From positions 1 to 57,355 of the IMG/VR virus record IMGVR_UViG_3300044648_000391: a DNA stretch of 57,355 nt. One strand, 5' to 3'. Source of the stretch: a virus (taxonomy: Duplodnaviria; Caudoviricetes). The notes beneath the pieces are model-generated. The model saw only the letters and a program-made list of their open reading frames with translations, made no database searches and was not told the DNA's origin. Positions within the stretch are counted from its first letter, which is position 1, and every line of letters starts with the position of its first letter. Positions 1 to 57,355 of this stretch are shown here, piece by piece. The position numbers were made by a program, and so were the translations under genes.

Positions 1-127
1 GCCCCTACCAGGCTCGATAAGCTATTCAACGACTTCTGGACAGCCTATCCAAACAAAAAGTCCAAAGGCGAAGCGCGTGATGCCTTCCCTAAAGCCCTCT
101 CGGAAGCAGGCTCCCTAGATGCCCTTC
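1..127. repeat. Terminal direct repeat, left copy (circularisation overlap)
   Basis: 1-127 is identical to 57229-57355, and an ORF reads through the join. Confidence 0.97.
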
Positions 128-432
128 TAGAGGCCATAAAGCTACAATCCGAGGAAATGGCCCAAAAACTGTCACTAGGCGTTTTTTGCCCAGAGTGGCC
201 ACATGCACATAGGTGGCTTAAGAAAAAGCGATGGCTGGACGAAATGGAGCCTTCTGAGGGCATCAAAAAGCGCGCCGAGAGAAATACACCCAAAAGTTTC
301 CGCCAGCAGGATGAAGAAAGACGCAATAAAGCCATGATGGCCAATTTCAAAACCACCGACATTGACGAGCTGCTAGCCGAAATTGAAGCCGAGGAAAAAC
401 TACGCAAGGAGAAAGAAGATGCACAAGTTTGA
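1..432 (+). CDS. Phage replication initiator, C-terminal part (continues from 56614 across the join; about 348 aa in total)
   Basis: Frame 1 reads APTRLDKLFNDFWTAYPNKKSKGEARDAF, an FxxFWxxYPxKxxK motif of phage replisome organisers; in frame with 157..432. Confidence 0.85.
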   Translation, partial: APTRLDKLFNDFWTAYPNKKSKGEARDAFPKALSEAGSLDALLEAIKLQSEEMAQKLSLGVFCPEWPHAHRWLKKKRWLDEMEPSEGIKKRAERNTPKSFRQQDEERRNKAMMANFKTTDIDELLAEIEAEEKLRKEKEDAQV

Positions 433-910
433 AATACTAATACCCGAGATTAAGTCAACCAAAATCCAAGAACTGCTAAAATACAATCCGCTCATCGGCA
501 GTCTCCCACCCACCGAGCAAAAACTCTTGGTCGTTATGGCCATTAAAAAGCTGAACGCTTACTACAACTACAATGTTATCAACATGGATGACATAGATGC
601 TAAAGAAGCAAAGATGCCGGTTTGGCTGGGAGGATTAGCCGGCATTAGTGTACGCAGCTTATTTGCGGGGCTAATTGCGTGTATCACCTGCCAGACAGAA
701 TATGTGGACACACCACCCCCCAACGTGATTTCGTTTCGCAAAATATGTGTAGTCGCAAACATGCCAGAAGGACTCGTGGAATCCCCACCCCTTCCAAAGC
801 CCGTAAAATCTTCTATGACGCCAGAAGAACGCATCAAAGTCATGAAAGGCATCCTGCCTATGCAAATGTGGCCCAGGAGTTGGCGGACCGAACATGCACA
901 AATTTCCTGA
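419..910 (+). CDS. Putative lambda P-like helicase loader
   Basis: Directly follows the initiator; W..GL..G...C and PPxxxxFRxxC pattern; ATG at 419. Confidence 0.5.
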   Translation: MHKFEILIPEIKSTKIQELLKYNPLIGSLPPTEQKLLVVMAIKKLNAYYNYNVINMDDIDAKEAKMPVWLGGLAGISVRSLFAGLIACITCQTEYVDTPPPNVISFRKICVVANMPEGLVESPPLPKPVKSSMTPEERIKVMKGILPMQMWPRSWRTEHAQIS

Positions 911-959
911 ATGTGGTATAGTCAGGGGATTATGTATTTAATTTATCTGACTTAAAGGA

Positions 960-1676
960 ATGGAAATGAAGAGTATATTTTTGGGCGTAATGCTCGCTGT
1001 AGGGATATTGTTAAGTTTTTATGCGAGCAGTATGCCGTTGAACGAGATGGTTGATGTGTATGTTGGGGGTGATGCACAGATTAGACGTATGGGTTTTAAG
1101 GGGGGGTATGGTGAGAATCTTTTAAACAAGCATTCGCCTCAAGGAAACATTTATGGCGGTGTTAACTTGAATGAGAATTTTGCGCTTGAGGCAGGCTATG
1201 AATCAACGATTTCCAGGAGCAAGACGGTTGTTCTTGTGAATGGGCAGGTTGTTAATGGGATGCATGTCCCCCCGCATCTTTCGCCGATTGTTTTAAAGAG
1301 TAAGTCTAAAATTAAAGGATTTCACTTTGATTTGTTAGGTTTTTATGATTTAAGCGAAACTTCCCCTTGGCGGATTTTTGCGTCCTTAGGTTTTTGTGAG
1401 ATGAAAGGAACCGTTGAGCGCGTAACCCTTGCTGCGGGTCCACATGGCGCACCAGGACGTACAAGAACGTTTTGTAAACGTCATACAGCCTTAAGGTTGG
1501 GTACAGGAATGCAGTATAGGTTAAACGAATGCTTGTCATTTAGAGGCTCTGTCAACATGGTTAGAACGGGCAAGATGACTATTAATGTGAGTGATGCACA
1601 TCAAAGCATCCATGTGCCTGTTTTTAAGCCAAGAGATAGCTTAGTATTTGGCGTAGGTGCGCTTTATAATTTTTAA
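960..1676 (+). CDS. Outer-membrane beta-barrel protein (OmpA-like transmembrane domain)
   Basis: Signal peptide, YGGVNLNENFALEAGY, LRLGTGMQYRL, C-terminal FGVGALYNF with terminal Phe. Confidence 0.8.
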   Translation: MEMKSIFLGVMLAVGILLSFYASSMPLNEMVDVYVGGDAQIRRMGFKGGYGENLLNKHSPQGNIYGGVNLNENFALEAGYESTISRSKTVVLVNGQVVNGMHVPPHLSPIVLKSKSKIKGFHFDLLGFYDLSETSPWRIFASLGFCEMKGTVERVTLAAGPHGAPGRTRTFCKRHTALRLGTGMQYRLNECLSFRGSVNMVRTGKMTINVSDAHQSIHVPVFKPRDSLVFGVGALYNF

Positions 1677-1678
1677 GT

Positions 1679-1754
1679 GCTAGTGAAGCTCAATTGGTCG
1701 AGCGTTGTCTTGATAAGGCAAAGGAAGTAGGTTCGAATCCTACCGCTAGCACCA
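1679..1754 (+). tRNA. tRNA-Ile(GAT)
   Basis: Cloverleaf: GCTAGTG/CGCTAGC, loop TTGATAA, GGTTCGAATCC, encoded CCA. Confidence 0.93.
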
Positions 1755-1940
1755 CTATGGCACATCTTCTAAATGAATTTCGCATAAAGAATAATTAACT
1801 GACAGGTCGTAATTCAGAGAGGTAATAAGCCTAAATAAACGACCGTCAGATGTTTGAAAAAATTGACCATAAGTATCCCCTTTAAAAGGGGGGTAAACTC
1901 TTGGTAGTTTTTCTTCGTATCCTACAATTTTTTTCTTCAT
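1755..1940 (-). CDS. Hypothetical protein
   Basis: Last ORF of a leftward run; stop abuts tRNA-Ile. Confidence 0.5.
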   Translation of the reverse strand: MKKKIVGYEEKLPRVYPPFKGDTYGQFFQTSDGRLFRLITSLNYDLSVNYSLCEIHLEDVP

Positions 1941-1941
1941 A

Positions 1942-2292
1942 TTAATGCAGCTTGCTTTTGTCGATAGGTTCATCATCACTGTCGCTTACTGGTCTCACAC
2001 TTTTGACCTCTGAGCTAAAATGATGAGCGGTAGGATCTTTGATGATTTCGTCTACTTCTTCGTCTGATAGGCTGTATTTGACATTAAAGGCAAGATTTAG
2101 CTTTGTAGAAGCAAGCGCTGACAGCACTCTTTTTAATAGAGTTTTACTTATATTCCCAGATTTATAAGTCATAACGGTCGCTATTTTGAATGCATCAGCA
2201 GCTTGCGTTAAGACGTCTGCTTGTCTTTCAGCAAAAATGCTGAGCACCTTATTGAAATTTTCTTCGTTGTCGTCTATAAAATCATCTTTCAT
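1942..2292 (-). CDS. Hypothetical protein
   Basis: 116 aa ORF in a packed leftward operon. Confidence 0.65.
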   Translation of the reverse strand: MKDDFIDDNEENFNKVLSIFAERQADVLTQAADAFKIATVMTYKSGNISKTLLKRVLSALASTKLNLAFNVKYSLSDEEVDEIIKDPTAHHFSSEVKSVRPVSDSDDEPIDKSKLH

Positions 2293-2464
2293 TGTTTACT
2301 TGCCTCTTGTCTGTACTCGTCAATATAGTCCTGTAAGTTTACTTTTACCAGCTTAAACTTACATGGATCGTATCTTTCAAACTCTATCTCGCCTGTCTTC
2401 AGGTTAAGACAGAAGTGACCATGTATTTGGTGGTCTAGTGCTTGAATACTGCTGTCAGGTAGGT

Positions 2465-2797
2465 TCATTTTTCCTCCATGATTTTTGCTAATTCTTGAAC
2501 TAATTTATTGGGTATATCCAAATGCTTCACTAACCCACAAAATTCACAAGGTATGTAAACTGTTGTCCGGGGACCCTCAAAATATTTTTTATATGTAAAA
2601 TAAGGTTTATTCAGATAATGCGTTTTACCAGATTGGCGCGCGCTGCATCCCTTAAAACCTTCCTCAAAGTAAGCATCTGATATCTCACGCATCAACGATT
2701 TTAACTTTCCTTCTGAAACCTCTTGTTTCTCTTTCTCAATTTCCTCTTTAGACATAACACCTTGATTATCAAAATATTCCTTTAAAAACTCACTCAT
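2465..2797 (-). CDS. Hypothetical protein with CxxC
   Basis: 110 aa ORF with purine-rich RBS. Confidence 0.6.
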   Translation of the reverse strand: MSEFLKEYFDNQGVMSKEEIEKEKQEVSEGKLKSLMREISDAYFEEGFKGCSARQSGKTHYLNKPYFTYKKYFEGPRTTVYIPCEFCGLVKHLDIPNKLVQELAKIMEEK

Positions 2798-3124
2798 TTT
2801 TTGTCCCCCTCGTTGTTAGACCATTTTTTAAGCATTTCCGCGATACCCATATGATTTATGAGATTTTGGTTATCAATAGCAGCTAAACGTTTTTGCCGTT
2901 TCTTTAGCGTTCTAATGGGATGAATACCCCTGTATTCGTACAAGTATACAATGTTCATTCTTTTTCCCCTAGTATTATCTCAAGGTTTTCCAGTCTTTTT
3001 ATCATCTTATTTTCTAGGCTTTTAACCGACTCTTGTAGTTCTACCACTGCGTCCATCACGTATGACATTGTGGCTTGATAATCCTTAACATCTAAACTCA
3101 TATTGTGAAAATCTAACATTTACG

Positions 3125-3664
3125 TTACTCCTTTGTGTTTAAGTCATCTATTGCATGAGATACAATATCGATTTGATTTTTAAGGGCTTCTAACTGCGAT
3201 TTAAGAAGGTTTGTTAATACCTTCCTGTTTTTTATATTTGCTGATTCTTCTTTGAGTACCGTGTAAACGTTAGTTTCTGGTTTGTCGGGGGCGTAGTAGT
3301 TTATAAAGCATTTCAAGTCACCTCTATACACGATTTTCCAGTAACTATTAAATTCATCATCATATTTAGAGCAATAGGCGGTAAGGATAATATCATTTTC
3401 ATCTTTATGGGGATTAGGCTCAATAGTTACGTGATATCGATATTTGGTATCTAAGTGGGACTCATGGTTATTGGTCTCCTCGGCAGCTTCGTTAGCTTTT
3501 TGAAAGCTCCAAGATAACGGACCGGTAACCCTCATTTGGACCTTAAGCATCTCCTTAAAGTATTGTGCTGCGCCTGCCAAATACCCATCATGATGAATAT
3601 AAAAGCAGTCGTGGATTGTTCCTTCTGGATTAGCGGGTAGTGAATAAGTTGCCCTAGTTGACAT
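3125..3664 (-). CDS. Hypothetical phage protein (MSTRATY...YIHHDGY N-terminus)
   Basis: 179 aa, GGAGG RBS. Confidence 0.7.
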   Translation of the reverse strand: MSTRATYSLPANPEGTIHDCFYIHHDGYLAGAAQYFKEMLKVQMRVTGPLSWSFQKANEAAEETNNHESHLDTKYRYHVTIEPNPHKDENDIILTAYCSKYDDEFNSYWKIVYRGDLKCFINYYAPDKPETNVYTVLKEESANIKNRKVLTNLLKSQLEALKNQIDIVSHAIDDLNTKE

Positions 3665-3869
3665 GTTTGACCTCCATTGTTTCCATTGTTAGGGCTATTT
3701 GGTCCCTGATATTCCAATATGCATGGGGGTTAAATCGCTCTAGCAAATATTCTTCGAATCTGCATATACAATCCCATGAAAGATTTTGACGCACCTCTTT
3801 TCTATGTTCTTGAAGTAACTTTTTAACACCTTCGTTCATTTTTAAACCCTCCCGAAACCTGTCGGCCAC
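3654..3869 (-). CDS. Hypothetical protein
   Basis: Short ORF overlapping the next gene. Confidence 0.5.
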   Translation of the reverse strand: MADRFREGLKMNEGVKKLLQEHRKEVRQNLSWDCICRFEEYLLERFNPHAYWNIRDQIALTMETMEVKHVN

Positions 3870-4222
3870 ACAAAAGATTCCATATAAACATGTAATCGTT
3901 TGGCATTTATTTTTTGAGCCTCACACCCACCAAATCTATTTATTAGATAAAAGGCATATCGGTTTTTGTACTTCTTCATTAACTTGGCTAAGTTCTTGTT
4001 CGTCATCTTTAACCCTCCCATTTGGTTGCTATAGGGTTATGATAATTGCATATACAACTATTGTCAAGCTTTTTTTTAAAATAATTTGCAATTAATTACT
4101 TAGCTGTTATACTACGTAACTTGTAGATAGTAATATGTTAAACAGGATTGTTCTAACGTGCTATCACAATGAATGTTTGGGGCCGTTATGGTTCCCTGCT
4201 TAGTATCTGCAAAGGAGTGCGT

Positions 4223-4729
4223 ATGTCGGAAGAAAATAGGGGCCGATGGCAGAAAGGAGAGTCTGGTAATCCGTTTGGCAGGAGGCCTGCGGTTAATCCA
4301 TTTAGGGCGATTTGTCAGACATATTCGCAGGAAGCGTTTAACAAGTTATGGAAGATGGTCGACGATGTTATGATACACGAAGCGGTACGATTTCAAGCAT
4401 TAAGGCTTATCGTAGAACAAGCTTGGGGGCGCGCACCGCAATCCATGGAAGTGAAGGTGCAAGAGCGTGTATTACCGTCGATGTTAACAACGGAGCAGTT
4501 AAAGCTAGCGATAGCGGGCCAAACCAAGGAGTTGGTATGCAGCCTGATGGAGACAGGGAAGCTCGAGGAATACACTAAAAAGGATGGTGAAACAGACGAA
4601 TTGCTGCTAGAGCATTTAGGTACTGTTGATAACCATGGAATGGAAGACGAACACAAGCCAGTGGAAAAGGCGATTGTGGCGAAGGAAAAAGCCAAGAAAG
4701 TAGTAAGGACAGGGAAGCGTAAGAAATAA
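4223..4729 (+). CDS. DUF5681-like protein, probable terminase small subunit
   Basis: GRWQKGESGNPFGRR motif and helical domain ending AWGRAPQ; AAGGAG RBS before ATG 4223. Confidence 0.6.
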   Translation: MSEENRGRWQKGESGNPFGRRPAVNPFRAICQTYSQEAFNKLWKMVDDVMIHEAVRFQALRLIVEQAWGRAPQSMEVKVQERVLPSMLTTEQLKLAIAGQTKELVCSLMETGKLEEYTKKDGETDELLLEHLGTVDNHGMEDEHKPVEKAIVAKEKAKKVVRTGKRKK

Positions 4730-4754
4730 GCCAAGGATGGCTTACCGGTTTTTG

Positions 4755-4831
4755 GTTGGGGGTAGTTCAGTTGGCAGAACCCCGGGTTGTGATTTCGGTA
4801 GTCGCGGGTTCGAGTCCCGTCCCTCACCCCA
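4755..4831 (+). tRNA. tRNA-His(GTG)
   Basis: Loop TTGTGAT, G-1:C73, encoded CCA; U1-C72 mismatch. Confidence 0.9.
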
Positions 4832-4907
4832 TGTTAATTGTTGTGTAAAGCAAAAGCCGATTTAGTTTACGCTAGGCGATTTGTGTAAGGTATAGGAGCT
4901 GTAACGA

Positions 4908-5294
4908 ATGTCACGTTTCTTTAAGTTTAAAAATAAAGACCAAAAGCCTGTCAAGGAAATACTTAGGACATTCGAAAGCGATTATTATACTTTATTTAGT
5001 TGGTACGCATATGTTCCGCTTTATACCATCCACCCATGTGATAAATTTTATGCTCATCGATATACTACTCCTATGTTACGTGGCGAAGATTTTTTTGTTG
5101 TAAAATGCGAATGCCCGCATATTATTGATTTTATAGAGCATCATTCATGGGATCAGTTGGATATAGATCCGCCCATTGATTTAGGACAACCTGGCAAAGT
5201 AGAAGAGTTCGAAGTAGAGCTTGGTAATGCTGTCATATCGGATGGTATAGCGATAGTAGAGGTAAAGCATAGGAGCAGCAATGAGACTAATTGA
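4908..5294 (+). CDS. Hypothetical protein
   Basis: 128 aa, AGGAG RBS. Confidence 0.6.
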   Translation: MSRFFKFKNKDQKPVKEILRTFESDYYTLFSWYAYVPLYTIHPCDKFYAHRYTTPMLRGEDFFVVKCECPHIIDFIEHHSWDQLDIDPPIDLGQPGKVEEFEVELGNAVISDGIAIVEVKHRSSNETN

Positions 5295-5531
5295 TGTAAT
5301 TAGGTCACTAAATAAAATAATAATGGATAACTGGGATCGAGATATTGATTATGTAGAAGTTAAGTATAAAGATGGTGGTCGCTCTGTCCTAACGCCGGTG
5401 GAAGCTGAAGAGAGCGACAATGGTTAACTTTCAGCCGTGCGATAAATGCAAAGATTTTGACCATACAAAGTATTATATGCCTACCTTAGAATCAGATATC
5501 TGCGCGCTATGCCCAAAATCGGATACGGTTT

Positions 5532-6236
5532 TTGCAAAAGAATATAGGGACTTGTGCAAGAATGTGTAGCGAAGAGCATAGGTCCCCTATGGAAAGGTGG
5601 TTTTATTGGCTAAATGCGTGGGCTAAAAAAGAACATGAAAAGCAATTAAAGGAGCAAGTAAAAATGAAAGACAATGAGACAGTAGGCGCGAGCCATGACG
5701 GTGCACCAGCGGTTAACTATCGGCCTGAGGACCAACCATGCTGTACTTCTAGGGGAGGCCCATACCAACTGTTGGGCGAGAACCTTCAAGCCAGGTGGGG
5801 AAGCCTTCAAGCAGATGAATACGCAAGGATATGCGCGGGAAAACCTCTACTAACGCCAGAAGAGAAAGCAGTTAGAGAGACAGAAAAAATAATAGCCCAG
5901 AGACGTATATTAGAAGAACACGAACAATTAGAAAGAGCAAGGGAAGAAAGCCTTAAAAAAGATATCAAGGGCGTCAAATGTGTAACTACGGCTGTTTCTT
6001 TTGGTTATAGACCACATGAAGAAGGTGGTGATGTTAATAGTAGTAGCTTAATGATAACTCTTAGAAGAGATAGGCATCTTAATTGGGGGTGTGAAGGCCC
6101 AGAACCCGTGTATACGCTGACTGTTAACAATTCCCTCGAGTCTGATGACCACCAACATCATCACCAGCAGCTTGTGTGTACGAAACTTACGCATAGCGAG
6201 AAAGAAGACCTTGTACGCATGTTGTCATCTATTTAA
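5532..6236 (+). CDS. Hypothetical protein (true start possibly ATG 5664)
   Basis: Long ORF; AAGGAG precedes the internal MKDNE start. Confidence 0.6.
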   Translation: MQKNIGTCARMCSEEHRSPMERWFYWLNAWAKKEHEKQLKEQVKMKDNETVGASHDGAPAVNYRPEDQPCCTSRGGPYQLLGENLQARWGSLQADEYARICAGKPLLTPEEKAVRETEKIIAQRRILEEHEQLERAREESLKKDIKGVKCVTTAVSFGYRPHEEGGDVNSSSLMITLRRDRHLNWGCEGPEPVYTLTVNNSLESDDHQHHHQQLVCTKLTHSEKEDLVRMLSSI

Positions 6237-6252
6237 TTTATAGGGGCAAGTA

Positions 6253-6462
6253 GTGAAGCTTTCAGATTTAGTGGGCGCAATTGAATACGAAATAAAACGA
6301 TATGGTGATATAGATGTCGATCGATTAACTATTGAATATGTAGACAAAGAAATATCGCCTGCTACATTTCATCCGGTTTTCTGGGATTTTAAAGGATGCG
6401 GTTCAAAGTTATTAGAGAAGTTGCAACAAGAGATTAGTGAATACGATGGCCATACCTCTTAA
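6253..6462 (+). CDS. Hypothetical protein
   Basis: 69 aa; resembles the unlisted ORF starting at 5281 (MRLIDVIRSL...DIDYVEVKYKD). Confidence 0.5.
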   Translation: MKLSDLVGAIEYEIKRYGDIDVDRLTIEYVDKEISPATFHPVFWDFKGCGSKLLEKLQQEISEYDGHTS

Positions 6463-6895
6463 AGACTGGATAAAATTAGTTAGACCGGGGGCTGTAGATT
6501 TATTTATGAATATTTTGAATAAAGAAAAAACAGAAACTGTCAAGCTAACTGAATTTGGCAAAACACTTCGCAAAGCGCGTATTGATATCGGGACAACGTT
6601 AACGTCAATGGCAGCTGAAATAGGTGTTTCGCAAGGCTTTCTTTCTAGCGTTGAGATTGGAAAAAAGAAAATATCATTTAATTTAATTAATAAGATAGAA
6701 GCTTATTTCCTAAGGTTTAATGTATCGCCGGCAGAGCTTAATATTAGGAGGTTGGCTGCCGTTAGTAATAAATTAATAGATATAGATGGTCTATCATTTG
6801 AGCAGCAGCTATTAATTGCCGAATTTGCAAGCAAGCAAAGAAGTATGGCCTTGTTGAAAAAGATTGCGGAATTGTTAGACATAACGTATATGTAG
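6437..6895 (+). CDS. XRE-family helix-turn-helix regulator
   Basis: FGKTLRKARIDIGTTLTSMAAEIGVSQGFLSSVEIGKK. Confidence 0.85.
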   Translation: MNTMAIPLKDWIKLVRPGAVDLFMNILNKEKTETVKLTEFGKTLRKARIDIGTTLTSMAAEIGVSQGFLSSVEIGKKKISFNLINKIEAYFLRFNVSPAELNIRRLAAVSNKLIDIDGLSFEQQLLIAEFASKQRSMALLKKIAELLDITYM

Positions 6896-6901
6896 AATCA
6901 C

Positions 6902-7099
6902 GGAGCCAAGTGCGCGGACGATGACGCGCTATACCTTGGGGAGTGGTAAAGTAGATGAGGTGGGAAGCTGTGTGCCTACCAAGAGACCGCCGAGAGTTGG
7001 CAGAGATGCACAGTCTTTGCTAACTTGTAAACTCTTTGGCTAGCAGCCAATAAAATCGGAAAATTCTACGGCCCGGTTCAATTCCGGGATGGCTCCACC
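6902..7099 (+). ncRNA. Long tRNA-like structured RNA, copy A
   Basis: GGAGCCA/TGGCTCC acceptor plus ACC; T-arm CCCGG-TTCAATT-CCGGG; internal 12-bp stem; no ORF. Confidence 0.75.
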
Positions 7100-7158
7100 T
7101 TATACACTGTAACGACATATCGTAACAACATGTCGACAGAAGCAGGAAGTACCGACAC

Positions 7159-7542
7159 ATGAGAAAGATTGCTATTAGAAAGATACTGGAAGAGGCATAT
7201 GAATTGCGTGCGATATTTAGTCATTACAAACGAATAAAGACTGCGTATCATCAATATGCACTAGACATGCAAAACAAGAGTGTGGCGTTGTCATCCCATA
7301 ACTATCAATACTACGTAGCAGATGCGCGAGAATTCGTATTGGTAAAACCAAGGTTTAAGAATAACGAATATGTTCACGAATTCCTATCAAAGGACCTTGA
7401 TGTAAGCTGTGACGAGCTGTTAACAAAAACCAAGCTAATTGAGGCGAAGATATCCAGGGATATGCGGTATGCTAAGTTTGACGGAGCTGCGGGCAATATT
7501 ATTCAGGCATTGGAGGAGATTAGGTTGTTATGGAAAGAGTAG
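7159..7542 (+). CDS. Hypothetical protein
   Basis: 127 aa ORF. Confidence 0.6.
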   Translation: MRKIAIRKILEEAYELRAIFSHYKRIKTAYHQYALDMQNKSVALSSHNYQYYVADAREFVLVKPRFKNNEYVHEFLSKDLDVSCDELLTKTKLIEAKISRDMRYAKFDGAAGNIIQALEEIRLLWKE

Positions 7543-7570
7543 TGAACTATTTATTTACGTGCGGTAATCC

Positions 7571-7723
7571 ATGAATTTCATAATTACTAACATAATCGGC
7601 ATCATATTCTGGTCCATATTCTTAGGGGTTTGCGATAAATTTGGTGTTGACAAACAAAGCGTTTATATAGGAGCTATAGCCGGTACTTTATCCACATTGC
7701 TTTTGTGGTGGGTAAACGAGTAG
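7571..7723 (+). CDS. Small membrane protein (50 aa, absent from ORF track)
   Basis: MNFIITNIIGIIFWSIFLGVC...IGAIAGTLSTLLLWWVNE, two hydrophobic segments. Confidence 0.5.
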   Translation: MNFIITNIIGIIFWSIFLGVCDKFGVDKQSVYIGAIAGTLSTLLLWWVNE

Positions 7724-7726
7724 AAT
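7697..7726 (+). promoter_or_regulatory. Putative sigma70 promoter
   Basis: TTGCTT-18 nt-TAGAAT just before a structured region. Confidence 0.4.
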
Positions 7727-7734
7727 GCATCTGC

Positions 7735-8085
7735 ACCCTGAACACTAGATGTCCAGACCGTCAAGACCTGTCGGGCAACGCTATTCTGGAAGCGTAAGGT
7801 GATGCTCGTTCATGTAGTTTTGTTCAGACGTTAGCTACAAGGCGCTTATCTTAATCTGGTATTGAAATAAGATAAGTGAGTACGCGGTTTCAAAGTTTAG
7901 TGTTCGGGGTTTATTCTCACCAATACTTGCATAATCAACTACAATGCAATACAATCTATTTGTCTTGGGTATTATGTTTGCTTGCAATCGAGAAGTTAAA
8001 CACCTCAGCGCCACAGGTAGGTTTAATATTCAGGGCTAACAAGTGGCGGGGTAGGTTACGCATATTTCCTTACCCAGCTGCTTTT
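7735..8085 (+). ncRNA. Candidate large structured RNA
   Basis: 16-bp stem 7735-7750/7895-7910 enclosing three hairpins; terminator-like 3' end. Confidence 0.55.
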
Positions 8086-8102
8086 TAAAATCAGGAGGCG
8101 TT

Positions 8103-8651
8103 ATGTTATCTTTTTTAAAGAAAATCTTACGTGAAGCGTGTAGGCGTTGTAAGTGCGAGGATAGTGATGGTCAAGAGTATAGTTATCTTGATGATTATTT
8201 ACGGTTTGGTGTTAAGAGAGAGTTAAGCGAAACGTCTTTGACATTTGGTAGGTATATAGGGAAAGCAGAAAATTTTAATTTTGAGACTGGGGAGTGTGAG
8301 TTTTCAGACGTTTATTGCTATTTAGGTGCTTTAGATTATCACAATTGCAGTGTTAAACCTGCGGTTGTTTTTTATGTGGGAGATAATAAAAAATTTGCGG
8401 GTGAATCCAAAGAGACTATTACATCTATTGGACCTATAGAAGAATCAGATAGAGATAAGCTGCATAGAGCCATGCAGGTTGCTAAGGAGCGCTACGAAAG
8501 TCAGGATAGGAAAGTTCTTATTAATGAGTCAAAGGCGATGTTGGCAGATGCTGAAATTACTCTAAGCCAAATAAATAAAGCATGCGTAGGGAAGGTAGCA
8601 AGTCTAGATTCAGAAAATAACCATAAGCCTAAGAAAAAGGGAAGTAAATAA
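8103..8651 (+). CDS. Hypothetical protein
   Basis: 182 aa, AGGAGG RBS. Confidence 0.65.
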   Translation: MLSFLKKILREACRRCKCEDSDGQEYSYLDDYLRFGVKRELSETSLTFGRYIGKAENFNFETGECEFSDVYCYLGALDYHNCSVKPAVVFYVGDNKKFAGESKETITSIGPIEESDRDKLHRAMQVAKERYESQDRKVLINESKAMLADAEITLSQINKACVGKVASLDSENNHKPKKKGSK

Positions 8652-8717
8652 ATTGATTTCTTGTACAACAATCATGTTAAGATAGGTTGTCTTTAATTAA
8701 CATTTAGGAGCAACAAC

Positions 8718-9170
8718 ATGAAATTGAAACCTACGTTAACTGGAATATTGTTATTCTCAAACGCTGCTGCATATACGGGTATAAATAAGGATAATTATAA
8801 AGAAAAATTATGCGGACCTGATTTGTTTGTAGTTACAAATCCTGAGCATCCGCCTAGGGGCCGTCATTCTCTTAGCGGGGCTGATGCTGATAACTTTAGA
8901 ACAATTGAGTTTAATTACGCTCAGTATTGTACTAAATTGGCTACTTACAACCGTATGCTTGATAAAAAGGAAAAGTGTGATTCAGAGCCTGAAGATTGCA
9001 CCCAGAAGGCATACATTCAAACACAAGTTGATAATGCTGGGATAGACTTAGCAAATACTTGCTTCCAGCTAGAGTCAAATAAAAAACGTAGCAAGCACAT
9101 GTGGGACGATATCATGATTAAGCGCAAGGAGTGCATTCATGTTACGCCCATAAGCACAGGTCCTAGGTAG
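8718..9170 (+). CDS. Cys-rich exported protein
   Basis: Signal peptide MKLKPTLTGILLFSNAAA, several Cys, AGGAG RBS. Confidence 0.65.
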   Translation: MKLKPTLTGILLFSNAAAYTGINKDNYKEKLCGPDLFVVTNPEHPPRGRHSLSGADADNFRTIEFNYAQYCTKLATYNRMLDKKEKCDSEPEDCTQKAYIQTQVDNAGIDLANTCFQLESNKKRSKHMWDDIMIKRKECIHVTPISTGPR

Positions 9171-9222
9171 TCCGTGAGTGACTTTTGGGCTGGATTTATT
9201 GTCTGCCTAATCTTGTCTCTAT

Positions 9223-9276
9223 CTTGTCTCTGTTAGCTTTTTGCCTTTTCAATCAGGCAAGGTTAGCAGAGACAGG
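9223..9276 (+). promoter_or_regulatory. Long hairpin upstream of RNA ligase 1
   Basis: 9223-9238 pairs with 9261-9276; TTGCCT/AGGCAA inner stem. Confidence 0.5.
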
Positions 9277-9290
9277 CAAACCTCAATGGT

Positions 9291-10379
9291 GTGAGAAGTC
9301 TGGTTATGGCAATTGAATATATTTCATTAATGCATGACAAAATACAAAAGTTTGACATTAGCTATGCTGAAGATTTAATTGCTGATGGATGGATAAGACG
9401 TAGCGCTCATCCTTCGGGTGAACTTTTTATTTATAACTATACCGAAAAGACAGTCTACGAAAAGTTTTGGAATCAATATACTTTACAATGTCGAGGATTA
9501 ATCACTGACATAGAAGGTAATATCATTGCGCGACCATTTCCTAAGATTTTTAATGTAGAAGAGCTAGATAGTTTACCTAATGAGCCTTACGATGTTTACG
9601 AAAAACTAGATGGGTCCCTAGGTATTCTTTATTTTTATAAAGATAAGCCCTATATAGCGACCAGAGGGTCCTTTACAGGCGAGCAAGCGGTTGTTGCTAA
9701 TGAAATGCTTCAGAAATTAGATACTAGTGCATTTAGAAAAGGTCTTACCTATTTGTTTGAAATTATTTACCCAGAAAATAGAATAGTCGTAAATTATGGG
9801 GATGAGCGTTCGTTGCGATTAATTGGTCTTGTGGTTACAGCAACCGGTGAAGATATTTCCGACCTAGATGTTCAAGGATATGGCAGATTTCCTCACATTA
9901 CTGCGCTTAATCCTTCTGTTCCAGCGCTACAAGCTTTAAATATCCAAAACAAAGAAGGCTTTGTCCTTAGATTTAAGAGCGGTATCCGCGTTAAAGTAAA
10001 ATTTAAAGACTATGTTATGTTGCATAGCATTATTACTGAAATGACGGCGCGTAAGGTATGGGAAGCGGTTAAGAGTAATAAGTCATTTGATGAGTTTATT
10101 AAAAACATTCCAGACGAAATATTTGGGTGGATCAAAGCTAAGGAAAATTACTTCAAGGAACAATACGCCTTAATAGAGAGCAAAGCAAAAGCAGACCTTA
10201 ATAAGATAATGGGTGAATACCATGAAAACCGAAAAAGTGTTGCTATGATGATTAAGAATTGTGATAACCCGCATGTACTGTTTAGAATGTTCGATGATAA
10301 AGATTATAGCGAATGTATTTGGAAGACACTTGAACCTGAGCACGAACTACCTATACTTGACACACAAAAAAACACATGA
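9291..10379 (+). CDS. T4 Rnl1-like RNA ligase
   Basis: CRGLI, ARPFPKIFN, motif I EKLDGS, ATRGSF, YLFEIIYPENRIVV, EGFVL, KVK. Confidence 0.92.
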   Translation: MRSLVMAIEYISLMHDKIQKFDISYAEDLIADGWIRRSAHPSGELFIYNYTEKTVYEKFWNQYTLQCRGLITDIEGNIIARPFPKIFNVEELDSLPNEPYDVYEKLDGSLGILYFYKDKPYIATRGSFTGEQAVVANEMLQKLDTSAFRKGLTYLFEIIYPENRIVVNYGDERSLRLIGLVVTATGEDISDLDVQGYGRFPHITALNPSVPALQALNIQNKEGFVLRFKSGIRVKVKFKDYVMLHSIITEMTARKVWEAVKSNKSFDEFIKNIPDEIFGWIKAKENYFKEQYALIESKAKADLNKIMGEYHENRKSVAMMIKNCDNPHVLFRMFDDKDYSECIWKTLEPEHELPILDTQKNT

Positions 10380-10385
10380 TACATT
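10357..10385 (+). promoter_or_regulatory. Near-consensus sigma70 promoter with extended -10
   Basis: TTGACA-17 nt-TACATT with TG at 10377-10378. Confidence 0.75.
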
Positions 10386-10392
10386 ACCCGCC

Positions 10393-10740
10393 AGAATGCA
10401 TAGGAGTTGGGTCGGCTCCTGAGAGCTAGTCGTTAGGTAAATTCTCGAGCATTCTTACTAGTCTCTGTAACCGGTGAGCCGTACATCCGACGGGGTGTAC
10501 TCATTGTTTTGCAGCCAAGGCGAGCCATGTACGGTGAACCGTGCTTTAACCTTCTGGTAGGGAGGGTGGTTCACAAAACCTTGGAAGTCGCAAGCCGTAA
10601 GGGTGAGGGGGATAGCGGGTGGGTTTAAAGCGTATACGCTGTCCGTAAGCTCTAGGCAACTAGGCACTAGCTACGCTAAAAATAGTTTTACCACGGTACA
10701 TACTAGTCGGCATAAACGTCATCTCGAATTCCGGCCCGTC
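10393..10740 (+). ncRNA. Candidate large structured RNA (~350 nt)
   Basis: GC-rich gap without a sense ORF; many G-U-containing stems and GNRA loops; starts at the predicted +1. Confidence 0.7.
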
Positions 10741-10758
10741 TATTCTTTACGGTGAGCT

Positions 10759-11550
10759 ATGTTTTCAAAAATTAAAAGATATCTGCAAGATAAATTCTTC
10801 GATAAATACATTCCGTTGAACAAAGCAATTAAAGAGCTGTACAAGCTTGAAAAAAGCCTGATGCCTGGTAATGTGCCTGTAGGGGGGTTATGGGCGTGGA
10901 ATGCTTCAGAGGAATACAAGATTGTCCGAGAGTACTACCTTTTTAATCGGGGGTTGCAGCACCGCCTTTATGGTAAATTGAATCCTGACATATCGATAAA
11001 AAATAATTTCTTTCATATTGGTTGTGGCAGCCTACCTGCCTGGTCAGTAACCAATGAAACGGGTAAAAGAAATAGTACTAATATCCATATAAGCCATGTT
11101 TGGCGTGGTAATAATATTGTTGTTTACAAATATCAGAAACACGATCCATCTTTTTTTATCCCAAGCTCAATGTATATGACTGACATTACTGAATCTAAAA
11201 GAACATATATAGTTGCAATACATGACGTATCCGTAAAGCGTTCTCATCTTAGACATCTAGTGGATATCATTAAACAAGAGGCAGCAGAGTCACCAAGCAC
11301 TACCGAACACAAAGAGGATTTAAAACAAATCAGAAAAAGACGTAAGCGTGAGAAGCGACGATATAAAAACTCTGCAAAGTATAAAAAACGTAGGTTAGAA
11401 CTCATAGTTGATAAGAGAATACAGAAGACGGAGGCAGGTTTCCGAAAGCAGTGCTGGTTGTTTAAAGATATGTTTAATATACTCAAAGGGCACAACGATG
11501 AGTCGCATAAACCTATGTCGTATTCGCCTTCATGGGGTCCTGGTAAGTGA
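10759..11550 (+). CDS. Hypothetical protein with Arg/Lys-rich tract
   Basis: 263 aa; RKRRKREKRRYKNSAKYKKRR. Confidence 0.6.
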   Translation: MFSKIKRYLQDKFFDKYIPLNKAIKELYKLEKSLMPGNVPVGGLWAWNASEEYKIVREYYLFNRGLQHRLYGKLNPDISIKNNFFHIGCGSLPAWSVTNETGKRNSTNIHISHVWRGNNIVVYKYQKHDPSFFIPSSMYMTDITESKRTYIVAIHDVSVKRSHLRHLVDIIKQEAAESPSTTEHKEDLKQIRKRRKREKRRYKNSAKYKKRRLELIVDKRIQKTEAGFRKQCWLFKDMFNILKGHNDESHKPMSYSPSWGPGK

Positions 11551-11984
11551 AATGGGCATGGGCAGAAGACTACATTGCAAAGCCAAACGGCTGGGTAATT
11601 CTTGATTATAGTAGGAGTAAGAAACAAGTGTGGAAAGGGCCTGTTAAAATTAAATTGATTGCTGATTATGTGTTTCCGTTTAAACCCTCAATATTTACTA
11701 CTGAAGCCCCAAAAGTTGACAGCAAGGGGTATTTTACTTTTCGCAGGGATATAGAGGATGATAATTACGAAATGACTTACCATTTTTTTAAGATTTTAAA
11801 TTTAAAAGAAGAAATGCCCTTTAGCGATATTGAAAAATTTTTACATATGAAAAAGTTCGGAATATTAGCAGACATTAAGGTACGCCCAGAATACACTTAC
11901 GAACTTTCGAAAGCTCTAAAGGAATATGGCATTGAAACTAACTTAGTTCACCCTGAACAATACTGCAAGATTGAAATAGAATGA
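11547..11984 (+). CDS. Hypothetical protein
   Basis: 145 aa, 4-nt overlaps with both neighbours. Confidence 0.65.
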   Translation: MKWAWAEDYIAKPNGWVILDYSRSKKQVWKGPVKIKLIADYVFPFKPSIFTTEAPKVDSKGYFTFRRDIEDDNYEMTYHFFKILNLKEEMPFSDIEKFLHMKKFGILADIKVRPEYTYELSKALKEYGIETNLVHPEQYCKIEIE

Positions 11985-12259
11985 CAACTTTTGCATTACA
12001 AATAGACCCACGCGACCTGCGCATTGATATTTTTAGCGATTCTGGCGCGATGGTTAAAAACAAGTTAGGTATAAAAACTATTCGTATAACGCATTTACCA
12101 TCTGGCGAAGTCACAGAATGTGGTGACACATGCTCTAGGCATCCTAATATCTCCGCATGGAATATAGACCGAAAAAAATGTGCTATATCTCAGTTAAAGC
12201 AGAAGTTAAACGACAGTATCAAAGCTAAGCAATCAGGGGCAGGAAATGGAAGAAGTTAA
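11981..12259 (+). CDS. Class I release-factor domain-3-like protein lacking GGQ
   Basis: IDPRDLRIDIF..SGA..IRITHLPSGEVTEC..SRHPN..AISQLKQKL. Confidence 0.75.
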   Translation: MTTFALQIDPRDLRIDIFSDSGAMVKNKLGIKTIRITHLPSGEVTECGDTCSRHPNISAWNIDRKKCAISQLKQKLNDSIKAKQSGAGNGRS

Positions 12260-13394
12260 AAGAAAGCTAGCATCAATTCGGGTTATATCTGAAATCAAGC
12301 CGATAGAAGGTGCGGATAACATAGAGCTTGCTATTGTTGATGGCTGGCAGTGCGTGGTTAAGAAAGGTGATTTTGAGGCTGGCAATTTATGTGTTTATTT
12401 TGAAATAGATTCATTCTTGCCTATACGCCCAGAGTTTGAATTCCTCCGCAAGTCTTCGTATAAGAAGATGGGTAATAAAGAGGGATTTAGGCTTAAAACG
12501 ATTAGGCTTAGAGGTCAGATATCGCAGGGATTGGTGTTAAGGATAGGATTCTTAACATATAATGCGAAAAGGAGTACCTTATATTTCTCGTTAGAAGGAG
12601 ACATTTTGCGTACTATACCGGCATATCCAAATTTATGCTCACAAGCCATTACTCTGAGCGACAAGGAGTATGAAGAATTTAAGCGTAATAGTCTCGGGGG
12701 AACCGACCTTACAGAAGTTTTAGGTATCGAAAAATACGAACCACCCATCCCCGCATGTTTAGCCGGAAAGGTTAAGGGCAACTTTCCGTCATTTATCCGT
12801 AAAACAGACTTAGAGCGTGTACAGAATATCTGGGGTGACATAAAAGACCGTATGGAATCATTTGAGGTGACGGTTAAGCTAGATGGTACAAGCTGTACGT
12901 TTTATTTGAAAGATGGGGTATTCGGTGTCTGTTCACGTAACCTAGAGCTAAAGGAAGAAGAGAACAACACTTACTGGAAGATGGCCAGAAAATACAATAT
13001 TGAGCAGCTGCTTAGAGATTGTGGCCAAAACCTAGCACTACAGGGCGAAATCATTGGGGAAGGTATACAAGGCAATCCTGAGGGTATTCAGGGGCAAGAA
13101 TTCTACTTGTTTGATATTTGGGATATTGATAACCATCGATATTTAATGCCGCTTGAAAGGGTTTTGTTATGGACTGATAAGTTTAACTCGATACCCTGGT
13201 GTCCGTATACAGAAGAGCGTGGACTTAGCTTCGACAAGGATTTATCACACCTAGATTTAAACGAATTCCTAGGATATGCAAATGGCAAGTCATTACATGC
13301 TGATATGCGGGAAGGGATTGTATTTAAGTCAAACGATTCCGACCTAAGATTTAAGGTTATATCAAATGAATATTTATTAAAGAAGGGTGATTAA
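12246..13394 (+). CDS. RNA ligase, DRB0094/Rnl5 family
   Basis: N-terminal RKLASIRVI..IEGADNIE..GWQCVVKKG..YFEIDS OB module; KLDGTS, VCSRN, LQGE, FDI, REGIVFK, FKVIS. Confidence 0.93.
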   Translation: MEEVKRKLASIRVISEIKPIEGADNIELAIVDGWQCVVKKGDFEAGNLCVYFEIDSFLPIRPEFEFLRKSSYKKMGNKEGFRLKTIRLRGQISQGLVLRIGFLTYNAKRSTLYFSLEGDILRTIPAYPNLCSQAITLSDKEYEEFKRNSLGGTDLTEVLGIEKYEPPIPACLAGKVKGNFPSFIRKTDLERVQNIWGDIKDRMESFEVTVKLDGTSCTFYLKDGVFGVCSRNLELKEEENNTYWKMARKYNIEQLLRDCGQNLALQGEIIGEGIQGNPEGIQGQEFYLFDIWDIDNHRYLMPLERVLLWTDKFNSIPWCPYTEERGLSFDKDLSHLDLNEFLGYANGKSLHADMREGIVFKSNDSDLRFKVISNEYLLKKGD

Positions 13395-13663
13395 TGGAAT
13401 CCATACTTAACGATGTGTTTGATATAAAGATAACAGCCCATGCACCCTATAAGGACACTAACATTACGCTCTATCGGATAAGTTTTAAGGCGGGGAGATT
13501 GTATAGTTATGAATTCTCTATCTGTAAGAAATACAATCGTATGGAGTGTGACTTATTTTGCAAGGGTCTAGAAGAATCAATCCGAACGCTTATAAGATGC
13601 ATGTTAGAAGATATGGCCAGGGCTATTGGCGGAACGCCTTTATCCAAGCTTGATAAATCGTGA
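13394..13663 (+). CDS. Hypothetical protein
   Basis: Translationally coupled to the ligase. Confidence 0.55.
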   Translation: MESILNDVFDIKITAHAPYKDTNITLYRISFKAGRLYSYEFSICKKYNRMECDLFCKGLEESIRTLIRCMLEDMARAIGGTPLSKLDKS

Positions 13664-13678
13664 TATAATACACATAAT

Positions 13679-13755
13679 AGCGGGGTGGAGCAGTCTGGCA
13701 GCTCGCCTGCCTCATAAGCAGGAGGTCGCAGGTTCAAATCCTGCCTCCGCTACCA
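13679..13755 (+). tRNA. tRNA(CAT) with initiator-like body
   Basis: AGCGGGGTGGAGCAGTCTGGCAGCTCG, loop CTCATAA, CCA; TATAAT at 13664. Confidence 0.92.
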
Positions 13756-13889
13756 AATATAATTGGAGGGTTAAAAATGAATCAAGATGACGTTAAACAA
13801 GTAGAGCAGGATTCTTTCAATATGGATATTTTATCTGAGAAAGAGTCAGATATTGCACAAGAAAAGTATTTTGGGTAAGGGGATAAGTT

Positions 13890-14285
13890 ATGATACGTTT
13901 TACAGCAATTGACACGATTAATTTTGAAAATGATTTAGAAAAGGATAAGTTCTTTCAGGCTCTCGTTGGTAAGTATCTTATCTTTCGAGACCAGTGCTGC
14001 GACTTTGTCGGTAAGTTAATAGAGCAAGATGTTAACAGAAGATGGCGAGATAATTTTTATTTACTTGGAGATGTAATCTATGTTCCAAATTTGTTTAATG
14101 AATACGTAAATTATTTTTGGCTGTGTGACACCGAAAGGAAAGCGGGAAATGGCATTCTACTATTTAACACAAAAGAGCCGATTTATTTTGAACGTTTAGA
14201 TATAGATATTTTACCGATTAAGCAACCTTATGGTATTTTGGATGACAACGAAGCGTTAGCTAAAAAGCTTTTGGGTAACGTTTAG
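13890..14285 (+). CDS. Hypothetical protein
   Basis: 131 aa ORF. Confidence 0.6.
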   Translation: MIRFTAIDTINFENDLEKDKFFQALVGKYLIFRDQCCDFVGKLIEQDVNRRWRDNFYLLGDVIYVPNLFNEYVNYFWLCDTERKAGNGILLFNTKEPIYFERLDIDILPIKQPYGILDDNEALAKKLLGNV

Positions 14286-14298
14286 CATCAACAATATA

Positions 14299-14376
14299 CT
14301 GAGAGTAGCGCAGCTTGGGTAGCGTACCTCCCTTGGAAGGAGGTGGTCGTTGGTTCAAATCCAACCTCTCAGACCA
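14299..14376 (+). tRNA. tRNA-Pro(TGG)
   Basis: CTGAGAG/CTCTCAG, loop CTTGGAA, CCA. Confidence 0.93.
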
Positions 14377-14377
14377 A

Positions 14378-14462
14378 GCCCTGTTGGTGGAATTGGCAGA
14401 CACAGCGGGCTTAGAACCCGCCGTAGCAATACATCTCGGTTCAAGTCCGAGGCAGGGTACCA
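14378..14462 (+). tRNA. tRNA-Leu(TAG)
   Basis: Long variable arm, loop CTTAGAA, CCA. Confidence 0.93.
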
Positions 14463-14719
14463 GGTTTCTTAAGCCCATAGTAATAATTGGCATAAGTATT
14501 TAACACGCTCTTTCCAAAGATAAGGCCCGCGTCAAAACTTTCCCTCGGAAAATTAGTCACAATAATACTCGCCATTACATTACCCAGCAGGTTAATAGCC
14601 GTACCAACTGACTCCTTCTTTACGATTTCATGCAAAGACTTGCAAAGCACATCTCTGCGCTTTGCTTCTTCTGGTGTAACCTCAACCTCTTGGATATCGG
14701 ATTGAGACTTGTCAGTCAT
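14441..14719 (-). CDS. Hypothetical protein
   Basis: Coupled to the HigA-like gene; 3' end overlaps tRNA-Leu on the opposite strand. Confidence 0.55.
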   Translation of the reverse strand: MTDKSQSDIQEVEVTPEEAKRRDVLCKSLHEIVKKESVGTAINLLGNVMASIIVTNFPRESFDAGLIFGKSVLNTYANYYYGLKKPGTLPRT

Positions 14720-15008
14720 CCTCCGATGGTTCACTTACTTCATTCTCAGATTCAGAGCTGCTATTACTCGATGCGTAATCCTTCCTTACGCTAGTCCAGT
14801 AGTTGTAGTCTTTACCTTCAACATTCAGGCTAGCAAGCTTCTTTGCCATTTTATCAGTCAAAGTAGTCCTGCCTTTTATGGCGGACCTAATGGTGCTTTC
14901 ATTAACGCCTAACTTCTCGGCTAATTGGTAATTTGTTAGCTTAAGCTCTTCTTTAAAGCTTCTAAGCGCATCACCTGGTGATATTGGTTTAATGTTATCG
15001 TTTGACAT
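14712..15008 (-). CDS. HigA-like HTH antitoxin/regulator
   Basis: PISPGDAL...LTNYQLAEKLGV...IKGRTTLTDKMAKKLA...YW. Confidence 0.7.
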   Translation of the reverse strand: MSNDNIKPISPGDALRSFKEELKLTNYQLAEKLGVNESTIRSAIKGRTTLTDKMAKKLASLNVEGKDYNYWTSVRKDYASSNSSSESENEVSEPSEDD

Positions 15009-15026
15009 ATTGCCCCCTATTGTTAA

Positions 15027-16187
15027 TTAATACCCTTTCCAATTAATAATTGGTTTTAAATGCCTTAAAACCTTAACACTTGCCTGCTGAAGCTCCATAA
15101 CCTCAAAGATATTCTTGTAAGCCATTGGGCTTTCATCTATCGTCTCTTGGTTAACGGGTGCTACAATTCCGCGCATCTTATCACGAAACTCATCCATACT
15201 TATAATCTTTCTAGCCTGCCCTCGGCTTAATGCTCTGCCAGCCCCATGCGAAGAGCTATTGAGAAAATCTGCATTCCCCAAACCTTCTACTAAAAAGCAG
15301 CCATCTTTCATGTTGGCGGGTATAACACCCCGCTCACCCTTTTCTGAAGAAGTAGCGCCCTTTCGATGCAGATAAACATTAGGTTGAACCTCAATGCAGT
15401 GATTATGATTCTTGTTAGTCCAGAGATTCTTTGTAGTATCGTATTCAACCCCACAAATAATAAAAATGGCAGCCTCTACCTTCTTCGCCATCGACAATCT
15501 ATTGAGCAATGCAAACTTTAAGCAATAATCTTGATAAATCATGTACTCTTTCTTAATCTCTTCATTCTGGATAGCATACGTTGCCTCAAATCCCTTATCG
15601 AGACCCGATACAAGCTTCATAAAGCATGTACCTATGGTGTGACCAACCCCTCGTGAACCGCTGTGTATTACGAGCCAGGTTTCGTTCTTGTATTCAAGTA
15701 TTTCAATAAAATGGTTGCCAGAACCAAGAGTGCCCAGGTTTTTAAGAGACCTATCGTTCACTTGGCGTAAAAGCCCAGATAATAAATTGCAGGAAGACAA
15801 CTTATTAAGTTTATCTAAATCGTTTTGCATACCTGCTTTGAAGTAAATATTGTCTCCTGCCTTATTAAAACCACCCATACCCATTGGAATTGAGCGGTTA
15901 ACTTCTTTAAATAACGCCACCGCATTACGCTTAATGCTTTCTTGGGCTTTCTTGTCTTCCGATATCTTAACTGCAATCATGCCGCAACCAATGTCATAAC
16001 CAACCCAGGCAGGCACAATCGCACCCGTGGTTTTAATAACACTACCAATGGGTGCTACATACCCGCTATGCGCATCTGGCATTAGGGCTGCTTCTGTTAC
16101 AAAATCATGCGCGCAGCATTCGTCAAACTGCTTCTTGGCGCTTTCTTCGAGTGACGCTATGTTTGCGTGTATGCTTATTTTTTTCAT
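15027..16187 (-). CDS. rtcB: RtcB RNA ligase
   Basis: MPDAHSGY, GYDIGCGM, LGTLGSGNHFIE, HSGSRG, HNH, HRKGA, SHGAGR, DESPMAYK. Confidence 0.96.
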   Translation of the reverse strand: MKKISIHANIASLEESAKKQFDECCAHDFVTEAALMPDAHSGYVAPIGSVIKTTGAIVPAWVGYDIGCGMIAVKISEDKKAQESIKRNAVALFKEVNRSIPMGMGGFNKAGDNIYFKAGMQNDLDKLNKLSSCNLLSGLLRQVNDRSLKNLGTLGSGNHFIEILEYKNETWLVIHSGSRGVGHTIGTCFMKLVSGLDKGFEATYAIQNEEIKKEYMIYQDYCLKFALLNRLSMAKKVEAAIFIICGVEYDTTKNLWTNKNHNHCIEVQPNVYLHRKGATSSEKGERGVIPANMKDGCFLVEGLGNADFLNSSSHGAGRALSRGQARKIISMDEFRDKMRGIVAPVNQETIDESPMAYKNIFEVMELQQASVKVLRHLKPIINWKGY

Positions 16188-16338
16188 CTTCTAGTCTCCG
16201 GTTAACCTTCTGCATTAAAACTTCTTTGACAAATGGCATTAAACTAACAGGTATTCGTATAGGTACTGTTCTTTCGCCATACCTTCCTGTGCCATACGGT
16301 CTACCAGAATTCTCCCTGTAACCCCCTAAACCTGCCAT
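16123..16338 (-). CDS. Small probable ribbon-helix-helix DNA-binding protein
   Basis: GGYRENSGRP...TVPIRIPVSL. Confidence 0.55.
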   Translation of the reverse strand: MAGLGGYRENSGRPYGTGRYGERTVPIRIPVSLMPFVKEVLMQKVNRRLEDEKNKHTRKHSVTRRKRQEAV

Positions 16339-16490
16339 ATTACCCCCCCCTTTTTTTAAACTATATTTTACATTCCCTTTTAAGATGTAAAATAATTAAC
16401 CTGCGAATACACCCATACAAAAGATAAAGTTTATACGCTACAAGTATTGCGCACACTATCAGGCTAACCTCTGATTTAAATCCAAGCATT

Positions 16491-16715
16491 TTAATTATCC
16501 TTTCTTGGGATACGTGGGTCTAAATCTAAAAGCGCTGAAAACTTTTGGATATCACCACCAGTTTCAACATATTGTGGTAAAAAATAAATCAACCCCAGCA
16601 AGTCATTGATGGTATCAATCGTTGAATCATCCAAAGATGACAACTTATGTTCATTAAACAGGATTTCGTTGTATACCTTTTTTCGAAGCGTTACCAGTTC
16701 TTCTCGATTAGTCAT
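16491..16715 (-). CDS. Hypothetical protein
   Basis: 74 aa, coupled to the upstream gene. Confidence 0.5.
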   Translation of the reverse strand: MTNREELVTLRKKVYNEILFNEHKLSSLDDSTIDTINDLLGLIYFLPQYVETGGDIQKFSALLDLDPRIPRKDN

Positions 16716-16935
16716 TACTGCACCCCTTCAGTTTCAAGTTTTCTTGTTGACAAGCCTCAAGCTTATTCTCAAGTTCTTTAATCTTTTTCTTTAAAGATTC
16801 CACTTGCTCTAAGCAATCATTTTTAGCTGACTGCTGAGAAAAATACCCTACCGCAAATCCTGTCCCAAAACCACTTGAAGCTGAGCAGGGTATCAATAAA
16901 ATAACAATAGCTGCCCACACCTTAATAGACTTCAT
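16708..16935 (-). CDS. Small exported coiled-coil protein
   Basis: Signal peptide followed by a heptad coiled coil. Confidence 0.55.
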   Translation of the reverse strand: MKSIKVWAAIVILLIPCSASSGFGTGFAVGYFSQQSAKNDCLEQVESLKKKIKELENKLEACQQENLKLKGCSND

Positions 16936-16951
16936 CCATATACTCCTATGC

Positions 16952-17027
16952 TGGCGTCCCCGAGGAGATTCGAACTCCCGTTGCCACCTTGAAAGGGTGA
17001 TGTCCTAGCCAATTAGACGACGGAGAC
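16952..17027 (-). tRNA. tRNA-Glu(TTC)
   Basis: GTCTCCG/CGGGGAC, loop CTTTCAA, CCA. Confidence 0.93.
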
Positions 17028-17029
17028 AT

Positions 17030-17105
17030 TGGCGGACCGTGTGGGGATTGAACCCACGACCTTCGACATGACAAGCCGGCGCTCTACCAACTGAGCTAAC
17101 GATCC
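17030..17105 (-). tRNA. tRNA-Asp(GTC)
   Basis: GGATCGT/ACGGTCC, loop TTGTCAT, CCA. Confidence 0.93.
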
Positions 17106-17249
17106 AGTTTCTATAAAATAACACACATTAATTGAATATGCAACTATTATTTTAAATATCCCTGAGCTGATTACCCGCTCTATTCGGCTCACGTCCGTAT
17201 CCCCCTAGCCTTTTTCGTGATATCTTAACCATTCCAATGGAAATAGGTC

Positions 17250-18842
17250 ATGGATTACCAGTATACGGATTTACACAAGGAGTTGTTGTTAAGGGAAGAG
17301 GCGGAAGGCTCGCTTTATTCTTTTATGCGTCAAGCCTGGCAAGAAATTGAAAAAGGCACCTCATTTGTTGGGGGGTGGTACTTAGAAGCGCTCTGTGAGC
17401 ATCTAGAAGCCTTATACAGGGGCCAAATTCGAAAGCTCTTGATTAACGTGCCACCCAGAACCACGAAGTCCATTACCTGCTGTGCCATGTTTCCGGCGTG
17501 GATATGGATTAATCAGCCTTCTACACAATTCTTGTGTGTTTCGCACTCTCGAGATTTGGCCGAAGTCTCGTGTATGAAGCATCGGTACATCGTGTCATCG
17601 GAATGGTTCCAGCTAAGGTGGGGGGATAGATTCCAGCTGATGCCGGACCAGAACCAGAAGTCCAAGTTTGCCAATAATAAGAGCGGTATTCGTAATTCTT
17701 TAAGTATTTTGTCGCGATTAACGGGCCATAATGCAAACATACTGATACTAGATGATGCAAATAATGCTATTGAGTCCGATGAGGAACGCGAAAAGAAGAA
17801 TATGCGCTATAGCGCGGTTCTAAGTACCCGGCTCAATAACCCTGACACCGATAAGATACTGGCCGTTGCGCAGCGTACCAATATGAACGATATCTCGGGG
17901 TACATGCTGAACAATGACCCGGATGTCACACACTTAATGCTGCCTTTGGAGTTTGAAAAGGCCCGAAAGTGTAAAACGATTATTCTGCCTTCGACAGCAC
18001 CTAAAAAATGGGAAGACCCTCGCACAGTTGAAAAAGAGCCACTATGCCCTACCAGATTTAACCCTAAAGCTATTGATAACTTAAAGCGCGGATTGGTGTC
18101 GGCTTACTTGATAGCGGGTCAATTGCAGCAACGGCCGGCACCTGCTGAAGGGGGTATGTTTAAGAAATCGTGGTTCCAGTGGTGGAAAAAAGATGTGCCC
18201 CCCAAAGTGTTCCACGTTATCCAATCCTGGGATACGGCGTTTAAGAAAGAAGAGAAGCGTAAATCTAATCAGAAGATATCTTATTCAGTCTGCACCACTT
18301 GGGGACTCTTTGATGATGAGCATGGATTCACAAACCTTATTTTACTGAACATGTGGCGGGAGCGCGTGGAGTACCCAGAGCTTCGAGCTGCTGCTATCAA
18401 GATTGCTGAAGATTATCGCTATAACGGTACCACCGATATTACGGCTGACGGCAAACATACACCGGATATGATTTTAATTGAATCTAAAGCAACCGGTGAC
18501 CCCTTAAACCAAGACCTTCGACGGGCCGGTATCCATACTACCCTGTTTGACCCAAGCCTCTTAGGCGACAAGATACGCAGAGCAAGCCTTATAACCCATG
18601 TGCCGCAATCCGGTAGAATCTGGGTACCCGCAAGGGCACCTTACTATATTCACCTAAAGCCATTTGCGGAAACCTTTGTCGAATGCTGCGCTAACTTCCC
18701 CAATGATGACGAATCCAAAGACGTTGTCGACACCCTGTCCCAAGTCCTTCATAAGCTCCTGAAAGGCAATGTTATTAAGCACCCAAGCGACCCTAAGATA
18801 GTCGAACGTAAGCAAGAGATAGTGCACTATGGTGTTAGGTAA
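17250..18842 (+). CDS. terL: Terminase large subunit
   Basis: LLINVPPRTTKS (Walker A), LILDD (Walker B), QLQQRP, IQSWDTA nuclease motif, FPN...DVVDTLSQ. Confidence 0.93.
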   Translation: MDYQYTDLHKELLLREEAEGSLYSFMRQAWQEIEKGTSFVGGWYLEALCEHLEALYRGQIRKLLINVPPRTTKSITCCAMFPAWIWINQPSTQFLCVSHSRDLAEVSCMKHRYIVSSEWFQLRWGDRFQLMPDQNQKSKFANNKSGIRNSLSILSRLTGHNANILILDDANNAIESDEEREKKNMRYSAVLSTRLNNPDTDKILAVAQRTNMNDISGYMLNNDPDVTHLMLPLEFEKARKCKTIILPSTAPKKWEDPRTVEKEPLCPTRFNPKAIDNLKRGLVSAYLIAGQLQQRPAPAEGGMFKKSWFQWWKKDVPPKVFHVIQSWDTAFKKEEKRKSNQKISYSVCTTWGLFDDEHGFTNLILLNMWRERVEYPELRAAAIKIAEDYRYNGTTDITADGKHTPDMILIESKATGDPLNQDLRRAGIHTTLFDPSLLGDKIRRASLITHVPQSGRIWVPARAPYYIHLKPFAETFVECCANFPNDDESKDVVDTLSQVLHKLLKGNVIKHPSDPKIVERKQEIVHYGVR

Positions 18843-18847
18843 TATGC

Positions 18848-18875
18848 GTCGCTAGGCTTTGGAGAGCCTAGCGAC
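18848..18875. terminator. Perfect 11-bp hairpin after terL
   Basis: GTCGCTAGGCT/AGCCTAGCGAC; no U-tract. Confidence 0.45.
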
Positions 18876-18956
18876 AGTGGATTGGTTGATTGAAAGCTTC
18901 CATCCACCAGCCCGCCGGCTGCCATAATATAACTGAATTCGCTTCAAAGAACTATG

Positions 18957-18985
18957 TTGACATACCACTTTTTATATGTTAGCGT
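18957..18985 (+). promoter_or_regulatory. Putative sigma70 promoter for the portal/head genes
   Basis: TTGACA-17 nt-TAGCGT with extended TG. Confidence 0.5.
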
Positions 18986-19066
18986 TATGGTGCTGCTAAT
19001 TCTTCTCCTAGCTGCAAGGGTAACTATTTTTGATAGTATTCAAACTTGCTAGGATAAATTTCGATA

Positions 19067-21454
19067 ATGCCATTATATTCAAGCGACCCGTACCTGACGG
19101 AACAGGAGCCTCAGTATTTAGAAAATCCAGCCTATTTTGATTTCAATGTAGACCCATTACCGCCTGAATTACAAGATTTCGTCATCGGAGAGGAAGAAGC
19201 GGGTGAGCCTGAAAACTTACCCGCTGATGACGAGGTTTTTGACTTTTACGAGAACTTAGCTGAAAAGCTTGATGATACGACTTTAGACACACTGGCTAAC
19301 CGCTTACTAGAAGAGATTAAGGATGATAGGGCCTCTCGCCGTGATTTAGAAAGGGCTTGGGAGTTAGGGGTTAAGTATCTTGGTTGGAAGGTAGAAGAGT
19401 TCAGCAATATTCCTTTTGCGCGATCATCGGCAGCTTTTGATGACACGATGTCAATCGCGGTTTTAAATGCGCTTGCCTTGATTATGAATGAGTTGTTCCC
19501 CCCAGGGGGTCCGGTCAAGGGTGAGGTTGAAGGTATCCCCACGCAAGAAATGGATGACCGCGCCGACCGGGTTAAAATGTTTATGAACCTCTTTTTAACC
19601 AAGATTGACCAGCCTTATTACGCTAATTCTTATAAGATGATTCTGTACACGGTTATCTTTGGTTCAGCTTTCAGAAAAGTGGTGATGGACCCCATACTCA
19701 AAAGACCATCTCCCCGATTTGTCGCACCACAAAACTTAATCATCAATAATGAATCTTCTTCCCTTTTAGAATCTAGCCGTATCACCCATGAGTTGCCCTT
19801 GACCAAAAAAGAGATATTAATCAGGCAACGCGACGGCATTTATCGTCGTGACACCATACCGGATACGGACGAGAGTGATGATGATGACTCCTCAGTTGAT
19901 AAAACGATTAAGAATTCGGAAGGTATTAAAGATTCTCAGTTAGACAAGAGCAGCTCCTTTAAATTTTATGAATCCCATGTTGACCTTGACCCTTTAGATG
20001 TCAAAGACAACCTTTATGAAGAGGGTGATGACTCAATTAACATTCCAAGGCCCTATATTGTAGAGATTTGCGGCACTACCTCAAAGATAGCCTCTATCCG
20101 TCGCAACTGGGACCAAAATGATAACAACTTCAGACGTAAAGAATGCTTTGTACCTTACACATACACGCCAGGCTTAGGATTATACGGTGTTGGTTTAGCG
20201 CAATTAATGGGTTCTAATGCCATTGCATTGACTGATATTTTACGTCAACAAATTGATGCGGGTACCTTAAAGAATTTCCCAGGGGGATTAATTCAAAAAG
20301 GTTTTAGGATTGAGCAAAACAATAAAGCCATTGGTCCTTCTGAATTCTTGCAAATCGACACGGGGGGCGCGCCATTAAGGGATGCCTTGATGCTGATGCC
20401 ATACAATGAACCTTCTTCTGTCTTGGCACAACTTCGAAATGACCTAAAGAATGATACATTGTCCAGTGCGGGAGCGGCTCAACAAATCTCGCAGATGGCA
20501 ACCGGTAACACTTCAGAAGGTACTATATTGGCACAGATTGAAGTACAAAACCGTGTCCCCTCTGTTGTGCTTCGCTCCTTACATGATTCTTTAGGTTATG
20601 AATTAAGATTATTAAAAGCGCTTTTTGCTGAAAACTTTACAGGCCCTTATCCGTTTAATGTACCGGGTAATAGCTACACCATTACCAAAGAAGATTTTAG
20701 CGATAACATCAATACCATTCCGGTTTCAGACCCTAACATTGTATCGACAAGACAGCGCGTCATTATCAGTGAATTGGTTGTCAGAATGGCAAAAGAAGAG
20801 CCAGGGCTGATTGATAAGCGCGAAGCTTATAGAATGTTATTTGAGTCCTTAAAAATAGACAACATTAAGAAATTAATGCCTGAGCCGCAAGAGATTATGC
20901 CGCTTGACCCTGTCAGTGAAAACATGAACATGATAAACGGTAAGGGTGCAAAAGCGAGCATTGAACAAAACCATGAAGCCCATATTATGGCACACAGTCA
21001 GATTGCACAGATGATAGGCCAAGACCAGGCTAAGATGGCTTTATTGCAAGCACATTTAAGCGAACATCAAGCATTAATGTATTTAGTACAAATTCAGCAA
21101 ATGATGGGTATGCAAATGCCGGATGCACAAATGCTGCAAAACCCAGAAGTACAAAACCAAATTGCGATGATGGCAGCAAAAGCGGCTCAAGAAGCCCAAC
21201 AGCAACAGCAAGCACAGAATCCGCCACCATTAGATCCCAACATGGTGATGTTAAAAGATATTGAGCAAAGACGCGAGGAATCGCTATTGAAACATGAGGA
21301 CGCTCAGCTGAAAGCCGAGACTGAAGCTTATAAAGCTCAGACGAAGTTTGAAAGCGATAAACTTAAAATGGAAGTTGAGAGAGAGCTGGCAAAAGATAAA
21401 AACGAAGTAAGTTTGGAAATTGCTAGTATGAAACAACCCAATAAATCGGAGTAG
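19067..21454 (+). CDS. Portal protein (P22-like, long Q-rich C-terminus)
   Basis: Follows terL; 795 aa; FYENLAE, GSAFRKV, PGLGLYGVGL, IDAGTLKNFPGG. Confidence 0.85.
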   Translation: MPLYSSDPYLTEQEPQYLENPAYFDFNVDPLPPELQDFVIGEEEAGEPENLPADDEVFDFYENLAEKLDDTTLDTLANRLLEEIKDDRASRRDLERAWELGVKYLGWKVEEFSNIPFARSSAAFDDTMSIAVLNALALIMNELFPPGGPVKGEVEGIPTQEMDDRADRVKMFMNLFLTKIDQPYYANSYKMILYTVIFGSAFRKVVMDPILKRPSPRFVAPQNLIINNESSSLLESSRITHELPLTKKEILIRQRDGIYRRDTIPDTDESDDDDSSVDKTIKNSEGIKDSQLDKSSSFKFYESHVDLDPLDVKDNLYEEGDDSINIPRPYIVEICGTTSKIASIRRNWDQNDNNFRRKECFVPYTYTPGLGLYGVGLAQLMGSNAIALTDILRQQIDAGTLKNFPGGLIQKGFRIEQNNKAIGPSEFLQIDTGGAPLRDALMLMPYNEPSSVLAQLRNDLKNDTLSSAGAAQQISQMATGNTSEGTILAQIEVQNRVPSVVLRSLHDSLGYELRLLKALFAENFTGPYPFNVPGNSYTITKEDFSDNINTIPVSDPNIVSTRQRVIISELVVRMAKEEPGLIDKREAYRMLFESLKIDNIKKLMPEPQEIMPLDPVSENMNMINGKGAKASIEQNHEAHIMAHSQIAQMIGQDQAKMALLQAHLSEHQALMYLVQIQQMMGMQMPDAQMLQNPEVQNQIAMMAAKAAQEAQQQQQAQNPPPLDPNMVMLKDIEQRREESLLKHEDAQLKAETEAYKAQTKFESDKLKMEVERELAKDKNEVSLEIASMKQPNKSE

Positions 21455-21457
21455 GTC

Positions 21458-22033
21458 ATGTATTGTAAACATCATGAAAATAGACGACAAAATGCCAGTA
21501 AATTATTCGGTATCAAACACGTTCATAAAAACGGTGGCGGTGATTTAGATGGTCCTCGTGTTCGAAAAAACTATGGGGGTATATTAGATGCTTCCCAGGG
21601 TCAACCAGCGGTTAGAGATGCTAATAGAATGCTCATGGGTTCTGCACAAAGTATGGGCCTTAAAAGAGGCGGTCACGCTCACTTAAGCAGCCATAAAAGA
21701 GAAATGCGTAAATTACATGATACGCATAGCATGAAAGGTTTTAACCACAATTTCGAGTCACGTTCACACGGCAGTGATGCCAAGGTGAAACGATTAGCAT
21801 CCCGTGCGCCGCATTCTAATGTAAAGGAAATGGGGATGAAAGCGATGTCTAAAGACCACTTTGATTTTGGCCGCGAAAAAAGCAAGGTTGAAAGACGTGC
21901 GCGCTTTAAAGAAGAGCCGAGAGCTAAATTTGCAGTTGGCGGGGCGGGTAAAATTCGGTTAGGACAAATGACATTGAGCGGTAAACCTATTCCGCCACCA
22001 GGGAAAAGACATGGTTCTAGAAAGTTTCATTAA
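21458..22033 (+). CDS. Basic head-region protein with repeated GG motifs
   Basis: HKNGG, KNYGG, LKRGG, FAVGG. Confidence 0.6.
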   Translation: MYCKHHENRRQNASKLFGIKHVHKNGGGDLDGPRVRKNYGGILDASQGQPAVRDANRMLMGSAQSMGLKRGGHAHLSSHKREMRKLHDTHSMKGFNHNFESRSHGSDAKVKRLASRAPHSNVKEMGMKAMSKDHFDFGREKSKVERRARFKEEPRAKFAVGGAGKIRLGQMTLSGKPIPPPGKRHGSRKFH

Positions 22034-22244
22034 GCATTATCTCGATAGATTAAGAGATAAACAGAATCTTTATAAAGACCGGTTTTTTAATGGAAATATA
22101 AAAAACTGGGAAGATTATAAAGAAACCAATGCAAAGCTTTTTGGTTTAAAAGAGGCAGAGGAAATGGCGCTGTCTCTTTATGATTCTATGGTTAACAAAG
22201 TAGATTTCAAGGAGAGAAAGATTGAAGAACCGGAGCGTTACTAG
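22011..22244 (+). CDS. Hypothetical head-operon protein
   Basis: 77 aa, in operon. Confidence 0.65.
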   Translation: MVLESFIKHYLDRLRDKQNLYKDRFFNGNIKNWEDYKETNAKLFGLKEAEEMALSLYDSMVNKVDFKERKIEEPERY

Positions 22245-22668
22245 TTATATCGAAGATTTTGAAGAAATTGATGCAAAAAAAATTGTCGAGGAAAGTTTAG
22301 GCTTTCCCGCCATGAAGGCTTTTAGTAAAAAGTTGGTTGTTAAAATTTACGTCAGACCGGATGAAATCTCAACAGTTACAACCAATGACGGCAAAAAAAT
22401 TAGTCTTTACATGCCAGAAACAATCTCCGCACATGATAAATACCGAAGCTGCATAGCGCTCGTGATGGATGTTGCCAAGGATTGTTACATGGGCGAAAAA
22501 TATCAAGATTCCGGCCCTTATTGCAAAGTGGGGGACTGGGTTGTGATACCAAGGAACGTTGGGGTTCAAGAAAACTATAGAGGGGTTCCCGTACAAATCA
22601 TACCGGAAAACGCGGTCTATGCGGTTATTGAATGTCCAACACATATAGAACGTTTATTCAAGGAGTAA
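22222..22668 (+). CDS. GroES-like co-chaperonin 1
   Basis: GPYCKVGDWVVIPR...IIPENAVYAVIE. Confidence 0.7.
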   Translation: MKNRSVTSYIEDFEEIDAKKIVEESLGFPAMKAFSKKLVVKIYVRPDEISTVTTNDGKKISLYMPETISAHDKYRSCIALVMDVAKDCYMGEKYQDSGPYCKVGDWVVIPRNVGVQENYRGVPVQIIPENAVYAVIECPTHIERLFKE

Positions 22669-22671
22669 TGA

Positions 22672-23142
22672 ATGGAGTCATTAGCGAAAAAAATGGGCAT
22701 AGAGATGTCAGTCTTGAAAGAAGCAGAAGCAATGGTGTTACCCATTAGTAACTTGCACGCACCAGCACCAATACCCGAACCTTCAAAAGAATTTTGGGAC
22801 TTTGAAAAAGAGGGTGGTATAGAGCCGCCGCGCGTGGTCGGTGAACATATGGCTTTAGAAGTTTATTGGCCAAAATCCACTTCTGGCGGAATAGAACTAG
22901 CCGGTATGACACAGCAAATCTCAAAGTTTTCAAGTGTTGTCGGTAAAGTGATTAAGCTTGGCAGTGGTGCTTATAAAGGAGAGCGGTTCCAACACTGGAC
23001 GGACCTTCCGAAAGTCGGTGACTGGGTCACATTTAAACCAAACTCAGGCGATATTTTTGCTTTTAGAGGCGTGCCAATCACCATCATTTATGATGACAAG
23101 GTAACCTCTATTATTGAAAAACCTGAATACGTAGAGCGATAA
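22672..23142 (+). CDS. GroES-like co-chaperonin 2
   Basis: STSGGIEL mobile loop, GKVIKLGSG, KVGDWVTF, IIYDDKV. Confidence 0.8.
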   Translation: MESLAKKMGIEMSVLKEAEAMVLPISNLHAPAPIPEPSKEFWDFEKEGGIEPPRVVGEHMALEVYWPKSTSGGIELAGMTQQISKFSSVVGKVIKLGSGAYKGERFQHWTDLPKVGDWVTFKPNSGDIFAFRGVPITIIYDDKVTSIIEKPEYVER

Positions 23143-23155
23143 AGGAGTATATTAA

Positions 23156-24193
23156 ATGCAAGATGAAGATAAATTACAAGACGTTGATTCAGGTGTCCCA
23201 GAAGACGAGTATGAGGATTCAGACGAGCATCAAGAGGACGAAGGTGAGCCGGAAGGTGATGCACCTGAACCAGAAGATGACGGTGAACCCGAAGGTGATG
23301 AGTCTCAATTTGACGAGGAAGAGAAACGTCAGAAACCAGACAAACGGGAAGCTGACCCAACAGAGCCTAAGAAGCGCGATAAAGCGCAGACACGTATTAA
23401 TCAAATTAATCGTGAAAAGTATCGAGCACTGCATGAGCTTGAGCAGGCTCGCGCTAAAATAGCGCAACTCGAGGAACAAACAAAGGTTGCCGTTGAGGCA
23501 GGTGCACGCCAATACGAAAGCAATGTCAGCTCTCGCCTTGAAAGAGCGCGCGCAGCACAAATTGCAGCCATTGAGTCAGGAGATGCAGAAGCACAAGCCA
23601 ATGCTAATCTTGAATTAGCAGCAGCTGCAAATGAGTATCACGAGCTTAATAGTTGGAAGCGGCAATATGAGCAGGTTAAAGCCAGTCAGCCGCAACAAGA
23701 ACCCGATTATTACGCGCCGCCACCCCCAGAGCATAATGCAGACATTCTGCAAGATTGGATGGATGACAATGATTGGTTTAATCCACAAAGCCAAAGCTTT
23801 GATCAAGAGTTGTCAACGTATATCAATTATTGTGCCAATGAAATAGACAAAGGACTTATTCAACAAGGTCATCGGGATAAAATCCGAAACTCTGATTATT
23901 TTGCTTGGATTGATAAATTGAAAGACGATTACATTCACCAAAAGAGACAAATGCAACAACAAAATAATCCAACCCAAAGGAGGGAGTTAAACATGAGAGT
24001 TGATAGAGGCCGAGGACCGGCACCCGTACGAGGCGGCAATGCTAGCTATGGCAGTCAGCGAAGAAATGATAGTTCAGACCTGTCAGCCGCAGAAAGAGAA
24101 ATTGCAGCACTCTGCCGCGTATCGCCAGAGGCTTATCGTAAACAAAAGTTGTATGACCAAAGAGAAAATGCCCATAAACGAGGAGGATATTAA
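23156..24193 (+). CDS. Probable scaffolding protein
   Basis: Acidic N-terminus, coiled coil, W..N.WF, C-terminal LSAAEREIA...VSPEAY; upstream of the capsid gene. Confidence 0.7.
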   Translation: MQDEDKLQDVDSGVPEDEYEDSDEHQEDEGEPEGDAPEPEDDGEPEGDESQFDEEEKRQKPDKREADPTEPKKRDKAQTRINQINREKYRALHELEQARAKIAQLEEQTKVAVEAGARQYESNVSSRLERARAAQIAAIESGDAEAQANANLELAAAANEYHELNSWKRQYEQVKASQPQQEPDYYAPPPPEHNADILQDWMDDNDWFNPQSQSFDQELSTYINYCANEIDKGLIQQGHRDKIRNSDYFAWIDKLKDDYIHQKRQMQQQNNPTQRRELNMRVDRGRGPAPVRGGNASYGSQRRNDSSDLSAAEREIAALCRVSPEAYRKQKLYDQRENAHKRGGY

Positions 24194-24195
24194 TC

Positions 24196-24699
24196 ATGGC
24201 AAATAAAAGAGCCAACCGGATGGCAGAAACCCGCGAATCAGAAGACAGAGATGCTATTGAGCGCGCTATTCTAGATATGGATTATCGGGACAGTATGTAT
24301 ATCCCGCCAAACTTAGCCCCAGAAGGCTGGGTCTACAAATGGGGTAATTACAGCATCTTTGGTGAACCACTGCCCCAAAACATGATGAAACTAAGACGTA
24401 AAGGCTGGACACCCGTTCCCGCTGACCGTCACCCTGAGTTTGCGTTTGAGATATTCGGTAACAGCGACCCTAACATGCGCGGCTTCATCTATCGTAGCGG
24501 CTCCGTCTTAATCGAAAGACGTAAAGAATACGAAGACATGGAGAACCGTGAGATAGAGCGCGTCAATACTGAGGCTCTATTAAACATGCCAGGAGCAGAG
24601 TCCTTTACCGGCGTGCCCGGTTTACCGGTTAGAGATAACTCGGAAGCCTATGCCGCACATCATGTCCTCAATCCCAAAAGCGCTGCCTTTGGAAGATGA
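24196..24699 (+). CDS. Head-region protein
   Basis: PEGWVYKW, RKGWTPVPADRHPE. Confidence 0.7.
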   Translation: MANKRANRMAETRESEDRDAIERAILDMDYRDSMYIPPNLAPEGWVYKWGNYSIFGEPLPQNMMKLRRKGWTPVPADRHPEFAFEIFGNSDPNMRGFIYRSGSVLIERRKEYEDMENREIERVNTEALLNMPGAESFTGVPGLPVRDNSEAYAAHHVLNPKSAAFGR

Positions 24700-24700
24700 C

Positions 24701-24966
24701 TTGCAGTTTGAAAAAAAGTTGTGTACTATATACAAATTAGTGTATAGTGCATGGTATGCGTGGGTTAGATACCCCCCTTTGATGCTCCTAGACATTATCT
24801 GACTCACGCAACCGAGAGAGCCAAACTCGATAAAAGGGCTGACGCGAGAGCGTCCACCGGAAGATAAGCAGGCGGACCTGAGCCATAGTTTCTTCTCGTT
24901 AATCATTGAAAACGGTCGGTAGTCAATACCTATTTTTTTTAACAAAGATTAACTTGGAGATGATTT
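24701..24966 (+). promoter_or_regulatory. Internal promoter and structured leader of the capsid genes
   Basis: TTGCAG-17-TACTAT overlapping an inverted repeat; 15-bp stem TGCGTGGGTTAGATA/TATCTGACTCACGCA; GACGC-GAGA-GCGTC. Confidence 0.55.
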
Positions 24967-25641
24967 ATGTCTTACGGTACCGATGCGGCCCAAGGGTTTG
25001 TGGAAAGAATTCCTTTGACGGGCGCAACCTGGAATACGGCTACGACCGTTTATCCTATCAAATCTGGCTATGCTACAGCCATTTATACTGGCGACCCTGT
25101 ACAACCCTTAAATGACGGCACGATTGGTCGTGCTGTGCCCAGTGTTTCCGCTGCTGGCAATTTAGGTGTTATAGGTGTTTTTAAAGGCGTTATTTATACA
25201 GACGCAACTAATGTAAAACAATTCTTAGCTTACTGGCCTGCTGCAACTGCGACTTTAGGTCTTGTAGATGCTGAGGCTTATGTGATTGACGATCCGAATG
25301 TTGAGTTTGACATTCAGGCTGGCACAAGTAATGCAGGTGCGCATACAGCAACGATTAACCAAACCGACATTAATTTAAATGCAGATTTTGCTTATGACGC
25401 TGTAACGGCTGGTTCTACCCGAAGCGGTATTTCGAGAACCTATTTAAATATGGCAACGGCTGCGACAACTGCGACTTTGAACTGCCGAATCCTGCGATTA
25501 ACCCCTGTTGCTGATGGCGCACCTGGCGGTACTAACCCTGCCGGGCTTCCACATAACACATTTGGAACGCTTTACAACAACGCAATCGTCACATTTAACA
25601 ACCATGTCCTTAAAGGTGGACAAGGTACAGCCGGCGTTTAA
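24967..25641 (+). CDS. Probable capsid decoration/minor head protein
   Basis: Directly before the capsid gene; IYTGDPV, GVFKGV, VIDDPNVEF. Confidence 0.7.
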   Translation: MSYGTDAAQGFVERIPLTGATWNTATTVYPIKSGYATAIYTGDPVQPLNDGTIGRAVPSVSAAGNLGVIGVFKGVIYTDATNVKQFLAYWPAATATLGLVDAEAYVIDDPNVEFDIQAGTSNAGAHTATINQTDINLNADFAYDAVTAGSTRSGISRTYLNMATAATTATLNCRILRLTPVADGAPGGTNPAGLPHNTFGTLYNNAIVTFNNHVLKGGQGTAGV

Positions 25642-25653
25642 GGAGAGAATTAA

Positions 25654-26553
25654 ATGGCTACCAATATTACCCAAATTAGAAACTTACTGGTTCCTGGCGT
25701 TCGCGCTGTTTTCGGGGACTACATGACTTACCCAGACCAATGGCGTGAAATCTATGAAGTTCATAGCTCGGATAAAGCGCAAGAAATCGAAGTCGAAATG
25801 AGAATGTTTGGCTTGGCTCAAATTCGTGCAGAAGGCGCACCCAGTGCTGTCGACACCGGATTTGGTCAACGTAACGTTATCACCTACTACCACCGCTATG
25901 TTTCATTAGCATTTGCCATCACAAGACAGGCTATTAAAGATAATCTTTATAAGACCAAGTTCCCCATGATGATTAATGCATTGAAAAAATCCATGGCTGA
26001 TACCAAAAACATCTTAGGTGCTGCGGTATTAAATGGTGGATTTACGACTTATCTGACAGGTGATGGTGTTACTTTATTTAACACAGCTCACCCGATTGAT
26101 GGTGGTACGGTCTCAAATAGATCTTCTGTTGATTCCGAACTAAACGAAGCCTCATTAGAGACAGCGATTATCGGTGTGCAACGATTCAAAACCCAATCTG
26201 GTATTTTGTGTCAAACAAAAGCTGAAAAATTAATCGTTTCTCCTGAAGCCCAATTTGTTGCAGCGCGTTTGTGTTATTCACCCTACCGTCCAGGTACGGC
26301 TAATAACGACATCAATGCAACGAACTATCTATCGTCTGTACCGCAAGGTTATCGCATCAATCAATACTTGAACACGGCTGCTTGGTTCATGTTAACCAAT
26401 GCACCTGAAGGCTTTAAGCATTATGTGCGTGAACCTATCGAAACAGATATCGATACGGACTTCTTAACCGATAACTTGATGTGTAAAGCAATTGAACGTT
26501 ATTCGTTTGGTGTGTCCAATTTTCGTGCTGCATGGGGCAACAAAGGCGTTTAA
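25654..26553 (+). CDS. Major capsid protein
   Basis: 299 aa; LVPGVRAVFG, AFAITRQAIKDNLY, GDGVTLFNTAHP, ERYSFG. Confidence 0.88.
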   Translation: MATNITQIRNLLVPGVRAVFGDYMTYPDQWREIYEVHSSDKAQEIEVEMRMFGLAQIRAEGAPSAVDTGFGQRNVITYYHRYVSLAFAITRQAIKDNLYKTKFPMMINALKKSMADTKNILGAAVLNGGFTTYLTGDGVTLFNTAHPIDGGTVSNRSSVDSELNEASLETAIIGVQRFKTQSGILCQTKAEKLIVSPEAQFVAARLCYSPYRPGTANNDINATNYLSSVPQGYRINQYLNTAAWFMLTNAPEGFKHYVREPIETDIDTDFLTDNLMCKAIERYSFGVSNFRAAWGNKGV

Positions 26554-26569
26554 TTCTTAGGAGAAATAT

Positions 26570-27256
26570 ATGGCGACTTATATCCCAACCGGTTTCCTAA
26601 GCATATTAATCGGTGACACGGGCACAAATGATGCAACACCATCACCTACGAAAGTTGGAACGGAATTAAGCAGCTCTATTTTGGAGCTGCAATCCACCAC
26701 GCGCGCACTAACGTTAACACGTATGACGACAGCACAAAGAAATGCTATCGCTTATCCGTTAGACGGCATGGTGACGTACGACAGTGATTTTAACGATACG
26801 TTTACCCGAAAAAATGGTGCTTGGGTGCAATCAAGCCCTGTAAGTGGTGTTTTTTATACAAGCGTTACCTTATCGGCTGCGCAAGTTAGAGCCATGCGTG
26901 GTGCCGGAGTTTTAATTCTTGCAGCACCCGGTGTGGGCCTTGCATACGTTATTCACGGGTATCGTCTCAACTACGTTCGAGGAGATGCTTCATTTGCTGA
27001 TGGCGGTAACATTTATCTGGAATATGGGGCGGCAGGTGGCGGAACAGCTATTACAGGCACTATCACCGCTGCGACATTACAAGCAGGTGCAAGCTCAAGC
27101 GGTTTTGCATCAGGTGGTTTTAGTGATATTGCATTAACTAATGCTTCAAATCAAGTTGTTTCCATCACCAATGCAACAGGCGCCTTCACGTCGGGCGGCA
27201 CTTCAACGGTTAATGTGCAAGTTTGGTACTCAACAGTTTCAACGTTGCCAGCCTAG
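26570..27256 (+). CDS. Virion fibre/decoration protein
   Basis: LELQST..LTRMTTAQRNAI..GMVTYD module shared with 30233..33442. Confidence 0.6.
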   Translation: MATYIPTGFLSILIGDTGTNDATPSPTKVGTELSSSILELQSTTRALTLTRMTTAQRNAIAYPLDGMVTYDSDFNDTFTRKNGAWVQSSPVSGVFYTSVTLSAAQVRAMRGAGVLILAAPGVGLAYVIHGYRLNYVRGDASFADGGNIYLEYGAAGGGTAITGTITAATLQAGASSSGFASGGFSDIALTNASNQVVSITNATGAFTSGGTSTVNVQVWYSTVSTLPA

Positions 27257-27283
27257 TTAATTTTTAAATTTAAGGAGGATGAA

Positions 27284-27547
27284 ATGAACATGGAGTTGAT
27301 TAAAAAAATTGAAAGCAATATTGCAGAGCTAGAAGCAAAAGCCAAGAAAAATGGTGAATTTGTTTCAAATGCGAGTGCCACGATTGAACGTTTAAATTCA
27401 GAGAAGGCCACCATCTTGGATGAAACCAATCGCATTATGGGTGCTATACAAGCTTTTCGTTTCGTTTTAAACGAACAGCAAACGGATGCACCCGTAATGG
27501 AAATTAAATCGAAGCCTAAAAAATCGGAAGAAAAGAAAGATGTCTAA
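27284..27547 (+). CDS. Small coiled-coil protein
   Basis: AAGGAGG RBS. Confidence 0.65.
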   Translation: MNMELIKKIESNIAELEAKAKKNGEFVSNASATIERLNSEKATILDETNRIMGAIQAFRFVLNEQQTDAPVMEIKSKPKKSEEKKDV

Positions 27548-28256
27548 ACCGCGTAAGGTTGTTTGGCCGCTTGCCAGTGAGACTGCTATTTGCTTACCGC
27601 AAACATTAGCGGCTGCTGGCAACCTAAAAATTAATGGTGATTTTTTTAGAAATTTCACTATGTCTACCTCTTCGCCATTAGGTTACAACGAGTGGGCAGA
27701 ATTACCCGGCATTAGACGAACTGTTACTGTCTCTTGTGGTGCCGATATATCAGCTGTCGTTTTTACAATCCGAGGATTAACCGATAGCGGGAGAGAAATT
27801 AGTGCTAACGTTACAGGGGTTAACAACAATACAGTTGAAACAGATTTTAATGCGGGTGAAATTTTTCACACCATTACATCAGTTAGCGCAAACGCTGCTG
27901 TTGGGTCTGCTGTTAGCGTTGGTACCGGATACAAAGGATACACACTCTGGTTTCGCAATGATTACAATCGAATAATTAGTCACCTCACCGTTGCAGTTTA
28001 TGTGACAGGTACTGCCACTTATTCTTTTGAAACGACTTTAGATGACCCTGATGTTTTAGGTGATTTTGTCACTATCTGGCAACCCATTGACGGTGTCACA
28101 ACGCCAACTATACCCGCTGCCAGCACGATGACGGGTGCGACAACCAGCATTATGGCCGACTTAACAATTCCTACAAATTGCTCACGAATTGAAATCAGCG
28201 ATTCAGATGATACGGGCTATCTTGAGATATGGTTCTTGAATCAAGGGATTACTTAA
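27540..28256 (+). CDS. Virion structural protein
   Basis: Beta-rich, within the structural operon. Confidence 0.65.
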   Translation: MSKPRKVVWPLASETAICLPQTLAAAGNLKINGDFFRNFTMSTSSPLGYNEWAELPGIRRTVTVSCGADISAVVFTIRGLTDSGREISANVTGVNNNTVETDFNAGEIFHTITSVSANAAVGSAVSVGTGYKGYTLWFRNDYNRIISHLTVAVYVTGTATYSFETTLDDPDVLGDFVTIWQPIDGVTTPTIPAASTMTGATTSIMADLTIPTNCSRIEISDSDDTGYLEIWFLNQGIT

Positions 28257-28279
28257 CCAAGGCTGCAAAGGATGAATAA

Positions 28280-29335
28280 ATGTCTACATCGGGAACTTAT
28301 AATTTTGGCTCAATACAAAATGAGCAAGTTATAACGGAAGCCTACGAAAGGTGCAGGATTCCGATGTCCCTTATTTCTCTTGAAAAAATCAACACTGCTG
28401 CGCGCTCCATTAATTACATTTTACAATCCTGGCTTAACAAAGGCCTTAATCTTTTTACCGTTAAAATCGGTATGCTTGGGTTAGTGCCCGGCAAAACCTC
28501 TTATATATTGCCCAATCAAGGTGTCGATATCCTAGAGGCTTGTCTTAGAACTTCAGCCAGAAATCTAGGGGGTACTGCCGCCAGTTCCGCAGGCGGTACA
28601 GCCGCTAACGCTTTTGACGGCAATATCAATACGGCTTGTACGCAAACAGTTCCTAATGGCAACATCTCCTATGACTGGGGCGTTGGGCTTTATGCCATTA
28701 CCATGGTCGGTATTACTTCCTTTGTTGCTGCAACCTATACGCTAGTTTGTGAGTACTACAATGGTTCTACATGGAACATTGCTCTTTCTATTCCAGAACA
28801 ATCTTACGGCGAAAAAGAGCTTCTTTGGTTTGATGTTCCCATTCCGGTGCCTGCAACGCGATTTCGTATTCGTGAGACCAATGGTGCGACTTTAGATATT
28901 GCAGAGCTTTATTTTAATACAAATGTTCAGGATAGAATTTTAACGCGCTCCTCTCGCTATGAGTACATGTCTTATCCTGATAAAGCCAGACAAGACACAC
29001 CCACAACTTTTTGGGTTAATCGGCAAATCACACCGGTTGTAAACCTATATCCAACACCAAATGGTTATTACAACAATCTTTTCTACAGCTACATTCAAGC
29101 AATTGAAGATACCGGCGAGCTTATAGACACAACAGCCATTCCAGGGCGATTCATTGACCCTTTAACCGCAGAGCTTGCTTATCGCTTAGGGGTTAAAGAG
29201 CAAACACCGATGGATTTGTTATCCATTTTAGCCAGAGAGGCCGAAGCATCATTTGCATTAGCGGCGGCTGAAGATACAGAGCGTGTACCGCTTCGCATTA
29301 CAGCGGATTATCGTTCCGGTTGGGGGTCAGAATGA
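28280..29335 (+). CDS. Head-tail adaptor-like protein with inserted beta-sandwich
   Basis: MSTSGTYNF...EAYERC...W.NKGLNL; AANAFDGN discoidin-like insert. Confidence 0.6.
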   Translation: MSTSGTYNFGSIQNEQVITEAYERCRIPMSLISLEKINTAARSINYILQSWLNKGLNLFTVKIGMLGLVPGKTSYILPNQGVDILEACLRTSARNLGGTAASSAGGTAANAFDGNINTACTQTVPNGNISYDWGVGLYAITMVGITSFVAATYTLVCEYYNGSTWNIALSIPEQSYGEKELLWFDVPIPVPATRFRIRETNGATLDIAELYFNTNVQDRILTRSSRYEYMSYPDKARQDTPTTFWVNRQITPVVNLYPTPNGYYNNLFYSYIQAIEDTGELIDTTAIPGRFIDPLTAELAYRLGVKEQTPMDLLSILAREAEASFALAAAEDTERVPLRITADYRSGWGSE

Positions 29336-29847
29336 GCTTAAGGCCAAAAGGTAAGCATTTTACCGTTGACATGTATTCACCGGTTGCAAAAGCAAGATGC
29401 GATAAGACGGGTTTTATTTTTCGTTATACAGATTTGGTTAAACAAATGGAGTGGCGAGGTAATTCGCTGGAATGGACAGGATTCATGGTGGGTAAACCCT
29501 ATGTGGATGAACCAAACGAGCAATTAAGGGCAATTGTTTTTCCGCCAGACCCCGTACCGATTCCATTACCAAGACCGGATAGACCAACCCCTGTGTATTG
29601 GGAAAATCAAAACACCCCTTGGGAAGATTTGCAGATTTTAAGCTGGGAATCTTGGGATGGAACTTTTGACGGTGTATTAGCAGCGCCAGAAGCAGAAAGA
29701 CTTGAGGCATTAGAGTTAGGTATATCACCTCCCGAGACACCGGTTAATGCAAATGTTTCACAAATACCGCAATTAACGCAGGCACAAATCTTGCAATCAC
29801 TTGAAAATTTTAATTGGAGTAACGCTAGTGGCACTTTACCCGAATAA
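29332..29847 (+). CDS. Structural-region protein
   Basis: ARCDKTGF..Y..LVKQMEW.G...DP.P. Confidence 0.6.
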   Translation: MSLRPKGKHFTVDMYSPVAKARCDKTGFIFRYTDLVKQMEWRGNSLEWTGFMVGKPYVDEPNEQLRAIVFPPDPVPIPLPRPDRPTPVYWENQNTPWEDLQILSWESWDGTFDGVLAAPEAERLEALELGISPPETPVNANVSQIPQLTQAQILQSLENFNWSNASGTLPE

Positions 29848-30223
29848 ACCGCCCGCTATGAGTTTTGCTGGCATTTTAAATACCATTGATAACGGACAGT
29901 TAACCGATGAATTAAAAGTTATACAAGATGGTATGGGAAATAACTCGCCTTTATCGCTGTCTAAAACTGATTTCAAAATCAACACCACAATGGGTTCTTT
30001 CTTTATCAATAATACTGAATTAGAAGCATCCGCAGACGAATTAAATGCAGCTTCCGTTGGAGATTTTTCAGGTTTTTCAGATTCTATATTGCCGGCCATT
30101 GGTGACACTTCACAGCGTCCTGTCATAGCTGAGAACGGGGAGTTTAGATACAACAGTCAAACCAATCGGTTTGAAGGATATCAGGATGGCGCATGGGTAA
30201 TTTTTACAACCACACCAGCTTAA
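29828..30223 (+). CDS. Fibre-associated protein
   Basis: GDTSQRP...GEFRYNSQTNRFEGY motif; GTG 29828 after GGAG. Confidence 0.6.
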   Translation: MALYPNKPPAMSFAGILNTIDNGQLTDELKVIQDGMGNNSPLSLSKTDFKINTTMGSFFINNTELEASADELNAASVGDFSGFSDSILPAIGDTSQRPVIAENGEFRYNSQTNRFEGYQDGAWVIFTTTPA

Positions 30224-30232
30224 AGGAACGAC

Positions 30233-33200
30233 ATGATTAATCGAGATTCTCCAACATTATTTACATCCGCCTTACTGGTGACTGATACCTATACACCAAC
30301 AAACGGCTCTTCTGATTCATTTTTAGCGAAGTTAACAGAAGCCAATGGCAGTAGCGTCAGTGCTGCTTTAGAAATTCGTTCAACCGAGGGCGGTATTTTA
30401 TTGCCACGCATGACAACAACGCAAGTTAATAATTTAAATGCGACAGGTGGAATGATTGCTTATGACGAAACCTTAGATGTTTTTAAATTTAGACAAGGTA
30501 ATGCATGGGTGCAATTTGGTTCTGAAGGTTCAGGATATGGTCCCGGCGACCCAACGTATTTACAAGATACACATTCTACGCTTGAAGACAACCTTTCTGT
30601 TGGTACGCCACCGCCTGATTTTTTAGAGCTTGGCGAAGATAACGTTACGATTGGCTGCTCGGTTGGAACGCTAGGGATTGGCGGCGATAAAAATACCTTA
30701 ATAGGTTCCAATGCTGGAAATGTTTTAAACATTGCTGTTTCGAATGCAACAGGTGTTGGATATGGTGCGCTGAGAGAAAACGAAACCAATGCCTGCTCTG
30801 CTTTTGGTTCACTTGCGGGTTATTCAAATACCACAGGCAGTATAGATGCATTTGGCTCTGAAGCTTTAACAGAAAATGTTGATGGTGAAAATAACACCGG
30901 GATTTCTTATCGCGCTTTAGCGTCTAACGTAGATGGAGACAATAACACCGGTGTTGGTAGAGAAAGTATTTATTCGAATGTTTCTGGTAGCAATATTACG
31001 GCCGTTGGTTATAAAGCGGCAAATGCTACTACAGTTGATAATATAAGCGCCTTTGGCTCTCAATCCTTGCTAGTAAGCACAGGTGCCAGCATGAATGCCT
31101 TTGGCGCTAATGCTTTTTTATCTGCAACCACCGCGGCTAATAGCTGTGCATTTGGTACGGATGCCGGTAGAAGCTTAACAACCGGCAGCTTTCATACATT
31201 AATTGGGAATGAATCAGGTTATACGGTTACAACCAATTCTAATTTAACGGCCGTTGGTTATCAGGCAGCGAGAAGTACAAATGCCAATAATATTACAGCA
31301 ATAGGTTACAGAGCCTTACGTAGCAGCGTTGGCAATAATTGTACTGCGGTTGGCGCTAATGTTTTACCGTCTTTAACGGTTGGGCAAAGTTTTACGGCGA
31401 TCGGCGCTAATTTATTACCAATAGCAACGAGTTCGGGTTTCAGTACTTTTGTGGGAGCGGATTCTGGTGCATTAGTAACAACGGGACATTCAAATACATG
31501 TGTTGGACAAAATAATCTTAATAAGTTAACAACCAGCTCTGAAGTAATCGCTATTGGCAGGGACGTTCTTAATAATATTACAGCAGCTTGTGGCGGTAAC
31601 GTTGCGATAGGGAATACTTCCTTAGTAACTGCTGGAACGGGTGGTGCTGTTGCAGCTTATAATGTGAGTATCGGAGGGGAATCTGGGTCTGAACTTCTTG
31701 CTGGCGAACGAAATATATTTATAGGTCATGAATCATTTTATTCTGGTCTTAGTGCACAAATAACCGCTAATAACTGCATTGTTATAGGTTCTCAATGTTA
31801 TTCTTCTCCTACGACAATCACTAATGCAATTGCAATCGGTAACGGTATTGTTTTACAGCAAGATAATTCACTAGTTCTTGGTAAAAATGTAAATGTCGGT
31901 ATCGGCACAGAAACCCCCGCAGCGAGCGCCATTTTAGAAATTGCTTCAACCACAGGCGCTTTGCTGTTGCCTCGAATGTCAACGACAGAGGTTAATGCAT
32001 TGACCGCTGTAAATGGTATGTCTTTGTATGATTCAACATTAAACACATTTAAGTTTAGACAAAATGGTGCCTGGGTTCAATATGGAGCATTTAGCAGTAG
32101 CTCTACCATGAATGCCTTTGGTTCCAATGCATTCTTATCAGTAACAAGTGCTGCGAATGGTTGTGCGTTTGGTACAGATGCCGGCAGAAGCTTAACGACA
32201 GGTAGTTTTGCTGCGTTATTTGGTAATGAAGCGGGTTATACAGCCACCACAACTTCTACATTAACAGCGGTGGGTTATCAAGCAGCCAGAGCAACCAATG
32301 CCGCTAACGTAACAGCGGTAGGTTATAAAGCCTTACTTCTAAGCACTGGTGCTAACAATACAGCAGTTGGCGCTAATGTTATGGTTGCCGCAACGACACC
32401 GCAGAGCTGTACAGCGGTGGGTGCAAATTTATTACCTGTCTTAACAACCGGCAGCTTAAATACTTTTGTGGGGGCAGATTCCGGAATCCTTTTAACAACC
32501 GGCAGCAATACCACTTCTGTAGGCCAAGCTAACCTTATTAGATTAACGACAAGCAGCGGAAATATAGCTATTGGTAAAGGTGTGCTGAATAATATTGCAG
32601 CGAGCTGCTCATTTAATGTTGGCATTGGTAATTCTTCACTGACGAATGCCGGAACAGCCAGTACCGTTCCTACCGTCGCTACCAATAATGTGGGCCTGGG
32701 GGTTAATAGCGGATTAGAGCTTGTTACCGGCTCTTATAATACATTTATTGGAGCTGACGCATTTAATAGTACGTTTGGTGCCACTGTTACCGCTAATAGC
32801 TGCATTGTTTTAGGCGCTCAATGTTATTCCTCTCCTGCAACATTAAGTAATTCGGCAGCCATTGGTAACAATATTGTCTTGCAGCAAGATAATACATTAG
32901 TGCTCGGTAACAATATGGATATTGGTATCGGCACAGAAACCCCTTCTAAAAAATTACATGTTGTTGGTGACGGGGTGTTCACAGGAAATGTGGGTGCCGG
33001 CACAATCTCGCCTTCTAATGTTTTACATGTATTTGGTACCGCGCAATTTCAAGGGATTACTTCCGGGTATGCTAATACAGGGCTTGTCAGAACACAGTAC
33101 GGCAGAACAACAACCGGTGCTGGCACTGCAACCATTGACTTTGCTGTACCCACTGCAAACAGAAATATTCGAACAGTGCAAGTAACCATTGCTGTTATGA

Positions 33201-33442
33201 ATACCACGGGTGACAAGAGTGCTTACTCAACTTCTACCGCTGCTGCTTTTTGGAATGGTGCAACAACTGCTCAAGTCGGTACATTACCCACAATCACCAT
33301 GACAACAGCCGGTTATTCGCCAACCGCTGCTTGGTCGATTTCTGGTAATAACTTAAGGTTGACTGTAACCGGTGTTGCTTCAAACGATAGTATTTGGGTG
33401 GTTTCTGCCGAAGAATACTCAACTTACAACTCGGCGTCATAA
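30233..33442 (+). CDS. Long fibre/adhesin with NTAxG beta-roll repeats
   Basis: 1069 aa; ~14-residue repeats, VGIGT motifs, internal duplication. Confidence 0.8.
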   Translation: MINRDSPTLFTSALLVTDTYTPTNGSSDSFLAKLTEANGSSVSAALEIRSTEGGILLPRMTTTQVNNLNATGGMIAYDETLDVFKFRQGNAWVQFGSEGSGYGPGDPTYLQDTHSTLEDNLSVGTPPPDFLELGEDNVTIGCSVGTLGIGGDKNTLIGSNAGNVLNIAVSNATGVGYGALRENETNACSAFGSLAGYSNTTGSIDAFGSEALTENVDGENNTGISYRALASNVDGDNNTGVGRESIYSNVSGSNITAVGYKAANATTVDNISAFGSQSLLVSTGASMNAFGANAFLSATTAANSCAFGTDAGRSLTTGSFHTLIGNESGYTVTTNSNLTAVGYQAARSTNANNITAIGYRALRSSVGNNCTAVGANVLPSLTVGQSFTAIGANLLPIATSSGFSTFVGADSGALVTTGHSNTCVGQNNLNKLTTSSEVIAIGRDVLNNITAACGGNVAIGNTSLVTAGTGGAVAAYNVSIGGESGSELLAGERNIFIGHESFYSGLSAQITANNCIVIGSQCYSSPTTITNAIAIGNGIVLQQDNSLVLGKNVNVGIGTETPAASAILEIASTTGALLLPRMSTTEVNALTAVNGMSLYDSTLNTFKFRQNGAWVQYGAFSSSSTMNAFGSNAFLSVTSAANGCAFGTDAGRSLTTGSFAALFGNEAGYTATTTSTLTAVGYQAARATNAANVTAVGYKALLLSTGANNTAVGANVMVAATTPQSCTAVGANLLPVLTTGSLNTFVGADSGILLTTGSNTTSVGQANLIRLTTSSGNIAIGKGVLNNIAASCSFNVGIGNSSLTNAGTASTVPTVATNNVGLGVNSGLELVTGSYNTFIGADAFNSTFGATVTANSCIVLGAQCYSSPATLSNSAAIGNNIVLQQDNTLVLGNNMDIGIGTETPSKKLHVVGDGVFTGNVGAGTISPSNVLHVFGTAQFQGITSGYANTGLVRTQYGRTTTGAGTATIDFAVPTANRNIRTVQVTIAVMNTTGDKSAYSTSTAAAFWNGATTAQVGTLPTITMTTAGYSPTAAWSISGNNLRLTVTGVASNDSIWVVSAEEYSTYNSAS

Positions 33443-33451
33443 GGAAATGCA

Positions 33452-34096
33452 ATGCCAGCAATGACGTATACAAGCTTAAAGAATCAAGTCATCAGCTACT
33501 TAGACCGAGTTGATGCCAGAATAATTGAGCAAATACCCAATCTTATTTTTCAGGCAGAGCAAAACTTAAGCCTTGCTTGCAAAAGTATTTTGGTTGAATC
33601 GTATGTGGTTGGCACATTTACGGCAGGCGAACCCACTATTCAAAAGCCCGCTAATTGGCGAAGAAGTATTTCGATGAATGTAGGCTCAGGGGAAAACTTT
33701 GATACGAGAAACCCTGTTTTACTAAGACCCTATGAAATGCTTCGTTCTTATACCAAAGATGCAGCCGACCCAACAAAATGGAGTTTGCCTAAGTTTTATT
33801 CGGATTATGGGTTTACAAATTTATTGGTTGCACCAACGCCTGACGCAGATTATCCGTTTGAGTTTTGTTTTTTACAAATTCCAGACCCCTTATCTGAACA
33901 AAACGAAACTAATTACTGGACGAATTTCGCACCGCAATTAATCTTGTACGCAACCCTTTTAGAGGCCATGTATTTCCTTAAAAACGACGACAGAATTGCA
34001 GTATTTGATGCTAAAACCAAAGAAGGGATAGCGCTGATTAACCAGCAGGATGAATTAAGAATGATAGACCGGCAAGCGGCAAGGCAGGCGGACTAA
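33452..34096 (+). CDS. Tail adaptor / tail tubular protein A-like
   Basis: MTYTSLK, VAPTPD, TNYWT..APQLILYATLLEA. Confidence 0.65.
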   Translation: MPAMTYTSLKNQVISYLDRVDARIIEQIPNLIFQAEQNLSLACKSILVESYVVGTFTAGEPTIQKPANWRRSISMNVGSGENFDTRNPVLLRPYEMLRSYTKDAADPTKWSLPKFYSDYGFTNLLVAPTPDADYPFEFCFLQIPDPLSEQNETNYWTNFAPQLILYATLLEAMYFLKNDDRIAVFDAKTKEGIALINQQDELRMIDRQAARQAD

Positions 34097-35625
34097 TGGA
34101 TAAAACCTTTCCTTGCATTTTTGAGCCTGGCATTCAGCGGGATGGTACAAAATTTAACTCAAACAGTTATATTGATGGCCAATGGTGCCGCTTTTATGGC
34201 GACCCGCCAACCCCGCAAAAAATGGGCGGTTATAACAAAATGATTTCCTGGGATACACATATTCCAAGAGGCATGTTTATCGTCCCAAAATCCCCCTTAT
34301 TTCAAGTGTATGTTGGGGATTCTCATTCATTAAAGTATTTTTCAGCAGATGCAACCACGGGATTAGCAGTCGGTAATACCTATGTTGATAGAACACCCTT
34401 GTTATTTAACACCAGTGAAAATAATGAGTGGAGTTTTGATGTCATGTATGACCAAGTCACTTTTCACTCAAGCGTTTTGATTGCGTGCCCTACTCAAAAT
34501 CTTTATTCCATCGACCAAACGTATGACACGCCTATTTATTTTGGCAGTCTGGATAATGATGACAAGCTCGTTGAAACCGGCCTTTATACCAGCGGTGGTG
34601 TTGTTGTACTGCATCCTTATTTGATTATTTTTGACAAAGACGGCTATGTTCGATGGACAGAAGCCAGTAACCCTAAAGTTGTACATGACAGAGAAAGAGT
34701 ATCAGGTACGAAGATTGTTACAGGTATGCCGGTAAGGGGTGGTAACTCATCACCAGCGGGTCTGCTTTGGAGTTTAGACAGTTTAATTCGGATGACGAAT
34801 GTTGGGACAACCACGGTTGAATTTGCTTTTGATACCGTTACAACTGAAAGTTCTATTTTATCGAATAGATGTGTCGTTGAATTAGATGGTAATTATTATT
34901 GGGCAGGAACAGATAAGTTCTATGTTTACAATGGTGTTGTTCAAGAATTACCCAATTCCATGTGTTTAGAATACTTTTTTAATCACCTAAATTATGCACA
35001 ACGCCAAAAAGTGTGGGCAACCAAAGTGCCAAAATATGGCGAAATCTGGTTTTTTTATCCGTCTGATAAAAATACCGAGTGTGATAAAGCCGTTATTTAC
35101 AATAAAAGACTCAATAAATGGTACGACAGCACTGTTAATCGTTCTTGCGGAGATTATAACCCAGTATTTGGTAAACCCATTTGGTGTGCCAATAATCAAG
35201 ATGAAGCAGGTTTATATCGTATTTGGCGGCATGAAACGGGTGTTGACCGAGTGGTTGACGGCATCCATACCGCAATTGATTCTCACTTTGAAACGGGCGT
35301 TATGTCATGGGTATCGATGGCACCTGGTATGCAGCCCTCTAATACCGACAAGATGATTGATTTATACGAGTTTGAGCCTGACTTTGTTCAAAGCGGTGAC
35401 ATTACTTTAATCGTGAGAGGCAGAGCTTATGCAAATTCCTCTATTGAGGAGTCGCCCCCTTACGTTTTTAATAACGATCCTTTCTCACCACATTATAAAG
35501 AAAAAATCGATATTTCAGAGCAAAGGCGATTAATGACTTTGCAGTTTAATAGCTCAGAGGTTGGCGGTAACTACAAGATGGGCAAATGTTTAATGAAACC
35601 AAGATACGGAGATACAAGACCATGA
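34096..35625 (+). CDS. Tail nozzle / packaged-DNA stabilisation protein
   Basis: 509 aa beta-propeller-like; PGIQRDGT, FYVYNG, GEIWFFYP. Confidence 0.7.
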   Translation: MDKTFPCIFEPGIQRDGTKFNSNSYIDGQWCRFYGDPPTPQKMGGYNKMISWDTHIPRGMFIVPKSPLFQVYVGDSHSLKYFSADATTGLAVGNTYVDRTPLLFNTSENNEWSFDVMYDQVTFHSSVLIACPTQNLYSIDQTYDTPIYFGSLDNDDKLVETGLYTSGGVVVLHPYLIIFDKDGYVRWTEASNPKVVHDRERVSGTKIVTGMPVRGGNSSPAGLLWSLDSLIRMTNVGTTTVEFAFDTVTTESSILSNRCVVELDGNYYWAGTDKFYVYNGVVQELPNSMCLEYFFNHLNYAQRQKVWATKVPKYGEIWFFYPSDKNTECDKAVIYNKRLNKWYDSTVNRSCGDYNPVFGKPIWCANNQDEAGLYRIWRHETGVDRVVDGIHTAIDSHFETGVMSWVSMAPGMQPSNTDKMIDLYEFEPDFVQSGDITLIVRGRAYANSSIEESPPYVFNNDPFSPHYKEKIDISEQRRLMTLQFNSSEVGGNYKMGKCLMKPRYGDTRP

Positions 35626-35855
35626 TTATTCCAAACAAATATACGCCCTATAACGTATTTGTCGGCTCCATGGTAATTGATTTTCCAAACGACAACATGC
35701 CGCTTTCAACGAATGTTGACGATTGGAAAAAATCGGCGAGTCTTTTAAGCCAAGAAGACTCATTTTGCAAAAACGGTGCACCAAGTCCACAGGGTTTTAA
35801 AAATAAAACGGAATGGGCAGAAGCAGTTTTTTATTCAATGGCATCATTCAGTTAA
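35622..35855 (+). CDS. Small tail-region protein
   Basis: Coupled to the nozzle gene. Confidence 0.6.
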   Translation: MIIPNKYTPYNVFVGSMVIDFPNDNMPLSTNVDDWKKSASLLSQEDSFCKNGAPSPQGFKNKTEWAEAVFYSMASFS

Positions 35856-35867
35856 GGAGAAGTTAAT

Positions 35868-36980
35868 ATGTTTTCAAGTTTACTCGGCGGTCTTGGTAAA
35901 TCACTATTAGGTGGTCTTGGCAGCTCATTATTAGGTGGAGGCGGCGGTGGGGGCGGACTCGGTGACGGATTAGGCAGCATCATCAGCTCCATTGGTAAAG
36001 GTATAGCACCCATGATACCGCAGTTAGCCAGTATGGGCGGTACTGCATTAGGTACCATGTTTGGTGGTCCCATGGGCGGTATGGTAGGCGGAAGCTTGGG
36101 CAGCTCATTAGGCGATGCCTTAGGTGGCATTATGGGTGGCAGCAGTCCTTCTCAAAGTAAGCCGCAACAAGGTGGTCAATCATTTGGCGGCAATCTCAGT
36201 AATATGTTTAGCAACGCTATGGGCCAGATGCCGCAACAATTTCAGAATAGCACCTTTGGTAATATCGGCCAGACAGCGGCTAATTATATTGGTCAACAAA
36301 TGGGTCATCCTAACTTCGGCAGAATTGTCGGTGATTTGATAAACCCTTATGTAAACTCTATGGTCCCGCAAGATTTACGCAACCAACGTATGGGTGATTT
36401 CAATAGCTATGGCGGCAACTTTGCTAACCAAATCAATAGCGGTATGCAGCGCTATGGCATGAATCCTTACTACGGCGGCCAAGAAACACAGCAAGGCTTT
36501 GGTAACATTCCTGAAGCTCCGCCCTTTAACGGCGGTTATGGCAACATTCCAGCAGCGCCACCGCTAGAACAACGTATGCAGCCGCCCGGCGCCCCCGGCG
36601 GACCAAGAGGCGGATTTAATAATCCTTGGGAAGAAATGCAAGGCCGTTTCCAGCAACCCGGTTTTGGGCTAAGAGGCCAAGGACAACCATACGGTAATAT
36701 TCCTGAAGCGCCCCCAATGTCGCCTGCTTTTGCACAAGCAAGACCAGCACCTTCGATGAACGTTAGGTCAAACATGGGCGCCAGACCTTTTGCTAATGAA
36801 TTAATGCAAAGGAACGGCATGAATAATATGGGCTTAAGACCAACGCCTTCTAGAAGCCCTTATTCAGCACCCGCTGACGGTAACGGCATGATGGATGCAT
36901 TGAGAAGCGGTTTAGCGCAGCGTAGAAGCTTTATAGAGCCAGAAGATAATTGGAATCCACAAAGAACAGGCAGCATGTAA
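35868..36980 (+). CDS. Gly-rich putative ejection protein with Pro-rich, WASP-like C-terminus
   Basis: Glycine-zipper N-terminus; three GNIPxAPP repeats; position after the nozzle gene. Confidence 0.6.
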   Translation: MFSSLLGGLGKSLLGGLGSSLLGGGGGGGGLGDGLGSIISSIGKGIAPMIPQLASMGGTALGTMFGGPMGGMVGGSLGSSLGDALGGIMGGSSPSQSKPQQGGQSFGGNLSNMFSNAMGQMPQQFQNSTFGNIGQTAANYIGQQMGHPNFGRIVGDLINPYVNSMVPQDLRNQRMGDFNSYGGNFANQINSGMQRYGMNPYYGGQETQQGFGNIPEAPPFNGGYGNIPAAPPLEQRMQPPGAPGGPRGGFNNPWEEMQGRFQQPGFGLRGQGQPYGNIPEAPPMSPAFAQARPAPSMNVRSNMGARPFANELMQRNGMNNMGLRPTPSRSPYSAPADGNGMMDALRSGLAQRRSFIEPEDNWNPQRTGSM

Positions 36981-38318
36981 ATGAAAAACCCATCAGCAAA
37001 ATACAGCGGCTTAAGACGAGCCGCCAATATGCTGCGTAAACATGGTCAGGGCGGTGACACTGTGTTAGCTCACATCAGTCCCGAAGAAGCAGCCTACCTA
37101 CACCAACGTTATGGGGGTGATATCAACCCACATACGGGTTTACCCCAATACGGGCTTTTTGGCAGGGTGTTTGGGGGTGTTGGCAAATCTATTGGCCGCG
37201 CCTTTAAAAAGCCTCTAAAAACAGTACTGCCCTTAGCCGGCTCTATTATCGGAGGTGCCATTGGTGGTCCTGCGGGTTCCATTGCAGGCGGTGCATTAGG
37301 GGGCGGGTTAAGCTCTAGAAGGCATCCTTTAGATAGAGCATTAGGTGGTGCATTAATGGGGTTAGGTAATTCTTTTATCTCCCCTCAGATTGCCCAAGGT
37401 CTTAACCTTAACCCAGACTCCTTTGCTTCAAGAATGTTGATGCATAATGCGCCCTCATTAGGCGAACAAATGGGTATCGGTTCCGGCATGGGCTCTGGTA
37501 TGGGCTTTTTTGGCAGTGGGGGTGCAGGTTTGGATGCAGCCGCCAGCAGCGCAGGTGCCGGCGCGGCTTCAGGATTAAGCGGAGGTGCAGCAAGTCTTGG
37601 GTTAGGTAGCGGCAGCTTGATGGATACGGCTTTATTAGCAACCGCGATTGCCGGTATGGCTAAAAAGCAAAAAATGCCTGTTTATGGCAGCCCTGACAAT
37701 GAATCCTTACAACAAGCCATGGATAAAAATAAACCACACTGGGGACCTGAATATCAATACAAAGAGCCAGCGCCGCTTAAAAGGGAAGCAAAGTTTCCAC
37801 CTAAAGGCTATCGACGCACAGAGTGGAAATTCTTTCCAACCCCTGAAGAGCAAGAGGAGCAATTAAGGCGCGCTAACGAGGAGATTGCACAACCCGGTTA
37901 TCAGTACCGTTACGCTAAAGGTGGTCACGTACGTTATTACGAAGGGGCTGAAGGCGGTCAATCAGACAAACGACCAGTAACACTGCCAGAGCACTCCTAC
38001 ATCATGGATGCGACCACGGTAAGCTTAGCCGGTGATGGTAATTCTAAGAACGGCAAGAAAAGAATTGCCAAAGAGATTGTTAAAAACTTTCTAGAGTCGG
38101 GTATTACCAAAGAATACAAACCTTCGCGCAATATTAAAGCGTATGTTTCTGATGGTGAGATGGAAATAAGCCCACAGGTTGTGTATGCAGCAGGCGGTGG
38201 TGATATTCATAAAGGCATTAAGAAGCTCGATAAATTCAGGAAAAATATCCGTAAACATAAGGGGGTAAAGAAGTTTTTACCGCCTAAATCTAAACATTTA
38301 ATGCAGTATGTGAGGTAA
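36981..38318 (+). CDS. Putative internal virion/ejection protein
   Basis: LAHISPEEA..INPHTGLPQY, Gly-rich segments, SDGE. Confidence 0.65.
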   Translation: MKNPSAKYSGLRRAANMLRKHGQGGDTVLAHISPEEAAYLHQRYGGDINPHTGLPQYGLFGRVFGGVGKSIGRAFKKPLKTVLPLAGSIIGGAIGGPAGSIAGGALGGGLSSRRHPLDRALGGALMGLGNSFISPQIAQGLNLNPDSFASRMLMHNAPSLGEQMGIGSGMGSGMGFFGSGGAGLDAAASSAGAGAASGLSGGAASLGLGSGSLMDTALLATAIAGMAKKQKMPVYGSPDNESLQQAMDKNKPHWGPEYQYKEPAPLKREAKFPPKGYRRTEWKFFPTPEEQEEQLRRANEEIAQPGYQYRYAKGGHVRYYEGAEGGQSDKRPVTLPEHSYIMDATTVSLAGDGNSKNGKKRIAKEIVKNFLESGITKEYKPSRNIKAYVSDGEMEISPQVVYAAGGGDIHKGIKKLDKFRKNIRKHKGVKKFLPPKSKHLMQYVR

Positions 38319-38322
38319 TACC

Positions 38323-39195
38323 ATGCCATTTATGACCGATGCCCAATATCAAACGCTGCCGCCTCACATTAAAACTTATTATGACAACATGATGGCGGAC
38401 GCAAGACGTATACAGCAAGAACCCTTTCAGGCATATAACTCGGATAGGGTTGCTGAGATGGATGGTGATATTCGTGCTGCGCATGCGATGGGCAGAAATT
38501 TCATTGGTGCTGAGCGAAAACAATTAGAAGAAGCAGAGGAAGCCGCGAATAGGGGTAGCCGCGCCTTTCATCAGCGAGACCCTAGAACAGGCAGGCAGTT
38601 TATTGATGATTACATGAACCCTTATCAACGGCATGTTGTTCAACAGATTGCTGAAGAAGGGAATCGTAATTTTAAAGAAAATATTTTACCTGCACTAGAG
38701 GGCAGATTTGTTAAACTTGGCCGCTACGGAGGCGCAAGACATGGTGAACTGACAAGGCGTGCAGCCAGAGATTTGCAGCATGAAATATTAATGCGCCAAC
38801 AACAAGCGCTTGCCAGCGGGTATCAACAAGCCGGTCAATTTTACAATGCCCAACAAGCAAGAGAGCTTGAAGCCTCGCAACAATTAGGTAATTTGGCCGC
38901 AGCCCGTCAAGGTTCTCGTATTGCAGATATGGCAATACTCGAAAACCAAGGCAAATATAGACAACAGCAACAGCAAGCAGCCTTAGATGCAAAATACCAG
39001 AACTTCTTAAGAGAGATTGAGCACCCAAGCCAAAGATTGGCTTTCCAATCTGCCATGATGCAGGGCGTACCACATCAAGGCATCAATCAGGCATATTATC
39101 AAACACCTGCAACGCCACAGACCAGTATATTGTCGGCTTTAGGGCCTATGGTGGGTCAGATGTGGATGATGCGTAACATGCCGAGCGGGAGATAA
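38323..39195 (+). CDS. Putative ejection (pilot) protein
   Basis: YMNPY, YGGARH, Q-rich helices. Confidence 0.65.
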   Translation: MPFMTDAQYQTLPPHIKTYYDNMMADARRIQQEPFQAYNSDRVAEMDGDIRAAHAMGRNFIGAERKQLEEAEEAANRGSRAFHQRDPRTGRQFIDDYMNPYQRHVVQQIAEEGNRNFKENILPALEGRFVKLGRYGGARHGELTRRAARDLQHEILMRQQQALASGYQQAGQFYNAQQARELEASQQLGNLAAARQGSRIADMAILENQGKYRQQQQQAALDAKYQNFLREIEHPSQRLAFQSAMMQGVPHQGINQAYYQTPATPQTSILSALGPMVGQMWMMRNMPSGR

Positions 39196-39198
39196 TCA

Positions 39199-41277
39199 GT
39201 GCCTTTTGATATTAACCAGCTGCCAAGACCTGCGCCCAAACCAAGGCTGTCTTCGGGAACCCAAAAGAAAGAGGGGCCTGGTTCTCGCGCGCATTTTAAG
39301 CGTCATACGCTGGCTGATATTGCAAGTGCTCGTAATAAATTAGAATCTGAAATAGCGCGCGCCAATGATCCGGCCTTAAGAGGAAATTCTTATATTAGAA
39401 GGTATACGCCTCAACAGGCCGAAAAGCTTCGAAAAGAAAATGAATATCAAAATTTTTTAAAGCGGATGATTTTTAAATTTAATAGCACAGGGAAAAAAGA
39501 CAATCTTGGTGACTCTATTAATACAACGGATATTGAAAATGCAAATAAATATAAAACTATCTGGAATAGGTTAACCCCCGCTGAGAAAGAACAAGTCATT
39601 GCAGCGAGTGGTCATGCAGATTATACGCTGCCTAAAAAGCTTGCTCCTTATTTACCAAAACCGCTACCAAAAAGTGCTGTTCAAAAACCTGAATTAAACT
39701 ATGGGCATGATAATCCTGCTGCAACGAAAGAAAATTACATGCATTACGATGACGTTTTAAATGTTGGCGGTCCTCGTAAAGTAATCAAGAGCGCGTTTAT
39801 TGATAAATTAAAAAAACAAAAAGAATCACTTGAGAAAAAAATTACGACACCAGATAGATACAGAAGACCTCCGCTTCCAACAGAAAAAGAAGCCGATGAG
39901 ATGCGCCGAAATCTTGATAGGGATGTATTTAAACAGCATAAATTATTTAAGTTTACACGGGGTATCCCGGCTGGTGAAAGCTTAGAAAACCCTAAAACCC
40001 AAAGTTATTTAAGGAAAGAATTCGAAACCGTTTGGAATGCAATGAGTCCTCAAGAAAAAGACGAATACATTGCACGTGAAACAGCAGGCATGTCGCCTCA
40101 ATATATTCGTAAAAAATATGGTATTCCCTCACTAATGGATGAATTACCACAACCTAAAAAACCAGTTGCAACCGGCCCTAAAAGGGTTGATGAAGGTTCA
40201 AGAGCTTTCGAAAAAGAAAAATTACTGTCTGACATAAAAACGAGAGACGAGGCGGTTAAAAGACAAATTCAGGAACAAAAATTATCGCAAGAAGCAGCGG
40301 CTCCTCTTATTCAAGAAAATGAGTATAAAAAGTTTTTAGACAGACAATTGTTTAAATTTGATGACAGAAGCTTTTCGAAAATACAACAAGCGCACCCTTT
40401 TAATTACGATGTTGAAATAGATGCTGAAACCAATAGGCGATTTCCGGGGGGCATGGGCGGCCTATTGTCAGGACCCAACTGGCAAGCGGTACACCAGCAG
40501 CTCTTTAATGATATACCGGCATTTGTTAGAAATAATCAACCGGGTCACGAGGTTTATGTTAATAGCTTAAAAGACCCAAGGGCACGCGATGATTCTGCCG
40601 GTGCATCCCAGTATGCCAGTATTTGGGAACAGTTAACGCCTGCTGAAAAAAACCAAGTGATGGCGTCTCTCAATTATCAGCCAAAAGGCTTTGAGTATTA
40701 TATGCCGCCAGCACAACCGGAACCTTTAGCGCCTGTAGCGGCGCCTCCCGCAATACCACAAGCGGAGGGAGCACCTCTGTCAGCGGGTCCGCAACCTGAA
40801 GCACCGCCTGTTGTAATGCACGCGGCACCGCCTGCTGTTGAACAAAAAGTTCCGCAAGAACAAGCAGCGATACCACCGCTTTTTCAACCGCCAGTCAGTC
40901 GTGAAGCGCAAGCAGAAGAGTCACGAAGATTAAGAGCCGAGCGAAAGCATTTAAAAGAATGGCGGCAAATGTGGGAAAACTTGTCACCGGTTGAAAGACA
41001 GCAGGTAAGCCTAAATAATCAAGCGCAAGGTGTTATTAATGACCAAAGGATGAATCAGTACATCACCATGGCGCGTCAATACGGTGTACCCATGCAATTT
41101 GAACCCAATGCTTATGGTGCGATGATGCCACCCGCTATGCTGGCAGGATTAATGGGTGGTCAAGAGCCTGCACCCAGGGTGATTAATGCTAGGCCAAGGC
41201 CGCGTATTCACGATAGAATTATGGCTAATTTTGACCCTAATCTATTTAATCCAGAATTTATCGCAGAGGATATGTAA
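39199..41277 (+). CDS. Putative internal virion protein with internal repeats
   Basis: Four WxxL(T/S)PxE(K/R)-type motifs and three FKF motifs. Confidence 0.6.
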   Translation: MPFDINQLPRPAPKPRLSSGTQKKEGPGSRAHFKRHTLADIASARNKLESEIARANDPALRGNSYIRRYTPQQAEKLRKENEYQNFLKRMIFKFNSTGKKDNLGDSINTTDIENANKYKTIWNRLTPAEKEQVIAASGHADYTLPKKLAPYLPKPLPKSAVQKPELNYGHDNPAATKENYMHYDDVLNVGGPRKVIKSAFIDKLKKQKESLEKKITTPDRYRRPPLPTEKEADEMRRNLDRDVFKQHKLFKFTRGIPAGESLENPKTQSYLRKEFETVWNAMSPQEKDEYIARETAGMSPQYIRKKYGIPSLMDELPQPKKPVATGPKRVDEGSRAFEKEKLLSDIKTRDEAVKRQIQEQKLSQEAAAPLIQENEYKKFLDRQLFKFDDRSFSKIQQAHPFNYDVEIDAETNRRFPGGMGGLLSGPNWQAVHQQLFNDIPAFVRNNQPGHEVYVNSLKDPRARDDSAGASQYASIWEQLTPAEKNQVMASLNYQPKGFEYYMPPAQPEPLAPVAAPPAIPQAEGAPLSAGPQPEAPPVVMHAAPPAVEQKVPQEQAAIPPLFQPPVSREAQAEESRRLRAERKHLKEWRQMWENLSPVERQQVSLNNQAQGVINDQRMNQYITMARQYGVPMQFEPNAYGAMMPPAMLAGLMGGQEPAPRVINARPRPRIHDRIMANFDPNLFNPEFIAEDM

Positions 41278-42447
41278 ATGAGCGTTGAACAAGATATGCA
41301 AATGTTGCAATTATTACAACAAGCACAGGCAAATCAAGGTCAAATGCAGCCTAATATGCAACAAATGCCGCCGCAAATGATGCAAGAAGCGCAAATGCCT
41401 ATGATCCAACAACGTCCCAATCCATTAGAGGCTGGCTCTCGGGCTGCGGTTGAGGCGGCTAAACGTTCTTTGGAGATGAGTGACAATGAAAATAGACGCG
41501 CACTGGGTAAATCCATTATTTCAATGCTGGGCAATATGTATAATCACCCGGCTTATGGTAAAGGGTTAGCAGGCGCTTTTACAGCGATGGGCAGTAATAT
41601 ACCGGGTGCCATAGAAATGTATGATACTGAACGCGACAGAATTCGTAATTTGAATTACATGCTCAGTAAACAGCAAAAAGAAGAAGTGGCCGCTGCCAGA
41701 AAAGAAGAGCGCGAAATGAAAAAAATGGCGCATGAAATGGAGATGCAAAAGCGTCACCTGAACGTGTCGGAAGGATACTATAATCTTGAAAAAATGAAGC
41801 GAGAGGATGAAAAGCTAGCTCACGCAGAAATGGCGCAACATGGCGCACATATTCCATTATCAACATTACCGACCTCTGCTTACAATCGAGCAATGGCTCA
41901 AATTAATACGCATATTAATGAAGGGGAATCTGTGCTACCGGGGCTTGATGCAGTTGACAATATTGAAAGAATTTTAACGGACACGCCAGAAGTGACTAAG
42001 CATTGGGGGACTATTTTAACTGCTTCACAAATGCAAAACCCGGGATATGTTAACCAACAGCTTGGAAGGCTTGTTCCAGATAAAATTAAGAATAATGCCG
42101 CATTGTTATCTAAAAACTTGGTAACACTTTATGCTTCTAAGCTGAAAGGTTTCCCGGGCAGAAGTTTGACGGCCTATCTTGAAAACCAGTTAAAACAAGG
42201 TATGCCAAATATTACACTGGATGCTTCTGCCACCAAAGAGCTTATCAAGGGTGATAAAAAATTCATGAAGCATAAGCATGAAAATGGTCAGGAGGTATAT
42301 CGGAACCTGCAAAAAGGTATTTATTATGTACCAAAACCCATGGAATATGAAGAGCCATCAGAATCTACAAAAAACACTAAAACGATGACACCTGAAGAGG
42401 CAGAAGCCCGTAAAGCGCAATTAAGGCAAATGTTGGGGCAGGGGTAA
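41278..42447 (+). CDS. Putative ejection protein
   Basis: Helical and Q/M-rich, in operon. Confidence 0.6.
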   Translation: MSVEQDMQMLQLLQQAQANQGQMQPNMQQMPPQMMQEAQMPMIQQRPNPLEAGSRAAVEAAKRSLEMSDNENRRALGKSIISMLGNMYNHPAYGKGLAGAFTAMGSNIPGAIEMYDTERDRIRNLNYMLSKQQKEEVAAARKEEREMKKMAHEMEMQKRHLNVSEGYYNLEKMKREDEKLAHAEMAQHGAHIPLSTLPTSAYNRAMAQINTHINEGESVLPGLDAVDNIERILTDTPEVTKHWGTILTASQMQNPGYVNQQLGRLVPDKIKNNAALLSKNLVTLYASKLKGFPGRSLTAYLENQLKQGMPNITLDASATKELIKGDKKFMKHKHENGQEVYRNLQKGIYYVPKPMEYEEPSESTKNTKTMTPEEAEARKAQLRQMLGQG

Positions 42448-42450
42448 AGA

Positions 42451-44661
42451 ATGGGCATGACACGCGAAGAGATGGAACGAGAGCTGGCTGAGCTTGAGGC
42501 AGCGTTTCCAAGCCAAAATCCAAACCCAGCGATGGGTCAAAATGCTGCGCCTAATAGAGCTGCTTTAGAGGCAGAATTAGCCGAGCTTGAAAAAGCCTAT
42601 CCAACACCGGCGGGCGGGTTTTTGCATCGTGCAGGGCAATTAGCAAGAGGTATAATGCAGGGTACGGGGGGTGGTGCTGACCTAATCCAGCCTAGAAACC
42701 CAGCGTTACGACCTCATGCCGCTGACCCCGAACAAATAGGCGGTATTGAATACTTTTTCCCTGAAGAAGCGGGTCAAATGGCCAATGAAGCACCTCATAA
42801 ACCCTTATATGAAGAGCTGCCGCGCTTAACTGGCTTAGATGAAAGATTTGAACCCGAAAAAGGGGACACATTCGGCAAAGGCTTAAATGTGACAGGCAAT
42901 CTCTTAGCATTTTCCCCGATTCCAGGGGGCGGATACGCTAACGCTGGCAAAAAATTGCTAGACGAAGGCGCTAAGAGTGCATTAAAAGCCCTTGGAAAAG
43001 AAGCAGCGCTATCAACCGGGGCAGCAGCGGCCATCACTGCAACCCCAAGGTTTACAGAAGAAGGTACACCTAAAGGCGCTTTAGAGGATTTTGCGAAAGG
43101 TCTATTTGGTATGAGAGCGGCTGACACGATAGTGAGCAAAAATCTCACAAAAGTATTAGGCAGAATCCCAAAAAGAATAGGACTATCTGCTACAACCATG
43201 GGCGCAAAACCGAACGAAAGGGCTTTTGGTTTAGCAGAAAAACATGGCATTGATCTACCATTTAATGTTGGGCTGCGCAGTAAACCTGCAAACTGGATGG
43301 CTAATAACTATCTGAAATCTATTTTTACATCAGGGGTTTATGAGGATGCCTTAAAGAATTCTAACGAGTCGATGATAGCGGCTGTTAAGCGCAATATTGA
43401 TTCTCTGGGTGACTCTAACCTGATGCCGCATGAAGCCTCCGGTGAATACAGAAGGTTTATACAAGCAGAAGAAAAAGCCGCAGAAAAGGCAGCCTCAAAG
43501 CTTTATAACGAGGCAGCAGAAATTCTTAAAAAAACAGATACTGTCAAACCTACGCATACCGCTAAATTCATAGAAGGCATGGAAGAATTATTACAGCGTG
43601 ATGTGCAATCACCTTCCACCAAGAAAGTTGCCAATGTTGTCGGTAATTTAGCTGAAAGCTGGGGAATAGCACCCTCAGGTAAGACGCTAGAAGAATTAGA
43701 AAAGAATCCAAAGCTAATACAGGCTTATTTAGAGGCTTTTAAAAAACATACGCCTAATATTCCGATTAAAAAGCTGATAGGTGTTAGAAAAGAGCTGGGT
43801 ACTATTACAAATTTCGACCCAACGATTAAGGGTTCAGAATCTTATTTAAATGGGCTTAAGGGGGCGATTGATTCTGATATTCAGCTTACCAAGAATAAGG
43901 CATTCCTTGAAAAATGGCGATATGCGAATACTGAGTTTAAAAAAAATGTGGCTGACAGGTTTCGGGGAGATATTGCGAGAAGCCTATTGGCAAATGAGAT
44001 GCCAACGGAGGCTTTTAGTTTATTAAATACGCCAGCGAATATAAAAGAGCTTCAGAAGATTGTGGGTAACAACCCTAAGGCAGTTGAGGTCTTTAATGCA
44101 CTTAAAAAGGCCAAGGTGAGGGAAATATTTTCAAATGCGTTACAGGATGAATCCTTAAGGGTAACGCCTTTTGTGAATGTTTTTAATAAAAAAGAAAAGA
44201 CGGCTGAGCATTTAGCAGCGCTTCTACCGGATAAGAAAACGTTTAACAATTTATCTGAGATAGCAGAGATTGCAAACGAGTTTAAAGCAGCAAATCTGGA
44301 GTTCTTAAACACGTCTCGCACTGCTTTAACTGCTTCAGAAATTGCCAAGGCTGAGAAGCTGACAAAAGGGGTTCTATCGGCCTTCTTTAATGGCGCGGTT
44401 GGTTCTGGTGTAGGTGCAATGGCGGGTATTGGAAGTGCGGGGGGTGCTGCTATTGGTATTGCAATGCCTAATCTTTTATCACGCCTTGTTGCGAACCCTC
44501 AGTTTGTAAGAGAAGCAAGAGCGTATGCGATTGCGCGTAAAAATGGGCGGCAATTATATGCGGATACACTTTTAAAAAGACTTATTAAATTAACGGATGC
44601 GGAATCTCGGCTAGTCATGCATGAGATACGGGAAAATCAGGAGAAGTTCAAAAATGAGTAG
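42451..44661 (+). CDS. Large putative ejection/DNA-transfer protein
   Basis: 736 aa helical protein with Gly/Ala hydrophobic segments. Confidence 0.65.
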   Translation: MGMTREEMERELAELEAAFPSQNPNPAMGQNAAPNRAALEAELAELEKAYPTPAGGFLHRAGQLARGIMQGTGGGADLIQPRNPALRPHAADPEQIGGIEYFFPEEAGQMANEAPHKPLYEELPRLTGLDERFEPEKGDTFGKGLNVTGNLLAFSPIPGGGYANAGKKLLDEGAKSALKALGKEAALSTGAAAAITATPRFTEEGTPKGALEDFAKGLFGMRAADTIVSKNLTKVLGRIPKRIGLSATTMGAKPNERAFGLAEKHGIDLPFNVGLRSKPANWMANNYLKSIFTSGVYEDALKNSNESMIAAVKRNIDSLGDSNLMPHEASGEYRRFIQAEEKAAEKAASKLYNEAAEILKKTDTVKPTHTAKFIEGMEELLQRDVQSPSTKKVANVVGNLAESWGIAPSGKTLEELEKNPKLIQAYLEAFKKHTPNIPIKKLIGVRKELGTITNFDPTIKGSESYLNGLKGAIDSDIQLTKNKAFLEKWRYANTEFKKNVADRFRGDIARSLLANEMPTEAFSLLNTPANIKELQKIVGNNPKAVEVFNALKKAKVREIFSNALQDESLRVTPFVNVFNKKEKTAEHLAALLPDKKTFNNLSEIAEIANEFKAANLEFLNTSRTALTASEIAKAEKLTKGVLSAFFNGAVGSGVGAMAGIGSAGGAAIGIAMPNLLSRLVANPQFVREARAYAIARKNGRQLYADTLLKRLIKLTDAESRLVMHEIRENQEKFKNE

Positions 44662-46711
44662 TTATTATGACGTATTGTCTGGAAAATTTATCAATCCTGC
44701 GTTTCCACAATATCAGTTTATTGAACTGACAGCTGACATTGAATTATCCTGGCCTGCGCAATTTCAAAACGTTAATAAAGTCGTTGCAGTCACGATGGTG
44801 GTCGAACCAGATGCAAATGGTCATACGATTACATTGCCAGACGCTACCCAGTGCTCACTAGGATATCGTTTCACGATTAAAAATGCATCAGCATTTGATT
44901 TTGATGTTGAGGATAATGCAGGAGACACGCTGACAACGATTGAAGCTGGTAAAATATGGGAATTCTGGTTAGATGAAAAAGAGGATGCAGCCGGTGTATG
45001 GACGCAAGTTCCCTACATTAGCGGAACAGCTGCGGTGAGTTCTGTTGCCGCTACTTCTGTTTCAAATAACTTATCGATTACAGGAAGCCCTATCACAACC
45101 TCAGGTACTTTTATTTTCGATTTGCGAAAGGATTTATTGCAGCTAGCCTCTTTTGGGGCAAGCAGCGGTATCGCAGTCAGGGAAAATGATAGTCACTGGT
45201 ATCTTCGAACGATTCAAGGTAAGGCTGGTCAGATAGATGTGGAGAACGGGGATGGTGTAGATGACGACCCGGTTATCTCTCTCGTAAACGATATCACTGG
45301 TGTTAACACGATGCGAGTCGGCAATTTAAAGCTAGAGCTTAATACGATTTCATCCACCAATGTAAACGGCAACATTATTTTATCCCCTGAACACACAGGT
45401 CCAACGGATGGTGCTATACATCTAGATGCAGATGAGACGCATATACTGGCAGGGGGTACTTTAAAATTCTTTGCGCCAACGGGCACTAACTATATTTCTT
45501 TTAGATTAGGCACCACAAGCGACATTCAAGATTACCAATGGCCAACGGTTGCACCTACTGACGGACAAGTGTTACAACACCAAACAGCCGGCACTTTAGT
45601 ATGGGCTAATGTTGCAACCGGGGGTGGTGGCACAACGGCTGATGCTATCGCAAGATATTCTAATACGAGCGGTTCGCTTAAGAATTCCAATGTATTAATT
45701 ACTGACGCTTGGGATATGAGCGGCTTAACCTCTATCTCGCAAGTGGGCGGCATTGGTATTGCTAATATTACCCCGCAAACCATTACAACCTTGGGACCTA
45801 ATGATGACTTAATTCTTGCCCCTAATGGCATTGGCGTGATTAGTGCTAACGGTGATGTGGCTATTAGTACGGCGGCAGGCACAAGACGTAAGCTTCGATT
45901 ACATGTAGGCAATGCTGCGAGCTTTTATGCGGGCTTGGTCGCCAATGCTGCAATGGCAGCCAATGTGACCTGGATATTGCCTGCCGCAGACTCAGCCGGA
46001 TACTTTAAAAGCGATGGTGCGAATAACGTATCAATAACAGATACGCTAACAGGTTTAACGTCTGCCACGATTGGCAATATTATTATCAGCAATCCTGCTA
46101 ATACCATTACAACCGCAGCAAATCAGCCTTTAACCATACAGCCTAATGGTACAGGAGCGCTTACTCTTTCAACCACCAGCTCTGGGGATTTAACGCTCTC
46201 AGGCGGTGCTACTGGCAATATCATTTCTGCGGGCGACTTTCAGATTAAACCCGTAGGCGGTGTGTTTAAAAAGCTAAGGCTTTACAATTCGGCTGGTACA
46301 TTCTTTTACGGCCTACAAGCCCCGGCAGCTTTGGCAAGCAATATTACCTTAACGCTTCCAACAGATGATGGTATAACAGGTCTTATGAGTAATGATGGGA
46401 CTGGCAATCTAACCTTTGATACGGGGATTTATGCGGAAGGTGCCCCCGGCTACAATATCGGTATTGGAGATAATAATTTTACCGACTCGACTAATTCTTT
46501 GACGATTACAAACGGCGATTTACCAACTGCTGCGGTTACTGATGCATTAGTGATACAGTCTCAAGACATCACAGCCGGCAACACAAGCCTTTCCTGGTAT
46601 GGTGAAGGCAATGGCGGGGTTGGTACAACCGCGGATAATACAGCAACTCGAACGGTTGCTATCACGGTTAATGGAACAGTTTACTACTTATTAGCACGCT
46701 TGGTTGCCTAA
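44654..46711 (+). CDS. Tail fibre/spike
   Basis: ITLPDA, GSPITTSGT, repeated ISSTN.N.NI.L.P.G.G modules; last structural gene. Confidence 0.75.
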   Translation: MSSYYDVLSGKFINPAFPQYQFIELTADIELSWPAQFQNVNKVVAVTMVVEPDANGHTITLPDATQCSLGYRFTIKNASAFDFDVEDNAGDTLTTIEAGKIWEFWLDEKEDAAGVWTQVPYISGTAAVSSVAATSVSNNLSITGSPITTSGTFIFDLRKDLLQLASFGASSGIAVRENDSHWYLRTIQGKAGQIDVENGDGVDDDPVISLVNDITGVNTMRVGNLKLELNTISSTNVNGNIILSPEHTGPTDGAIHLDADETHILAGGTLKFFAPTGTNYISFRLGTTSDIQDYQWPTVAPTDGQVLQHQTAGTLVWANVATGGGGTTADAIARYSNTSGSLKNSNVLITDAWDMSGLTSISQVGGIGIANITPQTITTLGPNDDLILAPNGIGVISANGDVAISTAAGTRRKLRLHVGNAASFYAGLVANAAMAANVTWILPAADSAGYFKSDGANNVSITDTLTGLTSATIGNIIISNPANTITTAANQPLTIQPNGTGALTLSTTSSGDLTLSGGATGNIISAGDFQIKPVGGVFKKLRLYNSAGTFFYGLQAPAALASNITLTLPTDDGITGLMSNDGTGNLTFDTGIYAEGAPGYNIGIGDNNFTDSTNSLTITNGDLPTAAVTDALVIQSQDITAGNTSLSWYGEGNGGVGTTADNTATRTVAITVNGTVYYLLARLVA

Positions 46712-47092
46712 TTACTGAGACTGAATAGCCTCAATCGCACCATAGGCTGATTGCACTTTAATGATAGGAAACGCCATATCTATCAGCCTATTGCTAATAG
46801 GGCCTGGGGTTTTTATCCATGTTATCATGAAGGTATGAAAAAACGTCCGCTCATGAAAGTCTTCCATCGGCTGCATACAGGTAATATGCGTATTTCGAAG
46901 ACGCCTAACCGATGCCACATGCTTCTTAATAAGAATCGCACGCGCACGGGTATAGTCTAACAACGCAATGTTTTCATTCCTATTACATTCTTCGAATATG
47001 GCCTCTAAAATCTCTGTTGATAGGGATTTTTTGACGGGCTTTTTCTTTGCTATGGGTTTTTTCTTTTTTGGGACTGGTTTCTTGGTAGCCAT
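46712..47092 (-). CDS. Hypothetical protein with Lys/Pro-rich N-terminus
   Basis: MATKKPVPKKKKPIAKKKPVKK. Confidence 0.6.
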   Translation of the reverse strand: MATKKPVPKKKKPIAKKKPVKKSLSTEILEAIFEECNRNENIALLDYTRARAILIKKHVASVRRLRNTHITCMQPMEDFHERTFFHTFMITWIKTPGPISNRLIDMAFPIIKVQSAYGAIEAIQSQ

Positions 47093-47346
47093 TATTTAAC
47101 CTTTATACCTTCTTTGGTTTTTTTAAACTCAATATTAGATTTGTTCATTTCTTGCGTTAAGGGGTATACCTCACCCACGATTTCAACGTCAAACCCCATT
47201 TTACCCACAAGGGATAATTCCATGGGCTTTAGAGCGGGGCGATTACCAATTAATTCCATTAAAGCTTGACTAACAGGGCAAGCCGGGAAAAGCAGGTTAT
47301 CGTAATAAACCCTCTTAGATTTAAATTTAATTTTCATAATATCCAA
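47092..47346 (-). CDS. Hypothetical protein
   Basis: 84 aa, coupled to the next gene. Confidence 0.6.
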   Translation of the reverse strand: MDIMKIKFKSKRVYYDNLLFPACPVSQALMELIGNRPALKPMELSLVGKMGFDVEIVGEVYPLTQEMNKSNIEFKKTKEGIKVK

Positions 47347-47359
47347 AAAATGAAAATAA

Positions 47360-47541
47360 GGGGGCGGGCAGGAATTGCACCTGCTATGGTTACCCTTTTC
47401 TCACTTAAGTTCATTTCCCTAAGTTATATGGTCATGATCATCGCAGACTGTGATTAGAATTTATTAAAAATCCCAGAGCAACCTACCATACATGAGCTGT
47501 TACCGTATCGATTAGCACTTCGCTGTCAGTGCTGCCGCCCC
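47360..47541 (-). ncRNA. Long tRNA-like structured RNA, copy B
   Basis: GGGGCGG/CCGCCCC acceptor; AGCACT-GACAGCGA-AGTGCT; T-arm GCAGG-TGCAATT-CCTGC. Confidence 0.75.
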
Positions 47542-47549
47542 ATTAACCG

Positions 47550-47632
47550 TGACATAAGGTCAGATTTTCACTGACTGGCAGGAAGGAAACATTATGAAAC
47601 CCCTCGTATCACGTATACGAACGCTTATGCCA
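47550..47632 (-). ncRNA. Degenerate cloverleaf (tRNA-like element)
   Basis: TGGCATAAG/CTTATGTCA; TTCGTAT/ATACGAG; GTCAG-TGAAAAT-CTGAC. Confidence 0.55.
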
Positions 47633-47641
47633 TAAACCGTA

Positions 47642-47914
47642 TTACTTCGTTTTAACAACAAACGTAACCGTATATTCTTTCTCGCTGCCTTTCTTGCCTT
47701 TTTTAATGTCATGAATGGCTTTGGTCTTTTTGATAACAGCACCATTCTCATCTAAAGAAAAAGACCCAGCTACTTTATAAACTTTAGGTTTAACTTTAAC
47801 CGCTTTTTTTGGTTTGTCAGTTGTTTTCTTGGGCGCAGATTTGGTTTTCTTAACTGCTTTTTTTACTTTTTTCACAAGTTCGTCTGTATCTGTATCAAAA
47901 TCAAAAAATGACAT
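47642..47914 (-). CDS. Lys-rich histone-H1-like small protein
   Basis: KKVKKAVKKTKSAPKKTTDKPKKAVKVKPK; AGGAG RBS. Confidence 0.6.
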   Translation of the reverse strand: MSFFDFDTDTDELVKKVKKAVKKTKSAPKKTTDKPKKAVKVKPKVYKVAGSFSLDENGAVIKKTKAIHDIKKGKKGSEKEYTVTFVVKTK

Positions 47915-47974
47915 CTTTTATACTCCTACAAATTAGTGACTTACTTTTATCACGAGTATTGATGGGTGTCAAGT

Positions 47975-48949
47975 TTAGAAACCGAGCTTTTGAGAATCTA
48001 ATCTTACCTTGTTTGCTTCTTCCTGCTTCTTAGATTCAGCTGCGGATACTCGTAGTGCTTCTTGGCGATTCCTTAATTCAGCGGCTAACCGTGCTTCATG
48101 TTCTCGTATTCGTTGTGCTTCTGCCATTTGTTCAGCTTCACGCCTTGCTTGCTCTTCTGAGCGTTGTTGTCTGGCTCTCGCATTGATATCTTCTCTTAGC
48201 CGCGTTGCCTCTAAGGCTGCAACTGCTGCAGCATTCTCGGCTTCTTCTCGGCGCTGCATGGAATCAGTAAGCGCTTGTCTTGCGGTATTTAATAATGCTT
48301 GTGTTCTGGTTTGCGCTTCTGTTACCTCTTGTGTTCGTTTTCTTTCCTCTTGCAGCTCATGGTTAAGCCTATCAATTTCCGCTAATTCTTTTCGGGTATT
48401 TTCTTCGGCTTCTTGCTTTATTCTCTCCACTTCGAGCGTTAGCTCTTCTATGCGTTGTTGCAGCATTCTTTGTTCGGAAGATTCGGTTGACAGCTTAGAT
48501 TCTAATAGCTCGTCGGCTGATGCATCAAAGGCTAACGTGTCGTCTGAAACACTGACTTCAGCCAGCTCTTTTCTTTCTTCAGGTAAAACAAAGCGTACAG
48601 ACATATCTTCATCGGCATGAACATAAGCTGGTGGAGGAGCTGCGGCAGAGGCTGATTTTAGGGCTTTCTTTCGGGCTTTGGCTTGCCGTCTTTCTTCAAG
48701 TTCACGCGCGAACTCTTCCCTTCTCAGTTTTAATTCATTTTCTTTAGCAAGGAGTTCTTCCTTTATTTTTCTGATTTCTTCTTGTTGCTGCCTTATCTCT
48801 TCGGCTTGCCTTGCCTGCATTTCAGTGGTGCGGGGGGAAGGTGAAGGTGAGCCTCTTCTAGGTGATAATAAGTTTAACAGGCCTGACAATAGTCCTGGTT
48901 GTTCGGCTGCTTCTTCTGTGGTTTTGATTTCTTGGGTATCGTTTTGCAT
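47975..48949 (-). CDS. E/R/A/Q-rich coiled-coil protein
   Basis: 324 aa; SPRRGSPSPSPR; long heptad runs. Confidence 0.75.
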   Translation of the reverse strand: MQNDTQEIKTTEEAAEQPGLLSGLLNLLSPRRGSPSPSPRTTEMQARQAEEIRQQQEEIRKIKEELLAKENELKLRREEFARELEERRQAKARKKALKSASAAAPPPAYVHADEDMSVRFVLPEERKELAEVSVSDDTLAFDASADELLESKLSTESSEQRMLQQRIEELTLEVERIKQEAEENTRKELAEIDRLNHELQEERKRTQEVTEAQTRTQALLNTARQALTDSMQRREEAENAAAVAALEATRLREDINARARQQRSEEQARREAEQMAEAQRIREHEARLAAELRNRQEALRVSAAESKKQEEANKVRLDSQKLGF

Positions 48950-49006
48950 GGGTAATCCTTTATTAAATAGCCTATTCTCACATAATCAACTATTGCATTC
49001 TAGGCT

Positions 49007-49456
49007 CTAAATCGCCTTTTTGGCTAAAGCAGAGCTAAAAGTATGGATGAATTCAACAAACTCCGCCTTATCCTCAACAAATGCCCCAACACCCCGCTCT
49101 AATTCTAAGATTTTAGGCATCCATCGCTTTAAAAATGCTTCACCTTCCTCTGTCACCTCAGGGTATAAATAACGCCTGTCACCTGATTTATTGAGCTTCA
49201 CATAAGCCTTGATGCCTGCAATCTGCCGGCTCATCGTCGAACGGTCTATGTATAACTTATCCGCAATAAAGCTCAAGCTCTTCCCGGTATACTCTTTGAC
49301 AGCATACAAACAATATATTTGCTTTATTGTCAGGCCGGACAATTTAAGTTCTTTGTTGAAGAAGGCGGTCAGGGAGCGTGCAGCCATGGCGATACCGAGT
49401 CCGATGAGTTCGGTGTTTTTGCTTTTTAGTTTTAGCGGTTCGTCTATATCCGACAC
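49007..49456 (-). CDS. MarR-family regulator
   Basis: GLTIKQ..L, IADKLYIDRSTMSR, DRR...VTEEG. Confidence 0.85.
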   Translation of the reverse strand: MSDIDEPLKLKSKNTELIGLGIAMAARSLTAFFNKELKLSGLTIKQIYCLYAVKEYTGKSLSFIADKLYIDRSTMSRQIAGIKAYVKLNKSGDRRYLYPEVTEEGEAFLKRWMPKILELERGVGAFVEDKAEFVEFIHTFSSALAKKAI

Positions 49457-49548
49457 GTCATCAACCTCTTATTGAAAATTAGATAATACTTTCATATTCA
49501 ATTAATTTCAACAAGAATGAGTTTTGACTATAACTGATTAGTGTACAA

Positions 49549-49689
49549 TTAGAAGTCGCGCATATCGTCGCCTAGGATGTACTTACGGTAAGCGTAATAT
49601 ACGCCGGTAATGACGGCGAAGAATGTAAAAAAGGCTGCGACCAAGATAAGTGCGTCAAAGGCTTCATTTGCGACAAGATTGTTTATCAT
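49549..49689 (-). CDS. Small membrane protein (46 aa, absent from ORF track)
   Basis: MINNLVANEAFDALILVAAFFTFFAVITGVYYAYRKY. Confidence 0.55.
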   Translation of the reverse strand: MINNLVANEAFDALILVAAFFTFFAVITGVYYAYRKYILGDDMRDF

Positions 49690-50485
49690 ACTTTCTTCCC
49701 TGTATTAAAAACGCCAAAATAAAAATTGGCAATAAAATGAGGCTTAATAAGATGCTGATGATGTCGATAAGATAATGATCATCTCCTGCCAAAAAGCTTA
49801 GGGCATTAAAAAATAAAATAACCATGAAAGGTGCGATGAATGCTTCCATTTTAAAACTTAATATTTGAAAACATAACAATCGTCTTCAATAGGATAGTTG
49901 CAAACACGAGTATGTTAAAGAATTTTAAGAAATTATTCTTAATCAGGTTACCGGTGTAATGCATCCAATCAAACAACGTGTATTTTAGAAAAACGTGATT
50001 AACTGCTAACAGTGTTGCGACAATAAGCTCTATTATCAGTAAATCATTAATAAAAACCGAAAACCTTTCCATTATTACTCCTTGGGTTCGTCTTTTTTAG
50101 GGGTAAAATGTAATAGTTTAAATTTATCCCTTTCTAGCTTTTTAAGAAAATTGTGCCGTTCCTTTTCGGATTCTACAATCATCTCAAGCGTTTTAACAAG
50201 GTTGGAATGGTTCTTTAGGTTTAAATGCCGCCCCCGCACGTCACCCATGGTGGCAGAATACGTGCCATTAGGGTTAATGCGGAGTTCAATGAGAATTGGC
50301 ATATCATCAAGGCTCGCAACCGTGGTACTCATCTTAGCCGGTACCGCTTCAATTTTATTTACTTTTTTATGGCGTATTTTTAAATAAATATATCTCAAAA
50401 AATACGAAACAAAAAGAAATACAAAAGCGGTCATTATGGATGAGGTAATGATTACAAAACATTCTCTTAATAACTTATAGAGCAT
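49664..50485 (-). other. Run of three small membrane-protein ORFs (49664..49879, 49851..50072, 50075..50485)
   Basis: Hydrophobic segments, tight coupling. Confidence 0.55.
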
Positions 50486-50821
50486 TTAATCTTTTACTTG
50501 ACCGCTTTTAAGTTTTTCCGCAATAGCTTTGAGCGCAGCTTTTATATTTTCTATTGCCTTATCTTCATTGATGTGATGTTGGCACCGCTTGTTTTCCTTT
50601 TTTTCTTGCTTATAATTTCTGTTTATCATATCAAACACTTCGTACATGAAGCACTTTTGATCATCTTCGTCTTGATTATGTTCGTAAATCAAATGTGCAA
50701 TTAATTTACAAAGCACGGTAAGGCCGTCGCCAAATTTTTCACCATTTAAAACGTCTATAACTTTACCTGATATTCTAACGATCCTGTCATTATCTTCTGG
50801 ACTTGATTTTGCAATTGCCAT
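50486..50821 (-). CDS. Hypothetical protein
   Basis: 111 aa, AGGAG RBS. Confidence 0.6.
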   Translation of the reverse strand: MAIAKSSPEDNDRIVRISGKVIDVLNGEKFGDGLTVLCKLIAHLIYEHNQDEDDQKCFMYEVFDMINRNYKQEKKENKRCQHHINEDKAIENIKAALKAIAEKLKSGQVKD

Positions 50822-50902
50822 ATCTACTCTCCTACTTTAAGATTAAAATCAGGGCTGTGAACCCCACTAAAATAAAACTTGCTGAAATCCAAAATGCGTG
50901 TA

Positions 50903-51133
50903 CTAAATCCATTTAATCCTCCTTAAATTTTTAATCAAAACCATCATGTTTGCACAAAAGAAACCTTTCATAAAACTTGACGGGTCGTGTTCACCAAAAA
51001 CAACTCCTATTACAATACTGGCTAACATAGAAAATACCATAGAAACTGCCGAAAACTTTAAAATTGTAATTGATTTACCAATTACATCATCAATATCTTT
51101 CAGCACTTTAACTGTTTTATTTTCGGTTAACAT
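50903..51133 (-). CDS. Small membrane protein
   Basis: Hydrophobic core. Confidence 0.5.
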   Translation of the reverse strand: MLTENKTVKVLKDIDDVIGKSITILKFSAVSMVFSMLASIVIGVVFGEHDPSSFMKGFFCANMMVLIKNLRRIKWI

Positions 51134-51142
51134 ATTTGCTCC

Positions 51143-51439
51143 TTAAACTTTGACACCGGGTGGTATAATAATTTGTGGGTTCCATTCCGGTATTTCGGAT
51201 ATATCCCCGTCAAGCACACCTATCTTACAGGTTCTACCATTCTTAAGAACGCTGATTAATTCGTATTCAACGCCCCTGCAAAGGTTGAATCGTTTAAAAT
51301 TAGCGTCTGTGGTATAGATTCGAATATGAGGATGCCGTAAAAACTCTTCTAAACTGCAAAAATCAAATTCGACGGGCTTTATTCCCATATCTCTAAGACC
51401 CCACATGACCCACGGATGTACGTATTGAATAAATCTCAT
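51143..51439 (-). CDS. Hypothetical protein
   Basis: Coupled to csrA. Confidence 0.6.
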
Positions 51440-51672
51440 TCTTGGTAATCCGGTTCACAATCCCAGCAATCGTTCTGTAAAGACCGCTTATCTTGACGGC
51501 TCATGCCTGAATCAATCCTAAGCTGTACTTCTTCTCTGTGAACAGGGACATTTTTGGGAGCACTAATACCCACGCGAACCTGATTGCCTTTGACGCCAAG
51601 AACCGTTATTTGAACTTCTTTATTTTCACCAACAAATATGGTTTCTCCGGGTCTTCTAGTTAAAATTAGCAT
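51436..51672 (-). CDS. csrA: Carbon storage regulator CsrA/RsmA
   Basis: [10 protein letters not shown]...[28 protein letters not shown]. Confidence 0.96.
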
Positions 51673-51673
51673 T

Positions 51674-52108
51674 TTACTCTCCTTTTATTGAATCCTGTTG
51701 ATTGAGTAGTTCTGGATTATCATGGATATTTCCAATGATTTCTAAATCTTCAAAATCATTGTAAAAAAAATCTGACAGAGGTATCATTTTATCACACACG
51801 GACTCTTTATTTGAAATACCTATTTCACGAACCTTCCAGCGAAAATCTTCTTTATCATCATAGTAAACAACCATGATAGAATCTTCCCAGCTGTCAGCGC
51901 TGTATTTTAAAATATCCCCCTCATAAATATAAACACCGTTTGTATCTTTAACGCCGGTATATTGGCCTACTGTTTCAGGTTTTACGTACCAACTATGCAG
52001 CACACCATCTTTCCGAAAAACAATACCAACGCCCTTATCTTGAGACAAGTCACCGTAATACCACTTACCACTTTCGATACCAATTCCTCTGAATGTAATA
52101 TCTCTCAT
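51674..52108 (-). CDS. YopX-family protein
   Basis: [38 protein letters not shown]. Confidence 0.9.
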
Positions 52109-52516
52109 TTATTTAAACCTCTCAAGAATTTCTGGGTTTTCGTAGATATTTCCGATAATTTCTACGTCAAACGATCTTGAATAACCATCAACAATATAAG
52201 ATTCACCATTATAGTTAAGACAGTACGCGAGACTTATACCGAGCTTTATCAAACTACTTCTATCCCAGCAGACAATACGCCTTTCTTTCTGAAAATAATC
52301 TTCATATGAAACAATGTATCCCTCGTAAACCTCAATACCGTTTTTATCTTTGAGTCCGGTATACTGCATTAACTCCACATGATCAAGCTTAAAAGCTATT
52401 GTAATACCACTTGCCAACAACCGAGCACGAACTGTTTTATAGGTAAAGTCTATTAAGTCGACGTCAAAAATACCTTTATGGTCTTTTGAGAATGCTTTAA
52501 ACTTAATTTCTCTCAT
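52109..52516 (-). CDS. YopX-family protein
   Basis: MREIKFKA, MQYTGLKDKNG.EVYEG, EIIGNIYENPE. Confidence 0.9.
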   Translation of the reverse strand: MREIKFKAFSKDHKGIFDVDLIDFTYKTVRARLLASGITIAFKLDHVELMQYTGLKDKNGIEVYEGYIVSYEDYFQKERRIVCWDRSSLIKLGISLAYCLNYNGESYIVDGYSRSFDVEIIGNIYENPEILERFK

Positions 52517-52935
52517 TTATTTTCATCCTGTTGATTGAGCAGCTCCGGGTTTTCGTATAGGTTTCCAATGATTTCTAGATTTCCATGACTTAAAAGACCA
52601 AAAAGCATTTCCTTACCTAACAATTTTATCTTCCATGACGCATCAGATTTACTATAAAAAACAATACCAGGCTTTCTTGTTACATCTTTTATACCATTCC
52701 AATAATGATATGCAACAATATCCCCCTCATAAATCTCCTTGCTGTTTTTATCCTTGAGACCGGTAGATTGTATTAAAGTAATGTAATGCATCGGAATCGT
52801 TGTTTGCGAAGAATCAGACCAAGGATATCTAAAAAGTATAATGAAGCCATCTGGAGAAACCATGAAGTTATTCAGCCAAAATTTTTCGCCAGCATCACCA
52901 CCGTCGTACCATGCTCGAAACTTAGTATTTCTCAT
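52513..52935 (-). CDS. YopX-family protein
   Basis: KFRAW, QSTGLKDKN.KEIYEGDI, EIIGNLYENPELL. Confidence 0.9.
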   Translation of the reverse strand: MRNTKFRAWYDGGDAGEKFWLNNFMVSPDGFIILFRYPWSDSSQTTIPMHYITLIQSTGLKDKNSKEIYEGDIVAYHYWNGIKDVTRKPGIVFYSKSDASWKIKLLGKEMLFGLLSHGNLEIIGNLYENPELLNQQDENK

Positions 52936-53168
52936 TAGTGTGCCCCGCCTTTTTTTATATGCTCAACACAGTTATTATAATTAACAGTTAGTATATTTAT
53001 AACATCTTGTAAGCTATAGGGCGTATCATGAATAGTAACAAGCGCTACAATATGCGTTAACGCTGTTATAGCTAGGTCTGGATACTCACCCTCTGTTGCT
53101 TCCTTAATCTTTTCTACAATCTTATCGATTTGCAATTTTTGTTCTAGAGTACATTTTTCTACCGTCAT
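52935..53168 (-). CDS. Hypothetical protein
   Basis: 77 aa, coupled. Confidence 0.6.
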   Translation of the reverse strand: MTVEKCTLEQKLQIDKIVEKIKEATEGEYPDLAITALTHIVALVTIHDTPYSLQDVINILTVNYNNCVEHIKKGGAH

Positions 53169-53839
53169 GACACCTGCCCCTGTGGCATTGTTTCTGCTGC
53201 CATCTTCTCGTTAATCTTTTGAATAATTGCGGATGCTTGGTCTTTAGATAAGCTTTCTAAGCTTGAAACCTTGAAGTGATTCTTCCATTCATTAACCCGC
53301 TCCTCCGAAATCTTATAAGCAGATATTAATGACTTTAATTGGTTAATCATTTCAGTCGATACCTCTTTCTTTTGGAAGGGAATAGGAGGTACCTGAGAAA
53401 ATGGTCTATTAGACTTTTGCGTAGAATTTTCAGGCAGTGCTCCGTCATTATCTTCTTGAGCCAGTCCCGCTAATGCAAGCAACCCATAACGTCTTGCATA
53501 ACTAATTGCCGAGCCAATGTGCTGGACAACACTCATTGTTGGCTTACCTTCTTTATTAAGGGGTATGTCCCCAATTGACATTTTCATGACTTTACTAAAG
53601 AACTGCCCTGACTTATGCATAACAAGATTTTCTATTTCAATACACTCATTAGAACAATCGCCTACCATTTGTGTAAACGATAAACCAAATTTACTGAACA
53701 GCTCTCTCATTTGCACAACCTGGTCAAGCTTAGCGTATTTTCCTTTTAGGGAAACTGTATCCCTCACAACATCTTTTACTTCCCCCTGAAATTGACTAAA
53801 TGCTTCAAATAATTCTTTAACCTCTGGTGACATTTTCAT
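53165..53839 (-). CDS. erf: ERF-family single-strand annealing protein
   Basis: KYAKLD, GLSFTQ, HKSGQ, GSAISYARRYGL..AGL...D.DG. Confidence 0.9.
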   Translation of the reverse strand: MKMSPEVKELFEAFSQFQGEVKDVVRDTVSLKGKYAKLDQVVQMRELFSKFGLSFTQMVGDCSNECIEIENLVMHKSGQFFSKVMKMSIGDIPLNKEGKPTMSVVQHIGSAISYARRYGLLALAGLAQEDNDGALPENSTQKSNRPFSQVPPIPFQKKEVSTEMINQLKSLISAYKISEERVNEWKNHFKVSSLESLSKDQASAIIQKINEKMAAETMPQGQVS

Positions 53840-53864
53840 CTTTCATCCTCCCTAAACAAAGTTG

Positions 53865-53910
53865 TTGACATCTGAAAACAATAATAATACAATGATATTA
53901 CATTTGTCAA
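53865..53910. promoter_or_regulatory. Divergent promoter region with opposed -35 boxes
   Basis: TTGACA at 53865 and TGTCAA at 53905 flank an AT-rich spacer between divergent operons. Confidence 0.55.
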
Positions 53911-53942
53911 GACTTTTTTATGAAGTTAATTTGGAGGTTGTA

Positions 53943-54131
53943 ATGTCGAAGAAAAAGGTCAGTATAATAACGGTAAGATTTACGGCAGAGGATGCGCGCC
54001 AAATAGGAATCATGGCTGATAGGTGTGGAGATAATAAGGGGGCATGGATAAGGGGAGTTGTTTTAAAGGAATTAAAGGCGCAGGGGGCTAAGCGTGGTAA
54101 GCAGAAGATTAGGGAGTATTGTGTATCATGA
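53943..54131 (+). CDS. Small ribbon-helix-helix-like regulator
   Basis: IITVRFTAED...A...G....WIR; GGAGG RBS. Confidence 0.55.
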   Translation: MSKKKVSIITVRFTAEDARQIGIMADRCGDNKGAWIRGVVLKELKAQGAKRGKQKIREYCVS

Positions 54132-54478
54132 GTGACGAAAAGTTAACGGATAAGCTGGAAAGACAATTGATTCCTAACCCGGAACCGTTGCATGAAGTTT
54201 TTAATATAGGATTAGGTGATTTTGTAAAGGTTAAGGTTAAGGCTCGAGATTTAGGAGATAATAAGCCTTTTGTTGCTGAATCTTTTTGGGTTAAGATTAA
54301 AATGATTCAAGAATATGCGTTAACATCGAACCCACCAAAGTATATTACTGAATATAGTGGAGAGGTAAATAATGACTTAATTTTAGATACGGGATATCAG
54401 CGAGGGGATAATATTAAATTTACGAGGGCTTATATTTGGAATATTGAAAAGCGTTTACATGATTCATGTTTGAATTAG
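54119..54478 (+). CDS. Hypothetical protein
   Basis: GDFVKV...ESFWVKI...GEVNND. Confidence 0.6.
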   Translation: MCIMSDEKLTDKLERQLIPNPEPLHEVFNIGLGDFVKVKVKARDLGDNKPFVAESFWVKIKMIQEYALTSNPPKYITEYSGEVNNDLILDTGYQRGDNIKFTRAYIWNIEKRLHDSCLN

Positions 54479-54489
54479 CGGAGGAAGGT

Positions 54490-54921
54490 ATGTCACAGGG
54501 TATCAATAGAGTTATCATTATGGGGAACTTGGGTTCAGATCCATTTCAAGGAACACTGCCAAGCGGTCAATCTATTACCAAAATCAGTGTTGCTACAACG
54601 CGGGCATCTAAGGATAAAACTGATGTGGTAGAGTGGCATAACATATGCTTTTTTGATAGATTAGCTGAAATAGCCAATCGTTATTTAAAGAAAGGCTCAA
54701 AAGCGTTTGTTGAAGGCTACTTAAAAACCAGTAAGTGGAAAGACAATAGTGGTGTTGAGCGTTACAAAACAGAGATTATCGGCACTAACTTACAGTTAAT
54801 GGATTCCAAGTACGACAATAACGAGCACGAAGAGCACTTAAGTACGAAGGCAGTTAACGGTACGCATGGCATTAACCAGAGTGGTGCAGGTAGGATTGAG
54901 GTTGATGACATCCCGTTCTAA
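54490..54921 (+). CDS. ssb: Single-stranded DNA-binding protein
   Basis: GINRVIIMGNLGSDP, EWHNI, YLKKGSK, acidic DDIPF tail. Confidence 0.95.
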   Translation: MSQGINRVIIMGNLGSDPFQGTLPSGQSITKISVATTRASKDKTDVVEWHNICFFDRLAEIANRYLKKGSKAFVEGYLKTSKWKDNSGVERYKTEIIGTNLQLMDSKYDNNEHEEHLSTKAVNGTHGINQSGAGRIEVDDIPF

Positions 54922-55059
54922 CAAAGGTGGAAAGACAACAGTGGCTTGGCCAGATATTATTATATGCAAAGATTGTGGCAAGAAGATTTGGCCTACTATA
55001 TCTGGTGTATTTCGCCATAAATGTGGAGAGGATGATTCATATTTTAAAATTTACGAAAA

Positions 55060-55134
55060 GGGTGTATAGCTTAACGGTAGAGCCAGCTGCTCATAACTGC
55101 CAAGGTGCAGGTTCAAATCCTGCTGCACCCACCA
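55060..55134 (+). tRNA. tRNA(CAT), Ile2 or elongator Met
   Basis: GGGTGTA/TGCACCC, loop CTCATAA, CCA; two mismatches in the anticodon stem. Confidence 0.85.
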
Positions 55135-55139
55135 ATCAT

Positions 55140-55214
55140 TCCCCGGTAGCTTAATGGTAGAGCAAGCGGCTGTTAACCGCTCGGTTGTTGGTTCAAGTCC
55201 AACCTGGGGAGCCA
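55140..55214 (+). tRNA. tRNA-Asn(GTT)
   Basis: TCCCCGG/CTGGGGA, loop CTGTTAA, CCA. Confidence 0.93.
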
Positions 55215-55242
55215 ATTTTAAATATTTTAAATAGGGGGTATT

Positions 55243-55638
55243 ATGTTAAGAGAAGATGCAACGGTTGTTTTTTTAAAATCTGTACGGCAGCAAAAAATAA
55301 TAGAGTTGGATGTAATAGATAAATTAATTTCTGGTCGTTTAAACGAGGTGTCTAAAAATAATGATAAGCCTATTCACGATCAGATTTCAATTGAGCCTTC
55401 CAATAAGGAATTTGCCAACCTTACTTGTAAACAGGCCGTTATGAGGGTACTTTCAGAAAGTAATCAACCGCTTCTTTTAAAAGATATTGCCAGTATGATT
55501 TTAAAAAGAGGCTATATAACTTCTAACCCTGTCTACATTCAAGGGAATGTCAGCAATCAACTTAACATGTTAAGAAGACAGAAAAAGGTTCAAAAGGCTG
55601 GAAAGCTTTGGTCCATTGTAAAGGAAGGAGCAGAATAG
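55243..55638 (+). CDS. Winged-helix-like protein
   Basis: LTCKQAVMRVLSESNQPLLLKDIA..I..RG...V...L. Confidence 0.55.
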   Translation: MLREDATVVFLKSVRQQKIIELDVIDKLISGRLNEVSKNNDKPIHDQISIEPSNKEFANLTCKQAVMRVLSESNQPLLLKDIASMILKRGYITSNPVYIQGNVSNQLNMLRRQKKVQKAGKLWSIVKEGAE

Positions 55639-55869
55639 ATGTGCACAGGTAATCATCATGTAATAGAAGAAATCCGGCGTGAGCAAGATAAGAAATATGC
55701 AGTTAAAGACTTCAATAAAACGATTAAGGACCTTGCTTGGATTATTCTTGTTTTAAGCAAGACCCATGGTTTCAGTGATGCTGACAAAGATAATTTATTA
55801 TTGTCTATCAAGCAAATTGAATCAAAAGTCAAAAAATTAAGAAAAACCAAAGCCGTGCACGATAATTAA
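55639..55869 (+). CDS. Hypothetical protein
   Basis: 76 aa, AAGGAG RBS. Confidence 0.55.
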   Translation: MCTGNHHVIEEIRREQDKKYAVKDFNKTIKDLAWIILVLSKTHGFSDADKDNLLLSIKQIESKVKKLRKTKAVHDN

Positions 55870-55966
55870 GGTTACAGCTTTTTGTTTTATTAATAGCTTT
55901 CTTTAATTAAGCTTGCAGTTATTACGAAACCCCAGTAACCTAAGGATTGCATAGAAAACTATTAGC

Positions 55967-56362
55967 CTACTCGTTCCCCGGGTAGGCATTTTTTAAATAC
56001 CCGCGTGTTGCCAGCATAGCATCTTCTAAGGACCGGCAAACTACACAGAAGTACCCAACGTCTGACAAGCGCTTCATCATTGCAATCTGCTCATCCTTAA
56101 CCACGCCGTCTTCTTTTTTAAACTCAATAAACATGCCAGGATAATCCATTGTCGGGTAAAAAATACCCACATCAGGGATGCCCTTTTTTAGCCCCTCACG
56201 GCGTAGTTTAGCCCCATACCTAGGGGTACGCTTACCCCCGTTCGGAAAAGACGCTGTAACGTCCGCTATATGCGGATATTGAAGATTTAACCAAACAATA
56301 TAAGATGACTGTATCGAAGACTCATCCGGCTTAAGCCGGCGACTTACACGACGCATGGACAA
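55967..56362 (-). CDS. VRR-NUC family nuclease
   Basis: ESSIQ, PNGGKR, GLKKGIPD, FIEFK, Q...GY...VCRS. Confidence 0.9.
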   Translation of the reverse strand: MSMRRVSRRLKPDESSIQSSYIVWLNLQYPHIADVTASFPNGGKRTPRYGAKLRREGLKKGIPDVGIFYPTMDYPGMFIEFKKEDGVVKDEQIAMMKRLSDVGYFCVVCRSLEDAMLATRGYLKNAYPGNE

Positions 56363-56613
56363 TATCTCACAAATAAAAACGCCAAGGACAGCGCTAACAT
56401 GATGACAAAATCTTACAAGAGCAACCGTAAAAACTACCTAGATCACTTAGGTACTTTTCTGTACAGTTTTATCTCTCTTGCGATAAGAGGAAGGACGCCC
56501 GCTGCAAACGGGCGTTATCTGAGGCATCTAACGTTAATTGTCAACCTCAATATATCTTCCCTTTCACGCATTGTCAAACGTTTTATTCACTTATTTTGTC
56601 AGGAGTATAAATC

Positions 56614-57355
56614 ATGAGTAAATTACTCATCAATGAACCGCCGTTAATGGTACTACCCAAATTAGCCAAAGCTATCGGCTTAAACGAAGCTATCGTCCTA
56701 CAACAACTCTACTACTGGCTCAACCACGGCTACGCTGCCGGCCTATGCGGTGGAGAATTACAGACTGATAACAAATCATGTGTTTGGTATAAGAACAGCT
56801 GTGACGGCCTCTTAAAAAGGTTTCCGTTTCTGTCCAAAATGACGCTTCGACGAACACTGACTAGCCTAGAATCGCAAAACCTCATCATCTCCGCCAAGAG
56901 CAGCGCCTCAAAAATGGACCATAGACTGTCCTATTCAATTAACTACCAAACCATCGAAAATATCGAAAAAGCCCTAGGGTGTGAACAAATCGATAACGCC
57001 AAAATGAACACATCGGAAGAAAATCAGGAAGTAGTTGATAATAAAGAAGATTTAGATAAATCTCGATCTGTTCAAAATGAACACATCGATCTGTTCAAAA
57101 TGAACACATCTTCATTAGAGAAGAATGTATTTAATGAAGATAATAAAGAAATATATATATGTGATTCAGGGAATGATTTTGAAAAATCGGGAGAGGCAAA
57201 TAACGAGAGAAGCAACCCCACACCCAAAGCCCCTACCAGGCTCGATAAGCTATTCAACGACTTCTGGACAGCCTATCCAAACAAAAAGTCCAAAGGCGAA
57301 GCGCGTGATGCCTTCCCTAAAGCCCTCTCGGAAGCAGGCTCCCTAGATGCCCTTC
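56614..57355 (+). CDS. Phage replication initiator, N-terminal part (continues to 432)
   Basis: MSKLLINEPPLMVLPKLAKAIGLNEAIVLQQLYYWL; open to the window end; AGGAG RBS. Confidence 0.85.
   Translation, partial: MSKLLINEPPLMVLPKLAKAIGLNEAIVLQQLYYWLNHGYAAGLCGGELQTDNKSCVWYKNSCDGLLKRFPFLSKMTLRRTLTSLESQNLIISAKSSASKMDHRLSYSINYQTIENIEKALGCEQIDNAKMNTSEENQEVVDNKEDLDKSRSVQNEHIDLFKMNTSSLEKNVFNEDNKEIYICDSGNDFEKSGEANNERSNPTPKAPTRLDKLFNDFWTAYPNKKSKGEARDAFPKALSEAGSLDAL
57000..57110 (+). repeat. Iteron-like repeats, probable replication origin
   Basis: Two tandem 23-bp units CGATCTGTTCAAAATGAACACAT (57064, 57087), a partial copy at 57000, then AT-rich DNA. Confidence 0.7.
57229..57355. repeat. Terminal direct repeat, right copy
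   Basis: Identical to 1-127. Confidence 0.97.

What the first reader, a model, noticed from the sequence alone, without database searches (positions are those of the whole stretch)
10393..10740. Large ornate RNA with its own near-consensus promoter, directly after Rnl1
Seen: TTGACA-17-TGnTACATT places +1 at about 10392, where the first helix starts (AGAATGC/GCATTCT enclosing AGGAGTTG/CGGCTCCT). Further stems: GTACATCC-GACG-GGGTGTAC, CCAAGG/CCTTGG, GTACGG-TGAA-CCGTGC, GGATAGCG/CGCTGTCC, CTAG-GCAA-CTAG and CC-GTAA-GG. Two TACTAGTC copies could close a large domain, and GACGGG could pair with CCCGTC at 10735. It is much more GC-rich than its flanks. Established: large phage RNAs such as GOLLD and ROOL occur near tRNA genes. 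I cannot match this one to them, to RNase P or to group I cores. Inference: a new large ncRNA or ribozyme.
Basis: partly seen in the sequence, partly recalled or inferred. Interest (0 to 1): 0.75.

Follow-up and report, generated by a model that had tools for sequence, protein, structure and literature searches.

The report
Orphan structured RNA after phage Rnl1
A 370-base, GC-rich, protein-free stretch behind the best promoter-like site of an uncultivated soil phage probably makes a folded RNA, but it matches no known RNA family and no relative could be found, so its structure and role remain untested.

Summary
Window 10380-10758 is an ORF-poor gap between an Rnl1-type RNA ligase gene and an orphan 263-aa ORF. 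Its GC is 0.51 against about 0.36 in the flanks. It starts just after the only sigma-70-like site in the 57-kb genome with 10/12 matches plus an extended -10 TG. Folding favours the + strand (z -1.86 against +0.63), and 21 of 123 predicted pairs are G-U. Only the central domain (10461-10580) stands out genome-wide, ranking 23 of 2862 windows.

It matches none of the 4227 Rfam families, even at E<=10. No homologue turned up in any search: cultured phages, about 3.5 Mb of loci around Rnl1, Rnl2-like and terminase relatives, 53 whole virus records, 406 bacterial genomes, three k-mer scans, and sequencing runs. Covariation therefore could not be tested.

No terminator or second promoter separates the element from ORF263. 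An internal hairpin is terminator-like, and the last helix reaches the ORF263 ribosome-binding region. My best reading is a transcribed structured leader of the ORF263-Rnl2 operon, possibly processed (0.4). A free-standing ncRNA or ribozyme comes next (0.3). Inert foreign DNA is not excluded (0.2).

The parts
9291..10379 (+). Rnl1-type (T4 RnlA family) RNA ligase gene. Its TGA stop (10377-10379) supplies the TG of the extended -10.
   Evidence: Pfam PF09511 RNA_lig_T4_1, E 1.8e-16. 6151 proteins with E<=0.001 among 7999 scored; best non-self 55% identity; sources name them T4 RnlA family RNA ligase. The C-terminus ends within the range of its relatives.
10357..10385 (+). Sigma-70-like promoter: TTGACA, 17 nt, TGnTACATT. 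Predicted start near 10392.
   Evidence: 10/12, TG yes; the only such site in the genome on either strand; shuffles give a mean of 1.07.
10392..10753 (+). Candidate structured RNA element of about 360 nt. The 5' end is inferred from the promoter; the 3' limit is the end of the last predicted helix.
   Evidence: No ORF over 50 aa on the + strand.
10393..10455 (+). Domain 1: AGAAUGC/GCAUUCU closing two hairpins (AGGAGUUG-GGU-CGGCUCCU and GAGAG...UUCUC).
   Evidence: p 0.94, 0.93, 0.84; z -1.82, 15 of 200 shuffles fold as well.
10465..10514 (+). Domain 2: CUGUAA/UUGCAG, CGGUGAG/CUCAUUG and GUACAUCC-GACG-GGGUGUAC. The scan also flags it as terminator-like (stem 10481-10500, then TCATTGTTTT).
   Evidence: p 0.90-0.94; z -3.05; terminator-like list, 7 found against 4.2 +/- 2.0 in shuffles.
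10515..10584 (+). Domain 3: CCAAGG/CCUUGG and GAGCCAU/GUGGUUC enclosing the hairpins GUACGG-UGAA-CCGUGC and CCUUCU-GGUA-GGGAGG.
   Evidence: p 0.55-0.75; z -2.66. Window 10461-10580 ranks 23 of 2862.
10594..10753 (+). Domain 4: closing helix GCCGUAAGGG/UCUUUACGGU around the hairpins GGAUAGCG...CGCUGUCC, CUAG-GCAA-CUAG, UAGC-UAC-GCUA, UAGU...ACUA and GUCGG...CCGGC. Its 3' strand overlaps the GGU of the SD-like GGUGAG (10751-10756).
   Evidence: p 0.84-1.0. Weak as a unit: 10594-10735 gives z -1.16, with 24 of 200 shuffles as good.
10759..11550 (+). ORF263, an orphan protein gene directly downstream. It is the first gene of an overlapping series: 11547-11984, 11981-12259, 12246-13394, 13394-13663.
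   Evidence: Only itself among 5.8e9 proteins. Besides itself, two weak hits (E 7.5e-5 and 1.9e-4) among 1.84e9 representatives. No Pfam or PHROG family. AF2 mean pLDDT 44.6.

Best explanation
The stretch is transcribed from the promoter at 10357-10385 as the first ~360 nt of the mRNA for the ORF263 / ORF145 / RF-1-domain ORF / Rnl2-like ligase / ORF89 operon, and it folds on the + strand into four helical domains. It most likely acts in cis as a structured leader. Domain 2 is a long hairpin followed by a U-rich run that could stop part of the transcripts early. The closing helix of domain 4 ends 6 nt before the ORF263 AUG and covers part of its weak Shine-Dalgarno-like GGUGAG, so folding could set how much of the operon is made. 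A stable RNA could also be cut out of this leader.

Shown: the sequence features, the strand asymmetry, and the absence of another promoter-like or terminator-like site.

Inferred: transcription, the fold, and any regulation.
For: - The only promoter-like site with 10/12 matches plus TG in the genome lies directly 5' of the element.
- On the + strand there is no promoter-like site between 10386 and 10758. There is no terminator-like site between 10510 and 14500.
- The downstream ORFs overlap or abut one another.
- Domain 2 is listed as terminator-like.
- Helix 10594-10603/10744-10753 has probability 0.88 and abuts the GGUGAG.
- ORF263 has no SD at the usual spacing, whereas 26 of 49 genes have GGAG, GAGG or AGGA upstream.
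- The + strand folds at -117 kcal/mol (z -1.86); the - strand folds at -87.4 (z +0.63). 21 of 123 predicted pairs are G-U.
- In the listing of 12 ORF-free gaps, only the two that hold structural RNAs exceed GC 0.45 (0.502 and 0.471). This element has GC 0.51.
- The RNA and ORF263 are both orphans. Both are absent from the closest complete relative, G049, which keeps the Rnl2-like gene (58%) and TerL (66%). This fits one imported unit.
Against: - No homologue was found, so there is no covariation and no conserved leader-gene pairing.
- No transcript data exist: the single holder listed is a DNA run that may be the source.
- About 360 nt and four domains is long for a bacterial or phage leader. 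It matches no riboswitch or T-box model.
- I found no alternative antiterminator pairing.
- Terminator-like sites are not significantly enriched (7 against 4.2 +/- 2.0), and the U-run after the hairpin is interrupted (TCATTGTTTT).
- Only one domain pair is unusual genome-wide.
- One promoter of this quality is expected by chance per genome.
Confidence: 0.4

Rival explanations
1. It is a free-standing, trans-acting stable RNA of a new family: an RNP scaffold, a ribozyme, a decoy, or a helper of the phage's RNA-repair and translation-rescue set. It would be made from its own strong promoter and released from the longer transcript by processing.
For: - At about 350 nt with several domains, it is in the size range of RNase P RNA, tmRNA and group I introns (that range is recalled).
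- Its GC of 0.51 resembles this genome's tRNAs (0.55-0.62) and the tRNA-like RNA at 6902-7100 (0.50), not its other intergenic gaps (0.31-0.42).
- It has the best promoter-like site in the genome and strand-specific folding.
- The genome is rich in RNA biology: 9 tRNAs, Rnl1, an Rnl2-like ligase and an RF-1-domain ORF, and RtcB.
- It matches none of the 4227 Rfam families, so if real it is a new family.
Against: - No terminator-like site at its 3' end and no separate promoter for ORF263.
- No homologues anywhere searched, so no covariation.
- Overall z is only -1.86, and domain 4 is not better than shuffles.
Confidence: 0.3
2. It has no RNA function. It would be a GC-rich remnant of imported DNA (a decayed gene or junction left by the recombination that brought in Rnl1 and ORF263), with a chance promoter-like site and chance hairpins.
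For: - Singleton: no relative in any collection searched.
- The early region is mosaic against G049.
- One promoter of this quality is expected by chance.
- 18 of the 20 windows starting at 10301-10681 are unremarkable in folding, and whole-element z is -1.86.
Against: - No trace of a decayed gene. Six small ORFs gave no Pfam family at E<=1 other than one E 0.12 fragment. 12,776 ORF translations from the fetched loci gave a best per-query E of 4.4e-5 against the 379-nt target, which is about 0.5 after multiplicity.
- Alternative codes do not open the region.
- The strand asymmetry of folding and the G-U content point to RNA-level selection.
- Compact phage genomes rarely keep 380 nt of inert DNA (general knowledge).
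Confidence: 0.2
3. It is a very divergent member of a known family (RNase P RNA, group I intron, tmRNA, T-box or another riboswitch) that the covariance models miss.
For: By eye and from memory only: GUAAGGGUGA and CGCAAGC resemble the RNase P P9-P11 region; ACAUACUAGUCGGCAUA resembles its P4 3' strand; AGGGUGGU resembles the T-box sequence; UAGUC motifs resemble group I R/S elements. These are leads, not tests.
Against: - No Rfam match at E<=10 in the 651-nt, 205-nt and 191-nt searches apart from chance rows.
- RF00010 and RF00028 gave 0 matches in the genome at E<=10, while the same searches rang in 11 and 8 of 14 control genomes.
- RF00023 matched only T-arms of tRNA genes.
- ARAGORN finds nothing here.
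- The order of the look-alike motifs does not fit RNase P or group I topology (my reading).
- No gene is interrupted: Rnl1 is complete.
- The one BLAST hit to the 'RNase P-like' stretch (G186, 41 nt) lies in a locus with no Rfam family.
Confidence: 0.05
4. It encodes one or more small proteins, for example the 50-aa GTG ORF at 10603-10755, which is in frame with ORF263.
For: The ORFs exist. 10603-10755 is in frame with ORF263 and separated from it by one TGA.
Against: - Non-ATG starts without an SD and no family hits.
- TGA is used as a stop by Rnl1, at the position where relatives also end.
- GC and folding point to RNA.
Confidence: 0.05

Closest known systems
GOLLD and ROOL large ornate RNAs of bacteria and prophages
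   Same: Large, multi-helix, GC-rich non-coding RNA in a phage genome that carries tRNA genes; function unknown. PMC5737381 (passages read) says GOLLD is often near tRNAs and in prophages, that ROOL shares this, and that ROOL averages 581 nt.
   Different: - About 360 nt here.
- No match to any Rfam model.
- Nearest tRNAs are 2.9 and 5.6 kb away.
- No terminator before the next gene.
- A singleton without comparative support, whereas GOLLD and ROOL were defined by covariation.
Structured 5' leaders (riboswitches, T-box, attenuators)
   Same: It lies between a promoter and the first gene of an operon, contains a terminator-like hairpin with a U-rich tail, and has a last helix that touches the ribosome-binding region.
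   Different: - No match to any riboswitch or T-box model.
- Longer and with more domains than usual.
- No competing antiterminator fold identified.
- The ligand or signal is unknown.
RNase P RNA, tmRNA, group I introns (catalytic or RNP RNAs of 300-400 nt)
   Same: Size class and multi-domain layout, with a few short look-alike motifs seen by eye (recalled consensus).
   Different: Covariance models find nothing. There is no interrupted host gene, no tRNA-like ends, and the motif order does not fit.
T4 rnlA-type tRNA-repair modules
   Same: The element is embedded in a set of RNA ligases (Rnl1, Rnl2-like, RtcB) and tRNA genes. That T4 Rnl1 repairs tRNA cut by a host anticodon nuclease is recalled knowledge.
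   Different: I know of no RNA partner for such modules. None of the 160 loci around Rnl1 relatives holds a similar sequence.

Membership tests
Any Rfam 15 family (includes GOLLD, ROOL, HEARO, OLE, raiA, riboswitches, T-box) | Score against the family's covariance model | tested here: not met
   - Gathering threshold: only 9 tRNAs in the window.
- E<=10 on 10250-10900: two chance rows on the minus strand at 10737-10834.
- E<=10 on 10386-10590: one row, E 2.7, a mammalian lncRNA model.
- E<=10 on 10575-10765: none.
Bacterial RNase P RNA | Conserved P4 pseudoknot core and CR-I to CR-V, as captured by RF00010 | tested here: not met
   0 matches at E<=10 in the genome; the same search rang in 11 of 14 control genomes. 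Motif look-alikes seen by eye are out of order.
Group I intron | P3-P9 catalytic core (RF00028) | tested here: not met
   0 matches at E<=10; controls rang in 8 of 14 genomes, only 2 of them over the cut-off, so the model's reach is limited.
Group I intron | It interrupts a host gene whose exons rejoin in frame | tested here: not met
   Rnl1 ends where its relatives end. The ORF263 frame is closed by a TGA at 10753-10755.
tmRNA | tRNA-like acceptor and T-arm ends plus a tag reading frame | tested here: not met
   ARAGORN finds none here. RF00023 matches only tRNA T-arms elsewhere.
GOLLD/ROOL-like kind (large phage RNA next to tRNAs) | Conserved ornate structure supported by covariation in many members | not testable with these tools
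   No homologue was found in any search.
GOLLD/ROOL-like kind (large phage RNA next to tRNAs) | Adjacent to tRNA genes | tested here: not met
   The nearest are tRNA-Met at 13679 and tRNA-His at 4756-4831.
Transcription-attenuating leader | Promoter, then a terminator hairpin with a U-tract before the gene, with mutually exclusive antiterminator pairing | tested here: inconclusive
   The promoter and a terminator-like hairpin are present. No antiterminator alternative was identified. The U-tract is interrupted.
Independent sRNA/ncRNA gene | Own promoter and own terminator | tested here: inconclusive
   A promoter-like site is present. No terminator-like site lies at 10740-10760. The only one is internal, at 10481-10510.

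The most novel reading that the evidence does not exclude
The element is the founding member of a new class of large phage RNA that works with the phage's RNA-repair and ribosome-rescue genes. For example, it could be a ribozyme, a decoy or sponge for a host anticodon nuclease, or a damage-sensing leader that switches on the Rnl2/RF-1-domain operon when tRNAs are cut. It may be partnered with the equally orphan ORF263.
Probability: 0.12. Interest if true: 0.85.

Novelty: new variant of a known kind. Interest (0 to 1): 0.4.

Why it matters
If real, this would be a new family of large structured RNA inside a phage RNA-repair module (Rnl1, Rnl2-like, RtcB, an RF-1-domain protein, nine tRNAs and a tRNA-like RNA). 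I know of no RNA partner or RNA-based regulator for such modules.

Large bacterial and phage RNAs of unknown function (GOLLD, ROOL, OLE, raiA) have repeatedly turned out to have unusual architectures, so new ones are worth finding.

As it stands this is a single sequence from one soil metagenome. Its value is as a lead. It becomes testable once the contigs of the closer relatives seen only as proteins (TerL up to 82% identity, Rnl1 up to 56%) can be read.

Tried and rejected
**Known families.** Rfam at the gathering threshold and at E<=10, on the whole gap and on two halves. RF00010, RF00028 and RF00023 on the genome. ARAGORN. Nothing was found at the locus.

**Homologues by sequence.**
- blastn 'distant' against 50,697 phage records: none.
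- nhmmer (E<=10 to 100) and blastn (word size 7) against 80 plus 80 loci around Rnl1 relatives: none. The best blastn match was 20 nt, E 1.0.
- 80 loci around TerL relatives, 864,560 nt: none.
- 29 loci around Rnl2-like relatives: none.
- 80 bacterial-genome loci, 1,272,863 nt: none.
- BLAST on 5 whole related virus records: 0 of 5.
- BLAST on 5 bacterial genomes: two matches of 16-18 nt at E 0.6-0.9.
- BLAST on 401 genomes of one phylum: 5 of 401 at E<=0.01, all 21-41 nt, about the number expected by chance. Their loci hold no RNA family apart from one tRNA.

**Homologues by structure.** A single-sequence covariance model of 10465-10584 (R1) found only itself (144.3 bits) in 100 sources totalling 717,063 nt. 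It matched 0 of 48 and 0 of 5 virus records.

**k-mer scans.**
- 16-mer in IMG/VR: 14 stretches, none extending beyond 16-17 nt.
- 17-mer in IMG/VR: 0.
- 20-mer in GTDB genomes: 0.

**No positive control.** None of these negative searches had a positive control. The tRNA-like RNA at 6896-7105 also found nothing in the 5 relatives, so the relatives in hand may simply be too distant.

**Anchors.** Rnl1, ORF263 and TerL used as single proteins found no close relative in IMG/VR.

**Sequencing runs.** One holder was listed, a DNA run that may be the source, and no RNA holder. Laying it gave one identical contig and no variants.

**ORF263.** Atlas look-alikes scored <=0.80, with an AcrVA2-like family in 15-19% of cluster members; this is a lead only. 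The AF2 model is too poor to search with.

**Other ideas dropped.**
- Palindrome enrichment: 9 six-mers against a mean of 5.2, reached by 8% of windows.
- Paralogues in the genome: none.
- Decayed gene.
- Recoded stop codons.
- G-quadruplex, iteron and RNase P look-alikes, seen by eye only and not pursued.

**Failed or closed steps.** The literature gave nothing on an RNA next to phage RNA ligases: two searches, listings and abstract starts only.

Full report
**What the window is.** The window is a complete virus record of 57,355 bp with direct terminal repeats. The only sequencing run that holds the stretch is a soil metagenome that may be its source. It carries nine tRNA genes. Near the finding it also carries a set of RNA-repair and rescue genes:
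- an Rnl1-type ligase at 9291-10379 (PF09511, E 1.8e-16);
- an Rnl2-like ligase at 12246-13394 (PF21189 plus PF09414);
- a 92-aa ORF with a sub-threshold RF-1 domain (22.7 bits against a cut-off of 35; E 9.6e-5);
- RtcB on the minus strand at 15027-16187 (phrog_1075, E 7.8e-101).

Genes use Shine-Dalgarno motifs (26 of 49 examined). The phage has no close cultured relative: the best TerL match is 36%. The host is unresolved. The best bacterial-genome TerL match is 47%, on a 10.9-kb contig binned with a Bacteroidota MAG.

*Promoter.* TTGACA-17-TACATT with an upstream TG sits at 10357-10385. In my scan of both strands of the whole genome it is the only site with at least 10 of 12 matches plus the TG. 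Block-shuffled genomes average 1.07 such sites, so quality alone is not significant. What counts is its position, exactly at the 5' edge of the gap.

*Composition.* GC is 0.51 across 10400-10699, against 0.345-0.37 just upstream. In a listing of 12 ORF-free gaps, only the two that contain structural RNAs exceed 0.45. The present gap was not in that listing, because a 69-aa antisense ORF masks it.

*Helices.* All the listed helices appear in the partition-function fold with probabilities of 0.55 to 1.0. The one exception is CC-GUAA-GG, which is replaced by a long-range helix.

**Is it non-coding?** The longest + strand ORF is 50 aa with a GTG start, and the longest on the minus strand is 69 aa.
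- Six small ORFs have no Pfam family at E<=1 except one E 0.12 fragment.
- 12,776 ORF translations from all the loci fetched by then gave nothing significant against the gap after correction for multiplicity.
- Reading TGA as W or TAG as Q does not open it.
- Rnl1 ends where its relatives end, so no gene is interrupted.

**Is it structured?** The + strand folds at -117 kcal/mol (z -1.86; 3 of 100 shuffles as good). The minus strand folds at -87.4 (z +0.63). 21 of 123 predicted pairs are G-U. This explains the asymmetry and points to an RNA-level feature on the + strand.

The fold is modular, with four domains. With boundaries that I chose, domains 2+3 give z -3.16 and the 10606-10648 hairpin gives -4.18. 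Domain 1 (-1.82) and domain 4 (-1.16) are not unusual.

In an unbiased scan of 2862 windows corrected for composition, 10461-10580 ranks 23rd and 10481-10600 ranks 42nd. The remaining windows of the element are ordinary. Several other places in the genome fold better than any window here. The thermodynamic support is therefore real but moderate, and it is concentrated in the middle.

**What it is not.** No Rfam 15 family matches:
- not at the gathering threshold;
- not at E<=10 on the whole gap;
- not at E<=10 on the two halves.

Targeted searches with the RNase P, group I and tmRNA models found nothing at the locus, although the same searches rang in 11, 8 and 14 of 14 control genomes. Motif look-alikes to RNase P, T-box and group I elements that I saw by eye rest on recalled consensus sequences, and they occur in an order that does not fit those architectures. 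I treat them as chance.

**The search for relatives.** This was the main effort, and it failed.
- The element has no blastn match among 50,697 phage records.
- Rnl1 has thousands of relatives, the best non-self at 55%. None of 160 loci around Rnl1 relatives in IMG/VR and metagenomes (identity up to 50%) contains a similar sequence.
- ORF263 is an orphan in 5.8 billion and 1.84 billion protein libraries.
- TerL has relatives up to 82% identical, but those are held only as proteins. The closest readable one is a complete 50.9-kb virus record, G049 (TerL 66%, Rnl2-like 58%). It lacks Rnl1, ORF263 and the element.
- A covariance model of domains 2+3 found only itself in 717 kb of loci and in 53 virus records.
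- Three k-mer scans of whole collections gave only chance matches or nothing.
- BLAST over 406 bacterial genomes gave only short chance matches.

In all, about 3.5 Mb of fetched loci were searched with nhmmer without a hit (one search gives the total). None of these negatives had a positive control. So 'not found in what was searched' is all that can be said.

**How it most likely works.** On the + strand the scan lists no promoter-like site between 10386 and 10758. It lists no terminator-like site between 10510 and 14500. The downstream ORFs overlap one another. Whatever else it does, the element is therefore the 5' part of the transcript that carries ORF263, ORF145, the RF-1-domain ORF, the Rnl2-like ligase and ORF89.

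Three features suggest a cis-acting leader:
- Domain 2 is flagged as terminator-like.
- The closing helix of domain 4 (probability 0.88) ends 6 nt before the AUG and overlaps the GGUGAG.
- That GGUGAG is only 2 nt from the AUG, so ORF263 has no well-spaced Shine-Dalgarno.

I therefore put a structured, possibly regulatory leader first (0.4). The RNA and ORF263 may have been imported as one unit, since both are orphans and both are missing from G049.

A stable trans-acting RNA released by processing comes second (0.3). Its size, its tRNA-like GC content, the strong promoter and the RNA-centred gene neighbourhood favour it. The lack of its own terminator counts against it.

An inert remnant of imported DNA remains possible (0.2). 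A divergent known family (0.05) or small proteins (0.05) are unlikely.

**Comparison with the known.** GOLLD and ROOL are the nearest kind. They are large, ornate RNAs of unknown function, often near tRNAs and in prophages, and ROOL averages 581 nt (PMC5737381, passages read). For the cryo-EM paper 10.1101/2024.12.08.627333 I saw only the listing and the start of the abstract. The present element is smaller, matches neither model, is kilobases from the nearest tRNA, and has no comparative support.

It resembles attenuator or riboswitch leaders in position, but matches none of them. Two full-text searches gave no paper on an RNA partner of phage RNA-ligase modules (listings and abstract starts only). 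Supplements were not consulted.

**Verdict.** The interpretation as 'a new large ncRNA or ribozyme' is partly supported: it is probably a real, transcribed, folded RNA of no known family. However, 'ornate' and 'ribozyme' are unproven, and it is more likely a leader than an independent gene. As a singleton it is a lead, not a discovery.

Noticed in passing
window 6902-7100 (+), in the GC-rich gap 6896-7158: A second unannotated RNA candidate. A 7-bp acceptor-like stem (5' GGAGCCA with 3' UGGCUCC, then ACC) and an adjacent T-arm (CCCGG-UUCAAUU-CCGGG) enclose about 120 extra nt. The layout is tRNA-like or mini-tmRNA-like. MFE is -75.5 kcal/mol with z -3.44; 0 of 200 shuffles fold as well. ARAGORN, Rfam (gathering and E<=10) and RF00023 all miss it. 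No match in 5 related virus records. No convincing tag reading frame was seen by eye.
   Followed up: partly
window 9161-9340 (gap 9171-9290 upstream of Rnl1): The most strongly folding windows of the whole genome after correction for composition (z about -4.2 to -4.4). There is a long hairpin (GTCTCTGTTAGC...GCTAACAGAGAC-like arms) preceded by a tandem ATCTTGTCTCT repeat. It could be a terminator or an operator in front of Rnl1.
   Followed up: no
window 9291-16187: An unusually full RNA-repair and rescue set for a 57-kb phage: Rnl1, an Rnl2-like ligase with a PHA02142 OB domain, RtcB, a 92-aa RF-1-domain (ArfB-like, sub-threshold) ORF, and nine scattered tRNA genes.
   Followed up: partly
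window 10603-11550: The 50-aa GTG ORF at 10603-10755 is in frame with ORF263 and separated from it by a single TGA (10753-10755). Under table 4 they fuse into a 331-aa frame. This is probably coincidence, since TGA ends Rnl1 at the conserved position.
   Followed up: partly
L259/L180 (virus record G049, 50,860 bp, DTR): The closest readable relative (TerL 66%, Rnl2-like 58%) keeps the Rnl2-like gene about 5 kb upstream of TerL, as here. It lacks Rnl1, ORF263 and the element. The RF-1-domain ORF (35%) and ORF150 (30%) sit elsewhere. The early region is mosaic.
   Followed up: partly
protein P0235: A TerL relative of 894 aa (46% identity) carries PF07591, PF14528 and PF14890 hits. This suggests an intein-type insertion in the terminase of a related phage.
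   Followed up: no
window 24701-24840, 57021-57180, 22021-22180, 27381-27520: Other windows with strongly negative composition-corrected folding energy (z -3.1 to -4.4). They were not examined and are likely terminators or intergenic hairpins.
   Followed up: no

Follow-up and report, generated by a model that had tools for sequence, protein, structure and literature searches.

A phage-encoded release-factor domain without GGQ and with a putative zinc site lies beside an Rnl5-type RNA ligase gene

Analysis of a complete 57-kb phage genome with nine tRNAs (the window, meaning the whole stretch of 57,355 nucleotides that was analysed) uncovered a small protein, P0001, which is homologous to domain 3 of the release factors (RFs) RF1 and RF2, has lost the GGQ motif, and carries a set of three cysteines and one histidine (CCHC) that defines a family of phage and metagenomic proteins. 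P0001 is a real, selected phage gene and no decayed fragment, because it belongs to a family in which the CCHC set is conserved, and it probably acts as a repurposed helper domain instead of as a functioning release factor. The reading that we favour, to which we assign a probability of roughly 40%, is that P0001 serves as a non-catalytic, zinc-stabilised accessory of a phage cassette that repairs nicks in RNA, probably in tRNA.

The RF GGQ domain is among the most conserved catalytic modules of translation, and the stand-alone derivatives known to us (ArfB, ICT1, and PrfH) all retain GGQ and all hydrolyse peptidyl-tRNA. We found no description of a phage GGQ-less RF domain in the open-access literature. 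P0001 and its relatives offer a clean case of an RF domain stripped of catalysis, with a new putative metal site, under selection beside an RNA ligase. They would also provide a testable handle on the in vivo targets of Rnl5 repair, and on phage answers to tRNA-cutting defences other than spare tRNAs.

A stand-alone homologue of RF domain 3 and its surroundings

The sole Pfam match of P0001 is the RF-1 domain PF00472, at E 9.6e-5 and with 22.7 bits where the gathering score is 35; the PCRF decoding domain (PF03462) gave no match. The protein also matches the PHROG family phrog_20323, annotated 'RF-1 domain' (E 7.7e-8, 33.1 bits; PHROGs have no curated cut-off), while an NCBIfam scan at E ≤ 0.01 returned only the prfA model (E 3e-8, 33 bits vs. 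a cut-off of 423) and the prfB model (25.7 bits vs. 370), and neither PrfH nor ArfB. At E ≤ 1, a phmmer search of the PDB returned 41 distinct sequences, every one of them a release factor; the best is E. coli RF2 (E 3.3e-8), with residues 6–73 of P0001 aligned to RF2 residues 227–294. The AF2 model built from an eight-row alignment (pLDDT 71.4) contains three strands (residues 13–19, 31–38, and 43–47) and a long helix (64–88). Foldseek searches with this model gave 15 matches at E ≤ 0.001, led by RF2 in 8p16 (E 1.2e-4, TM 0.60), and the top matches are domain 3 of RF1, RF2, or mtRF1 throughout (TM 0.5–0.67). Because of these PDB and Foldseek matches, the RF homology is clear despite the sub-gathering Pfam score, and P0001 is related to domain 3 of RF1 and RF2 by true homology, well beyond chance. 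An earlier note on this DNA, written from the sequence alone, had read an RF-1-fold domain here and proposed the Pfam search; that reading is borne out. RF1 and RF2 are proteins of ~360 aa, and their codon-recognition domains 2 and 4 are missing from P0001. The tail of P0001 (residues 82–92) is unconserved and is missing from its closest relative.

P0001 is encoded within a tightly packed run of genes (Table 1). At its ATG it shares 4 nt with the end of the upstream 145-aa ORF, and its stop overlaps the start of the ligase gene by 14 nt; the earlier note had already observed an overlap with the ligase start. The ligase start is backed by relatives that begin M-x-E-x-x-RKLASIR. The ligase itself has the Rnl5-type architecture of an N-terminal OB domain plus a nucleotidyltransferase domain and scores 208.9 bits against TIGR02306, above the cut-off of 151.15; its K211 (the KLDG lysine), E268, and K370 are invariant in a 22-sequence alignment. 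The 145-aa and 263-aa ORFs match no Pfam, PHROG, NCBIfam, or PADLOC family; the former has no usable Atlas match and an unusable single-sequence AF2 model (pLDDT 33.4), and the latter has Atlas scores of at most 0.80. The 89-aa ORF has no family match in Pfam, PHROG, or PADLOC.

Three RNA ligases (Rnl1-like, Rnl5-type, and RtcB) and three tRNA genes are encoded between 9.3 and 16.2 kb in the window. The intergenic stretch 10380–10758 has no Rfam match, a fold z of −1.38, and no counterpart in three related records, and a promoter and terminator scan of positions 9000–14500 gave counts no higher or lower than in shuffled sequences. Among sequencing runs, a single DNA run from a soil metagenome came up, which may be the source of the window, and no RNA run was listed. 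The accessory region, which is hypervariable, lies between a DUF5681-like gene and the large terminase gene.

Table 1 Features of the window around the RF-like gene
Feature	Position	Strand	Description
T4 Rnl1-like RNA ligase	9291..10379	+	PF09511 E 1.8e-16; phrog_562 E 1e-66
263-aa ORF	10759..11550	+	First gene of the tightly packed run
145-aa ORF	11547..11984	+	4-nt overlaps at both ends
P0001	11981..12259	+	92 aa; GGQ-less, CCHC-bearing RF domain-3 homologue
M24-V25-K26 codons	12050..12058	+	RF GGQ position in the HMMER alignment to RF2/RF1
C47-x3-C51-x2-H54 ... C67	12119..12181	+	Candidate zinc site; invariant, family-specific set
Rnl5/DRB0094-type ATP-dependent RNA ligase	12246..13394	+	PF21189 E 6e-40; PF09414 E 9e-27
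89-aa ORF	13394..13663	+	1-nt overlap with the ligase stop
tRNA-Met, tRNA-Pro, and tRNA-Leu genes	13679..14462	+	131-aa ORF between tRNA-Met and tRNA-Pro
RtcB RNA ligase	15027..16187	-	PF01139 E 6.7e-74

Loss of the GGQ loop and a family-specific CCHC set

In the HMMER alignment, P0001 reads SGA-MVK-NK where RFs read SGA-GGQ-HVN, and a one-residue deletion follows. The replacement of GGQ by MVK, first picked out by eye, is thereby confirmed, and with no GGQ, P0001 is no RF-type hydrolase, as the earlier note had held in calling it non-catalytic. Across the CCHC family the GGQ loop is unconserved and is the least conserved part, with four of its columns gapped in half of the domain copies. Residues that are conserved in RFs and lost in the family comprise R19, N28, K29, T30, S32, A33, Q48, R51, S52, Q53, and N56, whereas two strand motifs of RFs, DLRID and RITHxPTG, are retained. 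RF-conserved positions around helix alpha7 are also lost in the family.

The CCHC region of P0001 contains an insertion of 8–9 residues relative to RFs. C47, C51, H54, and C67 are invariant in 13/13 aligned proteins and 16/16 domains, and we define the family by an RF domain-3 core, the absence of GGQ, and the pattern C-x3-C-x2-H-x(9-13)-C. When 238 RF-type domains were aligned by HMM, C/C/H/C occupied positions 47/51/54/67 in 16 domains, none of which has GGQ (0/16), and the set was found in none of the 220 GGQ-bearing domains. Judged from the invariance and spacing of the four residues, the set is probably a zinc site.

The family is very rare, with 15 proteins and 16 domain copies, all from phages and metagenomes. 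An exhaustive phmmer search over 1.84 billion representatives gave 122 matches at E ≤ 1e-3, including eight short GGQ-less relatives, and a profile search of 5.8 billion clusters recovered 13 family proteins at 64–134 bits, with true RFs at no more than 59 bits. None of these 13 proteins carries a precomputed Pfam domain, PF00472 included. Family members share 24–64% identity with P0001, and the relatives for which DNA is available share at most 48% protein identity. Against phrog_20323 the family scores 25–33 bits or not at all, with no match for two of the six other members tested. Two members have a composite organisation: P0005 contains tandem domain copies, and P0128 begins with a segment whose homologue is a small neighbouring ORF.

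A third fusion is found in a 242-aa relative from phage contig L005, in which the CCHC domain is joined to the C-terminal tRNA-binding region of tyrosyl-tRNA synthetase (TyrRS). This protein matches positions 292–404 of the 406 in TIGR00234 (E 1.7e-13), residues 294–408 of the TyrRS structure 6byq (E 4.9e-7), and phrog_9270 (E 3.8e-7). The TyrRS part has an S4-like end, where the S4 Pfam match (E 6e-4) is below its cut-off.

Other searches for relatives yielded little. Neither P0001 alone nor a two-row alignment recovered any related locus in initial scans, and a family-specific DNA pattern that fits 9/16 known domains matched only the L005 contig among viral contigs; its one match in a genome contig falls by chance inside an unrelated ORF. 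A search for longer fused forms scored 8000 candidates and gave 4154 matches, which were swamped by true RFs and missed the known 242-aa fusion. Several candidates were rejected: L004, the only locus from an alignment-based scan of viral contigs, is an unrelated high-GC phage mini-RF; P0117, a GGQ-less phmmer match of 355 aa, proved to be a false positive with Cys-rich repeats and no relation to the family; and faecal records labelled 'Bacteriophage sp.' contain ordinary bacterial RF1 genes with GGQ.

Linkage to the Rnl5-type ligase and candidate roles

An RF-like gene lies within 2 kb of an Rnl5-type ligase gene, on the same strand, in all four contexts retrieved, which are those of related phages. 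Besides the window, these are L035, in which one RF-like gene starts in overlap with the ligase stop and another copy follows 0.9 kb beyond, L036, in which the RF-like gene is 0.5 kb downstream of the ligase, and L005, in which it is 1.9 kb downstream. L035 and L036 were found via the RF-like motif and not via the ligase, while L005 was found via the ligase. Gene order varies, in that the RF-like gene may precede the ligase, follow it immediately, or stand at a distance of one to three genes, but proximity and strand are constant and two of the four junctions overlap. The neighbourhood survey that the earlier note had called for, with lack of linkage to RNA-repair genes as the outcome that would count against it, thus found an RNA-repair ligase nearby in 4/4 contexts. 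The four phages form a single related group and have other genes in common (TerL 56–67% identity). As to a cultured host, the nearest TerL is found in Roseobacter phages, at 36% identity. Just one relative, G002 (95% complete), lacks an RF-like gene, and its ligase breaks off at about residue 290 of 382. Among 29 ligase loci from viral contigs, one has an RF-like gene within 6 kb; since the other 28 have none, the Rnl5-type ligase normally works without an RF-like partner. RtcB is encoded in none of five related records, including a complete relative that carries the RF-like gene. A predicted complex of the ligase, P0001, and a zinc ion, with alignments of 22 and 13 rows for the two proteins, scored 0.00 in both runs, which argues neither for nor against binding.

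In the reading that we favour, domain 3 of a class I RF would have become a stand-alone protein, losing its hydrolysis loop together with other RF-conserved residues, and the gained Cys3-His set would most likely bind zinc and stabilise the isolated domain. P0001 would be co-translated with the ligase and would contact the ligase or its RNA, acting as a substrate-recognition or adaptor subunit beside a nick-sealing enzyme, and the most probable substrate would be tRNA nicked by host defence nucleases. Recruitment of the ligase by P0001, as the earlier note had suggested, is possible. Rnl5 ligases are described as sealing 3'-OH/5'-PO4 nicks in duplex RNA, in a physiological role given as uncharted. 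Septu and retron-Eco7 are described as cutting the stem of the tRNA-Tyr variable loop (PMC13096335), and P2-OLD as cutting anticodon stems to leave 5'-P/3'-OH ends, with a single P2-OLD nick resealed by T4 RNA ligases (PMC12445682). Against our favoured reading, the linkage may be inherited synteny in a hypervariable accessory region instead of functional coupling, given four contexts; the pI of the family spans 5.5 to 10, a poor match to a domain that binds RNA throughout the family; and the TyrRS domain is present in one of 15 family proteins and missing from P0001, while the window contains no tRNA-Tyr gene.

A more specific form of the nick-repair reading is unlikely as a whole. In it, the CCHC mini-RF would be a zinc-bound, dead RF domain that holds nicked tRNA for the Rnl5-type ligase, as an undescribed phage counter-defence. 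In L005 the TyrRS domain would assist, and the target would be a tRNA-Tyr whose variable-arm stem has been cut; the ligase would reseal 3'-OH/5'-PO4 cuts made by metal-dependent nucleases of the Septu, retron-Eco7, or OLD kind. Were this so, Rnl5 ligases would gain a first physiological role, and an RF domain would have been recruited for tRNA recognition off the ribosome.

P0001 might also have nothing to do with RNA repair, being instead a repurposed small zinc domain with, for example, an anti-defence or regulatory function, and lying near the ligase because both occupy a common hypervariable accessory region. We regard this as doubtful, though plausible. It would suit the mosaic character of the region, which differs between relatives in its HTH proteins, NADAR, tRNAs, and orphan ORFs, as well as the other fusion partners in P0005 and P0128 and the many ligase loci that have no RF-like gene. 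The preservation of proximity and strand despite changing gene order, the overlapping junctions, and a TyrRS tRNA-binding fusion that points to RNA argue against it. That P0001 is the non-functional remnant of a captured prfA or prfB fragment is close to refuted by the conservation pattern: its shortness, missing catalytic motif, and sub-gathering Pfam score would be expected of a remnant, but a remnant would not account for 15 proteins that share four invariant new residues at identities as low as 24%, for the intact reading frames, for the tandem and fused forms, or for gene packing like that of an operon.

Two further explanations keep P0001 close to its ancestral partners. As a ribosome-binding RF mimic, it would enter the 50S A site in the manner of RF domain 3, without hydrolysis, and either block host release or rescue factors or label ribosomes, once damaged or stalled, for the phage ligases. 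The domain-3 fold, the retained DLRID and RITHxPTG motifs, and the three nearby ligases, RtcB among them, are consistent with this, as is the S4-like end of the L005 fusion, since the same domain class in Hsp15 is described as binding 50S–peptidyl-tRNA complexes (PMC9757039). The L005 partner nevertheless matches TyrRS and not Hsp15, and the retained motifs are core strands that may be conserved for folding alone. With no decoding domain, no basic tail, a loop of variable length, 11 conserved RF residues lost beyond GGQ, and a complete relative that has no RtcB, a mimic seems improbable, and the loss of Q48, R51, S52, Q53, and N56 makes the binding to damaged ribosomes put forward in the earlier note less likely. 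Less probable again is a decoy that a host protein would recognise in place of RF domain 3, whether the PrmC methyltransferase or an RF-targeting defence or toxin protein. The domain-3 surface is partly retained, and the RF1–PrmC structure 2b3t appears at Foldseek rank 43. From the work on 2b3t, however, the PrmC substrate is reportedly the Gln of GGQ, and the PrmC-target loop is the part that the family conserves least and shortens in half of its domain copies, so that the PrmC decoy suggested earlier is unlikely. We know of no defence system aimed at RFs, PADLOC gave no match, and a decoy would leave both the ligase linkage and the TyrRS fusion unexplained.

Comparison with known systems

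P0001 has in common with domain 3 of RF1 and RF2 (PF00472) its sequence, its fold, the DLRID and RITHxPTG motifs, C47, and H54; it differs in standing alone, in the lost GGQ loop, in the 8–9 residue insertion, and in the full CCHC set. ArfB and ICT1 are stand-alone GGQ-domain rescue factors that hydrolyse peptidyl-tRNA and have a basic C-terminal tail. They are likewise small proteins with the RF domain-3 fold and no codon-recognition domains, but the CCHC mini-RF family has neither the GGQ nor the tail. Proteins labelled 'peptide chain release factor' in Pseudomonas phages of the genus Septimatrevirus (phage 73 ORF037, TehO, and P8749; phrog_20323) also have a GGQ-less, RF-1-like N-terminal domain, so that such labels on phage proteins can mislead on function. 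Unlike P0001, these proteins have only the first Cys and the His of the CCHC set, are 164 aa long with an unrelated C-terminal part, and are encoded beside replication genes and not beside a ligase; phrog_20323 gives 64.9 bits for a Pseudomonas phage member vs. 33.1 for P0001.

PrfH, paired with RtcB2, likewise belongs to the RF family and has an RNA ligase gene nearby, and as these systems are described (PMC9304027, PMC13166195) they share with the P0001 locus the theme of reversing nuclease damage to the translation apparatus. PrfH is described as recognising the cleaved decoding centre and then releasing the peptide (PMC9304027), and is thus catalytic, whereas P0001 has neither GGQ nor a decoding domain. 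The partner of PrfH is RtcB2, while P0001 adjoins an ATP-dependent Rnl5-type ligase; the RtcB gene of the window lies on the other strand at a distance of 2.8 kb, and its product reaches 110 bits with TIGR03073, the model of PrfH-linked RtcB, vs. a cut-off of 271.8. The PrfH structure 9mor_A appears only at Foldseek rank 45. Together with the restriction of the NCBIfam matches to prfA and prfB, these differences do not sustain the analogy with PrfH–RtcB2 that the earlier note had drawn.

T4 has, to our knowledge, no RF-derived repair component. Its Rnl1/Pnkp system, described as repairing tRNA against anticodon nucleases (PMC12445682), is similarly an RNA ligase cassette of a phage, located close to tRNA genes and presumed to counter tRNA-cutting defences. 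The ligase beside P0001 differs in being of a type described as a sealer of duplex nicks, with an uncharted physiological role. A last comparison is with PrfB3 of plant plastids, which is reportedly an RF2-derived RNA-stability factor without GGQ. Although PrfB3 belongs to a eukaryotic organelle and derives from RF2 over its full length, and is not a single domain of 70–90 aa with a CCHC set, it provides a precedent for an RF-family protein that has lost catalysis and taken on an RNA-related role outside termination.

A GGQ-less release-factor domain and its relatives

Pfam, PHROG, phmmer, and Foldseek agree with the earlier note that the 92-aa protein of the window (P0001) is a release factor (RF) catalytic domain with GGQ erased. 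The last 14 nt of its gene are shared with the start of the ligase gene. Pfam RF-1 matches residues 6–79 (E 9.6e-5; 22.7 bits, under the gathering score of 35), and the PHROG hit is phrog_20323 (“RF-1 domain”, E 7.7e-8). All 41 distinct PDB sequences found by phmmer at E ≤ 1 are release factors, led by E. coli RF2 (E 3.3e-8), in which residues 227–294 align with P0001 residues 6–73 and SGA-GGQ-HVN lies opposite SGA-MVK-NK, followed by a one-residue deletion. The NCBIfam models prfA (33 bits, cut-off 423) and prfB (25.7 bits, cut-off 370) score far under their cut-offs, and no other NCBIfam model matches. An AF2 model built from an 8-row family alignment (pLDDT 71.4) contains strands at 13–19, 31–38, and 43–47 and a helix at 64–88; Foldseek places it with domain 3 of RF1, RF2, and mtRF1 (15 matches at E ≤ 0.001, TM by query 0.5–0.67), with PrfH (9mor) only at rank 45.

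When 1.84 billion representatives were searched exhaustively with phmmer, 122 matched at E ≤ 1e-3, with GGQ present in 113 and absent in 9. Eight of these nine are short relatives (P0002, P0004, P0005, P0007, P0009, P0017, P0035, and P0047), while P0117, a Cys-rich repeat protein, proved to be unrelated and was rejected. With a profile, 13 family proteins were recovered from 5.8 billion clusters at 64–134 bits, followed by true RFs at ≤59 bits; their clusters hold one or two sequences each, all from metagenomic sources, and none of the 13 has a precomputed Pfam domain. The family totals 15 proteins and 16 domain copies, including a 242-aa protein of the related phage L005 and P0005, a metagenome protein with two such domains in tandem.

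Among 238 RF-type domains aligned with an HMM, Cys/Cys/His/Cys (CCHC) at positions 47/51/54/67 occurs in 16, none of which has GGQ, and GGQ occurs in 220, none of which has the full CCHC set. Two residues of the set, C47 and H54, were inherited from RFs; C51 takes the place of an RF-conserved Arg, and C67 lies at the helix start, downstream of an 8–9 residue insertion. Conservation within the family is lowest in what was the GGQ loop, where four columns are gapped in half of the domain copies. Further RF-conserved residues have been lost (R19, N28, K29, T30, S32, A33, Q48, S52, Q53, and N56), and those retained (L13, D16, R35, I36, H38, P40, and G42) all lie in core strands. This pattern of conservation and loss suggests that the CCHC set forms a putative structural zinc site stabilising a now stand-alone domain. 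The N-terminal piece of the metagenome protein P0128 is homologous to a 55-aa ORF situated between NADAR and ligase on contig L036; together with the tandem P0005, it indicates that the CCHC domain is being shuffled with its neighbours.

The two remaining domains lack both GGQ and the CCHC set. One is the Septimatrevirus protein of Pseudomonas phages P8749, 73, TehO, and PSV3, which lacks GGQ (FRKPGASAWV stretch) and carries an unrelated C-terminal part of ~95 aa (phrog_31936), so that its “peptide chain release factor” annotation is misleading. The other, a 69-aa ORF of a high-GC viral contig, is a third separate kind. Judged from these sequences, phage RF-domain proteins appear to have lost GGQ on more than one occasion. 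The RF domain-3 fold and superfamily are already known; as far as our searches reach, neither the GGQ-less CCHC subfamily nor its confinement to a small group of phages, its Rnl5 linkage, or its fusion to a tyrosyl-tRNA synthetase (TyrRS) domain has been described. No PHROG is specific to the family, and our literature search found no relevant description of a phage GGQ-less RF domain, the one related mention being of RF-1-domain genes in mycobacterial tRNA arrays in an excerpt of PMC5966550.

Gene neighbourhood and RNA ligases

The complete viral record that makes up the window (57,355 bp, direct terminal repeats, CheckV completeness 100%) carries nine tRNA genes. It has no close relative among GenBank phages, none of whose large terminases exceeds 36% identity to that of the window. 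Consecutive genes of the packed run overlap by 4, 4, 14, and 1 nt, and a scan found no terminator-like sites within it; such tight packing suggests that the five genes are co-translated.

Coordinates of features in the window and in related or compared loci
Sequence	Feature	Coordinates	Strand	Remark
Window	Rnl1-like RNA ligase	9291–10379		
Window	379-nt intergenic stretch	10380–10758		Before ORF263
Window	ORF263	10759–11550	+	Packed run, 1st
Window	ORF145	11547–11984	+	Packed run, 2nd
Window	RF-like ORF, 92 aa	11981–12259	+	Packed run, 3rd
Window	Rnl5/DRB0094-type RNA ligase	12246–13394	+	Packed run, 4th
Window	Ligase insertion region	12530–12700		Residues ~96–150
Window	ORF89	13394–13663	+	Packed run, 5th
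Window	RtcB	15027–16187	-	PF01139, E 6.7e-74
L001 (phage P8749)	GGQ-less RF-like protein	42178–42672		
L004 (high-GC, IMG/VR)	69-aa RF-like ORF	2120–2329		
L005	NADAR	9643–10092		PF08719, E 2.8e-32
L006	NADAR	5365–5850		
L006	Rnl5-type ligase	6001–6909		Probably truncated
L035	NADAR	2532–3410		Fused to 150-aa C-terminal extension
L036	NADAR	881–1351		
L036	55-aa ORF	1351–1518		

The stretch separating the Rnl1-like gene from ORF263 holds no ORF of at least 80 aa and is crossed by short frames alone on both strands; nothing in Rfam matches it even at E ≤ 1, three related records contain no match, and its fold z-score is -1.38.

The Rnl5-type ligase matches PF21189 (OB domain, E 6e-40), PF09414 (E 9e-27), and TIGR02306 (208.9 bits, exceeding the family cut-off), and its start is consistent with those of relatives. 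A tblastn alignment with the ligase of the related phage L006 reveals an insertion of ~36 residues between the OB and nucleotidyltransferase domains of the window ligase. Three RNA ligase classes lie inside 7 kb of a 57-kb phage (9291–16187), interspersed with tRNA-Met, tRNA-Pro, tRNA-Leu, and two HTH genes, and the scanned ORFs include no recognisable polynucleotide kinase/phosphatase. The nine tRNAs, spread over 1679–55214, include His(GTG), Asp(GTC), and Asn(GTT). GUN-anticodon tRNAs (His, Asp, Asn, and Tyr) are the four targets of colicin E5-type anticodon nucleases, and the window carries all except Tyr.

Linkage of homologues to an RNA-repair gene, as the earlier note's reading implied, is seen in all four contexts with DNA, each with an Rnl5-type ligase nearby on the same strand. 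The RF-like gene lies directly upstream of the ligase in the window; on L035 (a 5.9-kb metagenome contig) the ligase stop overlaps the start of P0035, with a second copy, P0007, 0.9 kb beyond; on L036 (4.0 kb) one 172-aa ORF separates the ligase from P0047; and in L005 (a complete relative of 50.9 kb; 58% identity in the ligase, 67% in TerL) the gene lies 1.9 kb downstream. L035 and L036 were located by the RF-like motif, not by the ligase. L005 is the only one of 29 fetched ligase-bearing viral loci with an RF-like ORF within 6 kb, and its record is the only one of five related records searched whole to carry the gene. The 95%-complete relative L006 has none; similarity of its ligase ends at about residue 290 of 382, thereby losing the region bearing the invariant F369-K370, and an HTH gene comes next. 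A NADAR-domain gene lies near the ligase region in L005, L006, L035, and L036, and is absent from the window.

A possible role on tRNA

We give a probability of roughly 0.4 to the reading that the RF-like protein is a non-catalytic accessory of the Rnl5-type ligase cassette, with tRNA as the target on which both would act. Nicks in duplex RNA with 3′-OH/5′-PO4 ends are the substrate that Rnl5 ligases seal, and the source excerpts call the physiological function of these ligases uncharted. In excerpts of PMC13096335, Septu and retron-Eco7 cleave tRNA-Tyr in its variable-loop stem; in those of PMC12445682, P2-OLD cleaves anticodon stems to leave 5′-phosphate and 3′-hydroxyl ends, and T4 RNA ligases reseal a lone nick of this kind. 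The 242-aa L005 protein joins a CCHC domain (residues 1–70) to a region (117–234) resembling the C-terminal tRNA-binding region of TyrRS (TIGR00234 positions 292–404 of 406, E 1.7e-13; PDB 6byq residues 294–408 of 410, E 4.9e-7; phrog_9270, E 3.8e-7). Such an arrangement beside an Rnl5-type ligase fits repair or shielding of tRNA-Tyr in this relative.

This fusion links the family with tRNA and not with the decoding centre. That the CCHC domain itself binds RNA directly is countered by the family pI of 5.5–10, although the window's own subgroup is basic (9.6–10), by the TyrRS domain occurring in only 1 of 15 members, and by the lack of a tRNA-Tyr gene in the window. The four contexts represent one phage group with other genes in common and are not independent observations; the ligase linkage is accordingly suggestive. 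The rival readings, in falling order of probability, are coincidental synteny, the protein having a function unrelated to the ligase, a ribosomal A-site mimic, a decoy, and, least likely, a non-functional remnant. Against these rivals, the tRNA-directed accessory is the reading that we tentatively prefer.

The earlier note had likened the pair to the PrfH–RtcB2 module. According to excerpts of PMC9304027 and PMC13166195, PrfH recognises decoding centres cut by colicin E3, and its peptidyl-tRNA hydrolysis gives RtcB2 access to the break. The window RtcB scores 110 bits against the PrfH-linked RtcB model (cut-off 271.8), and RtcB was found in none of the five related records searched, including the complete L005 record with the RF-like gene. 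The analogy fails, as the window protein has neither a decoding-centre domain nor a hydrolysis motif: whereas PrfH reads the cleaved decoding centre and hydrolyses, the window protein is equipped for neither step.
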